Source: Faecalibacterium sp. CAG:74 (GTDB lineage: Bacteria > Bacillota > Clostridia > Christensenellales > Aristaeellaceae). From it: DNA of 64,000 bases. The translations under genes were made by a program, and so were the position numbers. Shown piece after piece: positions 1 through 64,000 of this stretch (positions within the stretch are counted from its first letter, which is position 1; each line of letters begins with the position of its first letter). The stretch covers positions 133,729-197,728 of the forward strand of contig FR899900.1 of the NCBI GenBank assembly GCA_000437595.1, in the 5' to 3' direction. Below the pieces are notes generated by a model, which saw only the letters and a program-made list of their open reading frames with translations, was not told the origin of the DNA and did no database searches.

Positions 1-1067
1 GTGCTGGACACGTTGTACGCCCAGCGCAGACCCGCCTCGACGTCCGCCGAGTCATTGCTGACGACGAAACCGTCGATGTTCATGCCAAACCAGCCGTCCG
101 TGCCGGGGAACGTGAAGATGCCGTAGTCCTTGCCGTATTCCTGACCCATGCTGGTCATCAGCGGCTGCATCCAAGTGCCCATAATCTGCATGGCATACGT
201 CCCGGCGACAACCTGACCGCTCGCTTCGTACCAGTCACGGCTGGAATGGTCGGGCGCGACGTAATCCATCAGCTTGGCGTAGGTCGTCAGCACCTTCGTC
301 ACGTCTTCGACGTTGTAGATGCCGTTGATGAAGTCCTGATAAATCTTAGGATCGGTGCCCATCATGATGTCCTCGAACACCTGACACGCCGGCCAGCCCT
401 TGCGGTCGCCAAGGTCAATCGGGTACTCGCCGTCGGGCATTTTCGCCGCCAGCTGATCGCAGATGTCCCAGAACTCGTCCCATGTGATGTTCTCGTGATC
501 CGGAATCGCAATCCCGTACTTCTCAAACACATGGATGTTGTAGAAGATAACATTCGTCTTATGGATGCCGATCGGCACGACGTAGTTCTTGCCATCAGGC
601 GCGGTCAGCAAATCCTTGATGCCCGGCAGGATGCGCTCGTTGAGCTTCGCGTAGTCCCACAGCTTGGACAAGTCCAGCAGCATGTTCGCATCGAGGTACG
701 GCTGAATTTCCTGACCGGGATGCGCCTGGAATGTTTCAGGACTCTTGCCTACCTGCTGAAGCACCTTGACCTTCATAACCATGGCGCCGCCGGCGCCGCC
801 CGGAATGGCGTTCGACTTCGTTTTCACCTTGCCGTACGCGCCTTTGAATTCGTCGATGACGGATTCAATCGCATCCTTCTCGCCGCCCGCCGTCCACCAG
901 TGGTAGACGTTGACCGTGCCTTTCGCAGAAACATCCTCCAGCACAGCCGCGAAATCAATGTCATCGGCGCTGCGCTTCTCGCGTTTGGCGGCAAAGGCAC
1001 TGGTCGTCAGCGACGTGATCGCCAGCACACCCGTCAGCAGCAGCGCACCGAATTTTTTCAGCTTCAT
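1..1067 (-). CDS. ABC transporter extracellular solute-binding protein (family 1, sugar type); partial, 3' end lies beyond the window start
   Basis: Reverse-strand translation reads MKLKKFGALLLTGVLAITSLTTSAFAAKREK..., a signal peptide followed by typical SBP_bac_1 sequence (VNVYHWW..GG..). The ATG at 1067 is preceded by GAGGAGGAACAAGCA. The frame stays open to position 1, which is why it is absent from the ORF track (no stop inside the window). Confidence 0.7.
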   Translation of the reverse strand, partial: MKLKKFGALLLTGVLAITSLTTSAFAAKREKRSADDIDFAAVLEDVSAKGTVNVYHWWTAGGEKDAIESVIDEFKGAYGKVKTKSNAIPGGAGGAMVMKVKVLQQVGKSPETFQAHPGQEIQPYLDANMLLDLSKLWDYAKLNERILPGIKDLLTAPDGKNYVVPIGIHKTNVIFYNIHVFEKYGIAIPDHENITWDEFWDICDQLAAKMPDGEYPIDLGDRKGWPACQVFEDIMMGTDPKIYQDFINGIYNVEDVTKVLTTYAKLMDYVAPDHSSRDWYEASGQVVAGTYAMQIMGTWMQPLMTSMGQEYGKDYGIFTFPGTDGWFGMNIDGFVVSNDSADVEAGLRWAYNVSS

Positions 1068-1101
1068 TGCTTGTTCCTCCTCTGAGAATACAGGGAATCT
1101 G

Positions 1102-1926
1102 TTACTCTTCCACGAACGTCATCGTCGCCCACAGGCTGGGGTTCTCGTCCACGTTGTGCATTGTGGGTTTGCGGTCGCGGCCGTCCAGCTGCGCGGAGTA
1201 CTGCATCCGCAGGCTGTGAATGCCGGGGCACGGCAGGTCAACGTCAAGGATGGAGAAGTCAAAGCCAACGGTCGTGCCCGCAGCGGGAACCAGCTGCGCG
1301 ATCTTATCATTGGAGAGGTTGTGCAGCGGGATCTTGCTTTCGAGGATGTAGCCGCCCATTTCCTTGTCGCGGACGGTCACGGCTTCGTAGTCGTCGAATA
1401 CCAGCTCGTCGCCGTATTCACCCTGCGTCTCCCAGCCGAGATTGTCAGCGATCATGTCGCGGTCAATATAGTTGAAGAAGTCATATTCGTCCGTGGACTG
1501 CACGATGCGCCAGTCGGTCGCTTCGTACGCTGTACGGTTCGGGTCGGCGTTGGGGTTGGTGCTGAAGAAGAGGATGATGGCATCCAGTTCATCCAGCGGG
1601 AAACCTTCGCGGTAGACAAACGGCGTGTCATCCCACACCTTCGCGGCGATGTAGAGGTTCTCTTCATCCCACATAGCGTAGATTTCCATCGAGCAGTCCG
1701 CTTCGCCGTCCCAGTGCTCAATCTGATCGACAATCTGCTTCTCGCTGTCAATGCGCAGGCAGCGGCTCGTGTCCCACTCGCTCAGGTCGCCGTCAATGAC
1801 GACGTTCTTAGCGCGCGGGGCTTCCAGATTCGCGTCGGAATACGCCAGTGCAGCGGGGGCCGCAGCAAACATAGCCAGTGCCAGCACGGATGCGGCTGCC
1901 TTGCGAAGCCATCCAAAGTGTTTCAT
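1102..1926 (-). CDS. secreted carbohydrate-binding (CBM9-like/DOMON-like) domain protein
   Basis: The 1102..2067 ORF is trimmed to the internal start MKHFGWLRKAAASVLALAMFAAAPAALA (signal peptide), preceded by the RBS GAAAGGGAGGAAC. It carries the IDGDLSEWD motif and the aromatic-rich segments typical of CBM9-like sugar-binding domains. Confidence 0.6.
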   Translation of the reverse strand: MKHFGWLRKAAASVLALAMFAAAPAALAYSDANLEAPRAKNVVIDGDLSEWDTSRCLRIDSEKQIVDQIEHWDGEADCSMEIYAMWDEENLYIAAKVWDDTPFVYREGFPLDELDAIILFFSTNPNADPNRTAYEATDWRIVQSTDEYDFFNYIDRDMIADNLGWETQGEYGDELVFDDYEAVTVRDKEMGGYILESKIPLHNLSNDKIAQLVPAAGTTVGFDFSILDVDLPCPGIHSLRMQYSAQLDGRDRKPTMHNVDENPSLWATMTFVEE

Positions 1927-2194
1927 GTCTCGTTCCTCCCTTTCAACATCGGAAACAAACTCAATTCGCACCATAGCGGTGCTTTCGTGATTCAGTATAA
2001 TCCCAGCGCCTGTTTTGAACAAGGGAAAATCCAGCACTGCTATTGGGAAAATACAAAACACAACCAAACTTCTTTATGCGGTATTCGGTTTTTGTGCGCT
2101 TCCGTCAACACGGGGTACTTTTCTTTTGCATTTTCTCTGCGTATGTGCTATACTGCTTCCATCAGCACAATGCGAAATAGAAAGGACGGCATGT

Positions 2195-4045
2195 ATGCGA
2201 AAACTGACGTGTATGCGAATAAGCGCGAAAATGACCATCCTGTTTTCTGTGATTGCCGCCTGCATGATTGCCGTCAACTCTGTTCTTGCGACGCTCTCCG
2301 AGATACAGAACATCCTGCTGTACGAGGAAGACAACCTGAACGCGATGGCGAGCAAAATCGTCGCGGCGTTCGAGCAGAACATCACCGTCATGGGCTATGC
2401 GCTGGACGGCTTGAAACAGGATAATGACTTCATGGCTGCGCTCAATACCATCTACACATTAGGCGAAGACATGGAGACGACGTCCGAATACCATCAGGCG
2501 CAGAACACGCTTTCCGCCGCGCTTTTCCATGAGCCGCTGAACGACTACTTCTACCGTATCAACGTGCTGACAATGGACGGTTTCTACCTGTCCAGCCGCT
2601 ACGAAACGATTGGTCTGCTGGAAAACTACTCGGATGAGCTGCGCACCGTCATGCTCCGCCTGCCCTACCTGAACGAGCGCAACCGGGGGCTGAGCCAGAA
2701 GACGCTTGTCCGCCCGCACATTGACCCGTGGTTCGTCGCGCGCCCGATTTCTATCTATACGCTGATGTCCCCTGCCGTTTATCACGGCAAACAGATCGGC
2801 TTTGTGGAGGTCAATGCGCTTTCAACCGACCTGTTCGACATTTTCTCCTCCAACGACATGGCAGGATTCCGCGCCACCGCCTACGACGCGGACGGCCGCC
2901 TGTTCCACCGCAATTTCGATGACACCATCGACTACTCCGCCGCCGAATACGGCAGCATGACCGAGTGCAGCGACAAAAACGGCGACACCTACTACGTCGT
3001 CAAGGAGCATTGCAGCTGGCTGGGCTTCGACATTTATGCCGCCCAGCGTACCGCGGTTTTCGAGTCGTCCATCCACTCCGTCATCCTCCACCATGTGCTG
3101 GTCAGTCTGCTGGTGCTGTTCATCGCTGAAGTGTTCATCATCCTCTCGTCGCATCAGCTCAGCCGCTCGATTCTGCGCCTGACGCGCAAGGTTTCCCAGC
3201 TGTCCGACCCGGCGGCAATAGCTGAGCGTCCCCTGCTGCCCGAAGAAATGCCGAAGGTCACGAACCCGCACGACGTGGAGATGCGCGAACTGGAGGACGT
3301 GTTTGACAAGCAGGTAATGGAGCTGAAAACTGCCATGCGCAACGACGCAGAGCTGCGCGAGAGCAATCTCCGTTCACGGCTGAACGCGCTGCAGGCGCAG
3401 ATTAACCCGCACTTCATTTACAACACGCTCAACATCATCTCCGCAAAGTCGATGGAAGCCGGGAACGAGGAGGTCATCGACATCTGCGGGAAATTCGCCC
3501 GGATGCTGCGCTACTCCACCGACCTGCGCAGCAAAACCGCGACGCTCCAGGAGGAAATCGCCCACGTTCGCAATTATCTGGCACTCGCGAAAGCTCGTTT
3601 GGAGGATCGGCTGGAATACACCATCGACATACCGGACGCTTTCTCGCATCTGACACTGCCGAAGCTCTCCCTCCAGCCCATCGCGGAAAACGCCATTTCC
3701 CACGGTTATCAGGGGTCAAGCGGCACAATTCACATCACCATTTCCGGCACGGTCGATGAGGACGGCTGCCTGCATCTGCTGATTTGCGACGACGGCTGCG
3801 GCTTCGGGGAGGAAATCCTGTCGCACCTGCGGGAAGAATTCAGCCACATTGAAGCGGGTGAACTGACCGAGCCGGAAAACACGTCCGCCCATATTGGGCT
3901 TGTCAACACCTATCGCCGCCTGTTCTATTTCAGCCGCGGCGCAATTCGGATGCGCGTCCGCAATGACGGCGGCGCAGTAGTCGAACTGATTGAAACGCGT
4001 ACCAGTGAGGAGGAAGACGATGTACACCATTCTGATCGTAGATGA
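2195..4045 (+). CDS. sensor histidine kinase, YesM/LytS-like (two TM segments, cytoplasmic His_kinase + HATPase_c)
   Basis: Contains the LQAQINPHFIYNTLN H-box and G-box motifs (LLICDDGCGFG) plus an N-terminal TM helix. The start was moved to ATG 2195, which follows AAAGGACGG; the upstream part of the 2015 ORF looks non-coding. The exact start is uncertain (2213 and 2231 are alternatives). Confidence 0.75.
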   Translation: MRKLTCMRISAKMTILFSVIAACMIAVNSVLATLSEIQNILLYEEDNLNAMASKIVAAFEQNITVMGYALDGLKQDNDFMAALNTIYTLGEDMETTSEYHQAQNTLSAALFHEPLNDYFYRINVLTMDGFYLSSRYETIGLLENYSDELRTVMLRLPYLNERNRGLSQKTLVRPHIDPWFVARPISIYTLMSPAVYHGKQIGFVEVNALSTDLFDIFSSNDMAGFRATAYDADGRLFHRNFDDTIDYSAAEYGSMTECSDKNGDTYYVVKEHCSWLGFDIYAAQRTAVFESSIHSVILHHVLVSLLVLFIAEVFIILSSHQLSRSILRLTRKVSQLSDPAAIAERPLLPEEMPKVTNPHDVEMRELEDVFDKQVMELKTAMRNDAELRESNLRSRLNALQAQINPHFIYNTLNIISAKSMEAGNEEVIDICGKFARMLRYSTDLRSKTATLQEEIAHVRNYLALAKARLEDRLEYTIDIPDAFSHLTLPKLSLQPIAENAISHGYQGSSGTIHITISGTVDEDGCLHLLICDDGCGFGEEILSHLREEFSHIEAGELTEPENTSAHIGLVNTYRRLFYFSRGAIRMRVRNDGGAVVELIETRTSEEEDDVHHSDRR

Positions 4046-5528
4046 TGAGCGTCCCGCGCAGACGTTCATCAAAGCCATCTGCCAGAAATACTGCCCTGCG
4101 TTTGACACCATTCTGCTCTCCGGCAGCGCCGACGATGCCCTCCAGCTGATGGCGCAGCAGCACGTCCATGTGCTGGTAACGGACATCAGTATGCCGGGCA
4201 TCAACGGCATTGAATTGGCGCAGCGCGTCCGGCAGCTGTATCCGCGGACGCATACAGTGATTGTCTCCGGCTACGCGGAATTTGAGTTCGCGCGCGGGGC
4301 AATTCAGGCGGGCGTGGATGATTATCTGCTCAAGCCCGTGGAAATCCAGAGTTTCCGGCAAATTCTCGACCGAATCCGCGAAACGCTCGATGCAGAAGCA
4401 AACAACCTGATGGAGGAAACGCTGACTCGCCTGCTCTGCGGTGAAGCAGTCGATGAGCCGCTGCTCTGCTCTCTGTTTTCCAGCCGTATGATGCGCTTTG
4501 CCCTTGTCCGTCAGGGCAATTTGTTCACCGTACGCTTCGCAAAATTCCGCACAGCGCAGCTTCGTCAGGTGCATCAGGCGGGCTGGATTGCGTTTTATGG
4601 GCGCGATGAACAGGAAACCATTCTCCTGCGCAGCAGTGCCGATCGGCAGAAGCGTTTTCCCGACGAGCTGTCCGACCTGCTTAAAGCCGACTTTCCGGAT
4701 CTGCCCTGTACGGCGATTTACGCGCCGGAAGATGCCGACATTCTCACCTTGCCGCAGTTTTTGAGCCGCGCTGCAGGGCGCATGGTGAATACCGTCGTCA
4801 TCGGCAAGGGGCAGCTTGTTCCGCTGAACGCACCGCAAAGTGCCTTACAGCCGTCCGTCCTGTCCGCTGCGACAAAAAAGCGCATTGCGTCATTCGTCGA
4901 AACAGGCAATACACGGATGCTGAAAGAGCTGTTTGTGTCCCTTGCAATCGAATGGAATCAGAACAGCCTGCCGCAGATTCAGGCGGAAGACTTATGCTAC
5001 CAGCTGATTCTGTACACGGCTGACTTGGGCGTTCCCGGCCCCAAAAGGAAGCGCGAGCAGATTCTGCGCGAGGCAAACGAACTATACGGCAGCGCCTCCT
5101 CCTACGGCGACCTGCTGGCGAGCCTGTACTCCCTGATTTTTGAGGAAGGGTTCATCCGTGACAAGAACGTCAGCGCGAACGAGCTGTGCGAATACACGCT
5201 GAACTACATTCGCGAAAACTACGCCCAGCCGCTGAGCATCCCGCGTATCTGCACCGATGTTGGCATCAGCCAGACGTACCTGTCGCGCCTGCTGCGCAAG
5301 TATGCCGGAACGACGTTCAACACCTTCCTAACGCAGTGCCGCATGGACGCCGCGAAGCAGATGCTGCGTGAACATCCGGATATTCTGCTGCATGAAGTGG
5401 CGGCGTGCGTCGGGTATGACGACCAGTCGTATTTCAGCAAGATTTTCCGCAATGAAACAGGCATGACGCCATCGCAGTATGCTGCGACGTTTGCGGCAGA
5501 TGCGCCGACTCAGCCGCCGAAAACGTGA
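4020..5528 (+). CDS. response regulator with receiver domain and C-terminal AraC-type HTH (YesN-like)
   Basis: MYTILIVDDERP...DISMPGINGIEL receiver motifs, with a C-terminal AraC HTH (YAQPLSIPRICTDVGISQTYLSRLLRKYAGTTFNTFLTQCRMDAAKQML). The RBS GAGGAGGAAGACG precedes ATG 4020, and the gene overlaps the kinase stop. Confidence 0.85.
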   Translation: MYTILIVDDERPAQTFIKAICQKYCPAFDTILLSGSADDALQLMAQQHVHVLVTDISMPGINGIELAQRVRQLYPRTHTVIVSGYAEFEFARGAIQAGVDDYLLKPVEIQSFRQILDRIRETLDAEANNLMEETLTRLLCGEAVDEPLLCSLFSSRMMRFALVRQGNLFTVRFAKFRTAQLRQVHQAGWIAFYGRDEQETILLRSSADRQKRFPDELSDLLKADFPDLPCTAIYAPEDADILTLPQFLSRAAGRMVNTVVIGKGQLVPLNAPQSALQPSVLSAATKKRIASFVETGNTRMLKELFVSLAIEWNQNSLPQIQAEDLCYQLILYTADLGVPGPKRKREQILREANELYGSASSYGDLLASLYSLIFEEGFIRDKNVSANELCEYTLNYIRENYAQPLSIPRICTDVGISQTYLSRLLRKYAGTTFNTFLTQCRMDAAKQMLREHPDILLHEVAACVGYDDQSYFSKIFRNETGMTPSQYAATFAADAPTQPPKT

Positions 5529-5540
5529 TTTTTCCTTTTT

Positions 5541-5567
5541 GCCGCCAATCAACTGGCGGCTTTTTTG
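5541..5567 (+). terminator. rho-independent terminator after the response-regulator gene
   Basis: GCCGCCAATCAACTGGCGGC hairpin followed by TTTTTTG. Confidence 0.7.
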
Positions 5568-5619
5568 CTTTTCATCCGTTTTTCATTGCGGAAAAAAGCG
5601 TCACTTTTGCCCGTTCCCC

Positions 5620-5648
5620 TTGCAAATCAAACCAAAATCGGCTATGAT
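5620..5648 (+). promoter_or_regulatory. sigma-70 type promoter for lepA
   Basis: TTGCAA, a 17-nt spacer, then TATGAT, about 50 nt upstream of the lepA GTG. Confidence 0.5.
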
Positions 5649-5701
5649 AAGATTGTGGTATTTTGAGCCTGTGATAAGGCTTTTGACGGAGGGATTTCAG
5701 C

Positions 5702-7507
5702 GTGTCCGATAGATTATCGAAGATTCGCAATTTCTGCATTATTGCCCATATTGACCATGGCAAGTCCACGCTGGCTGACCGCATTCTGGAAACGACGGGC
5801 GTTTTCCAGAAGCGCGAGATGGTGGAGCAGATTCTGGACAGCATGGAGCTGGAACGCGAGCGCGGCATCACCATCAAGTCCAAGGCGGTGCATATGCACT
5901 ATACCGCCAAGGACGGCAAAACCTACACGCTCAACCTGATTGACACGCCCGGCCATGTGGACTTCACCTACGAAGTCAGCCGTGCGCTGGCGGCGTGCGA
6001 AGGCGCGCTGCTGGTGGTGGACGCGACGCAGGGCATTGAGGCGCAGACGCTGGCGAACTGCTATATGGCGCTCGACCATGACCTCGAAATCATCCCGGTC
6101 ATCAACAAAATTGACCTACCCAGCGCGCAGCCGGAAGAAGTCCGGCAGGAAATTGAGGACGTTATCGGGCTGGATGCGTCCTATGCACCGTGCGTGAGCG
6201 CGAAAACTGGCCTGAACATCGATCAAGTGCTGGAAGCAGTGGTGAATTACGTTCCCGCGCCGCAGGGCGACGAGAACGCACCGCTGCAGGCACTGATTTT
6301 CGATGCGTTCTACGACAACTACCGCGGTGCAATCTGCTTCATCCGCGTCAAGCAGGGCACAATCCGCACGGGAATGCGGATGCGCATGATGGCGACGGGC
6401 GGCGAGTTCGACATTGTGGAAGTCGGCACGTTCGCGCCGAGCTATCAGCCGTGCGACGAATTGAAAGCGGGCGACGTAGGCTATGTCGCGGCCTCCATCA
6501 AGGATGTGCGTGAAACCCGCGTCGGCGACACAATTACCGACGCCATGAATCCGGCGGATTGCCCCCTGCCCGGCTATCGGCAGGTGACGCCGATGGTCTA
6601 CTGCGGCGTGTATCCGGCGGACGGCGCGGACTATCCGGCGCTCAAAGATGCGCTGGAGAAGCTGCGCATGAACGACGCTTCCCTCTCCTTTGACCCGGAA
6701 ACGTCCGTCGCACTGGGCTACGGCTTCCGCTGTGGCTTCTTGGGGCTGCTGCACATGGACATCATCACCGAGCGGCTGGAGCGCGAATGGGACTTGAACC
6801 TCGTCACCACCGCGCCGAGCGTCATCTACCGCATTACGAAAACCGATGGCACGGTGCTGATGTGCGACAACCCGATGGCGCTGCCGCCCATTGGCGAAAT
6901 TGCCATGATGGAAGAGCCGTTCGTCCACGCGGAAATCTTCACGCCGCAGGACAGCGTCGGCACGATTATGGACTTGTGTCAAGACCGGCGCGGCATCTTC
7001 CTTGACATGCAGTACGAGGGCACGCGCGTCAAGCTGAATTACGACATTCCGCTCAACGAAATCATCTTCGACTTTTTTGACCAGATTAAGAGCCGCAGCC
7101 GCGGATACGCCTCGTTCGACTACGAATTCAAGGACTACCGCGAGAGCCAATTGGTCAAGCTGGATATTCTGCTCAACGGCGAAATCTGCGACGCGTTCTC
7201 TATCATCGTTCACCGCGACAAGGCGTATGGGCGCGGGCGTTCCATCTGCGAGAAGCTCAAAGACGTCATCCCGCGGCAGATGTTCGAGATTCCGATTCAG
7301 GCGGCCATCGGCGGCAAGGTCATCGCGCGTGAAACCGTCAAGGCGATGCGCAAGGACGTGCTGGCAAAGTGCTACGGCGGCGACATCAGCCGAAAGAAAA
7401 AGCTGCTGGAAAAGCAGAAAGAGGGCAAGAAGCGAATGCGGCAGTTCGGCACGGTGCAAGTGCCCAGCGAGGCATTCCTTGCCGTGCTGAAGATGGACAG
7501 CAACTGA
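5702..7507 (+). CDS. lepA: elongation factor 4 (LepA), translational GTPase
   Basis: [16 protein letters not shown]1 motif, [13 protein letters not shown], and the full-length LepA C-terminal domain. GTG start with the RBS GGAGGG. Confidence 0.95.
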
Positions 7508-7527
7508 CGCTGTCAGGAGGAAAAAAC

Positions 7528-8172
7528 ATGCTGTACCGCAAGTCTCAGGTCAGCGACCGCTGGCTTCGTGCGCCGCTCCAAGCGCCCACTGCGCTGCATC
7601 AGCCGCTTTCCTACATTTCCCGCAGCCATATTGCCGACGTGTTTGCGTCGCAGGAGAACGGGCGAAAGGACATTTCCGTCTGCTTCACGGGGCATCGGGC
7701 GATTCCGCCGCAGGAGCTTCCTGCGCTGACAGAGCGGCTTGACCGGGTGCTGAAAGCACTGTATCAGCACGGGTTTCGGGATTTTATCTGCGGCGGCGCG
7801 CTGGGATTTGACACGCTGGCAGCGCAGCGCATTCTGCTGATGCGGACGCACCATGCGGATGTTCGGCTTCGGCTGGCGATTCCGTGCAGCACGCAGTCCG
7901 CGCGATGGAAAGCGTCGGATTGCCTGATTTACGAGCAGCTGCTGTATGCCGCCGACGAGACAGTTGTCCTCTCCAGCCACTACTATGAGGGCTGCATGTA
8001 CATGCGGAATCGGTACATGGTGGACAACAGCGCATTTTGCGTCTGCTACCTGAATCGGCAGAAGGGCGGCACGATGTACACCGCGCTCTACGCCATGCAG
8101 GAGGGGCTTCCGCTGCTGAATTTGGCAATCGCCAGCGACTGCGAGCGCCTGATTCAGAAAGCAAAGGTATGA
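7528..8172 (+). CDS. DUF1273/SLOG-family protein (YoqJ/UPF0398-like)
   Basis: The CFTGHR motif near the N-terminus and overall similarity to DUF1273. The start was trimmed to ATG 7528 after AGGAGGAAAAAAC; the longer 7369 ORF would overlap lepA. Confidence 0.6.
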   Translation: MLYRKSQVSDRWLRAPLQAPTALHQPLSYISRSHIADVFASQENGRKDISVCFTGHRAIPPQELPALTERLDRVLKALYQHGFRDFICGGALGFDTLAAQRILLMRTHHADVRLRLAIPCSTQSARWKASDCLIYEQLLYAADETVVLSSHYYEGCMYMRNRYMVDNSAFCVCYLNRQKGGTMYTALYAMQEGLPLLNLAIASDCERLIQKAKV

Positions 8173-8176
8173 AAAA

Positions 8177-8209
8177 AGCAGGGGAATGCTTGTTTCCCCT
8201 GCTTTTTAT
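8177..8209. terminator. bidirectional rho-independent terminator
   Basis: AGCAGGGGAA..TTCCCCTGCT hairpin flanked by A-run and T-run, between convergent genes. Confidence 0.7.
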
Positions 8210-8372
8210 ACTAATTCGATTCTAAAACATGGCATCGAGCATAGCAGATTTTTCGTTCCGGCAAAGCTGAGTGAAGCGAGGCGTACTGGAGGTACGCGCG
8301 AGCGGAACGAAGCAAAGCCGGGGCGGAAAAGATGCTGTGCGAATGACATGCTTTAGATGAGAAGTAGTATTA

Positions 8373-8765
8373 TCACGGTTTTGATGTCTCTGCCGTTTTT
8401 TCGGCTTCCTCCATCGCTTTGAGCTTGAGCAGGCGCTCGTCATGCTCTTCTTCCACCTTGATTTCCCAGTGCAGCAGCAGCGTCAGCACACCGCGCAGCG
8501 CAATGACCGCACCCAGAATCAGCAGTTCCGTCCATTCGCGGACGATGACCGTGCGCAGCACTTCGCCGCCGAGCTTGAATTCCAACGCAAGTGCAATGCC
8601 CTGCGCCAATTCAAGCCGGAGATGCTCATTGTGCTTGAAGTAGCTGACGACGCCCTTCACCGCCGTGATAATCAGAATAGCGATGCCCGCCAGCTCCGCC
8701 AGCACAATGCCCAATTCTGCTGAATAATGTACCAGTTTTTCCAGAAAACTGATGATGGTATCCAT
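8373..8765 (-). CDS. DUF1622 family small membrane protein
   Basis: 130 aa with two hydrophobic helices (LAELAGIAILIITAV, LLILGAVIALRGVLTLLL) and a charged C-terminal tail, the typical DUF1622 layout. Confidence 0.55.
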   Translation of the reverse strand: MDTIISFLEKLVHYSAELGIVLAELAGIAILIITAVKGVVSYFKHNEHLRLELAQGIALALEFKLGGEVLRTVIVREWTELLILGAVIALRGVLTLLLHWEIKVEEEHDERLLKLKAMEEAEKTAETSKP

Positions 8766-8843
8766 TTTCGTACACCTCCTTTGCCACTTTTTCTATTGTA
8801 GCGGATTTTTCCGCATTTGAACAGTCCTTTACAGGTGATTTGA

Positions 8844-9986
8844 ATGGAAATTTACTTGCACGTTCCCTATTGTCGCCAAAAATGCCGCTACTGCGACTTT
8901 GCTTCCTTCCCCCATGCGGAATCTACACAGCGTGCCTATGTGGATGCGGTGCTGACCGAAGCCGCATCGCAGGCAGCGAAACTCCCGCATAGCATCATGG
9001 AAACCGCGTATTTAGGCGGAGGCACGCCGTCGATTCTGCCGCCAGAACTGCTGACGCGGCTATTGGAGGGCGTTGCAGCGCATTTTCCCCTTGCGCCCGG
9101 TGCGGAATTTACGTCCGAGGCGAACCCCGGCACGCTGACCCATGCGTGGCTTGATGCGGCGCTGAACTGCGGTATCAATCGCCTGTCAATGGGAATGCAG
9201 GCGGCCCAGCCTGCACTGCTGAAGATGCTGGGACGCATCCACGACTTTACGCAGGTGCAGCAGAGCGTCGAACTCGCGCGGCACGCTGGATTCCAGCACA
9301 TCAGCCTTGACCTCATGTTCGGGCTGCCCGGTCAGACAGTCAGCATGTGGCGTGAGACGCTGGAGAAGGCGCTGTCGCTGAATCCGGAGCATTTGTCCTG
9401 CTACGGGTTGATTCCTGAAGAAGGTACGCCGCTGTACCGTGACTTGCAGACCGGGCAGCTGACCCTGCCGGACGAGGACGACGAGCGCCGCATGTACGAC
9501 CTGACGCTTGATCTGCTGGCGCAATCAGGCTTTCGGCAGTACGAAATCAGCAATTTCGCGCGCCCCGGCTGCGAATGCCGCCACAACATCGGTTATTGGC
9601 AGCAAGAGCCGTATATCGGGCTGGGCGTGTCGGCGGCGTCGTATCTGCCCGCGAAGAACGGGATGATTCGCCTGACGAACCCGCGCACGCTGCCCGCATA
9701 TCTGCGGATGGTGCAGTCGCAGGACGATTCGCTGCGAGAGCGGGAGTTCGTCTCAAAAACCGACGGTCGGTTTGAAACGCTGATGCTTGGGCTGCGAATG
9801 ACCCGCGGCGTCAGCGAAACGGAATTTCAGGAGCGGCACGGCGTTTCGCTGGACGCGTTGTACGGCGAGAAGCTGCGGAAGTTCGAGCATGAAGGACTGC
9901 TTCAGCACAAAACCGACCGATGGTCGCTGACGCGTCGCGGGATGGACGTGCAGAATGCGATTCTTGTGGAATTGATGGATGACTGA
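8844..9986 (+). CDS. hemW: radical SAM family heme chaperone HemW (oxygen-independent coproporphyrinogen-III oxidase-like)
   Basis: The HVPYCRQKCRYCDF radical-SAM CxxxCxxC motif lies near the N-terminus, with a HemN C-terminal domain, at 380 aa. Confidence 0.85.
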   Translation: MEIYLHVPYCRQKCRYCDFASFPHAESTQRAYVDAVLTEAASQAAKLPHSIMETAYLGGGTPSILPPELLTRLLEGVAAHFPLAPGAEFTSEANPGTLTHAWLDAALNCGINRLSMGMQAAQPALLKMLGRIHDFTQVQQSVELARHAGFQHISLDLMFGLPGQTVSMWRETLEKALSLNPEHLSCYGLIPEEGTPLYRDLQTGQLTLPDEDDERRMYDLTLDLLAQSGFRQYEISNFARPGCECRHNIGYWQQEPYIGLGVSAASYLPAKNGMIRLTNPRTLPAYLRMVQSQDDSLREREFVSKTDGRFETLMLGLRMTRGVSETEFQERHGVSLDALYGEKLRKFEHEGLLQHKTDRWSLTRRGMDVQNAILVELMDD

Positions 9987-9991
9987 CCGAC

Positions 9992-10031
9992 GACCTCCGG
10001 CAGGGTGCTTTCCCGACCGGAGGTCTTTTTG
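9992..10031 (+). terminator. rho-independent terminator after hemW; a second hairpin at 10048-10070 serves ppk1 on the minus strand
   Basis: GACCTCCGG..CCGGAGGTC hairpin plus TTTTTG, then AACCGATGGTCGGTTTTTTT. Confidence 0.7.
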
Positions 10032-10073
10032 TTTGCCGATTTTATCGAAGCAAACCGATGGTCGGTTTTTTTC

Positions 10074-12143
10074 TTATTGCTCTTTGATGCCCTTTGCCAT
10101 GCGGTAGGCTTCGTCATATAGCACGTTCTGGCTCGCCAGCGGCGTTTGCGTGCCGGGATAGCGGCGGGTGTAGCTGCCGTCGGACTGCTGGTCGCGTGCC
10201 TGTACGTTGTCATGCCACATGACGTCGAAGATGTGGTCAATGCGGCGTTTCACGTCGTCCTGCAGAATCGGGGTTGCCACCTCGACGCGGCGCAGGGTGT
10301 TGCGGGTCATCCAGTCCGCCGAAGCAATGTAGTAGCGGGCTGCGTCGCCATCGCCGAAAATATAAATACGGCTGTGTTCGAGGAAGCGCCCGACGATGCT
10401 GATGATGTGCACATTGTCCGTCAAGCCGGGCACGCCCCCGCGCAGGCAGCAGATGCCGCGCACAATCATTTCGACCTGCACGCCCGCCTGACTCGCCTCG
10501 ACGAGCTTGTCAATCAGCATCTTGTCCGTCAGGCTGTTCATCTTCAGGCGGATCAGACCCTTCTGCCCCGCCTTCGCCTTGCTGATTTCGCCGTCAATCA
10601 TGTCAATCAGCTTATCTTGCAGGCAGTGCGGCGCGACCAGCAGCACGGACATGTGGTCTACTGTTTCGCCCAGCATCAGCGCTTGGAAAACCTGCAATGC
10701 CTCTTCGCCGATTTCGTCGCGCGCGGTGATGTAGCTCAGGTCGGTATACAGGCGGCTGGTCTTCTCGTTGTAGTTGCCCGTGCCAATCTGCGTGATGTAC
10801 TGGATGCCCTCATCCGTTTTGCGCGTAATCAGGCAAAGTTTGGAATGAACCTTCAGTTTATCCACACCGTAGATAACGTGGCAGCCTGCGCGCTCCAAAC
10901 GGCGGCTCCACTCGATGTTGTTCTCCTCGTCAAAGCGGGCTTTCAGCTCCACCAGCACGTCCACCTGCTTGCCGTTTTCGGCGGCTTCCACCAGTGCTTC
11001 CACAACCTTCGAGTCGCGCGCGAGGCGATAGAGCGTCATGCGGATAGAGACGACCTGCGGGTCATTCGCCGCTTCGGACAGCATCCGCAGAAACGGGCGG
11101 ATGCTCTGGTAGGGATAGTGCAGCAGCACATCCTTTTCCAGAATCTGCTCCATCACCGGGCGATTGTCCACGATATCCGGCGTTGCCTGCGGATGACGCG
11201 GCGCGTAGAACAGTTCCGCGTGGCTGCGCAGTTTATCCTGAATATTAAACAGGAAGCTAATATCCAGCGGCGTATCGTACTCGTAGACGCGCGCGGTGTC
11301 CAGTTTCAGCTGGTCGCACAGCTTCTCGATAATGTCGTGCCCGATTTTTCGGCTGAGTTCCAAGCGCACCGGGCAGAGTTTCTGGCGCAGACGCACGACT
11401 TCCGCCATGTGGTCGCGATAGTTGAGGTCTTCGTCGTATACGCTGTCCGCGTCAATGTCGGCGCTGCGGGTAATGCGCGCCAGCGTCTTGCTTGCGATGC
11501 GGTAGCTGCCAAAAAGCAGCGGCAGATAGTGCAGAATCAGCTCTTCAGAGAGGATATAGCAGCCCGTGCGCTCCGGCACCTCAATCAGGCGCGGGAACAT
11601 GTTCTCCCCGCACGGAACGATGCCGATTTTTTCCTTCTCGCTGCCCGTGCGCAGGACGGCGACGGCATAAATCTCCTTGTTTTTGAGGAACGGGAACGTC
11701 TGCTTTTTGCCCACGACATAAGTCGAGAGCAATGGCAAATAGTCCTCGCGGAAGATTTTCGCCAGATACTGCTCGCTTTCCGAGCTGATTTGGCGGAAGT
11801 TGACGATGCTGATGCCCTCGTCCTCCAGCTTCTTTAGCACATCGGCATACGTCCGGTCGCGGCGGTCGCACAGCGTGCGGATGCGGCTGACGGCAGCGTC
11901 AATCTGCTCGCCGGGGGTCATGTTCGTCTTGTTCTCGCGTGCCTCCTTATCCAGCAGCATCTGGTCATGCAGGCTACCGATGCGCACCATGAAAAACTCG
12001 TCCAGATTGCTCTGGAAGATCGAGAGGAACGACAGACGCTCGCACAGCGGTACGCGCTCATCCTCCGCTTCTTCCAGTACTCGCTCGTTGAACCGCAGCC
12101 ACGAAAGCTCTCGGTTTTCCGTGCAAGTCAGCATGTTGTCCAT
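10074..12143 (-). CDS. ppk1: polyphosphate kinase 1
   Basis: 689 aa. The N-terminus NRELSWLRFNERVLEEA and the PLD-like duplicated catalytic domains are characteristic of PPK1. Confidence 0.9.
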   Translation of the reverse strand: MDNMLTCTENRELSWLRFNERVLEEAEDERVPLCERLSFLSIFQSNLDEFFMVRIGSLHDQMLLDKEARENKTNMTPGEQIDAAVSRIRTLCDRRDRTYADVLKKLEDEGISIVNFRQISSESEQYLAKIFREDYLPLLSTYVVGKKQTFPFLKNKEIYAVAVLRTGSEKEKIGIVPCGENMFPRLIEVPERTGCYILSEELILHYLPLLFGSYRIASKTLARITRSADIDADSVYDEDLNYRDHMAEVVRLRQKLCPVRLELSRKIGHDIIEKLCDQLKLDTARVYEYDTPLDISFLFNIQDKLRSHAELFYAPRHPQATPDIVDNRPVMEQILEKDVLLHYPYQSIRPFLRMLSEAANDPQVVSIRMTLYRLARDSKVVEALVEAAENGKQVDVLVELKARFDEENNIEWSRRLERAGCHVIYGVDKLKVHSKLCLITRKTDEGIQYITQIGTGNYNEKTSRLYTDLSYITARDEIGEEALQVFQALMLGETVDHMSVLLVAPHCLQDKLIDMIDGEISKAKAGQKGLIRLKMNSLTDKMLIDKLVEASQAGVQVEMIVRGICCLRGGVPGLTDNVHIISIVGRFLEHSRIYIFGDGDAARYYIASADWMTRNTLRRVEVATPILQDDVKRRIDHIFDVMWHDNVQARDQQSDGSYTRRYPGTQTPLASQNVLYDEAYRMAKGIKEQ

Positions 12144-12162
12144 CCTATTTTGCCCCTTTCCA

Positions 12163-14169
12163 TCAGTTCATTGCAATATCTGCCAATTTATCGCGATAAT
12201 TGCGCAGCGCTTCCGCTTCCACTTGCTGACGCTCCGCCGCCAATTTTGGGTTTTCCCGCAGTCGCTTCATGCACTTCGCAGCTTCATCCAGCAGCTTCAC
12301 GTCACCATCAAGCAGGAAATCCGCCATCATTTCGCCAGATTGCCGCGTACCCATCAGGTCGCCCGGCCCGCGAAGCTCCAAGTCTTTCTGCGCGACGATG
12401 AAGCCGTCATTCGTCTGCGTCAGGATGCGCAATCGCTCATTTTCCGCTGCCAGCAGGAAGCACCAGCTTTCCGCTGATCCGCGCCCGACGCGCCCGCGCA
12501 GCTGATGCAATTGGCTGAGCCCGAAGCGCTCGGCATTCTCAATCACCATGACGCTCGCGTTCGGCACGTTCACGCCGACTTCGATGACCGTCGTGGACAC
12601 GAGGACATCGAGATTCCCGGCGGAAAACTCGCTGAGCACCTGCGCTTTTTCGTCCGCGGGCTGTGCGCCCCACGTCAATCCGACACGAAGTCCCGACAAT
12701 TCGCCGTTTTTCAGCGCGTCGAACGTCGCCTGTGCGCTGCGAACGTCCTCCATCATCTCGCTGTCCTCAACCAGCGGACAGACCACATACGCCTGATGCC
12801 CTTTCAGCACCTCCTGCCGCAGGAAGCCGTACATCCCGGCGCGCTTCTCTTCCGGCACGACTCGCGTCTTGACCGGCGTGCGCCCCGGCGGCAGCTCATC
12901 GACGATGGACACATCAAGGTCGCCATAGAGAATCAGCGCAAGCGTGCGTGGAATCGGCGTTGCGGACATGACGAGCACATGCGGCGCTTTCGTGCCGTCC
13001 GCACCCTTCTGCTGCAAGGTCGAGCGCTGCATCACACCGAAACGGTGCTGCTCATCCGTCACAACCAGTCCGAGCTTTTGATACGCCACCTTTTCGCTGA
13101 TCAGCGCGTGCGTCCCGAACACTGCCTGATACTCCCCGTTTGCGCAAGCCTCCTGCGCCTCCCGCTTCGCCTTCGGACGCATCGAGCCAATCAGCAGGCC
13201 GCAGTGGATGCCCAGCGGTTCCAGCATTGCCTTGGCGGATTCGTAGTGCTGGCACGCGAGAATTTCCGTCGGCGCCATCATCGCCGCCTGGTATCCGCAG
13301 GCGCATGTCATGGCAATCGCCCCGAATGCCAGCGCGGTTTTGCCGCAGCCGACGTCGCCCTGCACGAGGCGGCTCATCGCCCGGTCGCACCGCAAATCCG
13401 CCGCGATTTCCTCCAAGACGCGCTTCTGCGCCCCGGTCGGCGGGAACGGCAGCGTCTGCCAGAATTTTTCCGGCGCATCCGGCGGAATCGGCAGTGCCGT
13501 GCCATCCGCCTTGTGTCCGCGCAGCAGCCCCAGTGCCGCCTGATACATCAGCATCTGCTCAAATGCCAGCCGCCGCCGCGCCAGCCGCAGATTTTCTACA
13601 TTCAGCGGGAAATGTGCCTGCCGGATGGCAAAATTCAGCTCACACAGCTGATGGCGGATGCGCAGGTCGTTCGGCAGCGTCTCCGGGCAGCAGTCATCGA
13701 CCTGTTCCAGCGCCTGCTGCATCATTTCGCGGAAGGACTTCGCCGGAATCCCCTTCACAGCGCGGTACACCGGCAGGATACACGGCTCCGTCACCCGCTG
13801 CGCATTTTGGAGCACGGGTTTTCCCCGGCTCTGCCCCATACGCCCGAAGAGCATGATGGTCTGCCCGACCGGCAGGTTCTGCATCATCCACGGCTGATTA
13901 TACCACACCAGCGGCAGTTTTCCGCTGTCATCCCAGAGATACGCCGTCACGCGCGTCAAGCCGTTGAAGCGGCTGAGCTTCGGTGCGTCCTGCACAACGC
14001 CCATCACCAGCACCTCGCCGCCGTTTGCGTCCGCGCAGGGAATCGGGTGTGTTCTGTCCTCGTAGCGCTGCGGAAGAAAATACAACAAATCGCGCAATGA
14101 GCAGACGCCCACTGCGCGAAGGGATTCCAGCCGGGTTGGGCCAATGCCCTTGATGGCGGAAAGCTCCAT
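12163..14169 (-). CDS. recG: ATP-dependent DNA helicase RecG
   Basis: 668 aa with a wedge domain, the helicase motif DVGCGKT, DEQHRFG, and C-terminal helicase motifs. Confidence 0.9.
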   Translation of the reverse strand: MELSAIKGIGPTRLESLRAVGVCSLRDLLYFLPQRYEDRTHPIPCADANGGEVLVMGVVQDAPKLSRFNGLTRVTAYLWDDSGKLPLVWYNQPWMMQNLPVGQTIMLFGRMGQSRGKPVLQNAQRVTEPCILPVYRAVKGIPAKSFREMMQQALEQVDDCCPETLPNDLRIRHQLCELNFAIRQAHFPLNVENLRLARRRLAFEQMLMYQAALGLLRGHKADGTALPIPPDAPEKFWQTLPFPPTGAQKRVLEEIAADLRCDRAMSRLVQGDVGCGKTALAFGAIAMTCACGYQAAMMAPTEILACQHYESAKAMLEPLGIHCGLLIGSMRPKAKREAQEACANGEYQAVFGTHALISEKVAYQKLGLVVTDEQHRFGVMQRSTLQQKGADGTKAPHVLVMSATPIPRTLALILYGDLDVSIVDELPPGRTPVKTRVVPEEKRAGMYGFLRQEVLKGHQAYVVCPLVEDSEMMEDVRSAQATFDALKNGELSGLRVGLTWGAQPADEKAQVLSEFSAGNLDVLVSTTVIEVGVNVPNASVMVIENAERFGLSQLHQLRGRVGRGSAESWCFLLAAENERLRILTQTNDGFIVAQKDLELRGPGDLMGTRQSGEMMADFLLDGDVKLLDEAAKCMKRLRENPKLAAERQQVEAEALRNYRDKLADIAMN

Positions 14170-14176
14170 TTGCTTT

Positions 14177-15829
14177 TTACTCCACAGAAATCAGATAGTA
14201 ATACAGCGGCTGACCGCCCAGCAGGCAGTCCACATCGCAATTCGGATACTGATCGGCGATTTCCGCCGCCACCTGCTCCGCGTCTTCCTTCGTCGTATCC
14301 GCGCCGTAGTAGACGGTAATCAGCTCCGCATCATCCGTCACAACCGCTTTCATCATGTCCAGCACAACGTCATGCACAGAATTGCCGCAATACTCAATCT
14401 TGCCGTTGTGCATCCCGATGATGTCACCCTTGTGAATCTGCACGCCGTTGTACTCGCTGTCGCGCACCGCATACGTTACCGTACCGGTCTTGACGTGCTC
14501 CGCCGCTTCCGCCATGCGCTTGGCGTTCTCCTCGCCGGACACGTCATCTTGGAACGCGACCGCCGCGGCAATGCCCATCGCCACGTTCTTCGTGGGGATG
14601 ACGTGCACTTCCTTCTCCGCCAGTTCCGCCGCCTGATTCGCCGCGAAAATGACGTTGCCGTTATTCGGAAACACGAACACACACTTGGCGTTGACCTGAT
14701 TGATGGCGTTCAGAATGTCATCCACCGACGGGTTCATCGTCTGACCGCCCTCGACCACCACATCCACCGTCAAATCACGGAAGATGCTGGAGAAGCCGTC
14801 GCCCAGCGACACTGCCACCATGCCAAATTCCTTCGCAGGTTCGGCAGGGGCTTCCACGGCGGCAGGAGCCTTTTCCGCTTCCAGCGCACGCTTGCGCGCC
14901 AGCATGTTGTCCACCTTCACATTCACCAGTTCGCCCAGCTCAATGCCATACTGGATAGCATTGCCGGGGTCGTTGGTGTGCACATGCACCTTCGTCTCGG
15001 TCAGGTCGCCCGTCACCTTGACGCAGTTGCCAATGCGGTTCAGGCGGCGGCGGAAGGAATCCACGTCGCCCTCGGTGCAGTCCTCGCGGAAGTTCACGAT
15101 GTCGTACTCCGTGCAGTAGGCATAAGGCAGATCGCCGGACAGGTCGTGAATATCCTCCTCCACCTGACTATCGCCCGCCAGCAGCGCCGCCGGGTCAGCA
15201 ATTTCCTCGCCGCGCATGACCGCCGCATAGCCGGTGTAAATCAGCATGAGGCCGCGTCCGCCGGAGTCGACCACGCCCGCCGCTTTCAGGGGCGGCAGCA
15301 TGTCAGGCGTGCGCTTCAAAATTGCCTCGCCGCTGGTCAGAATGACGTTCATCAGCCCATCGTAGTCATCGGGATTGCTCTCGGTGTATTTGATGGCATC
15401 CTCCGCAATGACGCGCGCGACGGTCAGAATCGTGCCCTCCTTGGGCTTCATGACTGCCTTGTACGCCTTGTCAGAGCCCGCCTTCAATGCCTGCGCAAAC
15501 TGCACGGGGGTAATCTTCTCCACGCCCTTCAAGGACGTCGCGAAGCCGCGCAGCAGCTGGGACGTGATAACGCCAGAGTTGCCGCGCGCGCCCTTGAGCG
15601 CACCCTTCGAGATGGCAGCCGCCGCCTCGTCCGCGCGCAGGTACTCCTGCGCATTGACCTCACGGGTCGCGCTCTGCATGGTCAGGGACATATTCGTCCC
15701 CGTATCGCCGTCCGGGACAGGGAAAACGTTCAGCGCGTCCACCGCTTCCCGGTTCTTTTCGAGCAGTGCCGCACCCGCGACGACCATGTCGCGCAGCAGC
15801 AGCCCGTCAATGGTTTTATGCTGTATCAA
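14177..15829 (-). CDS. yloV: DAK2 domain fusion protein YloV
   Basis: 550 aa with an N-terminal DAK2 domain (PVPDGDTGTNM) and a DegV-like C-terminus, in the classic position between asp23 and recG. Confidence 0.85.
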   Translation of the reverse strand: MIQHKTIDGLLLRDMVVAGAALLEKNREAVDALNVFPVPDGDTGTNMSLTMQSATREVNAQEYLRADEAAAAISKGALKGARGNSGVITSQLLRGFATSLKGVEKITPVQFAQALKAGSDKAYKAVMKPKEGTILTVARVIAEDAIKYTESNPDDYDGLMNVILTSGEAILKRTPDMLPPLKAAGVVDSGGRGLMLIYTGYAAVMRGEEIADPAALLAGDSQVEEDIHDLSGDLPYAYCTEYDIVNFREDCTEGDVDSFRRRLNRIGNCVKVTGDLTETKVHVHTNDPGNAIQYGIELGELVNVKVDNMLARKRALEAEKAPAAVEAPAEPAKEFGMVAVSLGDGFSSIFRDLTVDVVVEGGQTMNPSVDDILNAINQVNAKCVFVFPNNGNVIFAANQAAELAEKEVHVIPTKNVAMGIAAAVAFQDDVSGEENAKRMAEAAEHVKTGTVTYAVRDSEYNGVQIHKGDIIGMHNGKIEYCGNSVHDVVLDMMKAVVTDDAELITVYYGADTTKEDAEQVAAEIADQYPNCDVDCLLGGQPLYYYLISVE

Positions 15830-15896
15830 AGGTAAATTCCTCCTACCTGCTTTCGGCGTCAGCTCCTTGGAGCTGCTGCCGTGTGGCTTTCCTGCA

Positions 15897-16247
15897 TTAC
15901 ACGCGGATACCTTCCACAGAGATGTTGACCTTGCGAACCTTCACGCCCGTCATGCTTTCCAGCTTGTAGCGCACGGTATCGACAATGGTCTTGCACACCT
16001 CGGCAATGGAGATGCCGTATTCCACGATGATGAACAGATCGACGTCCAGCATATCGCCAACACTGCGAATCTGCACGCCCTTGGAGAGGTTTTCCCTTCC
16101 CAGCCATTCGACGATGCCATCCTTGGCACGCTTGGAGGACATGGCGACGATGCCGTAGCATTCCAGCGCCGCGTATCCCACGACTTTGAGCAGGACATCC
16201 TCCGTAATATAGATTGTTCCGATGTCGTTCTTGATTTTGCAATCCAT
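15897..16247 (-). CDS. Asp23/Gls24 family envelope stress protein
   Basis: 116 aa, with the IYITEDVLLKVVGYAA motif, first gene of the asp23-yloV-recG operon. RBS GGAGGTCGACTACT. Confidence 0.8.
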   Translation of the reverse strand: MDCKIKNDIGTIYITEDVLLKVVGYAALECYGIVAMSSKRAKDGIVEWLGRENLSKGVQIRSVGDMLDVDLFIIVEYGISIAEVCKTIVDTVRYKLESMTGVKVRKVNISVEGIRV

Positions 16248-16498
16248 AGTAGTCGACCTCCTTCATCCAGGGGCTTCCCAGCTTTTGTCCTCGCGGACAC
16301 GATAAATGCACCCATAGCTGGGTCAGAGTATAGTATACAGGATTTTAGCGGAAATGGCAAGACTTTTTCGGCCCGTTTCACAAAAATGCCGCCAGAAATT
16401 CCAGAAAAAGCGCCGACATGTGTCGATTTCGTGAACATTTCTTGCAGATTGTGTGATTTTCCCGCCTTTGCGATACCGCCTGACCAAAAATTTTCCCC

Positions 16499-16527
16499 TT
16501 GACAAGCGGGAAAAACCGTGCTATCAT
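16499..16527 (+). promoter_or_regulatory. sigma-70 type promoter driving the T-box leader
   Basis: TTGACA (16499-16504), a 17-nt spacer, then TATCAT (16522-16527). Confidence 0.6.
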
Positions 16528-16533
16528 GCACCC

Positions 16534-16810
16534 ATCAGGGCAATGAGGAGACGGGTCATCCGCTTCTGCGGCGCAGGCAGAGAGCTTCCGGGCGGTGTGA
16601 GGAAGCAGGCGGCGCATAGGGTGACGTACAGCTCCGAGCCATCCGCTGAAACCGCGTCTGCGCGGCGGGTAGGCGGCATCCGGTGCGCCGGTTACAGCGT
16701 GCGAGGAATGACTGTTCCTCCTTGAGGGCTGTTCGCAGCCAGACGGAAGTGGTACCGTGGCATTTTGTCACCTTCCCCGGAGTTTGTCCGGAGAAGGTGT
16801 TTTTTATTCT
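16534..16810 (+). ncRNA. T-box riboswitch leader (probably Tyr-specific) upstream of the aminotransferase-tyrS operon
   Basis: A ~300-nt untranslated leader. It contains a GCAGAGAGC (AGAGA) stem-I motif and a T-box-like sequence GAAGTGGTACCGTGG (16746-16760). This is immediately followed by the terminator hairpin CACCTTCCCCGGAG/TCCGGAGAAGGTG plus a T-run (16769-16806). A UAC-A triplet at 16627-16630 is a candidate Tyr specifier. Confidence 0.65.
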
Positions 16811-16843
16811 TATTCTCTGAAAGTAGTAAGGAGTGATTGGATT

Positions 16844-18031
16844 ATGGCGCTTGATTCCCTGCGTTTCGCGCACCGCTTCGACCAGATCAGCGGCAGCGCC
16901 ATTCGCGAAATCTTCAAGATGATTGCCAAGCCTGGCATGATTTCCTTCGCGGGCGGCAATCCGGCGGCATCGGCGCTGCCCGATGCGGAATGCGCCGAAA
17001 TCGCCCGCGACGTGCTGCAAAAGGATGGCAAGCGCATCCTGCAATATGGCGCGACAGAGGGGTATCCGCCGCTGCTGGAAAGCCTGCACGCCTATGTGGA
17101 ACAGCAGCTTGGGTGCACCGTGCCTGCAGTGCTGCCCGTCACCGGCTCAACGCAGGCGATGGATTTGCTCTGCAAGGCGCTGATTGACCCCGGCGACGTG
17201 ATTCTGGTGGAGAACCCGTCGTTTCTGGGCAACATGCAGTGTATGCGGCTGTATCAGGCAACGCTGGTGCCGGTAGAGAGCGACGAGAACGGGATTATCC
17301 CGGAAAAGCTGGAAGAAGCCATGCGCCAGTATCACCCGAAGCTGCTCTACACCATCCCGACGTTCCAGAATCCGACGGGCATCACGCTGGCCGCCGACCG
17401 CCGCAAGCCCATTGCGGAACTCGCCGCGAAGTACCACGTCGTCGTGGCGGAGGATGACCCGTACCGCGACCTGCGATATGCCGGAGAAGCGTGCCCATCC
17501 ATCAAATCCTTCGACAAGGATGGCTGGGTCGTTTTCCTCGGCTCATTCAGCAAGATTATCAGCCCCGGTCTGCGCGTCGGATTCATGGCGGGCGACGCGG
17601 GTATCCTGCGCAAATGCACCGTCGGCAAGCAGTCCACCGACGTCCACACGGCAAACCTTACACAGGCGATCGTGGATCAGTACCTGCGGCGCGGTCTGCT
17701 GCCCGACCACATCACAAGCATCTGCCGCAGCTACAAGGCGCAGCTGGATGCTATGCTGAGTGAACTTTCGACCTTTCCCAAAGGCACGACGTACACGCGC
17801 CCGGACGGCGGTCTGTTCATCTTCGTAACGCTGCCGGAGGGCATTGACGCAAAAGTGCTGCTGGAGCAAGCGGTAGAGCGCCACGTTGCCTACGTCCCCG
17901 GCACGCACTTCTTCTGCGACGGCGGACATGAGAATACGCTGCGCCTGAACTTCTCCAACTCCAGCATCGCGCAAATTCACGAGGGCATGAGCACCTTGCG
18001 GGAGATTTTCGCGCAGGCGCTGGCGAAATGA
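16844..18031 (+). CDS. PLP-dependent aminotransferase (class I/II, aromatic/2-aminoadipate aminotransferase-like)
   Basis: Fold-type I aminotransferase with the SFSKIISPGLRVG lysine motif. The start was trimmed to ATG 16844 after AAGGAGTGATTGGATT. Confidence 0.8.
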   Translation: MALDSLRFAHRFDQISGSAIREIFKMIAKPGMISFAGGNPAASALPDAECAEIARDVLQKDGKRILQYGATEGYPPLLESLHAYVEQQLGCTVPAVLPVTGSTQAMDLLCKALIDPGDVILVENPSFLGNMQCMRLYQATLVPVESDENGIIPEKLEEAMRQYHPKLLYTIPTFQNPTGITLAADRRKPIAELAAKYHVVVAEDDPYRDLRYAGEACPSIKSFDKDGWVVFLGSFSKIISPGLRVGFMAGDAGILRKCTVGKQSTDVHTANLTQAIVDQYLRRGLLPDHITSICRSYKAQLDAMLSELSTFPKGTTYTRPDGGLFIFVTLPEGIDAKVLLEQAVERHVAYVPGTHFFCDGGHENTLRLNFSNSSIAQIHEGMSTLREIFAQALAK

Positions 18032-18070
18032 CACTGTTTCCCCTACTACTTAATATATAGGAGGTTCCCC

Positions 18071-19297
18071 ATGCACATTCTTGACGTTTTGAAAGAGCGC
18101 GGCTTCATCGCCCAGACCACCTTTGAGGACGAACTGTACAAGCAGCTCGAAGAGCCGACCACCTTCTACGTCGGCTTCGATCCGACCGCTGATTCCCTCC
18201 ACATCGGGCATTACATCCCGATTATGGCGATGGCGCACATGCAGCGCGCGGGGCATCGCCCGATTGCGCTGATGGGCGGCGGCACAGCGATGATCGGCGA
18301 CCCGTCCGGCAAGACCGACATGCGCAAGATGATGACCGTCGAGACGATTGACCACAACGTCGAGTGCATCAAGCAGCAGATGAGCCGTTTCCTTGATTTC
18401 TCCGACGACAAGGCGATTATCGTCAACAACGCGGACTGGCTGCGCAACCTGAACTTCATCGAGTTCATGCGCGACATCGGCGCGATGTTCTCCGTCAACA
18501 AGATGCTGACCGCTGACTGCTACAAGACGCGCATGGCGACCGACAACGGTCTGTCCTTCCTCGAATTCACCTACATGCTCATGCAGTCCTACGACTTCCT
18601 GGAGCTGTTCCACCGCTACGGCTGCCGGCTGGAAATGGGCGGCAATGACCAGTGGAGCAATATGCTGGGCGGCGCAGACCTGGTTCGCCGCAAGGACAGT
18701 GAAAAGGCGTTCGCCTGCACGTTCCAGCTGCTGCTGACCCACGACGGCAAGAAGATGGGCAAGACCGAGAAGGGCGCGCTGTGGCTTGACCCGAACAAGA
18801 CCTCCCCGTTCGATTTCTACCAGTACTGGCGCAACGTTGATGACGCGGACGTGGAAAAGTGCCTTGGCTTGCTGACCTTCCTGCCGATGGATGAAGTGCG
18901 CCGTCTTGGCGCGCTGCAAGGCAGCGAAATCAACGAGGCGAAGAAGGTGCTGGCATTCGAGGTGACGAAGCTGGTGCACGGCGAAGAAGAGGCGCAGAAG
19001 GCCGCCGATGCCGCTGCCGCACTGTTCGCGGGCGGTGCGTCTGCCGCGAATGTCCCCTCCTTCACGCTGACGAAGGACGAATTCGCCGCCGACAGCCGCG
19101 TGACGACCATGCTGGTCAAGTCCGGGCTGTGCAAGAGCCAGAGCGACGCGCGCAATCAGGTGAAGGCGGGTGCAGTGCTGGTGGCGGACAAGAAGGTGGA
19201 TGACCTGAACGCCACGCTGGCGGAGAGCGACGTCCCCGCAGATGGTCTGCTGATTCAGAAGGGCAAAAAGAATTTCCGCCGCCTGTTCCTCGCATGA
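18071..19297 (+). CDS. tyrS: tyrosine--tRNA ligase
   Basis: Class I HIGH motif (SLHIGHYIP), KMSKS-like KMGKT, and a C-terminal S4 domain, at 408 aa. Confidence 0.95.
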
Positions 19298-19941
19298 GTG
19301 CCTTGAACCCCTATCGGACGCTCCGGCAGTTCGCCAGCGACGAGTTCATCATCAACAAAAGCCGCTTTATCGGCTATGCCGCGCCGTGCGAAACGGAAGC
19401 GGAGGCGCTTGCGTTTCTGCAATCCATCCGCACAAAGCACAAGGACGCCACGCACAACTGCTATGCCTACATCATCGGGCAGAACGCGGGCATCATGCGC
19501 TATTCCGACGACGGCGAGCCGGGCGGCACTGCGGGGCTGCCGATGATGGAGGTATTGAAGCATCAGGGCGTAGTCAACTGCTGCTGCGTGGTCACGCGCT
19601 ATTTCGGCGGCGTGCTGCTGGGCGCGGGCGGGCTGGTGCGCGCGTACACGCAGGGGGCGGTCGTCGCGCTCAAGGCGGCGCAAGTCGTCGAGATGCTCCC
19701 CTCCTGCCAATACCTGTGCGAAGTCGCCTATCCGCTGTGGGACAAGGTGCAGTACGCGCTGAAAAGCCTGCCCGTGCAATTGCTGAGCAGCGAGTTCACG
19801 ACCGCCGTCGGCTTCACGCTGCTGATTCGCCAGACGGACGCGCAATCTGTCCTGGACACGCTGACCCGCGTGACCGACGGGCGCATTGAGACGCTGCTGG
19901 AGGAAGAATCCTACCGTGCGTGGGACAGCGAAAGCAAATAA
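19294..19941 (+). CDS. yigZ: YigZ/IMPACT family protein (UPF0029)
   Basis: 215 aa. The SRFIGY..THNCYAY motifs are typical of the IMPACT N-domain. Its start overlaps the tyrS stop. Confidence 0.8.
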
Positions 19942-19992
19942 CCGATTTTACCCGGAAATCGTTCTGATTCAGAACAGTTTTCGGGTTTTTGC

Positions 19993-20021
19993 TTGACCTT
20001 TATCAGCTTTCCTGCTATGAT
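19993..20021 (+). promoter_or_regulatory. sigma-70 type promoter for the AraC regulator gene
   Basis: TTGACC, a 17-nt spacer, then TATGAT. Confidence 0.5.
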
Positions 20022-20055
20022 GCTTTCATAAATACCGGGACAAGGAGAAAGGCAT

Positions 20056-20946
20056 ATGACAAGGAAACATCCAGCACATGAGCTTGAGGAAGATGTGCTG
20101 GTTCGCACAAGCAACATGGGGCAAGGGCGCTCGGATTATGAAGCGTTTCACACGCTGTCGCCCGCCATCCACCTGCGCGAAATCCATACGCATGATTTCT
20201 TTGAGCTGTATATTCACCTAAACGGCTTTCCCCGCCTGTATGTGGACAACAAAATCGTCACGCTCCAGCGCGGCAGCCTGATGATTTTCCCGCCATTCGT
20301 CATGCACGGCATAATCTCGCAGGACACCATCCGCAACTACGAGCGAGTGGTGCTGTTCATCTCCTCCGGGATGCTGCACCAGCTGGGGCAGGGACTTCTG
20401 CCGCTGGAGCAGCGCCTTTTGGACTGCACGCGCCGCACCGGGTATCATTATCAGCTGGATGAAGCGGCGCTTTCGCTGTGTACAACGTGCATTGACCGTG
20501 TGGCGCAGAACACAGGCGACGAGCGTCCCGAATCGCGCTTGGCGGATTATGCCGCGATGACCGAGTTTCTGCTGCAAATCCTCCGCGTGACGCAGGAAGC
20601 GCCAATGCTGCAGAGTGCCCAGCCCTCGCCAGACACCATCCAGCGCGTGATGGCGTACATCAACGAGCATTACGCCCAGCCGCTGACGCTGGAGGAAATT
20701 GCGGACGCGTTCTTCATCAGCAAATCGTACCTGTCACACGAGTTTGTCCGTTACACGAACACGTCGGTGTACGAGTACATCCAGTTCCGGCGCATCTGTG
20801 GCGCGAAGCTGCTGATTGCCTCCGGCGTATCGCTGACGGATGCTGCATTCCAGAGCGGGTTCAATTCGTACTCCTCCTTTCTGCGCACTTTTCGCAAAAC
20901 AGCAGGCATTTCGCCGACGGATTTCCAGCGAAATCTTGGCAAATAG
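20056..20946 (+). CDS. AraC family transcriptional regulator (cupin sensor domain + AraC HTH)
   Basis: N-terminal cupin-like domain and C-terminal HTH_AraC (YAQPLTLEEIADAFFISKSYLSHEFVRYTNTSVYEYIQFRRI). Confidence 0.85.
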   Translation: MTRKHPAHELEEDVLVRTSNMGQGRSDYEAFHTLSPAIHLREIHTHDFFELYIHLNGFPRLYVDNKIVTLQRGSLMIFPPFVMHGIISQDTIRNYERVVLFISSGMLHQLGQGLLPLEQRLLDCTRRTGYHYQLDEAALSLCTTCIDRVAQNTGDERPESRLADYAAMTEFLLQILRVTQEAPMLQSAQPSPDTIQRVMAYINEHYAQPLTLEEIADAFFISKSYLSHEFVRYTNTSVYEYIQFRRICGAKLLIASGVSLTDAAFQSGFNSYSSFLRTFRKTAGISPTDFQRNLGK

Positions 20947-20995
20947 CTTTTGCATTGTCGAATACGGATAATTTTTTCCCAGATATATCTGCACG

Positions 20996-21052
20996 ATTTG
21001 CATAGTAGTGTGGACAATTTGCATAGACGCGCCGCCCTTTCTCCGCTATAAT
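20996..21052 (+). promoter_or_regulatory. candidate AraC-type operator (two direct repeats ATTTGCATAG spaced 21 bp) overlapping the -35 of a TATAAT promoter for the esterase gene
   Basis: ATTTGCATAG occurs at 20996-21005 and again at 21017-21026. TATAAT is at 21047-21052, the right distance from the second repeat for class II activation. Confidence 0.45.
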
Positions 21053-21138
21053 GAGGGTAACTTCCGGATGAGGTAATGCAGCCGTCGCCTCCCGGACAAT
21101 GTGCAAAGGTTCGGCTGAAAGAGAAAAGGAGGATCTCT

Positions 21139-23919
21139 ATGAAACGATTTTTCCTGCTGCTGCTCGCTGCTATCATCGGGCTGCTGCCGCTGATGAGCGC
21201 CTGCGCTGAAGCGCCGCTGGACGGGTATCCCGGCATTGATGAGCTGCCCGCCATCGACACAATCAACAATCCATTTGAGTTTTTCGACGTGAAGAATGAC
21301 CCGAACGGCGACGGCATTGTGACCGACATCACCGAATGGGAAGCGCGCCGCACCGAAATCCGCGATTTGATCCAGCACTACTGGCTGGGCTACCGCTGGG
21401 AAACCGCGGCGGAGGACGTGTCTGGCAAGTACGAGATTGTCTACGAGGACAACACCGCGTCCTACGGCGGCTTCTATGGAATTTGGGGCACTTGCGTCTT
21501 CAACCTCGGCGACGAGTTCCGCAAGTTGTCCGCTGCGCTGCTGGAAGGTGAAGTGACGGTGGGCGACAAGACGTTCGGCCCTGCATCCACCAAGGCGGAA
21601 GCCAAGCAGCTTGCCATCGAGGCGTGGAACGCGGGCTACTCCGTCCACTACATTGGCGAACCGCCGTGGGGCACGGAAGGCGACGCGGTGTTCGTGAACA
21701 CCACCGGCGCGATTACCGCGGAAACCATCCCCGCCCGTGTGCGCCCCGTGTATCAGGCGGTCATTACCATCACGAATCCGGAAACGGGCGCAAAGGCGAG
21801 CTTCGCCGCGAAGCTGAATGTGCCCACGGATGCGCAGATTCTGGCGGCTTGGGGCGAAGAGAAGGATCAAGTACCGTTCGTGATTGATATCGGCGGTACC
21901 TCCGCATTCTCTGCTGCGAACTTGAACGGACAGGGCTACGGTCTGGTGACGTTCAAAGCCACTGACATTTACCCCGATGACTCCAATGCGGATGACGGCA
22001 TTGACCGTGCTGGCGTGTACACCACGCTCTACCCCTACGACGCGAACGACTACAAGCACGCATCCGGCGCACTGATGGCGTGGAGCTGGGCGGCCAGTCA
22101 GATTGTGACCGCCTTGGAAAACCAGGCAGAGGGCACGAGCCTGACGCTGGGCGAGCTGGTTCGCCTTGACCCGGCTAAGACCGTCATCACGGGTCATTCC
22201 CGCTACGGCAAGGCCGCCATGTTCACCTCGGCGTTTGACGACCGCATCAGCATCTGCGTGCCGAGCGAATGCGGCGGTTCGGGCATCCAGAGCTACCGCT
22301 ACAAGGTGGAAGGCAAGATTTTCAACTTCAACACCTCCGCCTACGCCAAGGCTGACCGTGTCTACGGCAAGACCGAAGTGCCGACCGTGTCCTACGGCAA
22401 GGGCAACAGCTGGTTCCCGGAGACGGCTGCTATGTTCGTCGCCCGTGACAACCAGATTCCGTTTGACCCGGTGGAAATCATCGCGCTGGTTGCGCCACGC
22501 CCCTTCTTCACCGTGTCAGGCATTGACACCCACTGGCTGGGCAATGAAGGCGCTGTCGCCAGCATGGTTGCAGCAGAAGAGGTTTACGATTTCGTCGGCA
22601 CGACGGAAATCGAGAAAAACAACATTGCTGTTCGTGCCCGCCAGAGTGACCACGTCTTCTACCCGCGTGACTTCTGCTTTGCGCTGGCGATTATGGATCG
22701 CGAATTCAAGCAGACGGACGACAAGCTGCTGCATGTGAAGGATCTGTTCCCGGAAGGCACTGGCATTTCCGGCATGTCCTACCCGGCGGCGGATTACGCA
22801 ACCATCAGCGAACTGAACGACTACCCGTTTGACATCAATTCTTCCTACATCCCGTGGTCTGCCGAAAGCAAGTACACGCTGTGGACGGCGCAGGAAACCT
22901 TCCTGACGAACCACAATGTTACCATTACCGCGCATTCCGACGCGCCCGACGTGGTGCTGGTGCTGCCGGACGGCAGGGAAGTCGCCGCCGCTTCGCACGA
23001 GGGTGACGTGTTCACCTTCACCTTGACTGCCGAACAGTCCGTCTACGGGCGCTACGAACTGCGCACCGTCGGCACGGACAAGGCGGCGCACAGCGTCTAC
23101 TTCTCCGCCGTTTCGCTGGCGGATGCGCTCCGTCACGGCACGACGAAGGGCGACGAGGGCGAAGAGAACCGCGTGCTGGGCTTCGCGTCCCGTCTGGCGA
23201 ACACGAAGGAGAATCCCCCGCTGGTCTACATCGGCAGCGAAACCGAACCCGCTTCTATGATTTTCACACCTGAACGTGTGGTGCCGGAAGACACGAGCCT
23301 GCTGGAATACGGCATTCTGTTCCACGACGCGCTGTTTATCCGCATTGCAAACGCTGGCTGGGACGCTTCGCAGACCTTCAAGGTGAAGAACCTGAAGTTT
23401 GTCTCCATGCCGGAATACACCTTCGAGTTCTCGATGGCGGACATTGCCGCTTCCGCTGAAAACAACGGCAAGCAGGATGCTGCGCTGTTCACCAAGCCGA
23501 TTTCTTGGAACGCTGAGCGCTACAACAACGGTTTCTCGCAGGTGTGGCCCGCGATTCCGGATACGCTGGAAGAGCGGCAGGCGCTTGAACGCGGCGAAAC
23601 CATCACCCGCCCCGAAGCGCCCGAAAAGACCGTGACCGCCTTTGACGCGACCGTCTCCGGCAAAGCGGCACTGTCGGACACCGCGCTGACCATCACGCTG
23701 ACCTTCTCCGAAGCGCTGCGCACGGGTGAATACGCTGTCGGCATGGACATTGCCGAAGCGTGGGAAACCGCGTGGAATGCGGACGGCACGCAGATGACGC
23801 TGACCGTCCCCGCGGACGCGCTGAATGGACAGCACACCGTGAACCTCATCATCTTCCGCCTGATGGATACCGATGGCAACCTCATCGGCGGTCCGGTGGA
23901 ACTGCATTTGGACTTCTAA
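21139..23919 (+). CDS. large secreted lipoprotein with a carbohydrate esterase family 15 (glucuronoyl esterase)-like catalytic domain
   Basis: The start was trimmed to MKRFFLLLLAAIIGLLPLMSAC (lipobox-like) after AAAGGAGGATCTCT. The motif TGHSRYGKAA matches the CE15 G-C/H-S-R-x-G nucleophile motif. The 927-aa protein carries extra N- and C-terminal beta-rich domains. Confidence 0.55.
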   Translation: MKRFFLLLLAAIIGLLPLMSACAEAPLDGYPGIDELPAIDTINNPFEFFDVKNDPNGDGIVTDITEWEARRTEIRDLIQHYWLGYRWETAAEDVSGKYEIVYEDNTASYGGFYGIWGTCVFNLGDEFRKLSAALLEGEVTVGDKTFGPASTKAEAKQLAIEAWNAGYSVHYIGEPPWGTEGDAVFVNTTGAITAETIPARVRPVYQAVITITNPETGAKASFAAKLNVPTDAQILAAWGEEKDQVPFVIDIGGTSAFSAANLNGQGYGLVTFKATDIYPDDSNADDGIDRAGVYTTLYPYDANDYKHASGALMAWSWAASQIVTALENQAEGTSLTLGELVRLDPAKTVITGHSRYGKAAMFTSAFDDRISICVPSECGGSGIQSYRYKVEGKIFNFNTSAYAKADRVYGKTEVPTVSYGKGNSWFPETAAMFVARDNQIPFDPVEIIALVAPRPFFTVSGIDTHWLGNEGAVASMVAAEEVYDFVGTTEIEKNNIAVRARQSDHVFYPRDFCFALAIMDREFKQTDDKLLHVKDLFPEGTGISGMSYPAADYATISELNDYPFDINSSYIPWSAESKYTLWTAQETFLTNHNVTITAHSDAPDVVLVLPDGREVAAASHEGDVFTFTLTAEQSVYGRYELRTVGTDKAAHSVYFSAVSLADALRHGTTKGDEGEENRVLGFASRLANTKENPPLVYIGSETEPASMIFTPERVVPEDTSLLEYGILFHDALFIRIANAGWDASQTFKVKNLKFVSMPEYTFEFSMADIAASAENNGKQDAALFTKPISWNAERYNNGFSQVWPAIPDTLEERQALERGETITRPEAPEKTVTAFDATVSGKAALSDTALTITLTFSEALRTGEYAVGMDIAEAWETAWNADGTQMTLTVPADALNGQHTVNLIIFRLMDTDGNLIGGPVELHLDF

Positions 23920-23932
23920 TCCTTGAATCCCC

Positions 23933-23968
23933 TGCCCGTGGCGACGTAAAATCGTCACGGGCTTTTTT
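23933..23968 (+). terminator. rho-independent terminator
   Basis: GCCCGTGGCGACGTAAAATCGTCACGGGC hairpin followed by TTTTTTG. Confidence 0.75.
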
Positions 23969-24077
23969 GTTCCCGGCAAACTTCATTTTCGCTTCCTCGT
24001 AACTTCACATTGGCTTCATCCAATTGTGTCATAATTGCTTCCGGAACATCCATGAGATGGAAGGAGTCAGAGGAACT

Positions 24078-24917
24078 ATGAAGAAGACTGGAAAAATCAT
24101 TGCCATCATCGTCGTGCTTGCGCTCGTCGTGAGCGGCGTTTTCCTTTTTGCGGGTGGACGGAAAAATGCGGCTTACAGCGAGGAAATCGCCCGCACGCAG
24201 GACATCAGCACCTATTACACCTTTTCCGGCAACCTGTCGACAAAGGACAGCCAAATCGTCACCTCCACCGCAAAAACAACCGTCAAAGAGTGCCTGTTCT
24301 CCGAGGGCGACGCGGTGAAGAAGAACGACATTATCCTCAAATTTTCAAGCGGCGGCACGGCACGCGCGCCGATGGACGGCACGCTCTCGAACCTCTACGT
24401 CGAGGAAGGCGACGAGGTGACCATGGGGCAGCAGCTGCTACGTGTCGCAGATTACAGCAATCCGCAGATTGTGTTCAACGTGGATGAATACGACCGTCCG
24501 GCGCTCTCCGTCGGGCAGGCGGCGGATGTGACCGTGCTGTCCACTGGCAAGATGCTCACCGGCACCATCACCCGCATTGCGCAGGAAGCAACCGTATCCG
24601 GCGACTTGGCGTACTACGAGGTGACGATGACCGTGCCGCAGGACGGAACGCTCGCCATGGGCTTGAGCTGCGAAATCCGCGTGCTGTACCAGAGCGTGAA
24701 GAACGTTACGACCGTGTCGATTGACGCGATTCAGTACGATTCGGACGGCAAGCCGTTCGTCTACTGCTACGACCGCAAGGACGATATTGTACAGCAGCGC
24801 GTGACACTGGGCATCAACAACGGCTCGATTGTCGAAATCGTCGACGGCATCCGCACGGGCGAAGCGGTGTTGATTCCCGTGAAGAACACAATGGAAATGC
24901 CCATGATGCATTATTGA
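24078..24917 (+). CDS. efflux transporter periplasmic adaptor subunit (HlyD/MacA family, membrane-anchored)
   Basis: The start was trimmed to MKKTGKIIAIIVVLALVVSGVFLF (TM anchor) after GGAAGGAGTCAGAGGAACT. It has biotin-lipoyl-like and beta-barrel segments and sits upstream of the ABC ATPase and permease. Confidence 0.75.
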   Translation: MKKTGKIIAIIVVLALVVSGVFLFAGGRKNAAYSEEIARTQDISTYYTFSGNLSTKDSQIVTSTAKTTVKECLFSEGDAVKKNDIILKFSSGGTARAPMDGTLSNLYVEEGDEVTMGQQLLRVADYSNPQIVFNVDEYDRPALSVGQAADVTVLSTGKMLTGTITRIAQEATVSGDLAYYEVTMTVPQDGTLAMGLSCEIRVLYQSVKNVTTVSIDAIQYDSDGKPFVYCYDRKDDIVQQRVTLGINNGSIVEIVDGIRTGEAVLIPVKNTMEMPMMHY

Positions 24918-24935
24918 CGGAAAGGGGCATTCACC

Positions 24936-25628
24936 ATGGCGGAAAATATTCTGACAATGGAGAACATCGTCAAAACATACAAAATGGGCGATGAACAGCA
25001 GACGGTTTTGAAGGGCATTGACCTGCAGGTGGACAAGGGCGAATTTGTCGCCATTCTTGGCCCCAGCGGGTCGGGCAAATCAACGCTGATGAACATCATT
25101 GGCTGTCTGGACACGGCAACATCCGGCACATACCACTTGCATGGGCGGGACGTATCCGCGCTGAGCGAATCGGAGCTGGCGCGCGTGCGGTCAAAGGAAA
25201 TCGGGTTCATCTTCCAGTCGTTCCAGCTGCTTCAGCGTCAGGACGCGCTGCAAAACGTGGAACTTCCGCTGATTTACGCGGGCATGAGCGGCCACGAGCG
25301 CGCCGCGCGGGCGCAGCAAATGCTGGAGCGCGTCGGTTTGAAGGACAAGATGCACCACTTTCCGAACCAGCTTTCCGGCGGACAGCAGCAGCGCGTCGCG
25401 ATTGCCCGCGCGCTGGCGAACAACCCGACCATTCTGCTGGCGGACGAGCCGACGGGTGCGCTTGACCGGGCGACGGGACGGCAGGTGATGAGCCTCTTCC
25501 ATGACCTGAACGACGAGGGGCGCACGATTATCATGATTACGCACGACATTGAGATTGCCCGCCACGCGCGGCGCATTGTGCGCATCCTTGATGGGGAAAT
25601 CAGTGAAGGAGTGGTGGAAGATGCTTAA
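24936..25628 (+). CDS. ABC transporter ATP-binding protein (MacB/LolD-like)
   Basis: Walker A GPSGSGKST, signature LSGGQQQRVAIARAL, and Walker B ILLADEPT. Confidence 0.9.
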   Translation: MAENILTMENIVKTYKMGDEQQTVLKGIDLQVDKGEFVAILGPSGSGKSTLMNIIGCLDTATSGTYHLHGRDVSALSESELARVRSKEIGFIFQSFQLLQRQDALQNVELPLIYAGMSGHERAARAQQMLERVGLKDKMHHFPNQLSGGQQQRVAIARALANNPTILLADEPTGALDRATGRQVMSLFHDLNDEGRTIIMITHDIEIARHARRIVRILDGEISEGVVEDA

Positions 25629-26811
25629 AGAGAGCATTCGCATGTCGTGGCAGAACATCCGCGGCAACAAAATGCGCACCTTCCTGACGATGCTGGGCAT
25701 CATCATCGGCGTGACAGCGATTATCGCGCTGATTACGACGGTCGGCAGCGCAACGGGCGAAATCACGAGTCAATTCTCTGCCTTGGGCGCAGGTAAAGTG
25801 AGCGTAAGCATCAGCGGCACAGCCATCAAGCATGGGCTGAACGAAAGCGACCTCGCGCACATTGCTGCGCTGGACAATGTGGCGGGTGTTGACCCAAATG
25901 TCTCCCTGCGCACCTATGCCGCGCAGGACGGTCAGCTTGTGGAGGATGTGACGCTGGAGGGGCGCAGCAACGACTATTTTTCCGTGCAGGATGACCTGAT
26001 TGGGCGCGGTCGGGCGCTGAAGGCGATTGACATGGATCGTTCGAGCCATGTTTGCATCATCGACCAGACCTTGGCGTCCGCTGCCTTCCCGAACGAAGAC
26101 CCGCTGGGGCAGTCGCTGATTCTGCACGGGCAGCAGTTCACCGTCGTCGGCGTGCTGAGCGAGGACAGCGGAAGCGACCTGATGGCTGCCATGTCTGCCA
26201 GCAGCGACGGCGGCAAGGCGATTGTCCCCTATCCGGCGGCGATGCGGCTGAGCGGCTCAAACACCGTGCGGTCGCTGACGCTGTACTTGAAGGACTCGTC
26301 GTTATCCTCCGAAACCGTCGACAATGTGAAGCAGCTGCTGGACAGCGCGTTCAACTACCGCGACAGCGCGTACTCCATCATCAATCTGGACAGCCTGCTG
26401 GATACGATGAACAGCATCACCGGCATGATGACGACGATGCTGGCGGGCATTGCGTCGATTGCCCTGCTGGTTGGCGGCATCGGCATTATGAACATGATGC
26501 TCGTCTCCGTCAGCGAGCGAACGACGGAAATCGGCCTGCGCAAGGCGCTCGGCGCGCGTCCGGGGCTGATTCAAATGCAGTTCCTGATGGAATCGGTCAT
26601 GCTGTCGCTCATGGGCGGGTTCATCGGCATACTGGTAGGCAATCTCGTCTCGTGGATGATTGCAATGGCGCTGGATATTACCTTCCAGCTCAACGCAGGC
26701 GCAATCACGCTGGCGTTCGTGTTTTCCGCCTCGGTCGGCATTCTGTTCGGCTGGGCACCCGCGCGCAAGGCTTCACGGCTGAATCCTATTGATGCTTTGC
26801 GGTCGATGTGA
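25621..26811 (+). CDS. ABC transporter permease, FtsX/MacB-type
   Basis: The start ATG overlaps the ATPase stop (ATGCTTAAAG). It has an N-terminal TM, a large extracytoplasmic MacB_PCD-like domain, and a C-terminal FtsX 3-TM bundle. Confidence 0.85.
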   Translation: MLKESIRMSWQNIRGNKMRTFLTMLGIIIGVTAIIALITTVGSATGEITSQFSALGAGKVSVSISGTAIKHGLNESDLAHIAALDNVAGVDPNVSLRTYAAQDGQLVEDVTLEGRSNDYFSVQDDLIGRGRALKAIDMDRSSHVCIIDQTLASAAFPNEDPLGQSLILHGQQFTVVGVLSEDSGSDLMAAMSASSDGGKAIVPYPAAMRLSGSNTVRSLTLYLKDSSLSSETVDNVKQLLDSAFNYRDSAYSIINLDSLLDTMNSITGMMTTMLAGIASIALLVGGIGIMNMMLVSVSERTTEIGLRKALGARPGLIQMQFLMESVMLSLMGGFIGILVGNLVSWMIAMALDITFQLNAGAITLAFVFSASVGILFGWAPARKASRLNPIDALRSM

Positions 26812-26846
26812 TATAATAGAAGCATCAGCACAAGGAGGTTTCCGCC

Positions 26847-27521
26847 ATGTTTACGATTCTGGTGGTTGAGGATGACGCGCCGCTGCAGCGGATGATGAGC
26901 GCGTTTCTGGGGTTGAACGGCTTTTCAGTCGTCGGGGCTGCCAACGGCGAGGAAGCGCTGAACGCCATCGACAAGGTGATGCCCGATCTGGTCATTGCCG
27001 ACGTGATGATGCCGGTGATGGATGGCTGGGAACTGACGCGTGAACTGCGCCGCTGCTATCCGCGCCTGCCCATCATGCTGGTGACGGCGCGCGACACCAT
27101 TGAGGACAAGCGGACGGGCTTCACCTCCGGCGCGGATGACTACCTGACCAAGCCGGTCGATTTGGACGAGCTGCTGCTGCATGTGCAAGCGCTGCTGCGG
27201 CGGTCGCAGGCCATGACGAGCCACCAATTGACCATCGGGCAGACGCACTTGGATTACGATTCGCTGACCGTGCAGCGCGGTGACACGCTGCTGACGCTGC
27301 CGAAGAAGGAGTTTTTCCTGCTCTTCAAGCTCCTGTCCAGCCCGATGCAGATTTTCACGCGCCGGCAGCTGATGGACGAAATCTGGGGCATGGATGCGCA
27401 GAGCGACGAACGCACGGTGGACGTACACATCAAGCGTCTGCGCGAAAAGTGCGAGATTTTCCCTGATTTCAGCATCGTGACAGTGCGCGGCTTGGGCTAC
27501 AAGGCGGTCAAGAATGGATAA
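26847..27521 (+). CDS. OmpR-family response regulator
   Basis: ILVVEDD, DVMMP receiver motifs and a winged-helix C-terminus (SIVTVRGLGYK). RBS AAGGAGG. Confidence 0.9.
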   Translation: MFTILVVEDDAPLQRMMSAFLGLNGFSVVGAANGEEALNAIDKVMPDLVIADVMMPVMDGWELTRELRRCYPRLPIMLVTARDTIEDKRTGFTSGADDYLTKPVDLDELLLHVQALLRRSQAMTSHQLTIGQTHLDYDSLTVQRGDTLLTLPKKEFFLLFKLLSSPMQIFTRRQLMDEIWGMDAQSDERTVDVHIKRLREKCEIFPDFSIVTVRGLGYKAVKNG

Positions 27522-28893
27522 GCGCCGCATCATCCGCAAACCGTACTCCTTCCGCGGGCGCATGATTGCGGCGCTGATGATTGGCTCGCTGCTGGCAACC
27601 GTCATCAGCCTGTTTCTCGCCTTCTGCGTGACGCACATCAACCTCTTGCAGGAACTGAAAGTGCGTGAGCGCGCCGTCGCCATCTACCTGATGGAACTGG
27701 AACAGCGCACGGAGCTGAGAACAGACGAATTAGCCCGCTTGGTGGAGCAGAACGGCATCGAAGTCGCTGTGCTGTCGGACGAGGATGTCGCTGCCCTGTC
27801 CGCGGGCACGCAGCGGGAGCTGAAACGCGCGGGCATTGCCTACGAATCGACGACGTGGAAATCGCAGCGAAATCCGGTAACGTATGTGCAGATGCGCACA
27901 GGCGTCCTTGCAATTACCGCTGGCGGCGACGGCAGCAGCTACGGCATCGCGTTTGCGCGCATTATCTTCGGCTCAACCAGCTTTCTGGCAGTCTTTGCGC
28001 TGATGGTGACGCTGGCATCCTCCTGGATTTCCAAGCCCGTTCATGAAATCACGAATGCGACTCGCAAGGTCAAAGAGGGCGACTTCACCGTCAAACTGGA
28101 TGCCGCCCACGCGCCGGGCGAAATAGAGGAACTCATGCGTTCCTTTAACGCCATGACCGACGCGCTCAGCCGAACGTCCTACCTGCAGAAAGACTTCATC
28201 AGCTCCATCAGCCACGAATTCAAAACGCCGATTGCGTCCATCCGAGGCTTTGCGCGGCTGCTGCAAATGCCCGGCTTGACCGAGGCGCAGCGGCAGGAAT
28301 ATGTGGACTTAATTGCGCAGGAAAGCGACCGCTTGTCGCGCCTGTCGCAGACGCTGCTGCGCCTGTCCGCGCTGGAGCAGCAGTCCGCGCCCGCGTCGCT
28401 GAAGGAGTTTTCGCTGGATGAGCAGCTTCGTCAGGTCATCCTGCGCTTAGAACCGACATGGAGCGCGCGCGGCATCAGCTGGCAGCTGGATTTGAACAGC
28501 GTTACCGTCGTGTCGGACGAAGAGCTGCTCAGCCACGTCTGGATGAACATCATCCAAAACGCCATCAAGTTTTCGCCGGAGAATGCAGTTATCGAGGTGC
28601 GCGTGTTCGCCACAGATACGGCGACCGTTGAGATTACCGACCACGGCATCGGCATGGACGACGCGACCGTGAAGCGCATTTTCGACCGTTTCTATCAGGC
28701 AGACCGATCCCGCAAGCAGGAGGGTGTCGGCTTAGGGTTGTGCCTCGTCAAGCGGATTTTGGATATGCTTGGCGGCACAGTATCGGTTGACTCGCGCCCC
28801 GGCGAAGGCTCCACCTTCCGCATCCACGTCCCTTTCCGGCCCAAATATGATGAGGCCGCACACACTGGCGAAAGAGAGGGTAAAAGCCCATGA
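27514..28893 (+). CDS. sensor histidine kinase (TM-HAMP-HisKA-HATPase_c)
   Basis: H-box SHEFKTPIASI, with N, G1 (DHGIGMD) and G2 boxes. Its start overlaps the regulator stop. Confidence 0.9.
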   Translation: MDKRRIIRKPYSFRGRMIAALMIGSLLATVISLFLAFCVTHINLLQELKVRERAVAIYLMELEQRTELRTDELARLVEQNGIEVAVLSDEDVAALSAGTQRELKRAGIAYESTTWKSQRNPVTYVQMRTGVLAITAGGDGSSYGIAFARIIFGSTSFLAVFALMVTLASSWISKPVHEITNATRKVKEGDFTVKLDAAHAPGEIEELMRSFNAMTDALSRTSYLQKDFISSISHEFKTPIASIRGFARLLQMPGLTEAQRQEYVDLIAQESDRLSRLSQTLLRLSALEQQSAPASLKEFSLDEQLRQVILRLEPTWSARGISWQLDLNSVTVVSDEELLSHVWMNIIQNAIKFSPENAVIEVRVFATDTATVEITDHGIGMDDATVKRIFDRFYQADRSRKQEGVGLGLCLVKRILDMLGGTVSVDSRPGEGSTFRIHVPFRPKYDEAAHTGEREGKSP

Positions 28894-29567
28894 ACACCGA
28901 TTCGCAGCATCTTCAGCAGGTCAGCGAGGAATTTCAGCGCATGGTGGAGGAATTTTTTCTGGTGCAGTCGCGCTACTCCGCCGCAATCAAGGAGATTCAG
29001 ACGAAGCTCGAAATCCTTGATGACGAGTTCCAAATGCGTCATCGCCGCAATCCCATCCACCACATGCAGAGCCGGCTGAAAACCATCCAGTCGATGCTGG
29101 AGAAGCTAAAGCGCAAGAACTACGAAGTCAGCATCAACAGCGCCGTCAAAAACTTGCAGGATATTGCCGGCATCCGCGTTATCTGCTCGTATGTGCAGGA
29201 CGTGTATACCATTGCGAACCTGCTGGTCAGCCAAGACGACGTGCATTTGGTTCGCATGGCGGATTACATCCGCGAGCCGAAACCGAACGGCTACCGCAGT
29301 CTGCATTTGATTGTTGAAATTCCTGTTTTTCTCTCCGAAGGGCGGATTCTTGTACCCGTCGAGGTGCAGATTCGCACGATTGCCATGGACTTCTGGGCTT
29401 CGCTGGAGCATTCGCTCCGCTACAAGGCGCAGGAGTACATTCCGCAGCACATTTCCGACGAATTGCAGCGCGTCGCGACGGACATTGCATCCCTTGACCA
29501 GCGGATGCAGGCGATTCACGATCAGGTGGACGAGCTGAGCGACGCGCGCAGTGACAACGCCACATAA
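28890..29567 (+). CDS. small alarmone synthetase, RelA/SpoT-domain GTP pyrophosphokinase (RelQ/RelP/YjbM-YwaC class)
   Basis: 225 aa single-domain protein with GIRVICSY, YRSLHLIV and EVQIRT synthetase motifs and no hydrolase domain. Its ATG overlaps the kinase stop (ATGA). Confidence 0.85.
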   Translation: MNTDSQHLQQVSEEFQRMVEEFFLVQSRYSAAIKEIQTKLEILDDEFQMRHRRNPIHHMQSRLKTIQSMLEKLKRKNYEVSINSAVKNLQDIAGIRVICSYVQDVYTIANLLVSQDDVHLVRMADYIREPKPNGYRSLHLIVEIPVFLSEGRILVPVEVQIRTIAMDFWASLEHSLRYKAQEYIPQHISDELQRVATDIASLDQRMQAIHDQVDELSDARSDNAT

Positions 29568-29589
29568 TATGATTTCCAGAGGTGAAGAC

Positions 29590-30264
29590 ATGGAACAGTA
29601 CCCGAAGAAACTGCCACCGCAGGTGGACAGCCGTCTGCGGCACAGTATCCTTGAAATGCCCATAGAAATCCGCAAGGCAAGCGGCATCGTGATTTACGGG
29701 CGCCGCATCAAGAGCCTTGTTTTTACGACCGATTTGGCGATTATCAAGAACTGCGACGCGGACGCGGTGTTCGCCGTCTATCCATTCACGCCGCAGCAGT
29801 CCATCAGCGATGCGATTATCAAAGCGTCCTATATTCCCGTTTTCTGCGGCGTGGGCGGCGGAACGACGCAGGGGCTTCGCACCGTTTCGCTCGCGAAGGA
29901 TGCCGAAGCGCAGGGGGCAATGGGCGTTGTGCTGAATGCGCCCGTATCGAACCTGAATCTGCTCGCGGTCTCGAAGGCGGTGGACATTCCTGTCATCATC
30001 ACCGTGATTGACGAAGTGACCGACATTGGACAGCGGATTGCATCCGGTGCGTCGATTCTCAACGTCGCGGGCGGGGCGAATACCCCGGCGATTGTGCGAA
30101 AAATTCGCACGGAGTACCCGGATTTTCCGATTATCGCCACCGGCGGCAATAAGCCAGATACCATCGCCGCGACGGTTGCGGCAGGCGCGAACGCGATTAC
30201 GTTTACGCCGCCATCCGCACAGGAACTGTTCAAAGCGATGATGACCCGTTATCGGGACGAGTAA
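29590..30264 (+). CDS. hypothetical protein, predicted phosphate-binding TIM-barrel-like fold
   Basis: 224 aa. The alternating beta-alpha pattern ends in IIATGGNKPDTIAATVAAGANAITF, reminiscent of the ribulose-phosphate-binding barrel phosphate clasp. No confident family assignment is possible from sequence alone. Confidence 0.45.
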   Translation: MEQYPKKLPPQVDSRLRHSILEMPIEIRKASGIVIYGRRIKSLVFTTDLAIIKNCDADAVFAVYPFTPQQSISDAIIKASYIPVFCGVGGGTTQGLRTVSLAKDAEAQGAMGVVLNAPVSNLNLLAVSKAVDIPVIITVIDEVTDIGQRIASGASILNVAGGANTPAIVRKIRTEYPDFPIIATGGNKPDTIAATVAAGANAITFTPPSAQELFKAMMTRYRDE

Positions 30265-30324
30265 AAAGTGCATAAAAGCCCGGCAATCAGCCATACTATC
30301 CGTATCAACAGGAGGTGTCGTTTG

Positions 30325-30756
30325 ATGCTGGGCTTTCTTTCTGCAATTCTGGCAGGCGCGGCGATGAGCGTGCAGGGCGTAATGAACACGCGCCTTGGCG
30401 AAAAGGTGGGTACGCTGGAGACGAACGCATTTGTGCAGCTGATCGGTTTTTTGCTGGCGCTGCTCATCGCGGTTTTCTTCGGCAAAGGCAACATCCGACT
30501 ATTGCCGCAAGCGCCGTGGTATGCGTGGCTGGGCGGTGTACTCGCGCCGGTTATCACGCTGACAGTGATGTGGGCGATTGGCAGCCTGACACCGACGGTC
30601 GCAATTTCCGCAATTTTGCTCTCACAATTGACCGTTGCCGCGCTGATTGACGTATTCGGCTGGCTGGGCGCGGAGAAAATGCCGTTCTCGTGGGAGAAGT
30701 GGGTCGGCGTGGCGCTGATGGTGGGCGGTGTCATCCTGATGAAAATCAAGACGTGA
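30325..30756 (+). CDS. DMT-superfamily small membrane transporter (DUF606/YdcZ-like)
   Basis: 143 aa with four hydrophobic helices. The start was trimmed to ATG 30325 after CAGGAGGTGTCGTTTG. Confidence 0.6.
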   Translation: MLGFLSAILAGAAMSVQGVMNTRLGEKVGTLETNAFVQLIGFLLALLIAVFFGKGNIRLLPQAPWYAWLGGVLAPVITLTVMWAIGSLTPTVAISAILLSQLTVAALIDVFGWLGAEKMPFSWEKWVGVALMVGGVILMKIKT

Positions 30757-30904
30757 TACGGCAAACGCGCGGAAATCAGCAGGATTCCGGGCGATTTTCC
30801 GCGAACGCTTCTGACCCATGCGACAAACACAGCCATTTTTCTTCGCAGGAAACAGGCAATCAAATGGCGAAACCTCCTGCGCAGAAAAACAGGAGGTACT
30901 TTTT

Positions 30905-31231
30905 ATGCTGCAATCCATCCGCGATGGCGATCGGCTGATTGTGCGCATCGGCGGCGAGCTCGACCACTTCTGCGCACAGAGCGTTCGCCGCGACTTAGAC
31001 GCGCTGCTGCTTGACCGCTCCGTCCGCACGCTGATTCTGGACTTCTCGTCGCTGACGTTCATGGACTCCTCCGGCATCGGGGTTGTCCTGGGGCGCTATC
31101 GGCTGCTGCGCGACCGGGGCGGGCACGTCGCGATTGTGGGCATGAACCCGCACATCGCTCGGCTATTCCACATGTCCGGGCTTGACCGGATTATCCGCCA
31201 GCTGGACAAGCATCAGGAGGCGCAAGCATGA
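30905..31231 (+). CDS. spoIIAA: anti-sigma factor antagonist, STAS domain (SpoIIAA-like)
   Basis: 108 aa, close to SpoIIAA throughout (LDFSSLTFMDSSGIGVVLGRY). RBS ACAGGAGGT. Confidence 0.85.
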   Translation: MLQSIRDGDRLIVRIGGELDHFCAQSVRRDLDALLLDRSVRTLILDFSSLTFMDSSGIGVVLGRYRLLRDRGGHVAIVGMNPHIARLFHMSGLDRIIRQLDKHQEAQA

Positions 31232-31665
31232 GCCATCACAACGAAATGGAAATCCGATTTCTCTCCCTGCCCGAAAACGAAGCCTTCGCGCGCGTCGTGA
31301 TTGCCGCCTTTGCCGTCCAGCTCTCCCCGACTGTCAGCGAAATTGCCGACATCAAGACCGCCGTCTCCGAAGCTGTCACGAACGCCATCGTCCACGGTTA
31401 CGAGGGCACGCGCGGCACGGTTATCCTGCGCGCAAGCATTGACGGCACGCTGCTGACCATTGAAATCACCGACAAGGGACGCGGCATCGCCGACATTCCG
31501 CAGGCGATGGAGCCGTTTTTTACCACGCACCCCGAACAGGAACGAAGCGGCATGGGTTTTGCCGTCATGCAGACGTTCATGGACGACCTGCGCGTTACAT
31601 CCACTCCCGGTCAGGGCACAACCGTGCGGATGAAGAAGCGGATTCTGACGACGCCGATTATGTAA
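31228..31665 (+). CDS. spoIIAB: anti-sigma F factor / serine-protein kinase (SpoIIAB-like)
   Basis: 145 aa, with strong similarity to SpoIIAB over its full length (ESFARV.., TAVSEAVTNAIVHGYE, ERSGMGFAVMQTFMDDL). Its start overlaps the spoIIAA stop. No sigma gene follows. Confidence 0.85.
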   Translation: MSHHNEMEIRFLSLPENEAFARVVIAAFAVQLSPTVSEIADIKTAVSEAVTNAIVHGYEGTRGTVILRASIDGTLLTIEITDKGRGIADIPQAMEPFFTTHPEQERSGMGFAVMQTFMDDLRVTSTPGQGTTVRMKKRILTTPIM

Positions 31666-31672
31666 AAGAAAT

Positions 31673-31706
31673 GGACTGCTCCGCATTTGAGAGCAGTCCA
31701 TTTTCT
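31673..31706. terminator. bidirectional rho-independent terminator
   Basis: AAATGGACTGCTC..GAGCAGTCCATTTT hairpin between convergent genes. Confidence 0.75.
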
Positions 31707-32935
31707 TATGCTTTTTTCTGCTTGCGAATGTCAAGCACCGCGTCGAGGATATCCTCAGCGAGCTGCTTTTTCGTCCGCAGCGGATACTCGGTCTGGCTGT
31801 CCGGCGTGATGAGCGTGGCAATGTTCGTATCAACATTGAATCCTGCGCCGGGCTGGCTGACGTCGTTCAGAACAATCAGGTCAAGATGCTTGCTTTCCAG
31901 CTTCCGATGCGCGTTTTGGAGCAGGTTCTCCGTTTCCGCCGCGAAGCCGACAAGCACCTGCCCCGGCCTTTTCGCCGCACCGACCGCCGCCGCAATATCC
32001 GGGTTCTCCACCAGCTCGACAACGAACGGCTGTCCGTCGTGCGCCTTCTTGTGCTTCTGCGGATACGTCACGGCGAAGCGGTAATCCGCCGGAGCCGCCG
32101 CTTGAATCACAACGTCCATGTCGGGCGCAGTCGTCGTGACCGCGTCGAACAAATCCTGCGTGCTTTCCACACGGCGGATGTCAATGCCGTCCGGCACGGG
32201 CGCTGTTGTGCTGCCCGCAATCACCGTCACCTGCGCGCCGCGGTTTCTCGCCGCCTCAGCAAGGGCAAAGCCCATTTTGCCGGAGGAATCATTGGTCATG
32301 TAGCGCACAGGGTCAAGGCGTTCGCGCGTTGCCCCTGCTGTCACCAGCACACGCAGACCCGCGAAATCGCGCTTCGGGCAGAGCAGGGAGACAATCGCGC
32401 GCACGATGGTTTCCGGCTCACTCATGCGGCCCGCACCCGTATCGCCGCACGCCAAAAAGCCCGCTTCCGGCCCTGCAAAATGCACGCCGCGGGCTTTCAA
32501 GGTCTGCACGTTCTGCTGCGTCACCGCTGCCGTCCACATGCCGGTGTTCATGGCAGGGGCAAGCAGAATCGGCGCTTTCGTCGCCAAGACGGTGGTGGAC
32601 AGCATATCGTCCGCAATGCCGCACGCCATCTTCGCCATGATATTCGCCGTCGCGGGCGCAATGGCAAAAACATCCGCGCGTTTCGCCAGCGCGATATGCT
32701 CCACCTCCCATGTCTCCGGGCGCGCGAACGTGTCCGTGACGACGGGATGGTTGCTCAGCGTTTCAAACGTCAGCGGCTGCACAAACTGCGCCGCGTTTTT
32801 CGTCATGATGACGTGCGTCTCCACGCCGAGCTTGCGCAGACGGGAGACAATTTCGCAGCTCTTGTAGACCGCGATGCCGCCCGTTACGCCCAGCACCACA
32901 TGCCGCCCGCGCACGTCGGGAAGTTCACAGCACAT
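31706..32935 (-). CDS. coaBC: bifunctional phosphopantothenoylcysteine decarboxylase / phosphopantothenate-cysteine ligase
   Basis: 409 aa with an N-terminal flavoprotein domain (GVTGGIAVYK) and a C-terminal DFP ligase domain. Confidence 0.9.
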   Translation of the reverse strand: MCCELPDVRGRHVVLGVTGGIAVYKSCEIVSRLRKLGVETHVIMTKNAAQFVQPLTFETLSNHPVVTDTFARPETWEVEHIALAKRADVFAIAPATANIMAKMACGIADDMLSTTVLATKAPILLAPAMNTGMWTAAVTQQNVQTLKARGVHFAGPEAGFLACGDTGAGRMSEPETIVRAIVSLLCPKRDFAGLRVLVTAGATRERLDPVRYMTNDSSGKMGFALAEAARNRGAQVTVIAGSTTAPVPDGIDIRRVESTQDLFDAVTTTAPDMDVVIQAAAPADYRFAVTYPQKHKKAHDGQPFVVELVENPDIAAAVGAAKRPGQVLVGFAAETENLLQNAHRKLESKHLDLIVLNDVSQPGAGFNVDTNIATLITPDSQTEYPLRTKKQLAEDILDAVLDIRKQKKA

Positions 32936-33158
32936 CGACGTCCTGATCCTCGTTTTCGTCGTTCGGTTCGTCGTAGGTAATCAGACCACGGTTGATTTCC
33001 TCCACCGCCGTCTTAAGCGGCTTCATGCCTTCATTGTCCAGCAGGGGCTTGCTGCCGCCGATAATCTGACGGCCGCGCTTGCTCGCCTCCACCACGAGGG
33101 TATAGCGGGAATCAGCGTGCTTGAGCAGCTCCAGAACGCAGGGTTCGACAATCGACAT
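32925..33158 (-). CDS. rpoZ: DNA-directed RNA polymerase subunit omega
   Basis: 77 aa, and the conserved gmk-rpoZ-coaBC gene order. Confidence 0.8.
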   Translation of the reverse strand: MSIVEPCVLELLKHADSRYTLVVEASKRGRQIIGGSKPLLDNEGMKPLKTAVEEINRGLITYDEPNDENEDQDVDVL

Positions 33159-33212
33159 AGGGTGTTCCTCCTTTTATGTTCAGCCGCAATTGCGGCAGGA
33201 AACGCTTTTATC

Positions 33213-33815
33213 TTACTCCGGGATTTCAACGGTGTAGCGCGCCGTGTTGTAGCGCTCCGCCTCGATGATGCCTGCAATCCGCGCAGCACAGGCGGCTACG
33301 TCATCGTTGATGACATTGTAGCGGTAGTGATTTTTGAGGGCGATTTCGCGCACGGCGATTTCCTGCCGCATGGCGATCTGCTCCGGCGATTCCGTGCCGC
33401 GCCCTTCCAGACGGCGGTGCAGCTCCGACATGCTCGGCGGCAGGATGAAGATGCTCACGCAGTCCTTCTCGCGCGCAATCACCTGCTCCGCGCCCTGCAC
33501 GTCAATATCCAGTACGACATTCTGCCCCTGCGCCAAGCGGCGGCTAACCTCACTGCGGAGCGTGCCGTAGTGGTGAGCGAACACCGGCGCATACTCAATG
33601 AACTCATCGTTTTCGACGCGGCGCGCAAATTCCTCTTCGCTGATGAAGTAATATTCGCGCCCGTTTTCCTCGCCCGGACGGGGCGAACGGGTCGTTGCGC
33701 TGACAGAAAAAACCAGTGAATCGTCATGCGCCATCAATTCCTTGATGACGGTGCCCTTCCCGGTGCCGGACGCGCCGGAAATGACCAGCAGCATACCCTT
33801 TCGTGCTTCACTCAT
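33213..33815 (-). CDS. gmk: guanylate kinase
   Basis: P-loop GASGTGKGT and guanylate kinase motifs. The start was trimmed to MSEARKGMLLVISG. Confidence 0.9.
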   Translation of the reverse strand: MSEARKGMLLVISGASGTGKGTVIKELMAHDDSLVFSVSATTRSPRPGEENGREYYFISEEEFARRVENDEFIEYAPVFAHHYGTLRSEVSRRLAQGQNVVLDIDVQGAEQVIAREKDCVSIFILPPSMSELHRRLEGRGTESPEQIAMRQEIAVREIALKNHYRYNVINDDVAACAARIAGIIEAERYNTARYTVEIPE

Positions 33816-33840
33816 GTTGCCATTCCCCTTCATGCTGGTA

Positions 33841-34710
33841 TCACACCGCATTTTGAATCTGTTCGCGCATCTTTTCAATCTCGCTCTTGAGATTGACGAC
33901 GTTCTGCGCCATTTGCGCGTCGGAGCATTTGCTGCCAATGGTGTTGGCTTCGCGGTTCATTTCCTGAATCAGGAAATCCATCTTCTTGCCCGTTTCGCCG
34001 GATACATCCAGATACACATGCATCTGCGCGATGTGGCTTTCGAGGCGCGACAATTCCTCGTCGATGGCGCATTTGTCCGCCATCAGCGCAACCTCCTGTG
34101 CCAGCCGCGCCGGGTCAACGGGTTCAATCGGCAGACGCGCCAGCCGTTCGGTCAGGCGCAGCCGGTATTCCTCCACCACCTGCGGGGCACGCGACGCAAT
34201 CTGCTCCCGCAGCGCCGCCGCCGCATCCAGGTGCACCTGCAAATCATCCCGCAGATGTGTCCCTTCGCGGATGCGCATGTCCGTGAGGTGCTGCATCGCC
34301 AGCGCCGTCACTTCGCGGCACTGTGCGGTGAGTGCTTCTTCATCCAGCGCACGTTCCGTCACAGTCGTCACGCCGTCGAGCTGCATCAGGCGGCTGACGG
34401 TCAGGTCATTCGCCGCGCCCGTCGCCGCTTGCAGCGTATTTGCCGCCTGCATGTACGCCGCGGCAAGCGTCTCATCCACCGTCACATCGCTGTCAGAACC
34501 GCTGATGCGCCGGAGTGTCAGCTGCACGTCCACATGTCCGCGGCAAAGCGGCGCAAGCGTCTTGCGAATCGTTTCCTCCAGGAAGGTCAGACCGCGACCG
34601 AGCCGCATGGACAAGTCCAGAAAGCGATGGTTCACCGCCCGAAGCTCCACTGTCATCTCCCAGTCGCCCTGGCGAGATGTCTCCTTGCCATATCCGGTCA
34701 TGCTCTGCAT
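33841..34710 (-). CDS. yicC: YicC/YloC family endoribonuclease
   Basis: MQSMTGYGK N-terminus and a YicC_N plus DUF1732 C-terminal domain. RBS GGGGAGGG. Confidence 0.85.
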   Translation of the reverse strand: MQSMTGYGKETSRQGDWEMTVELRAVNHRFLDLSMRLGRGLTFLEETIRKTLAPLCRGHVDVQLTLRRISGSDSDVTVDETLAAAYMQAANTLQAATGAANDLTVSRLMQLDGVTTVTERALDEEALTAQCREVTALAMQHLTDMRIREGTHLRDDLQVHLDAAAALREQIASRAPQVVEEYRLRLTERLARLPIEPVDPARLAQEVALMADKCAIDEELSRLESHIAQMHVYLDVSGETGKKMDFLIQEMNREANTIGSKCSDAQMAQNVVNLKSEIEKMREQIQNAV

Positions 34711-34910
34711 CCGGCAATCCCTCCCCTTCAGAAAATTTATTATACCACGTCCCGCCGCACTTTGCAAGTAGTTTCCCGTATTTGCGCGACTTCAGCTTTT
34801 TCGCATTGCAATCTTGACACGCAGTCGGTACGGTGTTATACTTTGGAACATCCGCGTATGTTTTTTCTTTGTTTTTCGCCAATTTGTCATGCGCAGGGAG
34901 GATGCAGCCC

Positions 34911-36227
34911 ATGAAACTCGACCGGAAGAAAATGCTGCTCATCAGCTTCATGCTCTTTTCACTCTTTTTCGGTGCGGGAAATTTGATTTTCCCGCCTTTT
35001 TTAGGGCAGAACGCGGGCAGCAGCACTGTCAGCGCCATGCTGGGTTTTCTCGCGACAGCGGTGATTCTGCCAGTGCTGGGCGTCATCGTTGTGGCGCGGT
35101 TCGACGGGCTGGAGCAGCTCGCACAGCACGCGGGGAAGAAGTTCTCCCTGATTTTCACCGTCCTCATCTACCTGTCGATTGGGCCGGGGCTGGGCATTCC
35201 GCGCGCGGCATCCGTGCCGTTTGAGATGGCGGTCGCGCCGTATCTGCCGCAGGACGCGAACATCCGCGTGTGGATGGTGGTGTATTCGCTGGTGTTCTTC
35301 CTGGTTGCACTGTGGCTGTGCATGACGCCGGGCAAACTCGTCAGCCGCATTGGAAATTTTCTCACGCCGTCGCTGCTGATTCTGCTCGTGTTTCTCTTCA
35401 TCAGCTTTCTGTTCCGCGGTCAGGTCAACATTGCCGCGCCGCAGACGGAATACAGCGCCGCCCCGTTCCTCAAAGGCTTCTCCGAAGGCTACCAGACGAT
35501 GGACACGATTGCCGCGCTGAATTTCGGCTTAGTGATTGCCACGACGCTGGGCAGCTTCGGGCTGACGCAGCGCAAGGATGTACTGCGTCACACGGTTAAG
35601 GCTGGGCTTTTCGCCGGATTGATTCTCTCCGCCGTCTACATGATGCTCAGCTACATGGGCATGTGCTCCTCCGGCGTGTACGACATTCAGGAGAACGGCG
35701 CGTGGACGCTGCGGTGCATCGTTTTCCAGCTCTTCGGCGAACCCGGCGCGTATCTGCTCGCCGCCATCTTCACGCTCGCCTGCCTGACGACGTGTGTCGG
35801 GCTGATTAACTCCATCTCGCAGTATTTCTCGCACCTTTTCTCCCGCATCAGCTACCGCAAGTGGGTCTTTCTCATTATTGGCTTTTCCTTCCTGATTTGC
35901 GATCTGGGTCTGACGGTCATTTTGAGCATTTCCATCCCGATTCTGAACGCCATCTATCCGATTGCGATTGTGCTGATTCTGCTGGGCATAACGCACCGCG
36001 TGTGGGCAAAGAACCGCTATGTCTACCCGATTGTTGTCGCCGGGACGGGCGTCGTCAGCGTGCTGTACGCGCTGGACACACTGCACCTGCCACTGGGCAT
36101 CCTCGGCACCCTCTGTCACGCGCTGCCGCTGTATGAGCACGGCTTCGGCTGGGTGAGCGTCGCGCTGGCGATGCTGCTGATTGCCCTGCCGATGCCGCGA
36201 ATCTTCGCAAAGCAGAAGCGCGCTTGA
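34911..36227 (+). CDS. brnQ: branched-chain amino acid transport system II carrier protein (LIVCS family)
   Basis: 12-TM protein with the FGAGNLIFPP motif typical of BrnQ. RBS GGGAGG. Confidence 0.85.
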   Translation: MKLDRKKMLLISFMLFSLFFGAGNLIFPPFLGQNAGSSTVSAMLGFLATAVILPVLGVIVVARFDGLEQLAQHAGKKFSLIFTVLIYLSIGPGLGIPRAASVPFEMAVAPYLPQDANIRVWMVVYSLVFFLVALWLCMTPGKLVSRIGNFLTPSLLILLVFLFISFLFRGQVNIAAPQTEYSAAPFLKGFSEGYQTMDTIAALNFGLVIATTLGSFGLTQRKDVLRHTVKAGLFAGLILSAVYMMLSYMGMCSSGVYDIQENGAWTLRCIVFQLFGEPGAYLLAAIFTLACLTTCVGLINSISQYFSHLFSRISYRKWVFLIIGFSFLICDLGLTVILSISIPILNAIYPIAIVLILLGITHRVWAKNRYVYPIVVAGTGVVSVLYALDTLHLPLGILGTLCHALPLYEHGFGWVSVALAMLLIALPMPRIFAKQKRA

Positions 36228-36284
36228 CAATTTCGGCGACTTCCTATACAATAGAAGCGTATGATATAAGGGAGCGAGTGACCC

Positions 36285-38222
36285 ATGAATACTCTTAACA
36301 AGACTTTTCTGCCCGTGACGCTGGACGAATGCCACGCGCGCGGCTGGGATGCGCCCGACTTTGTGTATGTCTGCGGCGACGCGTATGTAGATCACCCGTC
36401 GTTCGGGCTGGCGATTATCAGCCGCATTCTGGAGAAGGCAGGCTATCGCGTGGCAATGCTCTGTCTGCCGCCGTGGCAGGATGCTTCCGCGTTCAAGCAG
36501 TTCGGCAAGCCCCGGCTTGGCTTTCTGGTGTCCGCGGGCGTGATTGACAGCATGGTCAACCACTATACCGTCGCGAAAAAGCGCCGCCACGACGATGCCT
36601 ACGCCCCCGGCGGCAAAGGCTTCATGCGCCCCGACCGCGCGACCATCGTCTACTGCAACCGAATCCGGCAGGCGTACCGCGATGTGCCGATTCTCATCGG
36701 CGGCGTGGAAGCGAGCCTCCGCCGTTTCTCCCACTATGACTATTGGGACGACAAGGTGCGCCACAGTATTCTGGTGGACTCCGGTGCGACGCTGCTGATG
36801 TACGGCATGGGCGAAACGAGCATCATCGAATGCGCAAACTGGGTGGCGGACGGCATGAATCCGGCAGAACTGCCGAAAATGCGCGGCATCTGCTACATGA
36901 GCAAGACGCCTGACCCGACGTGCGTTCAGCTGCCAAGCCATCAGGAGGTCAGTACCGACAAGCGCAAGTACGCCGAAGCGTTCGTCATCCAGTACGACGA
37001 GCAGGACCCGATTCGCGGCAAGCGCATGTGTCAGCAGCAGGACACGGATCGGTATCTGATACAGAATCAGCCGTGCCTGCCGCTGAGCCGTGAAGCCCTC
37101 GACGCGGTGTACGACCTGCCCTACACGCGCACTTATCACCCGATGTACAAGGCGGAAGGCGGCATCCCAGCGCTGCAGGAGGTCGAATTCTCGATTGCCT
37201 CCACGCGCGGATGCTTCGGCTCGTGCAATTTCTGTGCCATCACGTTCCATCAGGGGCGCATCATCCAGAGCCGCAGCCCCGAAAGCATCCTCCGCGAAGG
37301 GCAGCTGCTGACACAGCTGCCGAATTTCAAGGGCTATATTCACGATGTCGGCGGCCCGACGGCGAATTTCCGCAAGCCTGCGTGTCCAAATCAGCTGAAA
37401 GTCGGCGCGTGCAAGCATCGGCAGTGCCTGTTCCCGCAGCCGTGCAAGAACTTGCAGGTTGATCACGAGGAATTTCTGTCCATCCTCAAGCAGCTCCGCG
37501 AGCTGCCGAAGGTGAAGAAGGTGTTCGTCCGCAGCGGCCTGCGCTACGACTACATCATGTCCGACAAGAACCCGACGCGCTTCCTGCGCGAATTCTGCAA
37601 GTACAACGTGTCGGGGCAGCTGAAAGTCGCGCCGGAACATGTCTGCCCGTATGTACTTGACCGCATGGGCAAGCCGCGCCGCGAGCTGTACGACGCATTC
37701 GTCGCGCGGTATCAGCAGGTGAACGAGCAGTTGGGCTTAAAGCAGTACTTAATCCCCTACCTGATGAGCAGCCACCCCGGCAGCGACCTGAACGCCGCGA
37801 TTGAGCTGGCGTGCTACCTGCGCGACACGGGGTTCTACCCGGAGCAGGTGCAGGACTTCTACCCGACGCCCGGCACGCTTTCGACGTGCATGTTCTATAC
37901 CGGGCTTGACCCGCGCACCATGCAGCCCGTTTTCGTCGCGCGGTCGCCGGAGGAAAAGGCGATGCAGCGCGCGCTGATGCAGTACAAGAATCCGCAGAAT
38001 CAGCCGCTGGTGCGCAAGGCGCTTCGGATTGCGAGGCGCGAAGACCTGATTGGCTACGGCAAGCAATGCCTTGTGCCGCCGGAGCGCGATATGCGGGACG
38101 ATCGCTATCCAACGCGTCCGGGCGACAATCCAGCGCACGCGCGCAAGGCGATTCGCCACCCCGACAAGCGGCAGCAAAACAGCGAAAAGCCGCAGAACCG
38201 CCGTCAACGGAGAGGATACTAA
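36285..38222 (+). CDS. ygiQ: YgiQ family radical SAM protein (UPF0313)
   Basis: 645 aa, with an N-terminal YgiQ domain, a radical SAM core (CFGSCNFC), and a basic C-terminal tail. Confidence 0.85.
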   Translation: MNTLNKTFLPVTLDECHARGWDAPDFVYVCGDAYVDHPSFGLAIISRILEKAGYRVAMLCLPPWQDASAFKQFGKPRLGFLVSAGVIDSMVNHYTVAKKRRHDDAYAPGGKGFMRPDRATIVYCNRIRQAYRDVPILIGGVEASLRRFSHYDYWDDKVRHSILVDSGATLLMYGMGETSIIECANWVADGMNPAELPKMRGICYMSKTPDPTCVQLPSHQEVSTDKRKYAEAFVIQYDEQDPIRGKRMCQQQDTDRYLIQNQPCLPLSREALDAVYDLPYTRTYHPMYKAEGGIPALQEVEFSIASTRGCFGSCNFCAITFHQGRIIQSRSPESILREGQLLTQLPNFKGYIHDVGGPTANFRKPACPNQLKVGACKHRQCLFPQPCKNLQVDHEEFLSILKQLRELPKVKKVFVRSGLRYDYIMSDKNPTRFLREFCKYNVSGQLKVAPEHVCPYVLDRMGKPRRELYDAFVARYQQVNEQLGLKQYLIPYLMSSHPGSDLNAAIELACYLRDTGFYPEQVQDFYPTPGTLSTCMFYTGLDPRTMQPVFVARSPEEKAMQRALMQYKNPQNQPLVRKALRIARREDLIGYGKQCLVPPERDMRDDRYPTRPGDNPAHARKAIRHPDKRQQNSEKPQNRRQRRGY

Positions 38223-38230
38223 TTGCATAA

Positions 38231-38281
38231 AGACCGCCCTCGGATGCAGTCAAATTCGACTGTCCGAGGGCGGTTTTTTCA
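38231..38281. terminator. bidirectional rho-independent terminator
   Basis: AGACCGCCCTCGGA..TCCGAGGGCGGT hairpin followed by TTTTTT. Confidence 0.75.
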
Positions 38282-38282
38282 A

Positions 38283-38960
38283 TTATTGCAACAGCCGCTG
38301 CGCCATGCTTTCTACGTCTTCCAGCGTCAGGAGCGTGATCGAGCCGAACGGCGCGTTGAGCAGCACTTCAACCGCACGGCGGTAGCGCGTCAGCAAATCC
38401 ACCAAGGCGGGCAAATCGCACGGCTGCTTGTCGTTTTTCGCCTGCATGAGCTGCCCCGCCAAATCGAAAAAGCAGTCACCCAGCAGGTGCAGGACGATGC
38501 CCGCCACGCCGCGAATCTCCGTGAACAGTGTGCCGCTCTGGACACCCTGCGCAATCGTTTGTTCCAGCAGCGGGTGGAAACGGTCGGACAGCGCGTCCAA
38601 GTACGTCAAAGCCATCGCGCGTCCTTCCGGCGAAGTGGCCATCGGCAGGAGCATCGCCGTGAACGCCGCGTCTTCATCGCGCATCGGCAGACACGCCGAC
38701 AGCAGCAGATTCAGCCGCGCAAGGTCATCCGGCGCATCCGCCAATTGGGCTTCGGCACGTTCCGCCGATTCCTGCGCGTGCTGGTGACTGAGCAGCGTCA
38801 TGATTTCTTCCTTGCTGGCGAAATGGTGGTAGATGCCGCCCTTGCTGACGCCCGCCGCACGGACGATTTCCTGCATACTGGCGGCTTCGTAGCCCTTTTG
38901 GCAGAAAAGCTGCTCTGCCGCCCGCAGAATCTCCCGTTTCGTTTCGTCACCCTTGCGCAT
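38283..38960 (-). CDS. TetR/AcrR family transcriptional regulator
   Basis: N-terminal TetR HTH (ILRAAEQLFCQKGYEAASMQEIVRAAGVSKGGIYHHF). The start was trimmed to MRKGDETK after GGGAGGAAG. Confidence 0.85.
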   Translation of the reverse strand: MRKGDETKREILRAAEQLFCQKGYEAASMQEIVRAAGVSKGGIYHHFASKEEIMTLLSHQHAQESAERAEAQLADAPDDLARLNLLLSACLPMRDEDAAFTAMLLPMATSPEGRAMALTYLDALSDRFHPLLEQTIAQGVQSGTLFTEIRGVAGIVLHLLGDCFFDLAGQLMQAKNDKQPCDLPALVDLLTRYRRAVEVLLNAPFGSITLLTLEDVESMAQRLLQ

Positions 38961-38976
38961 GTGATGCTTCCTCCCG

Positions 38977-39309
38977 TTACTCCGCGTTTTCGCGGTGCAT
39001 GGAGCGCTCCGACGAAAAGCCGTTCGGATAGCGCCCATGCAGTTTGTTAAGATTCCCCTGCAAAATTTCGCTCAGCGGCACATTCAGCCCCTGCGCCGCC
39101 TCCGCCAAGTACCATGCGACGTCGCCAAGCTCCTTTTTCAGCTTCTCCTTATCCAGCGGATGCCCCTGAAAGCGGTGCTTTTTGAGCAAATCAATCGCTT
39201 CGCCGCTCTCGCCGCAAAGCCCCATCAGCGCGTTTTCCAACACATCCTGCGGATTCAGCGCTGGATTAAGCAGGGACATGGCCTCCTGCTGATAATCATC
39301 GACATTCAT
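38977..39309 (-). CDS. MazG-like nucleotide pyrophosphohydrolase family protein
   Basis: 110 aa all-alpha NTP-PPase signature (EAMSLLNP...ELGDVAWYLAEAA). The start was trimmed to MNVDDYQQEA. Confidence 0.65.
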   Translation of the reverse strand: MNVDDYQQEAMSLLNPALNPQDVLENALMGLCGESGEAIDLLKKHRFQGHPLDKEKLKKELGDVAWYLAEAAQGLNVPLSEILQGNLNKLHGRYPNGFSSERSMHRENAE

Positions 39310-39794
39310 TGCGCCTGCTCCTTCCGCTGCATGAGTTCCAGCCCCATTTTGCCCGTGATTTGCTCCGGCGTCAGCACCATCAGGCACAGGCGGCTGGCAA
39401 ACTGCGTATATTCCACTTCGGCGGCGGATTCATCCGGATAGAAGCGCTTCGCCAGCGCAATGCACAGGTCATGCTTCTGCTTTTCGTCCGTCACGATGGC
39501 GATTCGCCCCTTGACGATGACGCTTCGGTACGCGGTCGTGTACTTCTCCGGAATCACGTCGTCCGCGTCAATCACGCAGAAGGACGCGCGGTTATCGCGG
39601 CGGATGCAGTCGATTTTCTGCCCTTCGAGCGCGCCGTGAAAGACAATCACGCCATCCACCAGCGCATAGGACAGCGGCACGCCGTACGGGAAGCCATCAA
39701 GGGAAATCAGCGACAAAACACCGCTGGTCGCCCGGCGAAGCACCTGCTCGCATTCTTCTTGGCACAATGCCTGTTTGTTCCTGCGCATGGTCAT
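39306..39794 (-). CDS. pyridoxamine 5'-phosphate oxidase family (FMN-binding split barrel) protein
   Basis: 162 aa with the PNPOx-like pattern (VLSLISLDGFPYGVPLSY..IVFHGA). Confidence 0.65.
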   Translation of the reverse strand: MTMRRNKQALCQEECEQVLRRATSGVLSLISLDGFPYGVPLSYALVDGVIVFHGALEGQKIDCIRRDNRASFCVIDADDVIPEKYTTAYRSVIVKGRIAIVTDEKQKHDLCIALAKRFYPDESAAEVEYTQFASRLCLMVLTPEQITGKMGLELMQRKEQAQ

Positions 39795-41305
39795 GCCTCT
39801 TCCACTGCCTTTTTCAGCGGCGTGAGGTCGATGCCTTCCGCGTCATTGAGCACCTTCAGCAGGCTCTCCAGCATCTGCTGCACGCCGCCGGGCACGTCGC
39901 TTTCCACATTCAGCGGCAACACGGGGTCATGCACGGACAGGCGGAGCAGGAACCAGCCGTTGTCCATGCCGCCGTCAAGGTCGAAGGAAATGCGCACGCC
40001 CTCGCGGTTATCCGGCGCGATATGCCAGTTCTCCGCCGCGTTCGCATAATCCAGCACGCGCTGAATGACTACCTTGCCCGCGTCGCGGAAGTCATCGGCG
40101 GTGATGTTCAGGCGGATTTCGCGGCTCTCGACCGGCTCTTTCAGGTCGGCAATCAGGCTGCCGAGCGTCTTGCCCTCCTGCTTGAGCTTCATGGCGCGGA
40201 CAATCAGCACCGTGACGAGATACATGCCGTCATCAAGGAAGTGATTCTCGCGCAGGGCGGCGTGTCCGCTCGTTTCAATCGCCAGCGGGCAGGAAATGCC
40301 CTCTTTGTTTAGGCGGATGGCTTCATCGATGACGTTGCGGTAGCCGCGCTTGTAGCGGTAATGCTCGCCGCCCCAGTCGTTGATGAACTTCTTGAGGCCT
40401 GAGGACGTCACCGAGTCCGTCACAATCGTTTCGCCGGGCTTTTCGTCCAGCAGAATCGCGGAAATCAGGGCAATCAGGCGGTTGCGGTTGATTTCGCGGC
40501 CGTCGGCATCCACCACGGCGGCACGGTCGCAGTCGGTATCGAAAATCACGCCGAGATCAGCGCCAACGCGCTTCACCGCCGCGGAAATCGACGCCATCGC
40601 CGCTTCATTCTCCGGGTTCGGGATATGGTTGGGGAACATGCCGTCCGGCTCCAAGAACTGACTGCCTTCAATCCACGCGCCCAGTTCTTCCATCAGCTGC
40701 GCATAGAATCCGCCCGCGCCGTTGCCCGCGTCCACCACGACGTGCAGCCCCAGCAGCGGCTTCGGCACGTCCGTACCCAGTCCGCGGCGGATGCGGTCGG
40801 CAAGCTGCTCCTTGTACGTCGGCAGGAACGGCTTCTTAACAATCGTGCCTGCCAGCGGGGTGTCTTCGGGTTCGAGCGTACTCGCCGTTTTGAGCAGTTC
40901 CTCCACCACGTCGCCTTCCACGCCGCCTTCCGCCAAGAAGAACTTCAGGCCATTCTTGTCATACGGGTGATGGCTTGCGGTAATCATAATCGAGCCGTCC
41001 GGCTGGAAACCGGGCGTGATGATGCACATGTACATTGCCGGGGTCGTGCACATGCCAAAATCCAGCACGGACGCGCCCGCTTTGCTCACACCCTCCGCCG
41101 CCGCGTGCAGCAGCGCCGGGCCGGAAATGCGGCTGTCACGCCCAATGGCAATCGTCACCTGCGTCACCGGCTTGCCGACATGCTTCGCCACATAGCGCGC
41201 GAACGCCATGCCAAGACACATGGCCACATGCTCCGTCAGCGGGGCATTCTCGCCCACCGCCACGCCGCGTACGTCCGAGCCGCTCTTGAGCTTCATCCAA
41301 TCCAT
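39791..41305 (-). CDS. phosphoglucomutase/phosphomannomutase family phospho-sugar mutase
   Basis: Active-site serine loop TASHHPYDKNG and Mg-binding DTDCDR. The start was trimmed to MDWMKLKSGSDVRG after GAGGAGGAAGAGAAG. Confidence 0.85.
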   Translation of the reverse strand: MDWMKLKSGSDVRGVAVGENAPLTEHVAMCLGMAFARYVAKHVGKPVTQVTIAIGRDSRISGPALLHAAAEGVSKAGASVLDFGMCTTPAMYMCIITPGFQPDGSIMITASHHPYDKNGLKFFLAEGGVEGDVVEELLKTASTLEPEDTPLAGTIVKKPFLPTYKEQLADRIRRGLGTDVPKPLLGLHVVVDAGNGAGGFYAQLMEELGAWIEGSQFLEPDGMFPNHIPNPENEAAMASISAAVKRVGADLGVIFDTDCDRAAVVDADGREINRNRLIALISAILLDEKPGETIVTDSVTSSGLKKFINDWGGEHYRYKRGYRNVIDEAIRLNKEGISCPLAIETSGHAALRENHFLDDGMYLVTVLIVRAMKLKQEGKTLGSLIADLKEPVESREIRLNITADDFRDAGKVVIQRVLDYANAAENWHIAPDNREGVRISFDLDGGMDNGWFLLRLSVHDPVLPLNVESDVPGGVQQMLESLLKVLNDAEGIDLTPLKKAVEEA

Positions 41306-41327
41306 CTTCTCTTCCTCCTCTGTTCGT

Positions 41328-42050
41328 TTATCTACGCATTTTCTGAACCATCTTGTCCACTTCTTCCGGCGGAACCGCCTCATACGCGCCGCGCAGCAGG
41401 TGATACAGCGGCGACAGGCTCAGGAAATCCTCCTGCACGCGCTTCGTCAGCTGCGGGCTGTGCACATCCACCGCGGCAGTGCTTTCCGGCGAAATGTACA
41501 CCTCGCGCAGGGCATACCAGCCCTTGAGGTCATCCGGCACACCCGCCGGCACTTCCAGCCGCTTGAAGGAGCTGCCGCCGACGAGCATGTGATGCTCCGT
41601 CAGGTGACACTGCTTGATGACGTTCCGCACTCCGTCCGGGTCGGCGACAATCCTCCGCCGCAAGATGTCCATCATCTGACGATTTTCACCCCATGTGCCG
41701 ACACCCCAGTTCATACCCGACGGCGCAAGTTCAAACCAATACATCACGCTGCCCTCGCGCGGTTCGCCCGCATGGCGGAACAGTACCCACAGATGGTCGC
41801 GGAAGGGGCTTTTGTCCTTCGTGAAACGAACATCACGCCGCAGCCGCGCCATGCAGCGGTATGGGCGGAGTTCCATCTGCGGGTCAATGGAGAGCATCGC
41901 GGGCGCGAGTTCCTGAATGAACGCCTCAAACGGCGCTTTCACGTCCCGCTCATAGCGCGCGCGGTTCTCCTCGAAGTAGTCAATGCTGTTATGGAAGCGA
42001 ATGTCCAGAAAGAACTGAATCGTCGCCTCCGGAAATCCGATAAACATCAT
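41328..42050 (-). CDS. DUF2461 (TIGR02453) family protein
   Basis: The N-terminus FPEATIQFFLDIRFHNSIDYFEENRARYE is typical of TIGR02453. Confidence 0.7.
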   Translation of the reverse strand: MMFIGFPEATIQFFLDIRFHNSIDYFEENRARYERDVKAPFEAFIQELAPAMLSIDPQMELRPYRCMARLRRDVRFTKDKSPFRDHLWVLFRHAGEPREGSVMYWFELAPSGMNWGVGTWGENRQMMDILRRRIVADPDGVRNVIKQCHLTEHHMLVGGSSFKRLEVPAGVPDDLKGWYALREVYISPESTAAVDVHSPQLTKRVQEDFLSLSPLYHLLRGAYEAVPPEEVDKMVQKMRR

Positions 42051-42172
42051 GCAGCCTCCTTGGGAATCTCCCTTCTATTATACCTGCTGAAAAGGGATTT
42101 TTCAACCGTTCCGGCAGCGCAAATCGCAAAAAAACAGAGGAATGCCCGCGCATTCCCCTGCTTTTCTATGAA

Positions 42173-44263
42173 TCACTCGAAGCGAATCGTCATCTTGACA
42201 GGCGTCTGCCCGGTCAGTTCCGCCGAACGCTCGTCCGGCTGATACAGCCCGCAGTACACGTCGAACACCTTGCCGTCCGCCACGCGCTCGCCCGCATCGT
42301 TGACGACGGTGAAGGCATTCTTATCCAGCGGAACAGCAATCTGCCGCTTCTCGCCTGCCTTCAGCGCCACGCGCGCGAAGCCCGCCAGATGCGGATGCAG
42401 CGTCTCCCACTTCGTGTCCACGTCCTGCACATACACCTGCACAACCGTCTCGCCGTCGCGGTCGCCCGTGTTCTCGACCGTCGCCGTCACCCAGCCCATT
42501 TCGGCATCCACCGCTTCGTTATCCAGCGCAAAGGTGGTGTAGGACAGCCCGTAGCCGAACGGATAGAGCGGCTTGCCCTCGAAGTAGCGGTAAGTGCGGT
42601 TCTTCATCGAATAATCAGTGAATTCCGGCAGTTCAGACAGATCATGATAGAACGTCACCGGCAGACGGCCGGACGGGTTGACCTCGCCGAAGAGGATTTC
42701 CGCCAGCGCCGTGCCGCCTGCCTGACCCGGATACCACGCCATAATCTCCGCATTGCCCTGCGGCACATTCAGCGCAGAGCCTGCCGCGACGACCGTGACC
42801 AACGGCTTGCCGGTCTTGACCAGCGCATCAAGCAGTTTCTGCTGGCTTTCGGGCAGATTCAGCGAAATCTTATCGCCGGACGCAAACGCATTGCCCGTGT
42901 CGCCCTCTTCGCCCTCCAGCGTCGCATCCAGACCGACGCACGCAATCACAGCATCCGCATTTTCCGCAACCAGTTCAGCTTCCGCCAAGCGGTCGTTCGG
43001 CTGACCCAGATTCTGCACGCGGTCTTTGAACAGGTGGCAGCCTTCGCTGAACAGCACGCGGATGCCGTGCTCCTCCGCATAAGCGCGGATGCCTTCGAGG
43101 AACGTCACATAGCGGCTGGAACGGCCGTTGTAGTTGCCTTCCAAAGCAGGCACGCTGTCCGCGTTCGGGCCGACGACGGCAATCGTGCGGATTTTGCCCG
43201 CGTCCAGCGGCAGCACACCATCGTTGCGCAGCAGCACCATGCACTTTTCCGCTGCTTCCAGCGCCAGCGCGTCATTCTCGTCGGTATCGTTGGCGGTATA
43301 GGGGATTTTGTCGTACTCACAGTCGTCCGCGAAGCAGCCCAGCAGATAGCGGGAGGTATACATGCGCTCGCAGGCGGTCGTGATGTCCTCCTCCGTCACC
43401 AGACCCTCCTGATACGCGGTCAGCATATGCAGGTAGGTGTTGCCGCAGTTGACGTCGCAGCCGTTTTTGAGCGCCAGCGCCGCCGATTCCGGCGCGGTAT
43501 CGGTCACATGGTGATGCTCGTGGAAGTCGCGAATTGCCCAGCAGTCGGACGTCACATGCCCCTCAAACTGCCACTTATTGCGCAAAATGTCCACCAGCAG
43601 CGTCTTCGACCCGCAGGCAGGTTCACCGTTGACGCGGTTGTACGCGCCCATGACGCTCTCCACCTTTGCTTCCTTCACCGCCGCCTCGAACGCGGGCAGA
43701 TACGTCTCGTTCATATCCTTCGGGTTCGCCACAGCGTCGAAGGAATGGCGGATGGCTTCCGGGCCGGAGTGCACCGCGAAATGCTTGGCGCACGCGGCGA
43801 CCTTGAGGTACTTGCCATTGCCCTGCAAGCCCTTGATGAACCGTACGCCCAGTCGGCTGGTAAGATACGGATCTTCGCCATAGGTTTCATGCCCTCTGCC
43901 CCAGCGGGGATCACGGAAGATGTTGATGTTCGGGCTCCACATGGACAAGCCCTTGTAAATGTCGCGGTCGCCATGCGCAGACTGCCCGTTGTATTTCGCG
44001 CGTGCCTCGGTGCTGATGACGCTTGCCACCATTTCGTGGAAGTCCTCGTCGAAAATCGCCGCCAGACCAATCGCCTGCGGGAACACCGTCGCCGTGCCCG
44101 CGCGCGCCACGCCGTGCAGGGATTCATTCCACCAGTTATACGCCGGAATGCCCAGCCGCGGAATGGCAGGCGAGTCAAAACGGAGCTGGGAGGCCTTCTC
44201 CTCCAGCGTCATCTGCGCAACCAGCTCGTGTGCCAGTCGGCGTGCTTCATCACGATTCATCAT
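42173..44263 (-). CDS. glycoside hydrolase family 3 beta-glucosidase/beta-xylosidase
   Basis: GH3 N-terminal and C-terminal domains (GFVTSDC nucleophile region, KHFAVHSGPE). The start was trimmed to MMNRDEARRLA after GGAAAGGAGAAACG. Confidence 0.85.
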   Translation of the reverse strand: MMNRDEARRLAHELVAQMTLEEKASQLRFDSPAIPRLGIPAYNWWNESLHGVARAGTATVFPQAIGLAAIFDEDFHEMVASVISTEARAKYNGQSAHGDRDIYKGLSMWSPNINIFRDPRWGRGHETYGEDPYLTSRLGVRFIKGLQGNGKYLKVAACAKHFAVHSGPEAIRHSFDAVANPKDMNETYLPAFEAAVKEAKVESVMGAYNRVNGEPACGSKTLLVDILRNKWQFEGHVTSDCWAIRDFHEHHHVTDTAPESAALALKNGCDVNCGNTYLHMLTAYQEGLVTEEDITTACERMYTSRYLLGCFADDCEYDKIPYTANDTDENDALALEAAEKCMVLLRNDGVLPLDAGKIRTIAVVGPNADSVPALEGNYNGRSSRYVTFLEGIRAYAEEHGIRVLFSEGCHLFKDRVQNLGQPNDRLAEAELVAENADAVIACVGLDATLEGEEGDTGNAFASGDKISLNLPESQQKLLDALVKTGKPLVTVVAAGSALNVPQGNAEIMAWYPGQAGGTALAEILFGEVNPSGRLPVTFYHDLSELPEFTDYSMKNRTYRYFEGKPLYPFGYGLSYTTFALDNEAVDAEMGWVTATVENTGDRDGETVVQVYVQDVDTKWETLHPHLAGFARVALKAGEKRQIAVPLDKNAFTVVNDAGERVADGKVFDVYCGLYQPDERSAELTGQTPVKMTIRFE

Positions 44264-44403
44264 CGGAACGTTTCTCCTTTCCTTTTCCAAGGGATTCTCA
44301 TGTACATTTCCACCAAAAAGCAAAAACTCCTGCTGATTTCGCACAAAAATTTTCACGAAATCCGACCTTTTTCTGCAAAACGCTATGGCGCAACCTCGAA
44401 TTC

Positions 44404-44415
44404 TTTGCTATAATA
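44404..44415 (+). promoter_or_regulatory. extended -10 promoter element (TGCTATAAT) for the HAD hydrolase-hprK-glcK genes
   Basis: TTTGCTATAATAG lies about 35 nt upstream of the proposed start. Confidence 0.4.
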
Positions 44416-44451
44416 GAACGTGAGAGTGATTTCTGCTGTGAGGTGAGAGAG

Positions 44452-45252
44452 TTGAAGCCGGTCATTCGCGCCATTGCGTTTGATTTGGATGATACGCTGC
44501 TGCGGGACGACCGCACGATTTCGGACGAAACAGTATCCGTCCTGCGCCGCGCAAGTGAAGCGGGCATCCTGATTCTGCCCGCCAGCGGACGCACCTATTG
44601 CAGCATGGCGGGGTTTGCAAAACGCATCGGGTGCGCGAGCCGGGTCATCTGCGCCAACGGAGCGGTAATCGCCCAGCCGGACGGAACAACGCTGCATGAA
44701 CTGACGATTCCCGCGGACATCGCACGGCAGGTCGCCCTGTTCGCCAAGGAGCGCGGATGCTACTGCCAGACGTACGCAGGCGATTGCTTCTACTATAATC
44801 AGCAGGGGGATTATGCCCGCGCATATGCGGAAAGCTCGTCCCTGCGCGGCGTGTATGTCGGCGATTTGGAGCAGCATCTATCTGCGCCGACGACGAAGCT
44901 GCTGATGATGGCGCCGCCGGAGCAGGTTGTGCAGATGCTGGCGGAGGCACAGGCGCAGTTTGGCGAATCCGTCGCGCTGACCTGCTCGAAGCCGTACTTT
45001 CTGGAGGTCAATCCCCCGCTGGCAACGAAAGGACACGCTTTGTCCGTCTGCGCGGAGGAAATGGGCTTCCCACTTTCGCAGTGCATGGCGTTCGGCGACA
45101 GCCTGAACGACGTGTCGATGCTGCGCGCCGCCGGGCACGGCGTGTGCATGGGCAACGGGCGCGAGGACGTGAAGCGCATGGGCTTTGCCGTCTGCGGGAC
45201 GAATCAGGAGGACGGCGTGGCGCGGTATATCCAGCGGATTCTTTTTGACTGA
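44452..45252 (+). CDS. Cof-type HAD-IIB family hydrolase
   Basis: IAFDLDDTLL motif I, cap domain, and GDSLNDVSML motif IV. The start is ambiguous (TTG 44452 after GGTGAG, or GTG 44443); the upstream part of the 44023 ORF overlaps the GH3 gene and is non-coding. Confidence 0.75.
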   Translation: MKPVIRAIAFDLDDTLLRDDRTISDETVSVLRRASEAGILILPASGRTYCSMAGFAKRIGCASRVICANGAVIAQPDGTTLHELTIPADIARQVALFAKERGCYCQTYAGDCFYYNQQGDYARAYAESSSLRGVYVGDLEQHLSAPTTKLLMMAPPEQVVQMLAEAQAQFGESVALTCSKPYFLEVNPPLATKGHALSVCAEEMGFPLSQCMAFGDSLNDVSMLRAAGHGVCMGNGREDVKRMGFAVCGTNQEDGVARYIQRILFD

Positions 45253-45279
45253 TTTTGCATAGTATTTAGGAGGTTTCCT

Positions 45280-46215
45280 ATGGTACAGGCAGCCGACTTT
45301 GCCAAGACGCTTCAATTGACGGTGCTGTCCCCTTCCACGCAGACGGAATGGGATATCCGCACCACCGACCTGAATCGTCCGGGTATGCAGTTCTGCGGCT
45401 TCTATGAATATTTCCCATTTGAGCGTCCACAGGTCATCGGCAAGGTCGAAATGACGTATTTGGAGAACCTTGAACCGGAAGTACGCCGTCAAATGCTCAA
45501 AAAGTACTTCTCCTTCGACATTCCCTGCGTCATCATCTGCCGCGGGATGCATCCGCCGGAAGAGCTGCTGGAAGCCGCCGCCGCGCGCAATATCGCCGTC
45601 TATCAGACCGGAATGGTGACGACGAAGTTCTTCTTCACCGCCATCAACTACCTGAACCGCTGCCTCGCTCCGCGCGTAACGCGCCACGGCGTTCTGGTAT
45701 CGGTATACGGCATGGGCGTGCTGATTACGGGCGACAGCGGCGTGGGCAAGAGCGAAGCCGCACTGGAGCTGATTCGCCGCGGGCATCAGCTGGTGGCGGA
45801 TGACGTGGTGGACATCTGCCGCGTGTCGGACAACCGTCTGACCGGCGAATGCCCGGAGATGGTGCGCCACTTCATGGAGATCCGCGGCATCGGCATCATC
45901 GACATCCGCGCCATGTACGGCATCGGCGCCGTCGCACAGAGCAAGTCCATCGACCTTGTGATTCACATGGAGAAGTGGGTCGAGGGCAAGGAGTACGACC
46001 GGCTTGGGCTGAATGACGAGTACATCACGATTCTTGGCGTGAAAGTACCCAGCCAGACCATGCCGGTGCGGCCGGGGCGCAACCTCGCCATCATCATCGA
46101 GGTGGCGGCGCGCAACCTGTCCATGAAGAAGCTCGGTTTCAGCGCCGCACGGGAGCTTGACCGCCGCATGAACGAAATGATCATGAAGCGTTCCAATCCC
46201 GACGCGCAGAATTAG
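45280..46215 (+). CDS. hprK: HPr kinase/phosphorylase
   Basis: Walker A GDSGVGKSE and the full-length HprK N and C domains. Confidence 0.9.
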   Translation: MVQAADFAKTLQLTVLSPSTQTEWDIRTTDLNRPGMQFCGFYEYFPFERPQVIGKVEMTYLENLEPEVRRQMLKKYFSFDIPCVIICRGMHPPEELLEAAAARNIAVYQTGMVTTKFFFTAINYLNRCLAPRVTRHGVLVSVYGMGVLITGDSGVGKSEAALELIRRGHQLVADDVVDICRVSDNRLTGECPEMVRHFMEIRGIGIIDIRAMYGIGAVAQSKSIDLVIHMEKWVEGKEYDRLGLNDEYITILGVKVPSQTMPVRPGRNLAIIIEVAARNLSMKKLGFSAARELDRRMNEMIMKRSNPDAQN

Positions 46216-46260
46216 GACTAACGTATTTTCACAATTACAATATACAGGAGGCTTTTTCCC

Positions 46261-47205
46261 ATGATTTATGTTGGTATTGACGTTGGCGGCACGGGCATTC
46301 AGGTCGGTCTGGTGGACGAAAGCGGCAAGATTCTGTGCAAGGGCGGCATCGTCACCCGCACGGATATTCCCTTCGACATGCAGGTGAAAGCGATGGCGGA
46401 CTGCGTGCTGGACACCATCGACAAGGGCGGCTACACGCTGGGTGACGTGAAGGCCATCGGCGCGGGTGTTCCCGGCGTAACCGACCCCCGCACGGGCAAT
46501 ATTGCGTTCTGCACCAACCTCGGCTGGGTGGACGTGCCGTTTGTGCAGGAGTTCAACAAGCACATTGCCAAGCCCGTTTTCGTCGGCAATGACGCGACGG
46601 TCGCAGGGCTGGCAGAGAGCGTTGCGGGCGTGAGCGCGGGTTCGGACAGCAGCGTGTTCATCACCCTCGGCACAGGCGTCGGCGGCGGCATCGTTTTTAA
46701 TGGCAAGGTCTGGAACGGCTTCCACGGCGTCGGCAGCGAAATTGGTCACATGATTCTCGAACTTGACGGCGAGCCGTGCACCTGCGGCAACTACGGCTGC
46801 GTCGAGCGCTACTGCTCCGCGACCGCCATCATCCGCATGGCGCGTGAGCTCTGCGCGGTGCACCCGGAAAGCGAAATCGTGAAGGTGTGCGAGGGCGACC
46901 TGAACCGCGTGAACGCGAAGGTTGTTTTCGACGCGGCGAAGAACGGCGACGAAATCGCGCTCAAGGTGTTCCACCGCTATGTGAAGTATCTGGGTCAGCT
47001 GGTTGCCAGCCTGGTTAACTGCATTGACCCGGAGGTTATCGTGCTGGGCGGCGGCGTAAGCAAAGCGGGTGACTTCCTGCTGGACGCTGTTCGTGCGGAA
47101 GCGCGGCGCTATGTGCTGTACAAGACGCTCCCGTCGGCGCGCATTGAGCTGGCGAAGCTCGGCCCGGATGCGGGTATCATCGGCGCGGCGATGCTGGGCA
47201 AGTAA
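46261..47205 (+). CDS. glcK: ROK family glucokinase
   Basis: IGIDVGGTGI N-terminus and the ROK zinc motif CTCGNYGCVERY. Confidence 0.9.
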   Translation: MIYVGIDVGGTGIQVGLVDESGKILCKGGIVTRTDIPFDMQVKAMADCVLDTIDKGGYTLGDVKAIGAGVPGVTDPRTGNIAFCTNLGWVDVPFVQEFNKHIAKPVFVGNDATVAGLAESVAGVSAGSDSSVFITLGTGVGGGIVFNGKVWNGFHGVGSEIGHMILELDGEPCTCGNYGCVERYCSATAIIRMARELCAVHPESEIVKVCEGDLNRVNAKVVFDAAKNGDEIALKVFHRYVKYLGQLVASLVNCIDPEVIVLGGGVSKAGDFLLDAVRAEARRYVLYKTLPSARIELAKLGPDAGIIGAAMLGK

Positions 47206-47230
47206 TTCATCCCCCCAAAAAAATAAATTT

Positions 47231-47265
47231 ATCCCCGGAGGCATGACGCTTCCGGGGATGTTTTG
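47231..47265. terminator. bidirectional rho-independent terminator
   Basis: ATCCCCGGAGGCATGACGCTTCCGGGGAT hairpin with flanking A-run and T-run. Confidence 0.75.
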
Positions 47266-47270
47266 TATCC

Positions 47271-48473
47271 TTATTTATTCAGGCTGAAGCGGAACGTGTA
47301 GCCTTCTTCGCCGTAATGCTCATTGCCAACCCACAGCACCGTCTTGTCCGTGAGGTTATAGACGGCAGAGTGAATCGTCAGCGAGTTGGAATCGCCCGGA
47401 TTGCCCCAGTCGCGGCGGCTGACCGCATCGAGCAGACCCATCGCCGCTTCTTCGTCCGCCACGACGCCATTCAACTCCGCCAGACGGTCGCGCAGAAGCT
47501 CGTAGCGGTCAAGACCCGGTTTGTTCGCGTCCGCCGTGTAGTAATCCGGCGTGATGATGAAGTTGGTAATCATCTGCCAGTCCGTCGCGCCGGAGAGCGG
47601 ATCAGCGTCGTTCCAGATGACGTTCAAGTGGCGGTTCGCGCCGTCCGCATCGTCGTCACTGCTGTCAGACACCCACTCCAGAATCGCGCTCTTGCCCGTG
47701 GAATCCGCAATCATATAATGGAAGCTCGTCTTCGCGGAGTCGTGCAGGTCGTACTTTTCCACCAGTTCGACCGCTTCTTCAACGGAGTCGGCGTAGTCCA
47801 GAACCATGCGGAGCATCGTGGTCGAGGTCAAATCCGGCTTGTCGGTCTGCTGATTCGTCGCGGCGACCTTCTCTCCGCCCTGATAGGACATGAAGATGCC
47901 GCACGCCACGCCCGCGTCATTCACGCCATCCAGCGGCGCAAAAGGAGCGGCAAGCGTGAGAATCTTCTGCCCGAAGGTGGTCACGTCCTTCGTGCTGTCT
48001 AAGCCGAGGAACTGCAAGTCCACCGTGGAATAGGAAGCATGACGTCCGTTGCCCGGATTCGTGTAGACGATGACGGTGTTCGTCTCGTGGAAATCGTAGT
48101 TGCGGCCGAAAACGCGGTCGCCGTCCGCCGTATCCGCGGTGAAAGCGGAGCAGGCGATTTCAGAGGTTTTGATGCTCATGGGGATAATGCCCTTGGTGAT
48201 GCTGTTCGTGATAAAGGAGATAAGCTCCGTGTCATTGGACGCGCCGCCCTGCGCCAGGAACTCATCGAAATGGTAGCCGCCGGAGACATTCAGCACATAC
48301 ACCGAGCCATCCTTATGGCTTTCATCGCGCTGCGTCACCTGCTGAAAGGACAGCAGCGTTGTGATTTCGTCGTGCCAGATGACGTAGACCGTGCCCACCA
48401 GCACGATCACCAGCGCCAGCAGGACGCCGAGGATGGTCAGCAATACTTTCTTCGCGGTTGATTTCTTCTTCAT
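47271..48473 (-). CDS. choloylglycine hydrolase family (linear amide C-N hydrolase, Ntn) protein with N-terminal membrane anchor and pro-region
   Basis: N-terminal TM helix (VLLTILGVLLALVIVLVGTV). A Cys-Ser-Ala-Phe-Thr ... GRNYDF block matches the catalytic Cys plus the GRN(L/M)D motif of bile-salt hydrolase/penicillin V acylase, here about 106 residues into the protein. Confidence 0.7.
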   Translation of the reverse strand: MKKKSTAKKVLLTILGVLLALVIVLVGTVYVIWHDEITTLLSFQQVTQRDESHKDGSVYVLNVSGGYHFDEFLAQGGASNDTELISFITNSITKGIIPMSIKTSEIACSAFTADTADGDRVFGRNYDFHETNTVIVYTNPGNGRHASYSTVDLQFLGLDSTKDVTTFGQKILTLAAPFAPLDGVNDAGVACGIFMSYQGGEKVAATNQQTDKPDLTSTTMLRMVLDYADSVEEAVELVEKYDLHDSAKTSFHYMIADSTGKSAILEWVSDSSDDDADGANRHLNVIWNDADPLSGATDWQMITNFIITPDYYTADANKPGLDRYELLRDRLAELNGVVADEEAAMGLLDAVSRRDWGNPGDSNSLTIHSAVYNLTDKTVLWVGNEHYGEEGYTFRFSLNK

Positions 48474-48638
48474 GGGGTCAGTTTTCCTCCCGTTGCGAAT
48501 TTGTTGATACAGTTAAGTATCATAGCATAAAAACGTAGATTTGTAAAGTGTGAATTTTTCGCGTCAAATTTGTGATTTCGCAAGGATTTTTGCCCCTCGA
48601 TGTTGTAATTATAATGCAATGAGAGGAGGGAAACGACG

Positions 48639-49643
48639 ATGACCATCAGGGAGCGATTGGAGCAGGAGGAGGCACAGCGTCTATCACCGCGGGCGGTCTG
48701 CGCGAAGGACACGCGCGGGCGCGAAAAGCCGATTGTCCCCTGCCCAATGCGGACGGACTTCCAGCGCGACCGCGACCGCATCATCCACTGCAAAGCGTTT
48801 CGCCGCCTGAAATACAAGACGCAGGTGTTCCTCGCGCCTGAAGGCGACCACTACCGCACGCGGCTGACGCACACGCTGGAAGTGGCGCAGATTGCCCGGA
48901 CGCTGGCGCGTTGTCTCCGGCTGAACGAGGACTTGACGGAAGCAATTGCGCTGGGGCACGATTTGGGGCATACGCCGTTTGGGCACATCGGCGAGCACGC
49001 GCTGGACAGACTAATACCTGAAGGCTTCCGGCACAACGAGCAGTCGAGGCGCTGCGTCGAGGCGCTGGAGAACGACGGAAACGGGCTGAACCTGACGTGG
49101 GAGGTGCGAGACGGCATCCTCTGTCACTCCGGCAAGCAGTTTCCCGCAACGCTGGAGGGGCAGTGCGTCCGCCGCGCCGACCGAATCGCGTATCTGAATC
49201 ACGATTTGGATGATGCCCTGCGCGCCGGGGTCTTGCAGCCCTTTGAACTGCCGGCGGACTGCTTGAAGGTGCTGGGGCAGACGCACGGCGAGCGCATCAA
49301 CACCATGATTTGCGACATTGTGGCGTGCAGCGCGGACAAGCCCGAACTGACCATGTCGCCGCTGGTTCAGGAGGCGATGGACGGCCTGCGGGAGTTCATG
49401 TTCGCGCGCGTGTACCGCGACCAGTGGCGGCAGGCGGAAGAAGCACGCTGCAAGCACGTTGTGGAAGCGCTGTTCAGCTATTACAGCGAGCATCCGGGCG
49501 AAATGCCGGAGGAGTTCGTGCTCATCGGCTACAAGGAAGGCACGGCACGCGCTGTGTGCGACTTTGTATCATGCATGACCGACCGCTACGCCATCCGCAC
49601 CTATCAGCAGCTGTTCGTGCCGAGCGGGTTTTCGGCAATATAA
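48639..49643 (+). CDS. dgt: dGTPase-like deoxynucleoside triphosphate triphosphohydrolase (HD domain)
   Basis: HD motif TRLTHTLEVAQI, HDLGHTPFGH, in the conserved position upstream of dnaG. Confidence 0.85.
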   Translation: MTIRERLEQEEAQRLSPRAVCAKDTRGREKPIVPCPMRTDFQRDRDRIIHCKAFRRLKYKTQVFLAPEGDHYRTRLTHTLEVAQIARTLARCLRLNEDLTEAIALGHDLGHTPFGHIGEHALDRLIPEGFRHNEQSRRCVEALENDGNGLNLTWEVRDGILCHSGKQFPATLEGQCVRRADRIAYLNHDLDDALRAGVLQPFELPADCLKVLGQTHGERINTMICDIVACSADKPELTMSPLVQEAMDGLREFMFARVYRDQWRQAEEARCKHVVEALFSYYSEHPGEMPEEFVLIGYKEGTARAVCDFVSCMTDRYAIRTYQQLFVPSGFSAI

Positions 49644-49865
49644 CAAGCGTTCTTCGCATTTTCCCGCTTTTTTTCCGAAGATTCCAAAAACACAAGGCTG
49701 AAACAAGCAGGAAATTTCGATTTCTTGGCGAATTAAACTGATGGATGAGCAGAGACAGCCCTGCAAGCCATCCAAATAACATGTTGTGTTCCCCGTTCCT
49801 GTTGGTTCCGGGTGTACTTTTTGTGTTCCTTGGCAGAACGCTTTTTGAGGGAGGTGAGCGGTGCC

Positions 49866-51653
49866 GTGCGTTTTCCGCCTTCATGGCTGGATGAGCTCCG
49901 CGCGCGTGCGGACATCGTTCAGATCGTTGGGCAGTACGTCCAGCTCAAAAAGAATGGGCGCAAATACTGGGGGCTATGCCCCTTCCATGGAGAAAAAACC
50001 GCATCTTTCTCCGTGGATCCGGAAAAGCAGCTGTTCTACTGCTTCGGCTGCAAGGCGGGCGGCAGCGTCATCCATTTTGTGATGGAGATTGAACATCTGC
50101 CGTTTCCCGAAGCGGTGAAGCATCTGGCGGATCAGCTGCACATGCCGCTGCCGCAGATGGAGGCCGACCCGGATTATCAGCGGCGGCAGACGCAGCGCGA
50201 GCGACTGCTGGCGTGCAATCGGGATGCGGCGCACTTCTTCTACGAAACGCTCTTCACCCCCGCGGGGCAGCCGATGCTGGATTATTTGAAGCGCCGCGGC
50301 GTATCCGACGGCGTCATCCGCAAATTCGGTCTGGGCGCAGCGCCGAACAGCTGGGATGCTTTAACCCGCGCGATGCAGGCAAAGGGCTACACCACCGAAG
50401 AGCTGCAAATGGCTGGGCTGATTGTCATCAAAGATGCGGAGGAAGCGACGGCGGATCGCCCTGCGCGCTCGCGCCGCGCTTTTGACATGTTCCGCAACCG
50501 CGCGATTTTCCCCATCATCGACCAATACGGCAACGTCTTGGCGTTTGGCGGGCGCGCAATTGAGAACGTGCAGCCGAAGTACCTCAACACGTCCGACACC
50601 CCCATTTTCAACAAGCGTTTGGGCGTGTACGCGGCAAATCTTCTGCGCAAAGAGCGGCACTTGGAGCGTGTGGTGCTGGTCGAGGGGTACATGGACGTCG
50701 TTTCGCTGACGCAGTTCGGCGTGACCGGCGTCTGCGCGACACTCGGCACGGCGCTGACGAACGAACAGGCAAAGCTGCTCAAACGCTTTGCGCCGATGGT
50801 ATACTTGTCCTACGATGGCGACAGCGCGGGGCAGCACGCCATCCTGCGCGGTCTGGATATACTGGAGGCGGAAGGCATTCCGGCGCGCGTGCTGGATTTT
50901 CCTGACGGGCTTGACCCGGACGAATTCATCCGCCGCGACGGGAAAGAAGGCTTCGACAAGCTGCCTGCCCTGACGCCGCAAGCCTACCGGATGCGTCGGC
51001 TTCGCGCGGAACACGACCTGACCACGCAGGAGGGGCGAACCGCCTACGCGAAGGCGTGCGCCGCGATCCTGCGGAACTTGGAGCCGGTGGAGATGGAGAA
51101 CGCCCTGCAGGAGCTCATCGTGCAGACGGGCTTCAGCCGCGATGTGCTGATTGCGCAAATCGGCATGACGCCGCCGAAGGACATCACTTCTGCGCCTCCC
51201 CTGCCCGCGCGAATCGCTCGTCCGCCTGCGACGCCTGTCCCGGAGCCGGAAAACGCCGACGAGGATGTACGCGCGGAGGAGCTGCTGCTTTCGCTGATTG
51301 CCACGTCGCGTCTGCCGGAAGATTTAGCGCAGGAGGACGACTTCCGCGACCCGCTGCTCAAGGAGCTGTTTCTGCAGCTGCAAAGCGGTGTGTCCGCCGC
51401 GTCACTGGTGGAAAGCCAGAGCGACGAGGTGGTGCGCGCCCGCGTCAGTCATCTGCTGATGGCGCAGAGCGGCGAAAGCACGGATCAAATGCTGCAAATG
51501 GCGCACGACTGCCTATCGCGGATGCGCTTGAAACGAGCGCGCGCGCAGTATGACGAGATTATGAAGCGCATCAAAACGCTCTCCGGCGCAGAAAAAATGC
51601 AGGCGCTGGATGAAGCAAAGCAGCTGACTGCCACCATCAACCGACTGAAATAA
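49866..51653 (+). CDS. dnaG: DNA primase
   Basis: Zinc ribbon (CPFHGEKTASFSV..CFGC), TOPRIM domain (EGYMDV), and C-terminal helicase-interaction domain. The start is uncertain: a GTG at 49866 about 11 nt after GGAGG was chosen, and the 49812 GTG is less likely. Confidence 0.85.
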   Translation: MRFPPSWLDELRARADIVQIVGQYVQLKKNGRKYWGLCPFHGEKTASFSVDPEKQLFYCFGCKAGGSVIHFVMEIEHLPFPEAVKHLADQLHMPLPQMEADPDYQRRQTQRERLLACNRDAAHFFYETLFTPAGQPMLDYLKRRGVSDGVIRKFGLGAAPNSWDALTRAMQAKGYTTEELQMAGLIVIKDAEEATADRPARSRRAFDMFRNRAIFPIIDQYGNVLAFGGRAIENVQPKYLNTSDTPIFNKRLGVYAANLLRKERHLERVVLVEGYMDVVSLTQFGVTGVCATLGTALTNEQAKLLKRFAPMVYLSYDGDSAGQHAILRGLDILEAEGIPARVLDFPDGLDPDEFIRRDGKEGFDKLPALTPQAYRMRRLRAEHDLTTQEGRTAYAKACAAILRNLEPVEMENALQELIVQTGFSRDVLIAQIGMTPPKDITSAPPLPARIARPPATPVPEPENADEDVRAEELLLSLIATSRLPEDLAQEDDFRDPLLKELFLQLQSGVSAASLVESQSDEVVRARVSHLLMAQSGESTDQMLQMAHDCLSRMRLKRARAQYDEIMKRIKTLSGAEKMQALDEAKQLTATINRLK

Positions 51654-51734
51654 TGCAGTCGTTATGGAAATTGCAATTTGTTTATCGCTACCGAGCCGGA
51701 AAACCCGGCTGTATCACAAGAAGGAGAGTTCAAC

Positions 51735-52850
51735 TTGACGCTTTCGCAGAATGGCCGTCCGTCACCGCTTGACGAACTGTACGAATACGCAAAAAACAAA
51801 GGCACGATCACTTATCAGGAAGTGACCGATCGTCTGGGCAATACTTTTTTTGAGGCCGATCAGCTGGAGAAGGTGCTGGACAAGCTGGAGAGTCTGGGCG
51901 TGACCGTGGTGGATTCCGCGGAAATCCCGGATACATCCCCCGCTGCCATGGAAGTGCCCGATCCCGCGCTGAACGACGACCTGAGCGAAGCTGATGTCAT
52001 TTCCGCCGACGACCCGGTGCGCATGTATCTGAAGGAAATCGGGCGCATTCCGCTGCTAACGAGCGAAGCGGAAATTGAAGTTGCCAAGCAGCTGGAAAGC
52101 GACGACCCCGCCATCCGCAACGAGGCGAAACGCCGCCTGAGCGAAGCGAACCTGCGCCTTGTCGTGTCGATTGCCAAGAAGTACGTTGGGCGCAGCAAGA
52201 ACTCCATGAGCCTGCTCGACCTGATTCAGGAGGGCAACCTCGGGCTGATGAAGGCCGTGGAGAAGTTCGACTACACCAAGGGCTTCAAGTTCTCCACCTA
52301 CGCGACGTGGTGGATTCGGCAGGCTATCACCCGCTCGATTGCCGATCAGGCGCGTACCATCCGCATCCCCGTGCACATGGTGGAAACAATTAACCGCATC
52401 GTGCGCGTGAACCGCCAGCTTCAGCAGAAGCTGGGGCGTGAGCCGCGCCCGGAGGAAATCGCAAAGGAACTGGGCATCAGCGTGAGCAAGGTGCAGGAAA
52501 TCATCAAGATTGCGCAGGAGCCGGTGTCGCTCGAATCCCCGATTGGCGAGGAGGAGGACAGCCACCTCGGCGACTTCCTCGAAGACGACAAGACGCCGCC
52601 GCCCTCCCAGATTGTGGCGGAAAGCATGATGAAGCAGACGCTTTCCGATGTGCTGCACATGCTGACGCCGCGCGAAGAGCAGGTCATTCGGATGCGCTAC
52701 GGGCTGGATGACGGTCAGCAGCGTACGCTGGAGGAAGTTGGCAAGGCGTTCAACGTCACCCGCGAGCGCATCCGCCAAATTGAGGTGAAGGCGCTGCGCA
52801 AGATTAAGCGCCCGAACATGTCCAAGAATCTGGTGGACTACATGGATTGA
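51735..52850 (+). CDS. RNA polymerase sigma factor, group 1-like (RpoD family) diverged paralog
   Basis: Complete regions 1.2, 2.1-2.4, 3 and 4.2 ([63 protein letters not shown]). It has an SKNSMS insertion in region 2.1 and a divergent C-terminal tail. Proposed TTG start at 51735 after AAGGAGAG. Confidence 0.85.
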
Positions 52851-52885
52851 TGATTCCCTGTTGGGCTGAAGGGAGTGGATTCCGC

Positions 52886-53986
52886 TTGACACAAACCCCG
52901 GATGGCCGCCAAAAGCGGCTTGATGACCTCTATGAATACGGCAAGAAGAAGGGCACGCTGACCTACAAGGAGATTATGGAACGCCTGATGGATCTCTACA
53001 TCGAGCCGGATCAGCTGGACAAGGTGCTGGAGAATCTCGAAGCGCTCGGCGTGACCGTCATCAATGAAAACGACCCGCAGCCCGCGCAGTCCAGCGAGGA
53101 CACCCCCCTTGACACGATTAACCTGTCCGTCCCCGACGGTGTGAGTTCCGACGACCCTGTCCGCCTGTATTTGAAAGAAATCGGCAAATATCCCCTGCTG
53201 ACCACCGAGGAAGAAATTGCGCTGGCAAAGCAGATTGCGGAAGGCACGCCAGAGGAGCAAGCAGCGGCAAAAAAGAAGCTCAGTGAAGCGAACCTGCGCC
53301 TTGTGGTGTCCATCGCCAAGCGCTATGTCGGGCGCGGAATGCAGTTTCTTGACCTGATTCAGGAGGGCAACCTCGGCTTAATCAAAGCGGCAGAGAAATT
53401 CGACTACACCAAGGGCTACAAGTTTTCTACCTACGCGACGTGGTGGGTTCGGCAGGCGATTACCCGCGCCATCGCCGATCAGGCGCGCACGATTCGCATT
53501 CCCGTGCACATGGTGGAGACCATCAACAAACTGATTCGCGTCAATCGTCAGCTGGCGCAGGAGCTGGGGCGCGACCCCACACCCGCGGAAATCGCGAAGG
53601 AAATGGGCATCAGCGAGAGCAAAGTGCGCGAAATCATCAAGATTGCGCAGGAGCCGGTGTCGCTGGAAACCCCGATTGGCGAGGAAGAGGACAGCCATCT
53701 GGGCGACTTCATCGAGGATGAGAACGCGCCCGCGCCGGCGGAGGTGGCGTCCAACGCCATGATGCGCGAACAATTGCAGGAAGTGCTGCACACACTGACC
53801 CCGCGCGAGGAGAAGGTCATCCGCCTTCGTTTCGGGCTGGAGGATGGACAGGCGCACACGCTGGAGGAAGTTGGCAAGGAGTTCAACGTCACCCGCGAAC
53901 GCATCCGGCAGATTGAAGCAAAGGCACTGCGCAAGATTCGCCACCCCGGCCGTTCCAAGAAACTGCGCGACTACTATACGGAATAA
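52886..53986 (+). CDS. sigA: RNA polymerase sigma factor RpoD/SigA (principal sigma)
   Basis: It is closer to canonical Firmicute SigA than the upstream copy ([48 protein letters not shown]). Proposed TTG start at 52886 after GAAGGGAG. Confidence 0.85.
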
Positions 53987-54038
53987 CATTTGCGGCTCTG
54001 TCCACTAATTGGCGGCAGGGCCGTTTTTGGGAGGCGTT

Positions 54039-54734
54039 ATGCTCGACGAAAGACTATCCCTCGCCGCGCAGCTGTACGAGCCGTGTGCGCTGGGCGCGGA
54101 TATCGGCACAGATCACGCGCTGCTCCCCTGCTATCTGCTGACGCACAACATTTGCCAAGAGATGGTTCTGGCAGATGTCAGCCCGAAGGCGCTTCTCCAC
54201 GCGGAAGAAAGTGTCCGCCGCCATCATTTGGAGAAGCGCGCGCATGTGCGGCTCGCCGACGGGCTGGATGCGCTGACCGAACCTTGCGGGTGTGTGTCAA
54301 TGATGGGCATGGGCGGCGAAACCATCCGCACAGTGCTGCTTAGCGGCGCAGAGAAGCTCTGCGGAGCGGTACTGGTGCTTTCCTCGCATACGGAGCAGCC
54401 GCTCGTCCGCCGGACATTGCCTGAAATCGGCTACCACATCGTGCAGGAGAAACTCTGCCAAGCGGCGGGGCGCTTTTACATCTTCTGGCGCGCCGAACCG
54501 GGGCAGGCGGACGACTGGACGGCGGAGGAAGTGCACTACGGGCGCTTGCTGTGGGTGCAGAATTCGCCGAAAATGCTGCTGGACTACTGCCGCTACCGCA
54601 TCAAGGTGATGGACGACCGCCTGACCGGGCTGGCATCCGCAGTGGGTGACGTAAGCCAGATTCGCGGCGAAATTTCGGCGGAAATCGACTTTTATCAACG
54701 GAAAATCACGGAATTGGAGGGTGCATTATGCTGA
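54039..54734 (+). CDS. trmK: tRNA (adenine22-N1)-methyltransferase
   Basis: YqfN/TrmK family, in the conserved sigA-trmK-nif3 order. The start was trimmed to ATG 54039 after GGGAGG. Confidence 0.75.
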   Translation: MLDERLSLAAQLYEPCALGADIGTDHALLPCYLLTHNICQEMVLADVSPKALLHAEESVRRHHLEKRAHVRLADGLDALTEPCGCVSMMGMGGETIRTVLLSGAEKLCGAVLVLSSHTEQPLVRRTLPEIGYHIVQEKLCQAAGRFYIFWRAEPGQADDWTAEEVHYGRLLWVQNSPKMLLDYCRYRIKVMDDRLTGLASAVGDVSQIRGEISAEIDFYQRKITELEGALC

Positions 54735-55486
54735 CGGTACAGCGGGTTTACGAGCTGATTGACGCGCTTGCGCCGTTTGACACACAGGCGGATTTCGACA
54801 ATTCCGGCTTGCTGGTGGGCAATCCACAGGCGGAAGTGACAGGCATCCACCTTGCGCTGGATGTGACCGACCGCGTGATTGACGATGCGCTGGCAGCGGG
54901 CGCGAACCTGATTGTGACGCATCATCCTCTGATGTTTTCCGCCCGGAAGCGCCTGACTGAGGCGGATTACGAGGGGCATCTGCTGATTCGGCTGATTGCA
55001 AACGGCTTATCGCTGATTGCCGCGCACACGAACTTCGACCAAGCATCCGGCGGCATGAACGACACGCTGGCGGGACTGCTGGGGCTGGAGAACATCGTCG
55101 GCGAGGGATTCCTGCGCGTGGGAGATTTATCCGCACCGATGACTGCGGAAGCATTCGCGGATTTTGCCGCGCGGCAGTTAGGCGACACAGTGCGCGTGAT
55201 GGGGCATCGGGAGGCGCTCATCCACCGCGTCGGCCTCTGCTCCGGCGGCGGGTGCGACGAGTGGGCAGATGCGCACGCCATGGGCGCGGATGCTTTCCTC
55301 ACAGGCGAGGTGAAGCACCACATTGCGCTGGATGCATCCTACCACGGCGTGGTGCTGTTGGAGGCGGGACACTTTGCCACGGAAAATCCCGGTATTTTTG
55401 CGCTCATGAAGGCTTTACAAAACGCGCCGGATATAGTACAATGGAAAATGCACATTTCGCGCTCCGAACGCAGCGCGTATGAGTGA
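54728..55486 (+). CDS. Nif3-like dinuclear metal center protein (YqfO)
   Basis: NIF3 family (LIVTHHPLMF, IAAHTNFD). Its start overlaps the trmK stop. Confidence 0.85.
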   Translation: MLTVQRVYELIDALAPFDTQADFDNSGLLVGNPQAEVTGIHLALDVTDRVIDDALAAGANLIVTHHPLMFSARKRLTEADYEGHLLIRLIANGLSLIAAHTNFDQASGGMNDTLAGLLGLENIVGEGFLRVGDLSAPMTAEAFADFAARQLGDTVRVMGHREALIHRVGLCSGGGCDEWADAHAMGADAFLTGEVKHHIALDASYHGVVLLEAGHFATENPGIFALMKALQNAPDIVQWKMHISRSERSAYE

Positions 55487-55522
55487 CCGTCCGTGCCCTC
55501 CGGCACGCTGTTTATCAAGGAG

Positions 55523-56236
55523 GTACTTATGGACCAGCTTGCTATGTTATGGCAGTATCAAGTGGAAGACCGCAAGGCTGACAAGCTCGAACAGGAGTTG
55601 AGCCGCAGTCCGCTGCGCCAGAAGATGAATACCTGCCGCACGCAGTTCAACGCCAAGCAGAAGCAGTACAAGCAGATGGAAGAGCAGGTGGCGATTCTCT
55701 CTGACCGCAAGGATGCCATCCGCGATGCCATCACCCGCTGCGAAGAACAGCTGCGCCACCTGCAAAGCCGCTTCGAGCAGAATCCTCCGACCGAATTGGA
55801 TGATACGAAAGCGCTGCTGAGCGAAGTGAACCGCTTTCTGGAGACGATTGGCAGCTATGAGCAGGAAATGAAGCGCATGGCAAAGGATGCCAACGATTAC
55901 GATCAGAAGGAACGCAGCCTGCGCCGCGATGCCATTAAGCTGAAGGAAGAATTTGATAATCTCAAGAAGCAGTACGACAAGGAATCACCGGAAAAGGAAG
56001 CTGCCCTGAAGGCACAGAAGGCCATCGTCGCAAAGAAGGGCGAGGGCATTTCGCCGGAGCTGCTGGCACGCTATCACGAGATTAAGAAGCGCATCACGCC
56101 GCCGCTCGCTCGGCTGATTAACAACCAGTGCAGCGGATGCAATATGTCGCTGCCGTCGGCAGTGCTGAGCCGCGTCACGTCTGCCAACGGCGAGATTGTG
56201 GAGTGCGAAAGCTGCGGGCGTCTGCTGATTCCCTGA
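55523..56236 (+). CDS. zinc-ribbon/coiled-coil protein (COG1579, DUF164)
   Basis: Long coiled-coil region followed by C-terminal CSGCNMSL...CESCGRLL. It typically follows nif3. The start was trimmed to MDQLAML after AAGGAGGTACTT. Confidence 0.75.
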   Translation, partial: VLMDQLAMLWQYQVEDRKADKLEQELSRSPLRQKMNTCRTQFNAKQKQYKQMEEQVAILSDRKDAIRDAITRCEEQLRHLQSRFEQNPPTELDDTKALLSEVNRFLETIGSYEQEMKRMAKDANDYDQKERSLRRDAIKLKEEFDNLKKQYDKESPEKEAALKAQKAIVAKKGEGISPELLARYHEIKKRITPPLARLINNQCSGCNMSLPSAVLSRVTSANGEIVECESCGRLLIP

Positions 56237-56252
56237 TTCTGCCGCATATGAA

Positions 56253-56294
56253 AAAGACCACGCATGACCGATTTTCGGTGCGTGGTCTTTTTCG
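56253..56294 (+). terminator. rho-independent terminator ending the dnaG-sigA-trmK-nif3 operon
   Basis: AAGACCACGCATGACCGATTTTCGGTGCGTGGTCTT hairpin followed by TTTTCG. Confidence 0.75.
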
Positions 56295-56380
56295 TATGTG
56301 CGATTTTACGGTACATCCTTGCAGACATGCACCCAGCCAAGCGCGCCGGAATAGCGCTCCAGTTCCGGCAGTGTCATCTC

Positions 56381-56541
56381 ATACTATTTCCAAATGAGAA
56401 TGCGCCAAGATGCGAAGCGAATTTTTCGCGCTGGCTAACGCGAATGAAACGCAGCGTAGCAGCGCTACGCTAAGTGGAATGAGCGGACGCAAGCGCGGAA
56501 AAGGCGCGAGCAGATGGCGCAGGTGAATTTGGAAATAGTAT
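56381..56541. repeat. perfect 15-bp inverted repeat (ATACTATTTCCAAAT / ATTTGGAAATAGTAT) flanking a 131-bp GC-rich segment with an internal 8-bp stem-loop
   Basis: The repeat arms are at 56381-56395 and 56527-56541. The AGCGTAGCAGCGCTACGCT hairpin sits inside. The right arm lies inside the annotated 3' end of the ybaK ORF. Confidence 0.5.
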
Positions 56542-56938
56542 CAATGGCGCTGTTGCTGCTGCCGCACGCGGGGAACACCGTCTCAAAGCGGCGCAGAGAA
56601 TCATCCAGATAGACCTCAACGCCCTCGTTGACTGCGAACGGGCAGACACCGCCGACGGCATGGCCAATTTTCTCCGGCACTTCCTCCGCTGCGAGCATCT
56701 TTGCCTTCACACCGAAACGCTCCTTGAAGCGGTGGTTGTCGATTTTGCCATCCCCCGCCGCAACAACCAGAATCGGCTGCTCCTTGCCCTGAAACGAGAG
56801 CGTTTTCGCAATGCGCCCCGGCCCACAGCCCAGCGCCTGTGCCGCCAAAGCAACCGTTGCGCTGGATTCATCGAGTTCGCGGATGCGGTCGGCAATCCCC
56901 TGCGCGGCGAATGCTGCGCGTACCTTTTCGATTGACAT
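56465..56938 (-). CDS. ybaK: YbaK/EbsC family aminoacyl-tRNA deacylase (Cys-tRNA(Pro)/prolyl editing domain)
   Basis: YbaK domain (ATVALAAQALGCGPGRIAKTLSF...VGGVCPF). The C-terminal 25 aa are low-complexity and read through the inverted repeat, so the true 3' end is uncertain. Confidence 0.7.
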   Translation of the reverse strand: MSIEKVRAAFAAQGIADRIRELDESSATVALAAQALGCGPGRIAKTLSFQGKEQPILVVAAGDGKIDNHRFKERFGVKAKMLAAEEVPEKIGHAVGGVCPFAVNEGVEVYLDDSLRRFETVFPACGSSNSAIDTISKFTCAICSRLFRACVRSFHLA

Positions 56939-56962
56939 GAATTGTGTAATTCCTTCCTGCCA

Positions 56963-58396
56963 TTATGCATCCAGCGCCGCGTCCATCAGCTTTTGCAGCA
57001 CCACCGGGTTCGCCTTGCCGCCGGAAAGCCCCATTGCCACGCCCATCAGCGCGTTTTTCAGCGTCAGCTTTCCCTTGCGGTAGCCCGCGACCATCTCCGG
57101 GTGCGTGTCGATGGCTTTGCGGACGTACTCTGTCAACACCGCTTCATCGCTGATTTGCATCAGTCCCATGCGGGTGACGTATTCCTCCGGGTCTTCGGGC
57201 GTGTTCCAGAGCGCGTCTATCGTCTTTTTCGCTGTGCCGACGCTGATAAGGCTCTGCTCAGTCATGTCCGCAATCTTCGCCAGGGACGCCGGGTTCAGCG
57301 GGATTTTCGCATCCTCGCCATCCAGCAGGCGGAACACTTCGCTGATCATCAGGTTCGCCAGCATTTTGACCGCCGCGGTGGACTGCGCCGCCGTCTCGAA
57401 GTAGTCCGCCAGATATTTGCTGGAGACCAGCTGCTCCGCCGCGTACGCCGTCAGCCCGTAATCCGCCATGTACGCCGCCTTGCGCACATCCGGCAGCTGC
57501 GGCAGCTCCTTGCGCCATCCGGCAATGACTTCGTCGCTCAGCACAATGGGCGCTAAATCCGGGTCGGGGAAATAGCGGTAGTCGTTGGCGTTCTCCTTGC
57601 GGCGCATGGAGAACGTTTTGCCCGTGGTCTGGTCGAAGCGGCGCGTCTCCTGCACAATCGCTTCGCCCTTCTTGACTGCCTCCACCTGCCGGCGGTATTC
57701 CTCCTCAATCGCGCGCTGAACGGACGTAAACGAGTTCAGGTTTTTCATTTCCGTGCGCGTGCCGAACGGTTCATCCTTTTTGTGGATGGAGAGGTTCACG
57801 TCACAGCGGAGCGAACCCTCCTGCATCCGGCAGTCACTCACACCCGTGTACTCGATGACTGCCTTCAGCTTGTGCAGGTACGCGACAGCCTCCTGCGGCG
57901 TGCGAATATCCGGCTCAGACACGATTTCAATCAGCGGAACGCCGCAGCGGTTGCAGTCGATGAGCGTCCCCTTCTCCGGGTCATGCACGAGCTTGCCCGC
58001 GTCCTCCTCGATGTGGATGCGCGTGATGCCGATGCGCTTCTCGCCCGCTTCCGTCTCCACCATCAAGTGCCCGCCGACGCACAGCGGCAGGTCATACTGG
58101 CTGATTTGGTACGCTTTGGGCAAATCAGGATAGAAATAATTCTTTCTGTCCTGCTTGGAGTAACGCGCAATCGTGCAGCCCGTCGCCAGCCCCGCCAGCA
58201 CCGCGTAATGCACCACCTGCCGATTGAGCACCGGCAGCGTGCCGGGAAAGCCCATACAGACCGGGCAGCACTGCGTGTTCGGCGCTGCGCCGAAGGTCGT
58301 CGGGCAGGCGCAGAAGATTTTGGTCTTCGTTTTCAGCTCCACATGAACCTCCAAGCCGATGACCATTTCATATCCGTCCATCATCTTCCAAGCCAT
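56963..58396 (-). CDS. gatB: Asp-tRNA(Asn)/Glu-tRNA(Gln) amidotransferase subunit B
   Basis: 477 aa. The N-terminus MIGLEVHVEL...CPVCMGFPG and a C-terminal YqeY-like domain. Confidence 0.95.
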   Translation of the reverse strand: MAWKMMDGYEMVIGLEVHVELKTKTKIFCACPTTFGAAPNTQCCPVCMGFPGTLPVLNRQVVHYAVLAGLATGCTIARYSKQDRKNYFYPDLPKAYQISQYDLPLCVGGHLMVETEAGEKRIGITRIHIEEDAGKLVHDPEKGTLIDCNRCGVPLIEIVSEPDIRTPQEAVAYLHKLKAVIEYTGVSDCRMQEGSLRCDVNLSIHKKDEPFGTRTEMKNLNSFTSVQRAIEEEYRRQVEAVKKGEAIVQETRRFDQTTGKTFSMRRKENANDYRYFPDPDLAPIVLSDEVIAGWRKELPQLPDVRKAAYMADYGLTAYAAEQLVSSKYLADYFETAAQSTAAVKMLANLMISEVFRLLDGEDAKIPLNPASLAKIADMTEQSLISVGTAKKTIDALWNTPEDPEEYVTRMGLMQISDEAVLTEYVRKAIDTHPEMVAGYRKGKLTLKNALMGVAMGLSGGKANPVVLQKLMDAALDA

Positions 58397-59856
58397 TACA
58401 GCGTCGCCTCCTTGCAGATTTCGCCCAGCGCCTCTTCCAGCGCATAGCCGACTCGGTAGAGCAGCGGTTCGGAGAAGGTCGCGCCCATCAGCTGCACGCC
58501 GACGGGCAGCCCCGCGCGGTCAAGCCCGCAAGGCAGCGACAAGCCCGGAATGCCCGCGATATTCACCGGGACGGTATCAATATCGCCGAGGTACATTTCC
58601 AGCGGCGACATCGTCTTTTCGCCAATTTTGTAGGCAGTCGTCGGCGCGACGGGCGAAAGCAGACAGTCAACGTCCTTCAGCACCGCGTTCAGTTCGCGGA
58701 TGACGAGCGTTCGCACCTGCAATGCCTTCTTGTAGTACGCATCGAAGTACCCGGCGGACAGCGTGTAAGTGCCCAGCAGAATCCGCCGCTTGACCTCCGC
58801 GCCGAAGCCCTCGCTGCGGCTCTTCAGGTACAATTCCTCCAAATCAGCATATTCCGCCGCACGATGCCCATAGCGAACACCGTCAAAACGCGCAAGGTTC
58901 GAGCTGGCTTCCGCCGAGGACAGGACGTAATACGCCGGAAGCGCGACCTTCAGCGACGGAATGCTGACTTCCTTCACCGTCGCGCCAAGGCGTTCGAGCG
59001 TCTTCGCGGCGTTCATGACGGCTTTGCGGACATCAGCGGACAAGCCCTCGCCGAACATCTCCTTCGGCAGACCAATGCGCAAGCCCTTCACGCCTGCTTT
59101 CATTTCGCGGTTCATGGGCGTATAGCCGCGTTTGATGGAGGTCGTGTCGCGGCAATCGTAGCCGGCAATCGCGTCCAGCACGAGCGCGTTGTCCGCAACG
59201 GTCTTCGTCATCGGGCCGATTTGATCCAGCGACGAGGCGAACGCGACCAGCCCATAGCGGCTGACCATACCGTACGTCGGCTTCATGCCGACAACGCCGC
59301 AGAATGCCGCAGGCTGGCGAATGGAGCCGCCGGTGTCGCTGCCGAGGGAGAACGGGGCTTCATCCGCCGCGACGCACGCCGCCGAACCGCCGGACGACCC
59401 GCCCGGCACGCGCGACAAATCACGCGGGTTATGCGTGGGGTGAAACGCGCTGTTTTCGGTGGATGAGCCCATGGCGAACTCATCCAGATTCGTCTTGCCG
59501 AGCAGGACGCAGCCCGCCGCCTGCAATTTCTCCCAGACCGTGGCGGAGTACGGCGATACGAAATCCGCCAGCATTTTGGACGCGCAGGTGGTTTTGCCGC
59601 CCTTGACGCAGATGTTGTCCTTCACGGCGACGGGAATGCCGCAAAGCGGCGACACCTTTTCGCCCTGCTGCCGCTTCTTGTCGCATTCATCCGCCTGCCG
59701 GAGCGCTTCTTCCTCGTTCAGGCTGATATACGCCTGTACCTTGCCCTCCACCTGATGGATGCGGTCGAGATACGCCTGCGTGACCTCGCGGGAGGTCAAA
59801 TCGCCGCGCTGCATGGCATCGGACAGCGCCAGCAGCGTCATTCGGGTAATTTTCAT
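58396..59856 (-). CDS. gatA: Asp-tRNA(Asn)/Glu-tRNA(Gln) amidotransferase subunit A
   Basis: Amidase signature GGSSGGSAA and Ser-cisSer-Lys triad context, at 486 aa. Its stop overlaps the gatB start by 1 nt. Confidence 0.95.
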   Translation of the reverse strand: MKITRMTLLALSDAMQRGDLTSREVTQAYLDRIHQVEGKVQAYISLNEEEALRQADECDKKRQQGEKVSPLCGIPVAVKDNICVKGGKTTCASKMLADFVSPYSATVWEKLQAAGCVLLGKTNLDEFAMGSSTENSAFHPTHNPRDLSRVPGGSSGGSAACVAADEAPFSLGSDTGGSIRQPAAFCGVVGMKPTYGMVSRYGLVAFASSLDQIGPMTKTVADNALVLDAIAGYDCRDTTSIKRGYTPMNREMKAGVKGLRIGLPKEMFGEGLSADVRKAVMNAAKTLERLGATVKEVSIPSLKVALPAYYVLSSAEASSNLARFDGVRYGHRAAEYADLEELYLKSRSEGFGAEVKRRILLGTYTLSAGYFDAYYKKALQVRTLVIRELNAVLKDVDCLLSPVAPTTAYKIGEKTMSPLEMYLGDIDTVPVNIAGIPGLSLPCGLDRAGLPVGVQLMGATFSEPLLYRVGYALEEALGEICKEATL

Positions 59857-59870
59857 GCCTGATTCCTCCC

Positions 59871-61949
59871 TTAATCAAACGTCTGCGGCACATTCACGCA
59901 GTCTTCGGTGCGCGTCGGCGCGTTGGAGAGCAGCAAATCGCGGTCAAAGGGCGCCGCCGGAATGTCCTCGCGCAGCACATTTTCCGTTGGAATGACGTGC
60001 GCCGTCTGCGGAACGTCGGTCGTGTCCACTTCCTGCAAGGCTTCGGCAAAGCCAAGAATTGTGTTCAGCTCCTCGCCCATTGTCACTTCTTCTTCTGCCG
60101 TCAGGGACAGCTTCGCCAGCTCCGCGACGGTCTTAATCGCCATCGTCGGACGCTTTTTCTGCGGATGCTTCTCTGCCTCCGCCGCCGTCGAAACGCCCAA
60201 TTGCAGCACTTCCAGCTGCTCGGCATCGACAAAATCCGGCGCGCTCGTCATCAAATCGGATGCGTCGCGCACCTTCGGGAAGGCAATCACGTCGCGCAGG
60301 GAATCCGCGCCAAGCAGCTGCATCACAAGGCGGTCAAGCCCGAAAGCGAATCCCCCGTGCGGCGGCGTGCCGTACTTGAAGGCGTCAATCATGAAGCCGA
60401 AGCGGGCGCGGGCGGTTTCCTCGGTGAAGCCCAAGGCGCGGAACATCAGCGCCTGCACGTCCGGGCGGTGGATACGAATCGAGCCAGAACCCAGCTCAAT
60501 GCCGTTCAGCACCACGTCATACGCCTGTGAGCGCACCCGCGCGGGATCGGTCATCAGGTAAGGCAAATCCTCCTCGTACGGCATGGTGAAGGGGTGGTGC
60601 ATCGCCATATAGCGCTGTTCTTCGTCCGACCACTCGAACTCCGGGAAGTCGGTGACAAAGCAGAAGCGGTAATCCTGCTTGGCGCGCAAGCCCAGCATAT
60701 CGCCGACTTCGAGGCGCAAGCCGCACAGCGTTCGACAGACGGTCTGGAACTTATCAGCGCAGAAGAGAATAAAATCGCCATTTTGGGCATCCAGCGCGGT
60801 CAGCAGCGCCTGCCACTGCGCCTTGGTGAAGTACTTTTGCAAAATGGAGTTGACCTCGCCGCTGTCGTGAATGAGAATCCACGCCATGCCCTTCGCGCCG
60901 TAACCCAGCGCGTGGTCGGTCAGCGTTTCGATGGTTGTGCGGGTGAATTTCTCCGCGCAGCCCTTGCAATTGAGCGCGCGCACCTTGCCGCCCTCGTCCG
61001 CCACGCGCCGAAAAACGGAGAAGGAGCATTCCGCCGCCAAGTCCGTCACGTCGCGGATCTCCATGCCGAAGCGCAAGTCCGGCTTGTCGCAGCCGTAGCG
61101 ATCCATGGACTCCTGCCACGTCAGGCGCGGGAAATCATAGCCGATTTCGCGTCCCATCACGTCACGGAAGATGCTCTTAAACAGGCGCTCCAAGTGCTGG
61201 AGGATATCCTCCTGCTCCACAAACGACATCTCCATATCGACCTGCGTGAACTCCGGCTGGCGATCGGCGCGGAGATCCTCGTCGCGGAAGCAGCGGGCAA
61301 CCTGATAATACTTGTCCATGCCGCCGACCATCAGCATCTGCTTGAAAATCTGCGGTGACTGCGGCAGGGCGTAGAACTTGCCGGGATGCACGCGGCTGGG
61401 CACGAGGTAATCGCGTGCGCCTTCTGGGGTGGACTTGCAGAGCATCGGCGTCTCGATGCAGGTGAAGCCGTCGCCGTTCAGGTACTTTTCCGCCGCCATC
61501 TGCACCTGATGCCGGAAGCGGAGTGCCTTCTGCAACTGCGGACGGCGCAAATCCAGATAGCGGTACTTGAGCCGCAGTTCCTCGCGCACCTTTGCATCCT
61601 CGTCCATCGAGTACGGCAGGGGCTGCGCTTCGCTGAGGACAACAAGGCGCTTTGCCAGCAGCTCCACCTCGCCCGTCGCCAGACGCGGGTTATACGTTTC
61701 TTCGTCGCGGTGACGAATTTCGCCCTCCACCTGAATCACGCTCTGCATATGCAGCGTTTCCGCATGGTGGAAGTCCTCCGGCGGCAGGTACTGCATATTG
61801 CAGACGACCTGCGCAACGCCCTCGCGATCCTTCACATCCAGAAAAATCACGCCGCCCATATCGCGCCGATTCTGCACCCAGCCGCACAGCGTCGCCGTCT
61901 GTCCCATATGCTCTTTGCGGATTGCGCCGCAGTAATGTGTCCGCTTCAT
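59871..61949 (-). CDS. aspS: aspartate--tRNA ligase fused in-frame to a C-terminal GatC domain (AspRS 602 aa + GatC 90 aa, no intervening stop)
   Basis: Class II AspRS: anticodon-binding OB fold, motif 1, QSPQ, motif 2 FRDEDLRADRQPEFTQVD, motif 3 GGFAFGLDRLVM. The ORF then runs straight into MAIKTVAELAKLSLTAEEE...IPTENVLRED...VPQTFD, which is a GatC-like sequence by length and by motifs such as VPQTF and ENVLRED. The internal ATG is at 60143 and has no recognisable SD. The start was set to MKRTHYC (ATG 61949) after AAGGAGGATGACC. Confidence 0.8.
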   Translation of the reverse strand: MKRTHYCGAIRKEHMGQTATLCGWVQNRRDMGGVIFLDVKDREGVAQVVCNMQYLPPEDFHHAETLHMQSVIQVEGEIRHRDEETYNPRLATGEVELLAKRLVVLSEAQPLPYSMDEDAKVREELRLKYRYLDLRRPQLQKALRFRHQVQMAAEKYLNGDGFTCIETPMLCKSTPEGARDYLVPSRVHPGKFYALPQSPQIFKQMLMVGGMDKYYQVARCFRDEDLRADRQPEFTQVDMEMSFVEQEDILQHLERLFKSIFRDVMGREIGYDFPRLTWQESMDRYGCDKPDLRFGMEIRDVTDLAAECSFSVFRRVADEGGKVRALNCKGCAEKFTRTTIETLTDHALGYGAKGMAWILIHDSGEVNSILQKYFTKAQWQALLTALDAQNGDFILFCADKFQTVCRTLCGLRLEVGDMLGLRAKQDYRFCFVTDFPEFEWSDEEQRYMAMHHPFTMPYEEDLPYLMTDPARVRSQAYDVVLNGIELGSGSIRIHRPDVQALMFRALGFTEETARARFGFMIDAFKYGTPPHGGFAFGLDRLVMQLLGADSLRDVIAFPKVRDASDLMTSAPDFVDAEQLEVLQLGVSTAAEAEKHPQKKRPTMAIKTVAELAKLSLTAEEEVTMGEELNTILGFAEALQEVDTTDVPQTAHVIPTENVLREDIPAAPFDRDLLLSNAPTRTEDCVNVPQTFD

Positions 61950-62278
61950 GGTCATCCTCCTTGCTTTTTTGCGGTATAAAAAAACGCCTTTCAACCCCAA
62001 CACATGGGGCGAAAGACTTCTCGCGGTACCACCCAATTTTCCCCGGCGCGCGCCGGAGCATCTCTGCCGCAACGGTCAAAAATGACGATTGCGCGAAGCT
62101 GTCACGGGCTTCCCCCGTCCGTGCCTACTAAGCAAACGCTTTTCGGGCGGCGGCTCTGAGCTGTTTCTTCCCCGGTGTCCGCCTGCCGCACTCGCACCTG
62201 TTCGCGGCTCTCTGCAAAAGCGACTTCCCGGCTACTGCTGCTCTTCATAGCCTTGTGGAGACTTGCGTCTCTGTTGAA
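61950..62278 (-). ncRNA. T-box riboswitch leader upstream of aspS-gatC-gatA-gatB
   Basis: The minus-strand leader contains GCAGAGAGC (stem I AGAGA). Candidate specifier triplets are GAC-A (Asp) and AAC-A (Asn). There is a near-consensus T-box AAUUGGGUGGUACCGCG (the complement of 62022-62038), then a terminator hairpin plus a U7 run just before the RBS. Confidence 0.85.
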
Positions 62279-62286
62279 TTGCGGTT

Positions 62287-62315
62287 ATCATACCATCTTT
62301 TCCGGCGCTTGTCAA
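62287..62315 (-). promoter_or_regulatory. sigma-70 type promoter for the aspS T-box leader
   Basis: On the minus strand: TTGACA (complement of 62310-62315), a 17-nt spacer, then TATGAT (complement of 62287-62292). Confidence 0.6.
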
Positions 62316-62403
62316 GCAAAAAACATTGGGAAAACAATTGCCGGACACAAAAAAGGGGCTGATGACCCCTGCAAACGCAGAAATCACCAGCCGAAGAATT
62401 GCT

Positions 62404-64000
62404 TTATTCCACCGCCACAATGCGGCCGTCGCCGTAGGGGTTGGCGTACTGTTCGCCCACCACGCCGCCGAGGGTGGTCGTGATGTAGGTAATCAGCACC
62501 TGATTGTCAACCATCATGTCCTCGCCCAGCACTTCGCAGCCGTCGAACATGGTGTAGCCGTCACCATGGCCAAGCAGCATGTAATTGTGGGATGCCAGCG
62601 TGTAGGTCTTGTCCAGTTCAAGGGGCTGACCGCCGACCATCACGTTCTTGACGCGGTATTCGCCCGAAACGCGCGTGAACATGCCGTTCTCGTCCTTCTC
62701 GGCGGAGGACGCGACGCCCGTGTGAATCTCGTAAGTCAGACCGGAGACCTGCAGGAAGCCGCCGTTTTCGCTCGGCACAGCGCGTGCGCCCCATTCCAGC
62801 GCGTCCAGCACCTGCTGACCCGTCACGCGGATGACGCACATGGTGTTGCCAAAGGGATGGACGCTGTAAATGTCGTCAAGCGTGATGTCGCCCGCTTCAA
62901 TCTGCTTGCGGATGCCGCCGCCGTTGACGAACGCAATGTCCGCGTTGGACAGCGCGCGGTACGCATCGGCGCACAGGTCACCCAGATTCGTTTCGGCGTT
63001 GCGGACGATGCGGACGGGAGTGCCTTCCGCCGTCACCGCGACGGGGTCATTGACGTAGAGCGGCACCTGAGAGGTCGCAACGACGGTTTGACGGATTTCG
63101 TCGAGCTTGGCGACCTGCGCCGCCACTGCGTCCGCCGCATCGCCCGTCAGATTCAGCAGCTTCGGCGCGGCAATGTCCACCGTCCAAGTGTACAGGCCCG
63201 TCGTCAGCTTGCCGTCCTTGGCGATGCGCAGATAGCCGACGGAGGACAGCTTCGTGCCGCAAGCCGCGCGCAGCACCGTCTTGCCCTCGGCGTTCTTGAC
63301 TTCGTTGCAAGCCATCGTTTCGTGCGCGTGGCCGTCAAGGAACGCATCAATACCCGTGGTATGCGTGATGACCTCGGTGCTCATGTAGGGCGAGCAGCTT
63401 TCCTCAATGCCCATATGCCCCATGGCAACGACGTACGTTGCGCCTTCCGCGCGCGCCGCATCCACCGCGGACTGCACCGCCGCGTAGAGCTTATCGCCCG
63501 TTTCATCCTGCATGAAGCCGTAGATGAAGTTGCCCGCATCGTCCTGGAAGTAGACTGGCGTGGAGGATGTAATCGTGTTCGGGGTAGTCATGCCGACAAA
63601 GGCGATTTTCACGCCGTCAAATTCCTTGATGACGTAGGGCGCGAAAACCAACTCATCGCGGCAGGTGAAGTTTGCGGAGATGTAGGGGAATTTCGCCTGC
63701 TTGGTCAGTTCGAGGAAGTTCTCCATGCCGTAATCAAATTCATGATTGCCGGGGATGGCGATGTCGTAGCCGACCGCGTTCATCAGCTCAATGATGGCGC
63801 TTCCCTTGGTCAGTGTGCCGATGGTTTCGCCCTGAATCGCGTCGCCGTCATCGACAAGCACCACATGGTTGTCTGCCTGCAGGCTGTTGCGCATATTCGC
63901 CACACCCGCGTAGCCCCAGCCCTGGTCAATGCCGCAATGAACGTCACTGGTAAAGAGCACCACAACGTCCTTGGTCAGCGCGGGGGCTGTGTCTTCCGCG
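62404..64000 (-). CDS. bifunctional metallophosphatase/5'-nucleotidase (UshA/CpdB family); 5' end lies beyond the window
   Basis: Calcineurin-like metallophosphoesterase motifs (DVHCG, GNHEFDYG, GHMG, GHAHE) and a C-terminal 5'-nucleotidase substrate-binding domain. The reading frame stays open upstream of the listed GTG to the window edge (…AEDTAPALTKDVVVLFTSDVH), so the N-terminus with its signal peptide is off-window. A terminator hairpin (AGGGGTCATCAGCCCCT plus T-run) lies at about 62352-62380. Confidence 0.8.
   Translation of the reverse strand, partial: AEDTAPALTKDVVVLFTSDVHCGIDQGWGYAGVANMRNSLQADNHVVLVDDGDAIQGETIGTLTKGSAIIELMNAVGYDIAIPGNHEFDYGMENFLELTKQAKFPYISANFTCRDELVFAPYVIKEFDGVKIAFVGMTTPNTITSSTPVYFQDDAGNFIYGFMQDETGDKLYAAVQSAVDAARAEGATYVVAMGHMGIEESCSPYMSTEVITHTTGIDAFLDGHAHETMACNEVKNAEGKTVLRAACGTKLSSVGYLRIAKDGKLTTGLYTWTVDIAAPKLLNLTGDAADAVAAQVAKLDEIRQTVVATSQVPLYVNDPVAVTAEGTPVRIVRNAETNLGDLCADAYRALSNADIAFVNGGGIRKQIEAGDITLDDIYSVHPFGNTMCVIRVTGQQVLDALEWGARAVPSENGGFLQVSGLTYEIHTGVASSAEKDENGMFTRVSGEYRVKNVMVGGQPLELDKTYTLASHNYMLLGHGDGYTMFDGCEVLGEDMMVDNQVLITYITTTLGGVVGEQYANPYGDGRIVAVE

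Follow-up and report, generated by a model that had tools for sequence, protein, structure and literature searches.

Six genes on one strand of a gut Clostridia bacterium (24078-29567, counted within the window, i.e. the whole stretch of 64,000 nucleotides that was analysed) encode an HlyD-type adaptor, an ABC ATPase, a permease, an OmpR-family response regulator (RR), a histidine kinase (HK) and a small alarmone synthetase (SAS) of the RelP class, in that order. With somewhat more confidence than doubt, we read the layout as a whole, P1(operator)-[hlyD-abc-ftsX]-P2-RR-HK-relP(-orf7-ydcZ), as a stress-sensing cassette, the wiring of which probably couples a stress signal to alarmone production. 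The gene order, the strand and the coordinates, which had been given in an earlier note on this DNA, were borne out by domain searches, by gene calls and by 10 public metagenomic contigs with the identical protein, for which the public gene calls contain the same six products. The tight physical linkage of the synthetase to the two-component system (TCS), claimed in the same note, held up as well: the catalytic residues are intact and the linkage is kept in diverged relatives.

The genes and their products

All features described below lie on the + strand. The first gene (24078..24917) specifies a membrane-fusion adaptor of the HlyD/RND-MFP type (279 aa) that has a TM segment at its N-terminus. 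The protein was recognized by the Pfam models HlyD_3 and HlyD_D23 and by NCBIfam RND_mfp (105.6 bits against a cutoff of 94.9). Among proteins of solved structure MacA is the closest (E 1e-10), and the precomputed Pfam families of the adaptor are YknX-type. After a gap of 18 nt follows the MacB/LolD/FtsE-type ABC ATPase (24936..25628, 230 aa; ABC_tran, E 4e-36), which aligned to the N-terminal half (NBD) of MacB (E 2e-84). The permease gene (25621..26811, 396 aa) overlaps with that of the ATPase by 8 nt (ATGCTTAA). Its product combines a MacB_PCD extracytoplasmic domain (Pfam 9e-31, residues 20-238) with an FtsX 4-TM domain (5e-21, residues 277-389); in the PDB it is related to MacB (5LIL, 4e-59) as well as to a permease of S. 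pneumoniae (5XU1, 7e-41), and the alignment to the MacB structures 5LIL and 5NIK extends over the full length. Together the three proteins have the composition of a MacB-type (type VII) exporter, with a 4-TM permease carrying the MacB core domain, an ABC ATPase and an HlyD/MFP adaptor. A gene for an outer-membrane channel partner (TolC) was not found at the locus, and in a Gram-positive cell such a channel is not expected. Considering that the organism belongs to the Clostridia and that the locus has no TolC gene, the predicted pump is MacAB-like in the sense of YknXYZ/Spr0693-5 and not a tripartite MacAB-TolC. Given the shortness of the adaptor and its contiguous match to the lipoyl domain, the protein is probably without the long alpha-hairpin used for docking to TolC.

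The RR gene (26847..27521, 224 aa) is separated from the permease gene by 35 nt and overlaps by 8 nt (ATGGATAA) with the gene of the HAMP-HisKA-HATPase kinase (27514..28893, 459 aa). The regulator contains Pfam Response_reg (1e-28) and Trans_reg_C (2e-20) domains, and its translation shows the acidic pocket (D9/D10) and the phospho-acceptor D52 in 'VIADVMMP'; its nearest solved structures are RegX3 and MtrA. In the kinase, two TM segments surround an extracytoplasmic domain of around 105 aa and are followed by HAMP, HisKA and HATPase_c, the H-box histidine being H234 in 'SHEFKTPI' as read from the translation. According to Pfam, the pair thus has the receiver Asp and winged-helix output, and the HAMP, HisKA and HATPase_c domains, of the OmpR/EnvZ class; NCBIfam gave sub-threshold, generic matches alone (MtrA, PhoB, PnpS). 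Orthologous kinases are just 40-60% identical, and H234 and the H-box are invariant in an alignment of 9 full-length orthologues. Within the sensor domain, which matched no characterised family, E47, T66, L68, P121 and T123 are kept in an alignment of the N-terminal sensor regions (n=14).

The synthetase gene, relP (28890..29567, 225 aa), overlaps with the kinase gene by 4 nt, with kinase stop and synthetase start joined in ATGA. The earlier note had spoken of four overlapping junctions while naming three, and three (8, 8 and 4 nt) is what we counted. RelA_SpoT (1e-34, residues 61-182 of 225) was the sole Pfam match above cutoff, leaving a single synthetase domain and no hydrolase, TGS or ACT domain. 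The protein had been placed in a 'RelQ/RelP' class, of which only the RelP half can be kept: the identity to S. aureus RelP is 49%, among solved structures the best matches are RelP of S. aureus (6EWZ, E 6e-61) and YwaC of B. subtilis (6FGK, 1e-53), with YjbM/RelQ weaker (2e-38), the bit scores are 209 for SaRelP, 185 for BsYwaC and 135 for BsYjbM, and the YjbM equivalog of NCBIfam stayed under its cutoff (181 vs 320). In addition, Pro130 of the G-loop aligns with the Pro of SaRelP in 'HPKENGY', a position that we take to be occupied by His111 in B. subtilis RelQ. By these comparisons, the synthetase is a member of the RelP (SAS2/YwaC) subfamily. Lack of catalytic residues had been named in advance as a finding that would speak against the proposal, but nine of nine are present: R62, K64, S68, K72, R75, D91, R96, E158 and H174 are identical to the ATP/Mg2+ residues R78, K80, S84, K88, R91, D107, R112, E174 and H190 of SaRelP (Steinchen et al. 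2018, PMC5794853). All nine are invariant in 12 homologues and the active site is, judged by these residues, intact.

Promoters and proposed regulation

The 5' boundary of the cassette unit is set by an intrinsic terminator (23934..23972; an 11-bp hairpin with 8 G-C pairs, followed by TTTTTTGTT) that belongs to the preceding gene, which is glucuronyl-esterase-like. Just beyond this terminator lies a putative RR operator (23981..24019) consisting of four CTTCNY units (CTTCAT, CTTCCT, CTTCAC and CTTCAT) at 11-bp spacing, the last two of which form an exact TTCAY-N6-TTCAY box. The window contains three matches to this box against 0.48 expected. A predicted extended -10 element of a promoter, P1 (24027..24035; TGTCATAAT), is located 10 nt 3' of the box. 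No -35 consensus was found for P1, which fits the expectation for an activator-dependent promoter. The box recurs in 11 of 12 related loci, before hlyD in all six with a pump and before the RR gene in five of the six without (it is absent from L015), and it always stands ahead of the first cassette gene, be it the pump where present or else the RR. The distance to the -10 hexamer is 8-10 nt in the related loci, the 11 loci with the box all have a conserved TAnAnT at fixed spacing, and identity in the flanks around the box is 27%, i.e. at random level. Such an operator-like repeat, shared between the upstream regions of pump and RR, fits a single regulatory unit.

A second predicted promoter, P2 (26789..26817), extends from the end of the permease gene into the 35-nt spacer. 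With TTGATG-17-TATAAT and a TG extension it agrees with the consensus at 10 of 12 positions and is the top-scoring site of the region. Sites of the form TTGnnn-17-TGnTAT(A/C)AT precede the RR gene in L011, L092, L093 and all five pump-less loci, and in pump-less loci P1 and P2 stand in tandem. P2 looks constitutive and could make relP expression largely constitutive as well. Given this consensus-like promoter inside the permease/RR spacer, the pump genes and RR-HK-relP probably constitute two nested transcription units, rather than one simple operon. At the HK-relP junction a sequence scan found no promoter-like or terminator-like site, and the spacers permease-RR, relP-orf7 and orf7-ydcZ had no stable fold (z-scores of -0.4, +0.4 and -0.5, respectively). 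In the lineage of L016, a strong hairpin does separate the permease and RR genes, and RR-HK-relP may there be insulated from P1.

On the basis of this layout, the kinase would sense an extracytoplasmic cue via its outer domain, and considering that the exporter is of the MacB/YknXYZ type the cue would probably be an envelope-active or antimicrobial compound. The kinase would then phosphorylate the regulator, which would bind the repeat and activate P1. Transcripts from P1 would span the pump genes and, as the 35-nt spacer contains no terminator, read through into RR-HK-relP, with P2 supplying basal amounts of sensor, regulator and RelP. Since RelP enzymes are not gated allosterically by pppGpp (PMC5794853), a rise in relP mRNA should bring more (p)ppGpp/pGpp and less GTP, and cells would grow more slowly or become more tolerant as the pump clears the compound.

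Conservation of the cassette and alternative readings

The RR-HK-relP trio was found with every one of the eight RelP homologues that were sampled (70-76% identity), and also in four more distant loci (L011, L013, L015 and L016). The pump is a less faithful companion. It accompanies the trio in L011, L013 and L016 and, among the eight homologues, in L092, L093 and L178; it is missing from L015, L091, L094 and L175-L177, so that 7 of 13 trio loci have a pump and 6 have none. Gene-order conservation, which had been suggested as a check, therefore holds for the trio whereas the pump is optional. The dedicated circuit from stress via efflux to alarmone that the earlier note had proposed has to be adjusted accordingly: the linkage of RR, HK and SAS and the shared repeat speak for it, but the pump is no fixed component of it, and the complete stress-to-efflux-to-alarmone chain is something we infer from gene layout and sequence.

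Downstream of relP, after 22 nt, begins orf7 (29590..30264, 224 aa), which encodes an uncharacterised, highly conserved, beta/alpha-barrel-like protein that had no Pfam match. It is missing at this position in all other loci examined and has homologues elsewhere in other genomes; by this distribution the insertion is lineage-specific, and orf7 may be co-transcribed with relP. The next gene (30325..30756, 143 aa) specifies a membrane protein of the DMT_YdcZ family (Pfam, 5e-34). In 14 loci, some of which have no TCS, relP and ydcZ are kept as a pair, and ydcZ is the usual 3' neighbour of relP in the clade.

The adjacency could also reflect neighbourhood only, a reading that we consider unlikely but that deserves serious attention. 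A mobile pump and TCS cassette of the hitPQRS type would have landed, or been retained, with yigZ on one side and an ancestral relP-ydcZ-spoIIA block on the other, and relP, transcribed constitutively from P2 or from an unrecognised promoter within the kinase gene, would not be induced by the pump signal. The separate occurrence of the two parts agrees with this: relP-ydcZ(-spoIIAA-AB-sigF) is found without the TCS in L017, L018 and L020, and L098 contains an orthologous pump, RR and HK without any SAS. Moreover, the same relatives share synteny over much of the surroundings (aspC-tyrS-yigZ ... ydcZ-spoIIAA-AB), so that conserved adjacency speaks less strongly for functional coupling than it might seem to, and both the near-consensus P2 and the hairpin of L016 point in the same direction. 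Against it stands the spacing between HK and SAS, which varies from -8 to +65 nt over all loci but in 12 of 13 is -8 to +20 nt, leaving no space for an intergenic promoter. Where the pump is missing, RR-HK-relP is immediately preceded by the operator-like box, so that relP would be induced along with the autoregulated TCS. The trio also persists in the three loci with different flanks (L013, L015 and L016, the only ones). In favour of the cassette reading, a downstream SAS is a great rarity among kinase paralogues at 35-45% identity.

It is rather improbable that the TCS serves a basal or growth-phase alarmone circuit instead of a response to antimicrobial stress, tuning RelP to a physiological or population cue, with the pump as an unrelated regulon member or as exporter of a self-made compound. 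RelP would then supply most (p)ppGpp in normal growth, as in S. mutans, where RelP, co-transcribed with RelRS, is the source of most (p)ppGpp in the exponential phase. That the cassette can dispense with the pump would be in line with such a role, and so would a kinase with a true extracytoplasmic sensor domain, where transporter-dependent (Bce-type) kinases have a short loop. Exporters of the MacB/YknXYZ/HitPQ type beside a TCS, however, are typically detoxification modules, and the RelP genes studied to date respond to envelope stress. Finally, although toxSAS families occur among the single-domain SAS proteins and RelP genes can be prophage-associated, we give hardly any credence to a toxic SAS (toxin-antitoxin module or phage-defence effector) amid unrelated genes, as the best matches (E 1e-53 to 6e-61) are housekeeping RelP/YwaC proteins, RelP was shown to be non-toxic in earlier work, the conserved neighbours are HK (5') and ydcZ (3') rather than a small antitoxin-like partner, and the gene resides in a conserved chromosomal core region beside tyrS and spoIIA with flanks free of phage genes.

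Relation to known systems

The proposed stress-sensing cassette has features in common with several described systems. An association between a RelP-class SAS gene and adjoining OmpR/HK-type TCS genes is found in S. mutans. Two papers (PMC4963387, PMC7545056, citing Lemos 2007) describe relP as co-transcribed with the relRS TCS and as cross-regulated with the genes of the nearby rcrRPQ ABC exporter operon. The statement in the earlier note, made for S. aureus and B. subtilis, that SAS genes are not genetically fused to the sensing system is wrong as a general rule, relPRS being a co-transcribed precedent (PMC4963387, PMC7545056). The order nevertheless differs, being relP-relR-relS in S. mutans and RR-HK-relP with a stop/start overlap here, and the exporters of S. 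mutans are a MarR-controlled ABC pair two genes away, whereas here the genes of an HlyD and MacB-type pump separate the TCS from the promoter that is predicted to be inducible. The Lachnospiraceae locus L074 has the S. mutans-like order with a TCS that is an unrelated paralogue, which suggests that the SAS-TCS association arose more than once.

The arrangement of transporter genes that have a direct repeat in their promoter and are followed by RR and HK corresponds to that of hitPQRS in B. anthracis (and of hssRS-hrtAB), where envelope stressors activate the system and the TCS encoded downstream targets the repeat (PMC3968170). Those systems have no alarmone synthetase attached, whereas relP follows the HK here. 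HitPQ and HrtAB are also without the HlyD-type adaptor that the present pump has. As for the pump itself, the HlyD-type adaptor, ATPase and 4-TM permease with MacB periplasmic core are like those of E. coli MacAB(-TolC), B. subtilis YknXYZ and S. pneumoniae Spr0693-0695, with 5LIL, 5NIK and 5XU1 as solved relatives; ATPase and permease are separate polypeptides here and fused in E. coli MacB. The TTCAY-N6-TTCAY repeat resembles what we take to be the HssR box (GTTCATATT-N2-GTTCATATT).

Control of relP/sasA by VraRS in S. aureus and by WalRK/sigma-M in B. subtilis likewise implies an envelope-responsive regulator that raises transcription of a RelP-class SAS, the activity of which is set mainly by abundance (PMC10117726, PMC6606846, PMC5794853). 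In these organisms relP is not linked to its regulator, which acts on it in trans, whereas here relP comes last in the predicted transcription unit of the sensor. An SAS-TCS link of the same kind is thus already known from S. mutans and the pump-then-sensor layout from hitPQRS of B. anthracis.

Organization of the cassette

The cassette consists of six genes that are arranged head-to-tail on the + strand of the window (24078-29567). The first three specify a pump, namely an adaptor of the HlyD/RND-MFP type (279 aa; 24078-24917, +), an ABC ATPase of the MacB/LolD type (230 aa; 24936-25628, +) and a permease in which a MacB periplasmic core domain is combined with a four-TM FtsX domain (396 aa; 25621-26811, +). 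They are followed by a response regulator of the OmpR family (RR, 224 aa; 26847-27521, +), a histidine kinase of the HAMP-HisKA-HATPase type whose two TM segments flank an outer domain of ~105 aa (HK, 459 aa; 27514-28893, +) and a single-domain RelA/SpoT protein (225 aa; 28890-29567, +), the small alarmone synthetase (SAS). The same six products were present in the gene calls of ten public contigs that carry an identical synthetase. The gene and domain calls in the window thus confirm the gene order and coordinates of the earlier note. The latter had counted four overlapping junctions, which was a miscount: there are three, ATPase/permease (8 nt), RR/HK (8 nt) and HK/synthetase (4 nt, ATGA), while gaps of 18 and 35 nt separate HlyD from the ATPase and the permease from the RR.

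The preceding glucuronyl-esterase-like gene is ended by a strong terminator hairpin (23934-23972). Terminator-like structures were found neither in the 35-nt permease-RR spacer nor at the HK-relP junction, nor in the spacers between relP and the next gene, orf7 (29590-30264), and between orf7 and ydcZ. An Rfam scan of the whole window recovered no riboswitch or leader RNA, including ppGpp/PRPP (ykkC-type) elements. The two-component system (TCS) could not be assigned to a named family, as the NCBIfam and PDB matches were only generic OmpR/PhoR-class.

Conservation of the arrangement and its surroundings

To establish how far the arrangement extends, an alignment of RelP homologues was scanned against one genome per species and the ORFs of the 80 returned loci were searched with the window proteins. 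Within this set the complete pump-RR-HK-SAS order was found in three loci (L011, L013 and L016, with a SAS identity of 73, 67 and 62%, respectively) and RR-HK-SAS without a pump in a fourth (L015, 64%); below ~60% SAS identity the linkage was lost. The contigs of eight more homologues with 70-76% identity were inspected and all eight showed the order RR-HK-SAS-ydcZ-spoIIAA-spoIIAB, with the pump present in three (L092, L093, L178) and absent from five (L091, L094, L175, L176, L177). What is retained among relatives is therefore RR-HK-SAS, and the pump, missing in L015 and in these five loci, is optional. The distance between HK and SAS ranged from -8 to +65 nt and was at most +20 nt in 12 of the 13 loci, and the related kinases were only 40-60% identical to the HK of the window. 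As a control for specificity, metagenome contigs were searched with an alignment of the HK orthologues. The matches listed were mostly paralogues of 35-45% identity and included no further orthologues; among them, a SAS gene was almost never located downstream of the 35-45% paralogues.

In most of these relatives, as in the window, synteny extends over the neighborhood as a whole (aspC-tyrS-yigZ ... ydcZ-spoIIA ... radical-SAM-TetR), so that adjacency by itself carries less weight than the counts would imply. The trio RR-HK-SAS was also kept in different flanks, in L013, L015 and L016. We consider the linkage between the TCS and relP to be real and probably functional.

Several features of the flanking genes were recorded alongside. 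In nearly all relatives (L014, L017, L018 and L020 among them) relP is followed by the gene for the DMT_YdcZ membrane protein (30325-30756), even where the TCS is absent, and the relP-ydcZ pair is conserved more widely than the TCS-relP link. The position of orf7 between the two is specific to the window lineage; in another genome a homolog lies between lrgAB and a cation-efflux gene (L179/L180). The 224-aa orf7 product has no Pfam family; with more than 7000 homologs, the best-scoring of which are ~80% identical, the family is very strongly conserved. Its predicted fold is generic beta/alpha barrel-like (AF2 pLDDT 59, which is low; Foldseek TM ~0.5 to aldolase/PEP-mutase/DERA barrels), and no function could be derived from such generic TIM-barrel matches at this pLDDT. 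Further downstream, in the region 31228-31760, spoIIAA-spoIIAB is followed by a terminator hairpin and by coaBC on the opposite strand, and not by sigF, which directly follows spoIIAB in the nine related loci with sequence there (L011, L014, L092-L094, L175-L178). Since the window has no sigma-like ORFs other than those at 51654-53986, whose match to sigF is weak (50 bits), sigF may have been lost or relocated in this lineage. On the upstream side, yigZ directly adjoins the pump or the RR in the relatives, but in the window yigZ and the pump are set apart (~20000-23919) by genes for an AraC-type regulator and for a protein of 947 aa that has a glucuronyl esterase domain of the fungal type (21076-23919). 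A gene for the degradation of plant cell walls seems to have been inserted here specifically in this lineage.

An operator-like repeat and two predicted promoters

When the upstream regions were compared, a direct repeat with an 11-bp period emerged, TTCAY-N6-TTCAY, whose end is 8-10 nt away from a downstream -10 hexamer. It presumably resembles the repeat recognized by HssR. The box precedes hlyD in all six pump loci for which upstream sequence is available, and RR in five of the six pump-less loci, the exception being L015. Identity between loci is only 27% over the 25 nt that precede the box; what is conserved are the box itself, an AG ahead of the second half-site and the -10 hexamer of the predicted promoter (P1). 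In the window, reading of the sequence gave four in-phase CTTCNY units as a putative operator (23981-24019, +), after which the predicted -10 region of P1, TGTCATAAT, is located (24027-24035, +). Three matches to the box occur in the window, against 0.48 expected. One of these (34947) falls within the coding sequence of brnQ and was taken as chance. Another (5571-5586) is intergenic: a terminator immediately precedes it, and a 601-aa ORF (5702-7507) begins ~115 nt further on. The nearest -10-like hexamer is spaced differently from that of the pump promoter, and this match may represent chance or a second target. In L047 and L119, where a related TCS is divergent from relP, no convincing box was seen in the shared intergenic region.

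The best promoter site of the region, the consensus-like P2, is predicted directly before RR (TTGATG-17-TATAAT with a TG extension; 26789-26817, +), and equivalent sites were found in L011, L092 and L093. A P2-type promoter is also positioned a few bases downstream of the box promoter in all five pump-less loci that have the latter. The positions across the loci suggest a common layout, P1(box)-[pump]-P2-RR-HK-relP, in which the gap between the two predicted promoters is filled exactly by the pump genes.

On the basis of this layout the following mechanism can be proposed. The HK would detect an extracytoplasmic cue and phosphorylate the RR, which would bind the repeat as a class-II-type activator and thereby fire P1. 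The P1 transcripts would provide for expression of the pump and then read through into RR-HK-relP, resulting in positive autoregulation and induction of RelP, and P2 would maintain sensor and RelP at a basal level. The (p)ppGpp/pGpp formed would lower GTP and slow growth during exporter action. We lean towards the view that relP is co-transcribed and induced in a regulator-dependent manner. A less probable explanation is that relP is a mere neighbor whose constitutive expression is driven by P2 or by a promoter that escaped recognition: relP-ydcZ exists independently and so do pump-TCS cassettes, as in L098, where an orthologous pump-RR-HK cassette lacks a SAS, and in L016 a hairpin is located between pump and RR. 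We consider this rather unlikely, the box and the RR-HK-SAS trio being retained as described. As to the cue of the favored regulator-dependent circuit, the exporter type and the behavior of analogous modules point, with much less confidence, to envelope-active compounds; by analogy to RelP of S. mutans the circuit might instead be a basal or growth-phase one, unrelated to antimicrobial stress, which we regard as improbable.

The box was also observed upstream of relP-type genes that lack an adjacent TCS. Within 300 nt upstream of these genes exact boxes were enriched ~20-fold (10 versus ~0.5 expected), with six in forward and four in reverse orientation in 76 loci, where 500 dinucleotide shuffles yielded expectations of 0.2 and 0.3, respectively. 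The loci include L019, L022, L026, L036 and L044 (forward) and L023, L045 and L072 (reverse), and in L022 and L036 the box is separated from the -10 hexamer by 10 nt, as at P1 of the window. It is conceivable, albeit tentatively, that the cassette reflects an older and more widespread rule in Clostridia and their relatives, in which relP is a direct regulon member of one family of OmpR-type regulators that recognize TTCAY-N6-TTCAY. Considering that the pump lies exactly between the inducible P1 and the constitutive P2, in this lineage one activator site would then drive detoxification, sensor amplification and alarmone synthesis via a single transcript.

The synthetase and its relation to known systems

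The closest solved structure to the synthetase is that of S. aureus RelP (6EWZ; E 6e-61, 49% identity over 194 residues), followed by B. subtilis YwaC/RelP (6FGK; 1e-53), with YjbM/RelQ far behind (2e-38). The proposal of the earlier note depends on intact catalytic residues. In S. aureus RelP, ATP and Mg2+ are bound by R78, K80, S84, K88, R91, D107, R112, E174 and H190 (Steinchen et al., PMC5794853), and all nine are identical in the window protein (R62, K64, S68, K72, R75, D91, R96, E158 and H174), which also has the G-loop proline of the RelP type (P130). RelP enzymes are not stimulated allosterically by pppGpp (PMC5794853) and RelP output is therefore expected to track the expression level. 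The synthetase sequence is present in thousands of metagenome assemblies. RelP operon structures differ among genera and RelP is non-toxic (Jimmy et al.); a role in toxin-antitoxin, defense or toxSAS systems is essentially excluded, as the protein belongs to the RelP class and lacks a partner gene.

A physical separation of SAS genes from the sensing system, as described in the earlier note for S. aureus and B. subtilis, is no general rule: in S. mutans relP forms an operon with the relRS TCS and the cross-regulated rcrRPQ ABC exporter operon is found two genes away (PMC4963387, PMC7545056). Control of relP in trans, by VraRS in S. aureus and WalRK in B. subtilis, is established. Unlike in VraRS/WalRK and relPRS, the sensor's own unit in the window ends with the synthetase gene, joined by a stop/start overlap; moreover, the pump is optional and, where present, lies between a predicted inducible and a predicted constitutive promoter, and the arrangement is kept in a clade of gut Clostridia. 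The hitPQRS system of B. anthracis is alike in having a pump followed by a TCS and a direct repeat upstream of the transporter genes; its stimuli are envelope stressors, among them vancomycin and targocil, and it shows cross-talk with the heme system HssRS-HrtAB (PMC3968170). An S. mutans-like order, relP-RR-HK-ABC, was encountered in Petralouisia muris (Lachnospiraceae; L074, 146-4500), and its RR and HK are only distant paralogs of the window proteins (86 and 72 bits). As this TCS is an unrelated paralog, the sequences suggest that sensors were recruited to relP repeatedly and independently. Of the interpretation in the earlier note, the linkage thus stands and is probably functional, but it is not unprecedented, given relPRS, and the pump is no fixed part of it. 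The cassette overturns nothing; it adds another clade and another architecture to what is known from relPRS and from VraRS/WalRK.

The SASs of Firmicutes are controlled mainly via the amount that is made, and to our knowledge their inducers are known for only a few pathogens. Here sensor, regulator, likely operator and synthetase are all located on one short stretch of DNA, and loci with and without the efflux pump provide natural pairs for comparison. The host belongs to a lineage of human gut Clostridia that is very abundant, though uncultured or poorly studied, and the cassette would offer a testable path from an external cue via (p)ppGpp to arrested growth or tolerance of antibiotics in a commensal of the gut.

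Follow-up and report, generated by a model that had tools for sequence, protein, structure and literature searches.

Our study found that the spoIIAA–spoIIAB pair of Faecalibacterium sp. CAG:74 is under selection without an adjacent sigF gene, and that among the relatives of this organism deletion of sigF is recurrent, while the sigF-like gene that survives in other genomes is diverging fast. The Spo0A-type promoter of the pair is also eroding in the oldest sigF-less clade. These are the new observations; both proteins are in themselves ordinary, and public annotation already gives them their correct names. In endospore formation, the textbook switch of cell fate is made up of SpoIIAA, SpoIIAB and sigma-F, and their three genes are regarded as an inseparable set that marks spore-formers.

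The analysis was based upon a 64-kb stretch of DNA, referred to here as the window, which has a G+C content of 58.9 %. The closest homologues of its proteins are annotated as Christensenellales or Aristaeellaceae. Judged by the annotations of the proteins and of these homologues, the organism is therefore an uncultured member of CAG-74/Aristaeellaceae (Christensenellales) and no Faecalibacterium, despite its name.

Identity of the spoIIAA–spoIIAB pair

The two genes are translationally coupled, the start of spoIIAB overlapping the stop of spoIIAA (ATGA), and a ribosome-binding site stands ahead of spoIIAA (Table 1). SpoIIAA matched the NCBIfam model for the anti-sigma F factor antagonist (TIGR02886) with 117.1 bits (E 3e-34), which is marginally over the cut-off of 114.75, and the Pfam STAS model with 85 bits (cut-off 22.6). 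SpoIIAB scored 199 bits (E 3e-59) against the anti-sigma F factor model TIGR01925, for which the cut-off is 135, in an alignment of near full length (residues 5–139 of 145 on model positions 1–136 of 137), and it also matched Pfam HATPase_c_2. Among solved structures, the top match of SpoIIAA was SpoIIAA 1th8_B (90 bits) and that of SpoIIAB was the SpoIIAB of G. stearothermophilus (1til/1l0o, 142 bits), compared to 55 bits for RsbW.

Table 1. Features of the spoIIAA–spoIIAB locus and the sigma genes of the window (positions are those of the window)
Feature	Position	Strand	Description
Leader and putative spoIIAA–spoIIAB promoter	30757–30904	+	Alignment of 23 upstream regions
Spo0A-box position	30799–30805		CCGCGAA, 5/7 consensus matches
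Reverse near-box	30819–30825		TGCGACA
-35-like element	30845–30853		GCAGGAAAC, good match
-10-like element	30866–30874		GGCGAAACC, after a 12-nt spacer from the -35-like element; GAAT changed to GAAA
Ribosome-binding site	30891–30896		AGGAGG
spoIIAA	30905–31231	+	108 aa, STAS-domain anti-anti-sigma factor
spoIIAB	31228–31665	+	145 aa, GHKL-type serine kinase, anti-sigma factor
Hairpin	31669–31703		14-bp stem, 7-nt loop, T-rich on both sides; terminator scan and sequence
coaBC	31706–32935	-	TIGR00521, 459 bits; convergent to spoIIAB
Two rpoD paralogues	~52.1–52.8 and ~53.3–53.9 kb		In tandem after dnaG

The motifs FMDSSGIG, which contains the phosphorylatable Ser56, and GELDH, which contains Glu18, were found in SpoIIAA, and both align to the corresponding residues of 1th8_B. 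In SpoIIAB, the motifs EAVTNAIVHG, DKGRGI and ERSGMGF (N, G1 and G2) and the Arg of NEAFARV are identical to those of the G. stearothermophilus protein in the alignment. The roles of the GHKL ATP-binding motifs of SpoIIAB (N box, G1 and G2) and of the Arg of its N-terminal helix are established knowledge. For SpoIIAA, a role of Glu21 has been described (PMC7340262).

On the strength of the TIGR02886, TIGR01925 and structure matches, the pair can be regarded as true SpoIIAA and SpoIIAB orthologues, which is the identity given by the initial annotation of this DNA. That annotation had also named the case that would overturn its reading, namely an RsbV/RsbW pair with sigB elsewhere. This identity was ruled out by the model scores, as both RsbW models fell far under their cut-offs on SpoIIAB (NF003144, 69.3 bits against 145; TIGR01924, 57.6 bits against 155), whereas the SpoIIAB model was well over its own.

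Genomic context and the missing sigF gene

A hairpin begins four bases past the stop of spoIIAB, at the position where sigF starts in relatives. It is likely to be a bidirectional terminator between the convergent spoIIAB and coaBC genes, and it counts as a consensus match only, because the background rate of the terminator scan is high (3 found against 2.8 expected). coaBC opens a block consisting of coaBC-rpoZ-gmk-yicC on the reverse strand and brnQ on the forward strand; it marks a rearrangement boundary and lies outside the spoIIAA–spoIIAB module. Upstream of the pair is a same-strand string composed of a MacB-type ABC efflux system, a response regulator and histidine kinase, a RelA_SpoT small alarmone synthetase, a weakly matching aldolase-like (TIM-barrel) protein and a DMT transporter, and ending in the STAS protein and the kinase. 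The initial annotation had described both this string and a junction running from spoIIAB through a terminator into a convergent coaBC, with no sigF; the former agreed with our gene tables and family matches, and the latter was borne out by the sequence, the hairpin scan and the TIGR00521 match.

The sequence holds no Ns and no gaps at the spoIIAB/coaBC junction. All 10 independent contigs inspected that carry an identical SpoIIAB (L001–L010), four of which are 1.3–3.4 Mb in length, show one and the same order of genes (efflux ABC, response regulator, histidine kinase, RelA_SpoT, hypothetical, DMT, STAS, kinase and convergent coaBC-rpoZ-gmk-yicC). An identical SpoIIAB was present in 17 744 index blocks of public assemblies and belongs to a 750-member cluster. 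As the order was identical in 10/10 contigs, four of them >1 Mb, an assembly gap is excluded, and with it the other refuting case raised by the initial annotation, in which sigF would lie just beyond such a gap. An artefact of either kind, whether a misassembly or contig break that hides sigF or a pair that is really RsbV/RsbW, found no support and has next to no probability, given that the junction is identical in 10 assemblies, 3.4-Mb contigs included, and recurs in a second species (L012), and given the RsbW and SpoIIAB model scores.

A tblastn search of the 64 kb with the SigF of Thermoanaerobacterium (locus L041) matched two rpoD-type genes and nothing else. The result was the same when sigF or its fragments were sought in the window with 16 sigF-like proteins of relatives at E≤1. 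These tandem rpoD paralogues are 66 % identical to each other, lie 20 kb from spoIIAA–spoIIAB and are the sole sigma genes in the 64 kb. The possibility that a sigma gene of the window is sigF, sigE or sigG was dropped, as both are full-length RpoD-type primary sigmas (regions 1.1 to 4) that follow dnaG. Pfam and gene tables covering nearly the whole 64 kb showed neither a further sigma factor nor a PP2C/SpoIIE phosphatase, nor any gene recognisable as a sporulation gene, and spo0A, spoIIE, sigE, sigG and sigK were absent from the window and from one 20-kb locus of the same genome. Rfam and tRNA scans of the window found nothing. The locus is consequently not a three-gene spoIIA operon ending in sigF, since a sigma-F gene is absent downstream of the pair and throughout the 64 kb.

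Beyond the window, a 23-sequence profile (A1) of the sigF-like proteins of the family was run against 5.8 billion proteins. The best 120 matches listed were all from other species and are uninformative on the CAG:74 species itself, although the largest cluster among them has 101 members, compared to 750–1555 for the species' own proteins, which is a weak hint. A scan of JGI metagenomes with the same profile returned, among the matches listed, only generic spoIIAB-sigF or sigE-sigG loci of unrelated Firmicutes. The deoD gene, a neighbour of sigF in relatives, does not occur in the window; the MAGs of the window proteins carry it at a distant locus (P0315; uvrB, suhB-like, deoD and gdh), where it lies between the suhB-like gene and gdh. 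Its origin from the same MAGs was shown by shared accession series (HCI51xxx, MDR393xxxx, MEE00xxxxx and MCI5932xxx). Relocation of sigF together with deoD was dropped as a candidate, as no sigma gene was found within 10 kb either side of deoD. Because the deoD locus lacks a sigma gene and because sigF has been deleted in place in two related loci (L022 and L026), the genome probably carries no sigF orthologue at all.

Loss of sigF among relatives

Comparison with relatives showed that the ancestral operon of this Christensenellales family is spoIIAA-spoIIAB-sigF, behind a Spo0A box and a sigma-H-type promoter. Our scan, which used one genome per species, returned 80 loci. The upstream block conserved in the family comprises MFP, ABC, FtsX, response regulator, histidine kinase, RelA_SpoT, DMT, STAS and IIAB genes, and in >25 related MAG loci this same block is followed by a sigF-like gene after STAS-IIAB. 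At most family loci a sigma gene encoding 223–241 aa begins at the spoIIAB stop or overlaps it, and 3' of this gene stand a convergent deoD, sometimes a small ferredoxin gene, and then radical-SAM and TetR genes. The same-strand string of the window is, from these gene orders, simply conserved family synteny, found with or without sigF.

Compared to L013–L045, the window keeps the radical-SAM and TetR genes further on and has the coaBC-rpoZ-gmk-yicC/brnQ block in place of sigF-deoD; in the window clade, coaBC no longer lies next to priA, its usual neighbour. No sigma gene follows spoIIAB in the window species or in L012, which has 87 % SpoIIAB identity and the same coaBC junction, nor in L011 (89 % SpoIIAB identity), where serine dehydratase genes lie downstream. 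A sigma gene is likewise missing from L022 and L026, in which ferredoxin/deoD genes come directly after spoIIAB, and from L062, which has unrelated genes downstream. In a neighbour-joining tree built from five flanking proteins in concatenation, the sigF-less loci fell on four branches (window/L011/L012, L022, L026 and L062), each of which has sigF-bearing sisters, and the four branches show four different junctions. In L022, comparison with its sister L020 revealed a collinear 686-bp deletion that takes out the sigF ORF alone. No sigF fragment was detected at E≤1 in any sigF-less locus using the 16 sigF-like proteins as queries.

As the sigF-less loci fall on four branches with sigF-bearing sisters, sigF was lost from the spoIIA position at least four times. 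In the lineage of CAG:74 and the two nearest sampled species it was lost along with its neighbour deoD, and the coaBC-rpoZ-gmk-yicC/brnQ block is found there instead. The initial annotation had proposed that sigF was either lost or relocated, possibly with the module retained by a lineage that does not sporulate; the ancestral operon seen in relatives, together with the repeated deletion or replacement of sigF, backs the first of these options, in the sense of a loss from the ancestral position.

Leader and promoter

Twenty-three upstream regions were aligned, and columns conserved in ≥80 % of the sequences gave a family consensus of TGTCGAA, then AGG, GAAT and AGGAGG. The layout in the family is TGTCGAA, GCAGGA (-35-like), 12 nt, NNGAAT, AGGAGG and ATG. 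TGTCGAA is the consensus Spo0A box, and GCAGGA-12 nt-NNGAAT fits the sigma-H consensus; both consensus motifs are established knowledge. The corresponding elements of the window are listed in Table 1. The box is degraded in a different way in each locus of the window clade (CCGCGAA, TTGCGAA and GGACGAA) and GAAT is without its final T in all three, while the younger sigF-less loci L022 and L026 retain both the Spo0A box and GAAT. From this alignment we infer that the regulation of the ancestral operon probably matched that of a classical spoIIA operon and has since drifted in the window clade. The eroded Spo0A box suggests that expression of the pair may no longer be tied to Spo0A in the ancestral manner.

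Selection on the retained pair and on the sigF-like gene

Within the window clade, whose three species are all sigF-less, dN/dS was 0.09–0.12 for spoIIAA and 0.085–0.11 for spoIIAB, at a dS of 0.7–1.1 for both genes; these values are approximate, since a dS near 1 approaches saturation. They span the same range as those of sigF-bearing lineages and of the neighbouring response regulator, RelA_SpoT and DMT genes. Conserved positions were defined as those with ≥90 % conservation in sigF-linked homologues, a set that for SpoIIAB numbered 39 and included Geobacillus, Thermoanaerobacterium and Christensenella. The SpoIIAB of the window was found to be unchanged at 65/65 such positions, and all six sigF-less loci taken together showed three changes, each of them a swap of hydrophobic or small residues. 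SpoIIAA was unchanged at 31 of 33 positions, and its two changes are conservative. The low dN/dS and the unchanged positions indicate that selection has maintained the kinase and the phospho-acceptor and, to the extent that conservation can show it, every functional surface. The pair is thus not decaying, and purifying selection upon it has persisted after the loss of sigF.

The sigF-like gene is the fast-evolving component of the family operon. Its dN/dS was ~0.18–0.20 in most of the compared pairs, roughly twice that of spoIIAB, and 0.05–0.09 in three pairs with low dN; where present, the gene is still under constraint. The encoded proteins scored 79–167 bits against the SigF model TIGR02885, for which the cut-off is 321, and fell under even the SigB/F/G subfamily cut-off, compared to 309 bits on TIGR02885 for the sigF of the Christensenella locus. 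In L025 the match was confined to the N-terminal half. The label given to the sigF-like proteins of the family by NCBI is merely 'sigma-70 family'.

Sporulation in the lineage

The cultured members of the order (Aristaeella hokkaidonensis, A. lactis, Luoshenia, Christensenella and Beduinella) have all been described as non-sporulating (PMC12694931), which supports the suggestion of the initial annotation that the lineage may not form spores. In a survey based on machine learning, 18 of 19 Christensenellales MAGs of human origin were classed as non-sporulating; human CAG-74 MAGs are listed as such in its supplement, and sporulation was predicted for one CAG-74 MAG from swine (PMC12536801). MAGs of the CAG-74 family have also been reported to carry spo0A (PMC11874851). 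Because of these spo0A reports and the prediction for the swine MAG, some members of the family may still sporulate. Asporogenous clostridia often keep Spo0A and partial sets of sporulation genes (Galperin et al. 2022 preprint; partial sets also PMC3533761), and no spore-former is known that lacks any of the four sporulation sigmas (Galperin et al. 2022 preprint). The CAG:74 organism itself most likely makes no endospores.

Both spoIIAA and sigF are listed as absent from the asporogenous Eubacterium rectale (Galperin et al. 2012, PMC3533761, Table 5), so a partly kept operon that has lost sigF has a precedent. In view of the same listing (PMC3533761), the statement in the initial annotation that sigF is the third gene of every spoIIA operon was too strong.

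Explanations for the retained pair

The explanation that we tentatively prefer, at somewhat under even chances, is that a working partner-switching pair has outlived its adjacent sigF in a lineage without known sporulation, and that its partner is encoded elsewhere. SpoIIAB would still phosphorylate SpoIIAA on Ser56 and would still sequester that partner, which unphosphorylated SpoIIAA would release. The partner would most likely be another sigma factor of the sigF/sigG/sigB family, with sigma-G as the obvious candidate; the SpoIIAB of B. subtilis binds sigma-G as well as sigma-F. A retained partner of the sigma type is favoured because nothing on SpoIIAB appears relaxed, and the perfect conservation of this protein argues for such a partner, as far as aligned residues can tell, without pointing to which one. 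A switch whose output has been rewired is a more doubtful proposition. The pair would then control a target other than a sigF/sigG-type sigma, for example a tandem RpoD paralogue, an enzyme or another regulator. At least four losses of the sigma gene beside a pair under purifying selection are most easily understood if the value of the pair is independent of sigF, and the low TIGR02885 scores of the surviving, strongly diverged sigF-like genes, the eroded Spo0A box of the window clade and the unusual tandem rpoD paralogues at 20 kb all lend themselves to the same view. Partner-switching modules with non-sigma outputs are also established in other phyla, and action of the Chlamydia RsbW on sigma-66 has been proposed. 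However, lost sigma binding should relax part of the SpoIIAB surface, whereas 0/65 conserved positions were changed. Nor is any candidate partner encoded near the pair, its conserved neighbours being the same in sigF-bearing relatives, and the rpoD duplication comes without evidence of a correlation with sigF loss. A role of SpoIIAA–SpoIIAB throughout the family that needs no sigma-F, acting for example upon an RpoD paralogue or a non-sigma target in vegetative gut life, is unlikely; it would explain the repeated deletion of sigF with the switch held constant and, if true, would be the first case of a SpoIIAB-type anti-sigma factor whose target is independent of sporulation.

Simple relocation, in which the operon was split, sigF is intact elsewhere and the circuit, possibly including sporulation, is unchanged, appears improbable. 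It would account for the perfect conservation of SpoIIAB and fits a rearrangement placed exactly at the junction, with the coaBC block exchanged for sigF-deoD, coaBC parted from priA and deoD moved elsewhere. However, the new deoD locus has no sigma gene within 10 kb on either side, and L022 and L026 lost sigF in place without any rearrangement, so that loss of sigF is demonstrably tolerated in the family. The erosion of the Spo0A box also speaks against an unchanged circuit, as does, weakly, the absence of a cluster of species-typical size among the best 120 sigF-like clusters listed (≤101 members against 750–1555). The pair could alternatively be a decaying relic, left without a function after the sporulation programme was lost and yet to be deleted; the lineage is asporogenous, sigF is gone and partial sporulation gene sets are common among asporogenous clostridia (PMC3533761; 2022 preprint). 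This is very improbable in the face of a dN/dS of ~0.1 across a dS of ~1 since the loss, a window SpoIIAB unchanged at its conserved positions, ORFs intact in 10/10 contigs and three species, and a ribosome-binding site and translational coupling that have both been kept.

Significance and comparison with known systems

The lineage is very abundant in the human gut and has kept two regulators without their sigma gene beside them. The pair suggests that the switch is used independently of sigma-F, via sigma-G or another partner. spoIIAB is reportedly present in every MAG that SpoMAG predicted to sporulate; the presence of spoIIAA or spoIIAB in metagenome or MAG surveys is, on our data, not evidence of sporulation capacity. 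The sigF-plus and sigF-minus sister genomes further offer a natural series in which the dismantling of a developmental circuit can be studied.

The pair resembles the canonical spoIIA operon of Bacillus and Clostridium in its orthologous SpoIIAA and SpoIIAB, in all of their catalytic and phospho-acceptor motifs and in its translational coupling, and the ancestral Spo0A box and sigma-H-like promoter are visible in the relatives of the window. It differs in that the window has no sigF, that its Spo0A box and -10 GAAT are eroded and that its host is not known to sporulate. The RsbV-RsbW-SigB system of Bacillota shares the fold and the class of mechanism, but the window pair lies outside that family (RsbW models 58–69 bits against cut-offs of 145–155).

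Partner-switching modules without a dedicated alternative sigma include RsbW/RsbV of Chlamydia, BtrW/BtrV of Bordetella and HsbA/HsbR of Pseudomonas. These modules likewise combine a GHKL serine kinase with a STAS antagonist in the absence of an adjacent sigma gene; however, they are RsbW/RsbV-like and belong to other phyla, whereas the window pair consists of strict SpoIIAB and SpoIIAA orthologues that have lost their sigma recently. The remnant in Eubacterium rectale is similar in that sigF was lost while other parts of the operon were kept, in an asporogenous gut clostridial lineage that carries Spo0A. In contrast to that remnant, the pair described here keeps both SpoIIAA and SpoIIAB, purifying selection upon it has been demonstrated and the loss of sigF is recurrent within one family.

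Genomic context of the spoIIAA-spoIIAB pair

The absence of sigF after spoIIAB coincides with a rearrangement on the downstream side of the pair. The conserved string yicC-gmk-rpoZ-coaBC (31706-34767, minus strand) abuts spoIIAB at its coaBC end, without priA, into which the same string runs on in Bacillus. Its end there marks a rearrangement breakpoint exactly where sigF formerly stood. In the sister species L011, serine dehydratase genes rather than the coaBC string occupy this site, and its scaffold carries a run of Ns approximately 2 kb downstream. Immediately upstream of spoIIAA, the gene order of a block at 24024-30756 (plus strand) is kept across the family (the window and the related loci L011-L045, L062 and L093), and the aldolase-like gene is restricted to the window clade among the loci compared.

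Two promoter elements 5' of spoIIAA are conserved in the family (30799-30874 in the window and the upstream regions of L013-L093): a Spo0A box, TGTCGAA, and a promoter of sigma-H-like type. Their conservation implies that Spo0A and sigma-H still drive the operon in these organisms, which are reported to be non-sporulating. In the window clade, whose three species are sigF-less, both elements have eroded.

Sigma factor genes

Among the relatives that have a sigF-like gene, that of L025 (6438-7130) matched SigF models by its N-terminal half only, at 79 bits, and may thus be decaying. A single ORF of 372 aa in the relative L087 (5986-7104) spans spoIIAB into sigF and is possibly either a spoIIAB-sigF fusion or a sequencing frameshift. 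Two genes lie directly downstream of the sigF-like gene in one relative, L018, and the PP2C/SpoIIE-domain phosphatase encoded there could have a role in the partner switching of the family.

The window also harbours two RpoD-type genes in tandem, in the order dnaG-rpoD-rpoD. Their proteins share 66% identity, and of the two the first has diverged further (PRK09210, 439 bits versus 500 for the second; C-terminal 240 aa).

Features of the window and of the related locus L018
Feature	Position	Strand	Remark
lepA	5702-7507	+	
hemN-like gene	8844-9986	+	
MacB-type ABC efflux system (MFP, ABC, FtsX)	within 24024-30756	+	conserved block
OmpR-type response regulator, HAMP histidine kinase	within 24024-30756	+	conserved block
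Small alarmone synthetase (RelA_SpoT), YjbM-like	within 24024-30756	+	conserved block; 181 bits, under cut-off of 320
DMT_YdcZ transporter	within 24024-30756	+	conserved block
Aldolase-like (TIM-barrel) gene	29590-30264	+	224 aa; weak matches only
dnaG	49812-51653		
RpoD-type primary sigma gene, first copy	51735-52850	+	371 aa, full-length, regions 1.1 to 4
RpoD-type primary sigma gene, second copy	52850-53986	+	378 aa, full-length, regions 1.1 to 4
Soluble PP2C/SpoIIE-domain phosphatase	within L018 7198-10406	-	388 aa
[FeFe]-hydrogenase-like sensory protein	within L018 7198-10406	-	681 aa

Wider gene content

Two traits by which this abundant, uncultured species is adapted to the gut lie elsewhere in the window: a secreted protein of 947 aa with a fungal-type glucuronoyl esterase domain (GCE_fung; 21076-23919, plus strand) and, separately, a choloylglycine (bile-salt) hydrolase family gene (47271-48473, minus strand). 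The surroundings of lepA give a weak hint that further sporulation genes are absent. Upstream of it lie two regulatory genes, for a histidine kinase of the LytS type and a response regulator of the AraC type, at the place that the sporulation genes gpr and spoIIP typically occupy in Bacillus and C. difficile.

Follow-up and report, generated by a model that had tools for sequence, protein, structure and literature searches.

A tandem pair of primary-type sigma-70 genes 3' of dnaG in Faecalibacterium, one of them diverged outside its promoter-recognition residues

Group 2 sigma factors, such as RpoS of E. coli, HrdA/C/D of Streptomyces and SigB-E of cyanobacteria, are paralogs of the primary sigma factor that compete with it for core RNA polymerase, and their genes are usually found at separate, separately regulated loci. 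They have been described as lacking region 1.1 (PMC4598750). In C. difficile, two SigA proteins are present, SigA1 (CD1455) and SigA2 (CD1498), which share 65% and 56% identical residues with B. subtilis SigA, respectively (PMC7438776), and three sigA paralogs have been reported in Turicibacter sanguinis. Our literature searches found no paper on a sigma pair in Faecalibacterium. This genus ranks among the most abundant commensals of the human gut, genetic manipulation of it is very difficult, and to our knowledge its basic transcription machinery has hardly been studied. Here we describe two consecutive primary-type sigma genes in Faecalibacterium, referred to as copy 1 (upstream) and copy 2 (downstream). 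We hypothesize, with a probability of roughly 0.6, that copy 2 is the housekeeping SigA, and that copy 1, which arose by duplication within Faecalibacterium, serves as an additional primary-like sigma factor that would recognise the promoters of copy 2 but contact its partners differently.

The window is a stretch of 64,000 nucleotides from Faecalibacterium sp. CAG:74 (contig FR899900.1), and all features described below are on its forward strand. The two sigma-70 open reading frames are arranged head to tail 3' of dnaG, with copy 1 at 51735-52850 (371 aa) and copy 2 at 52886-53986 (366 aa). The conserved block 5' of dnaG opens with a gene for a dGTPase-like HD phosphohydrolase (48639-49643; Pfam HD and HD_assoc), which is closely preceded by a perfect TATAAT (48606-48611), and a dGTPase-like gene is located 5' of dnaG in all relatives compared. 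The DNA primase gene dnaG spans 49812-51653 (Pfam Zn_ribbon_DnaG, DNAG_N, Toprim and DnaB_bind); its start is uncertain, and the product comprises 595-613 aa depending on the gene caller. Downstream of the pair are trmK (tRNA m1A22 methyltransferase; 54039-54734; Pfam TrmK), a conserved neighbour by synteny, and a NIF3/DUF34 family gene (54728-55486; Pfam DUF34_NIF3), which is also a conserved neighbour. Both sigma copies are therefore located between dnaG and trmK, the conserved operon position of RpoD/SigA. Rfam and tRNA scans across the entire 64-kb window were empty.

Each copy has its own ribosome-binding site (RBS) and a TTG start, and diverged relatives retain both TTG starts. The RBS of copy 1, GAAGGAGAG (51720-51728), is positioned 6 nt 5' of the TTG at 51735, and the relatives as well as the single-copy sister sigA genes have the element AAGGAGAG followed by TTGAC without variation. 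Closely 5' of this RBS, the spacer between dnaG and copy 1 contains a small hairpin seen in the sequence (AGCCGG-aaaac-CCGGCT, 51694-51710), of which the CCGG...CCGG arms are kept, with different loops, in alignments with the diverged lineages L081 and L098. The two copies are separated by a spacer of 35 nt that contains only the RBS of copy 2, GAAGGGAG (52868-52875), the form A(A/G)GGAGTGGAT of which is retained in the same two lineages. Some gene callers place the start of copy 2 at ATG 52850, which yields a protein of 378 aa; that ATG is absent in diverged relatives. A scan for sigma-70-type promoters detected no separate promoter near copy 1 or copy 2, and there is no terminator between them. 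The short gap, without a detected internal promoter or a terminator, suggests that the copies are normally made together, and their spacing and shared orientation make co-transcription with dnaG probable.

The two proteins are 65% identical, and Pfam regions 1.1, 1.2, 2, 3 and 4 score above cutoff in both, including region 1.1 of copy 1 (Sigma70_r1_1, 51.8 bits; cutoff 22.5), in which regions 1.1 to 4.2 are complete. Coordinates and domain content are in agreement with the original prediction, made from the sequence without database searches, of two full-length principal-type sigma genes 3' of dnaG, each with an RBS and a TTG start. The assignment of the downstream copy as the canonical SigA, and of the upstream copy as the diverged one, is also borne out: with the NCBIfam RpoD equivalog model NF006666 (cutoff 572), copy 2 scores 602.8 and copy 1 falls slightly short at 536.9. 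Both copies exceed the cutoff of 354 for the C-terminal RpoD model TIGR02393 (406 and 376). Identity to B. subtilis SigA is 67% for copy 2 and 60% for copy 1. The copies differ at their ends, as had been proposed, with 47% identity to each other over the N-terminal 92 residues and a different C-terminal tail. An acidic character of the N-terminus (region 1.1) and of the linker is common to both copies, a property that the original prediction had singled out for checking, and the AF2 model of copy 1 shows normal sigma domains with an N-terminal domain folded at residues 11-59. Because its acidic region 1.1 is kept, copy 1 is not a group 2 sigma factor by the criterion of PMC4598750. Its scores are also below the cutoffs of the curated group 2 models for RpoS (TIGR02394, 307.3 vs 378.7), for the cyanobacterial proteins (TIGR02997, 347.4 vs 384.5) and for SigB (NF005920, 367.1 vs 464).

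Two trivial explanations, a pseudogene or a duplication introduced during assembly, had been named as refutations of the pair. Chimeric sigA open reading frames are common in metagenome assemblies, which gives the latter some prior plausibility. However, the copies share only 76% DNA identity, with a longest exact common run of 35 nt. The exact copy 1 protein is indexed in 7079 blocks, and in all eight places examined that encode it (seven metagenome contigs of 1.3-3.0 Mb and one NCBI assembly record of 3.5 Mb) the genes are in tandem. The tandem is also present in L081 and L098, at a dS of 0.8-1.8 from the window. Since the exact protein occurs in thousands of assemblies and the tandem was found in 8/8 places, an assembly artefact is excluded. 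A pseudogene is likewise rejected for both copies, because both are uninterrupted and have dN/dS values of 0.05-0.09 over the whole genes, and of 0.02-0.05 over regions 1.2-4.2, in three diverged lineages, consistent with strong purifying selection on both. We give these two explanations next to no weight. A search with the copy 2 protein returned entries 99% identical to it among the matches listed.

The nearest single-copy relatives (L099, L100 and L101), of which the DnaG proteins are 69-71% identical to that of the window, have the gene order HprK-ROK-dGTPase-dnaG-sigA-trmK-nif3-Zn-ribbon, as in the window, with a single sigA. In a neighbour-joining (NJ) tree with bootstrap (272 columns), the copy 1 sequences form a clade at 100% and the copy 2 sequences at 99%. 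The two clades are sisters at 93% when a long-branch Christensenella sequence is removed, and at 48% when it is included. As the closest relatives are single-copy and the copies are sister clades, we place the duplication, on this phylogenetic evidence, in the Faecalibacterium lineage, in line with the suspicion that it would prove lineage-specific. Most likely, sigA was duplicated in tandem together with its RBS and TTG start in the Faecalibacterium stem, once this lineage had separated from its closest relatives, which have a single sigA.

The distances in the tree are asymmetric, with 0.283 between copy 1 and the outgroup, 0.183 between copy 2 and the outgroup, and 0.321 between the two copies. 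They bear on the question which copy is the main vegetative sigma factor. If the roles were reversed, copy 1 would serve that function and copy 2 would be auxiliary. Copy 1 has the ancestral position directly after dnaG and has kept the ancestral start context of the single-copy relatives, AAGGAGAG-TTGACG. Among Faecalibacterium lineages, the conservation of its regions 1.2-4.2 equals or exceeds that in copy 2 (dN 0.021-0.053 and 0.048-0.055, respectively). These observations speak against copy 2 as the housekeeping factor. Yet every outgroup SigA is closer to copy 2, nearly all derived changes are in copy 1, and it is copy 2 that passes the RpoD equivalog cutoff, which copy 1 fails. We consider the reversed assignment distinctly unlikely, and favour copy 2, which has stayed canonical, as the probable housekeeping SigA on account of its sequence conservatism. 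The dN values within the genus, where copy 1 evolves no faster than copy 2, fit a scenario in which copy 1 would have undergone an early burst of change, followed by stasis under purifying selection.

Two sets of candidate sequences were rejected in the course of this analysis. Matches of 66-85% identity and the loci L085, L087, L088 and L097, which had the appearance of tandems outside Faecalibacterium, are chimeras: in segment-wise comparisons, one part is 96-100% identical and the rest is foreign, and in the four loci examined the joins are at contig ends. Metagenome assemblies are especially prone to chimeras at sigma genes, and among the database 'homologs' of copy 1 there are many artefactual mosaics. 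An open reading frame of 184 aa between sigA and trmK in L099 and L100 was considered as a decayed sigma remnant, for which there is no support (no Pfam match; BLASTP E = 0.19-1.2; hhalign probability 0.3%).

Counting alignment positions with a conservation of 85% or higher elsewhere, 17 changes are fixed in copy 1 and two in copy 2. The residues for promoter recognition and DNA melting in regions 2.3, 2.4, 3.0 and 4.2 are intact in both copies according to the alignment, and the region 2.4 and 4.2 motifs on which a prediction of identical promoter recognition had been based occur in both. With a presumed mapping to the residue numbers of E. coli sigma-70, which are used here, none of the 17 changes affects a known promoter-contact residue. 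The changes are located in the lengthened loop that connects regions 2.1 with 2.2, in regions 3.0/3.1, the region 3.2 linker, region 4.1, and the basic patch and C-terminal tail of region 4.2. We take these sites to be protein-contact surfaces, at the interfaces with core, flap and activators.

These changes include an insertion of three codons, Ser-Lys-Asn (52194-52202; residues 154-156), with G398S and F401L on either side (E. coli numbering), at a site where copy 2 has the segment GR---GMQFLD. It had originally been described as an SKNSMS insertion in region 2.1; the insertion is real, but amounts to a net gain of SKN accompanied by substitutions, and is placed where regions 2.1 and 2.2 meet. 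In the AF2 model, the inserted residues are in a loop (residues 151-159) between helices 140-150 and 160-177. Next to this loop is the region 2.2 helix, the binding element for the beta-prime clamp helices. The insertion is shared by L081 and L098. At the other end of the protein, the tail encoded by 52806-52847, where canonical SigA has RHPSRSKKLKDY, is altered and includes R599K and H600R (E. coli numbering); this altered form is conserved in three of three copy 1 lineages.

Could these differences be neutral? The pair might be a redundant duplicate in which both copies do the same job and together raise or buffer the supply of SigA. The identical DNA-recognition residues, the shared operon with copies 35 nt apart and no separate promoter detected, and the similar purifying selection on both copies are compatible with this possibility. 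It does not readily account for 17 against two fixed changes, including a conserved three-residue insertion and a remodelled tail in copy 1, nor for their constancy across lineages at dS 0.8-1.8, as neutral drift would not freeze them. Moreover, the usual fate of duplicates with full redundancy is loss or homogenisation. We regard a mere effect on dosage as unlikely.

We favour instead a division between two primary-type sigma factors at the level of their partners. Besides an acidic region 1.1 and the finger of region 3.2, copy 1 retains all known residues for reading the -10, extended -10 and -35 elements and for DNA melting, and would therefore be expected to form a productive holoenzyme on the promoters of copy 2. 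With the changed sites taken as protein-contact surfaces, the two sigma factors may differ in how they compete for core, how they escape from promoters, or how they respond to activators or sigma-binding regulators, rather than in promoter specificity. The original prediction had suggested that the second sigma factor could provide an alternative holoenzyme under stress or in a particular growth phase, or could compete for core, and such roles may apply.

A more specific variant is that copy 1 has escaped a regulator or phage. The remodelled surfaces in regions 4 and 2.1/2.2 would block or redirect a sigma-targeting protein, for instance a phage anti-sigma factor or a host regulator, and transcription would continue via copy 1 when the canonical SigA is hijacked, or the reverse. 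We know of no sigma-binding phage or host protein in Faecalibacterium, which counts against this proposal. The distribution of the fixed changes, in region 4.1, in the tail and basic patch of region 4.2 and in the 2.1-2.2 loop with DNA-contact residues untouched, would fit such an escape. In region 4.1, copy 1 has an F-to-Y change at the equivalent of E. coli F563, coinciding with F563Y, which has been reported to weaken the binding of AsiA to region 4 of sigma-70 (PMC2988021). However, a single coincident substitution is weak evidence. Open reading frame and Pfam annotation of the window revealed no phage- or defence-related genes beside the pair, and a match to the NCBIfam MzaA model reflects generic sigma homology (342 vs a cutoff of 800). 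We consider this variant very unlikely; if it were true, the tandem would constitute a transcription-level defence or bypass device in one of the most abundant bacteria of the human gut.

Should two primary-type sigma factors indeed share promoters, as we propose, then promoter models, designs for heterologous expression and 'rpoD' abundance in metatranscriptomes would need to be adjusted. The pair would also offer a clean natural experiment, in which a housekeeping sigma factor diverges at protein interfaces while its DNA specificity is frozen.

Compared with known systems, the arrangement is rare but not unprecedented, with C. difficile SigA1/SigA2 and Turicibacter as precedents. In a survey of Firmicutes by a genome-collection scan with copy 1, a single sigA was present within 6 kb at 79 of the 80 sampled dnaG loci among the matches listed, all outside Faecalibacterium. 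The expectation that a second SigA is unusual in Firmicutes holds in this respect, although C. difficile, Turicibacter and a metagenome-assembled genome (MAG) of the Acutalibacteraceae also have more than one. Group 2 sigma factors resemble copy 1 in their near-identical -10 and -35 determinants and in their coexistence with a primary sigma factor; they differ in the absence of region 1.1 (PMC4598750), which is complete and acidic in copy 1.

Like Faecalibacterium, the Firmicute C. difficile encodes two SigA proteins that are full-length and of the group 1 type, one canonical and the other more diverged from B. subtilis SigA. There, the canonical sigA1 is located beside dnaG (CD1454), whereas here the diverged copy 1 directly follows dnaG, and the C. 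difficile genes are about 40 genes apart, in contrast to the adjacent copies in one operon. C. difficile sigA2 has its own SigH-dependent promoter and is assigned to stationary phase; here, no separate promoter was detected by the scan, which covered promoters of the sigma-70 type. Co-production of the two copies would make a growth-phase switch like that of C. difficile sigA2 harder to explain. The tree argues for an independent origin of the pair within Faecalibacterium, with copy 1 as sister to copy 2 (93% NJ bootstrap without Christensenella, in a tree from which the SigA2 sequence is absent).

The locus shares the order dnaG-sigA followed by trmK and nif3 with the macromolecular synthesis operon of the B. 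subtilis type, and differs from the canonical Firmicute operon in the extra, diverged sigA between dnaG and the standard sigA (copy 2). The locus tags of the Turicibacter sigA genes point to separate loci, whereas the Faecalibacterium genes are in tandem. In the Acutalibacteraceae MAG (L051), dnaG is likewise followed by a head-to-tail pair of full-length sigA genes. These are 63% identical to each other, do not group with the Faecalibacterium copies in the NJ tree, and represent an independent tandem. In that pair the downstream copy has diverged, with changes in region 3.0, whereas in Faecalibacterium it is the upstream copy.

The two sigma-70 genes downstream of dnaG lie in tandem on the plus strand. 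The upstream, diverged gene (copy 1) runs from a TTG start at 51735 to a TGA stop at 52848-52850 and encodes 371 residues, with the ribosome-binding site (RBS) GAAGGAGAG located 6 nt before the TTG. The downstream, canonical-looking SigA/RpoD gene (copy 2) runs from a TTG at 52886 to 53986, encodes 366 residues and has its RBS, GAAGGGAG, inside the 35-nt spacer between the copies. An alternative ATG start for copy 2, which overlaps the copy 1 stop, gives 378 residues and is used by some gene callers, is absent from diverged relatives, where the RBS and TTG are kept. The coordinates, quoted motifs and altered copy 1 tail of the original prediction are all confirmed in the sequence, as is its assignment of a separate RBS and TTG start to each gene. 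All sigA genes of the clade, including copies 1 and 2 (51720-51740 and 52868-52891) and those of the single-copy relatives L100 and L101, have a strong AAGGAG-type RBS followed by a TTG start in a TTGAC(A/G) context. A start codon other than ATG, conserved in a housekeeping sigma gene, may limit or tune translation.

Both genes are annotated in databases as plain RpoD, contain Pfam regions 1.1, 1.2, 2, 3 and 4, and pass the NCBIfam RpoD_Cterm model. The proteins are 65% identical, and only 47% identical in the N-terminal 92 residues. The acidic patch that had been suggested as a check is present in both copies (net charge -3 to -7 in region 1.1 and -7 to -11 in the linker). Because its N-terminal residues are acidic like those of copy 2, copy 1 keeps region 1.1. 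Group 2 sigma factors have been described as devoid of this region (PMC4598750), a criterion that excludes copy 1 from the group.

The original prediction would have failed if the pair were an assembly duplicate or if one copy were a pseudogene, and neither is the case. An assembly artefact is ruled out by the gene order dnaG-copy 1-copy 2-trmK in 8/8 places examined that hold the exact copy 1 protein (seven metagenome contigs of 1.3-3.0 Mb and one 3.5-Mb NCBI assembly record), and by the divergence of the two genes, which are only 76% identical in DNA with a longest common exact run of 35 nt. In the index of the public collection, 7079 blocks are listed as containing the exact copy 1 protein. 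Two diverged lineages (L081 and L098) likewise carry the tandem pair, with flanking proteins 65-87% identical to those of the window. Among these three lineages synonymous sites approach saturation (dS 0.8-1.8), and dN/dS of both copies is 0.05-0.09 for whole genes and 0.02-0.05 for regions 1.2-4.2, not exceeding the values for the neighbouring dnaG, trmK and nif3. Both copies are under strong purifying selection across the three lineages, which rules out decay of either. Two residue changes in copy 2, DPVRLYL at 53152-53172 (DPVRMYL elsewhere) and TWWVRQ at 53437-53451 (TWWIRQ elsewhere), are specific to the lineage of the window and not found in copy 2 of L081 or L098.

Most apparent copy 1 homologs at 66-85% identity in the large protein collection (P0009-P0096) are chimeras, in which one part of the open reading frame (ORF) matches Faecalibacterium copy 1 or copy 2 at 96-100% identity and the remainder comes from another organism. 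Similarly, in four metagenome loci retrieved by similarity to copy 1 (L085, L087, L088 and L097) the identity shifts abruptly within copy 1 or at its end, no more than 1.5-2.5 kb from a contig end; these loci were left out of the analysis. Unfiltered, such chimeras give a false impression of the pair in other genera, or of a hypervariable copy 1. Mis-joins between relatives that live together appear to be especially frequent in sigma genes.

A survey of 80 Firmicute loci from species representatives, retrieved by similarity to copy 1, found only one sigA within 6 kb in 79 of them. The nearest SigA proteins outside Faecalibacterium (P0107 and P0093) are each encoded at a locus with one sigA and the same order HprK-ROK-dGTPase-dnaG-sigA-trmK-nif3-Zn-ribbon, and with a DnaG 69-71% identical to that of the window; the synteny comparison proposed earlier points to a lineage-specific duplication. 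In a neighbour-joining tree (272 columns, regions 1.2-4.2), the copy 1 and copy 2 clades have bootstrap support of 100% and 99%, respectively. The two are sisters with 93% support when the long-branch Christensenella sequence is omitted and 48% when it is included; a clade that unites copy 2 and the single-copy relatives but leaves out copy 1 receives less than 1%. Both copies and the sister SigA also share an extra short segment between regions 1.2 and 2.1 (ESDDPAI / EGTPEE / SGSPEE), which is missing in B. subtilis, C. difficile and other Oscillospiraceae, and the RBS and TTGAC start context were copied together with the gene. From these sequence comparisons we conclude that a tandem duplication probably took place in the Faecalibacterium stem lineage. 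In L099/L100, the closest lineage with one sigA, a 184-aa ORF (6155-6709 of those loci) separates sigA from trmK and has no Pfam match. The likeness of its C-terminus to sigma region 4, noticed by eye, is unsupported (BLASTP E = 0.19-1.2; hhalign probability 0.3%).

As originally proposed, the upstream copy is the diverged one. The distances (copy 1 to P0107, 0.283; copy 2 to P0107, 0.183; copy 1 to copy 2, 0.321) give copy 1 a branch about twice as long as that of copy 2 in a three-point decomposition. At the conserved positions where copy 2 matches 85% or more of 38 other SigA sequences, copy 1 carries 17 lineage-fixed differences; counted the other way round, copy 2 carries 2. The NCBIfam scores mirror this asymmetry, as only copy 2 (602.8) exceeds the RpoD equivalog cutoff of 572, with copy 1 at 536.9. 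Among Faecalibacterium lineages copy 1 evolves no faster than copy 2 (dN in regions 1.2-4.2 of 0.021-0.053 versus 0.048-0.055). The fixed changes together with the present slow rate argue for an early burst followed by stasis in copy 1, the pattern expected of a duplicate settling into a distinct, selected role.

The motifs of copy 1 in regions 1.2, 2.2, 2.3/2.4/3.0, 3.2 and 4.2 are unchanged in the alignment, in agreement with the shared DNA-recognition motifs claimed before. In sigma-70, these parts are responsible for melting of the -10 element and for recognition of the -10, extended -10 and -35 elements. The fixed changes lie elsewhere (E. coli residue numbers are approximate): an R-to-K change at the position of K393 in region 2.1; an SKN insertion with G398S and F401L in the loop just before region 2.2; K462R in region 3.0; R495Q in region 3.1; I523L in region 3.2; A535V in the 3.2-4.1 linker; T-to-M at 550, L-to-M at 561 and F563Y in region 4.1; A592V, R599K and H600R in region 4.2; and a 14-residue sequence in place of RHPSRSKKLKDY in the C-terminal tail. 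What had been described as an SKNSMS insertion is a real change where regions 2.1 and 2.2 meet, but only three residues (SKN) are a net insertion, the remainder being substitutions. An AlphaFold2 model of copy 1 (mean pLDDT 68, domains 70-89) has normal sigma 1.1, 2, 3 and 4 domains, with the insertion forming a longer loop (residues 151-159) between helices 140-150 and 160-177. In sigma-70, the region 2.2 helix is the main contact of the beta-prime clamp helices, F563 and the C-terminal helix touch the beta flap, and K593-H600 form an activator-contact patch. The F563Y substitution in sigma-70 weakens binding of AsiA to region 4 (PMC2988021).

Copy 2 is most likely the housekeeping SigA. Copy 1 would be a second primary-like sigma factor, able to form a productive holoenzyme at the promoters that copy 2 uses; it would differ from copy 2 in core competition, promoter escape, or sensitivity to activators or sigma-binding regulators. 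A sequence scan found no promoter-like or terminator-like site between the copies, and since the genes are only 35 nt apart, they probably share a transcript with dnaG. If the copies are used differentially, post-transcriptional control or partner proteins are hence a more likely cause than a promoter switch, although this is the weakest part of our account.

The genes from HprK to the Zn-ribbon protein form a conserved Firmicute gene block: HprK (45280-46215), a ROK kinase (46261-47205), an HD dGTPase-like gene (48639-49643, plus strand), dnaG (49812-51653, plus), the sigma pair, trmK (54039-54734, plus), NIF3 (54728-55486, plus) and the Zn-ribbon protein (ending at 56236). Between the ROK kinase and dGTPase genes, the minus strand encodes a 400-aa CBAH/AAT-family linear amide C-N hydrolase (choloylglycine-hydrolase family; 47271-48473). 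This gene is present here in L088 but missing in L081, L098, L100 and L101, which suggests a lineage-specific insertion into a block that is conserved in other respects. A perfect TATAAT hexamer (48606-48611), ~28 nt 5' of the dGTPase ATG and with only a weak -35 element, is a candidate operon promoter missed by the strict consensus scan. In the spacer between dnaG and copy 1, a hairpin (AGCCGG-aaaac-CCGGCT, 51694-51710) lies ~10 nt 5' of the copy 1 RBS; its CCGG arms are retained in L081 and L098, where the loops differ. It is not followed by a U-run and is thus not a typical terminator. Across the 64-kb window (1-64000), a tRNA scan found no tRNA genes, and there were no Rfam matches at the gathering threshold.

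The claim that a second SigA is unusual in Firmicutes agrees with the single sigA of nearly all loci retrieved, but extra primary-type sigma factors are a kind already known. The closest precedent is C. difficile, where SigA1 and SigA2, both classed as group 1, have 65% and 56% identity to SigA of B. subtilis, and are assigned to exponential growth and, under a SigH promoter, to stationary phase, respectively (PMC7438776). Faecalibacterium copies 2 and 1 show parallel values (67% and 60%); unlike the C. difficile genes, they lie in tandem within one operon, and they appear to have arisen independently. Three sigA paralogs have been reported in Turicibacter sanguinis. An Acutalibacteraceae metagenome-assembled genome (L051) also has a tandem full-length pair after dnaG (5968-7068 and 7162-8235, 63% mutually identical); there, it is the downstream copy that has diverged, with changes in region 3.0 (SRIIRLPVHMSEFIS). 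These copies do not group with those of Faecalibacterium, and thus appear to stem from an independent duplication. A literature search found no paper on the Faecalibacterium pair. The observation of the pair is solid and its evolutionary history clean; the role suggested for copy 1 is inferred. Compared with the known systems, what is new here is the tandem arrangement within an operon, its retention across a genus abundant in the gut, and a pattern of divergence in which the promoter-contact motifs are left intact.
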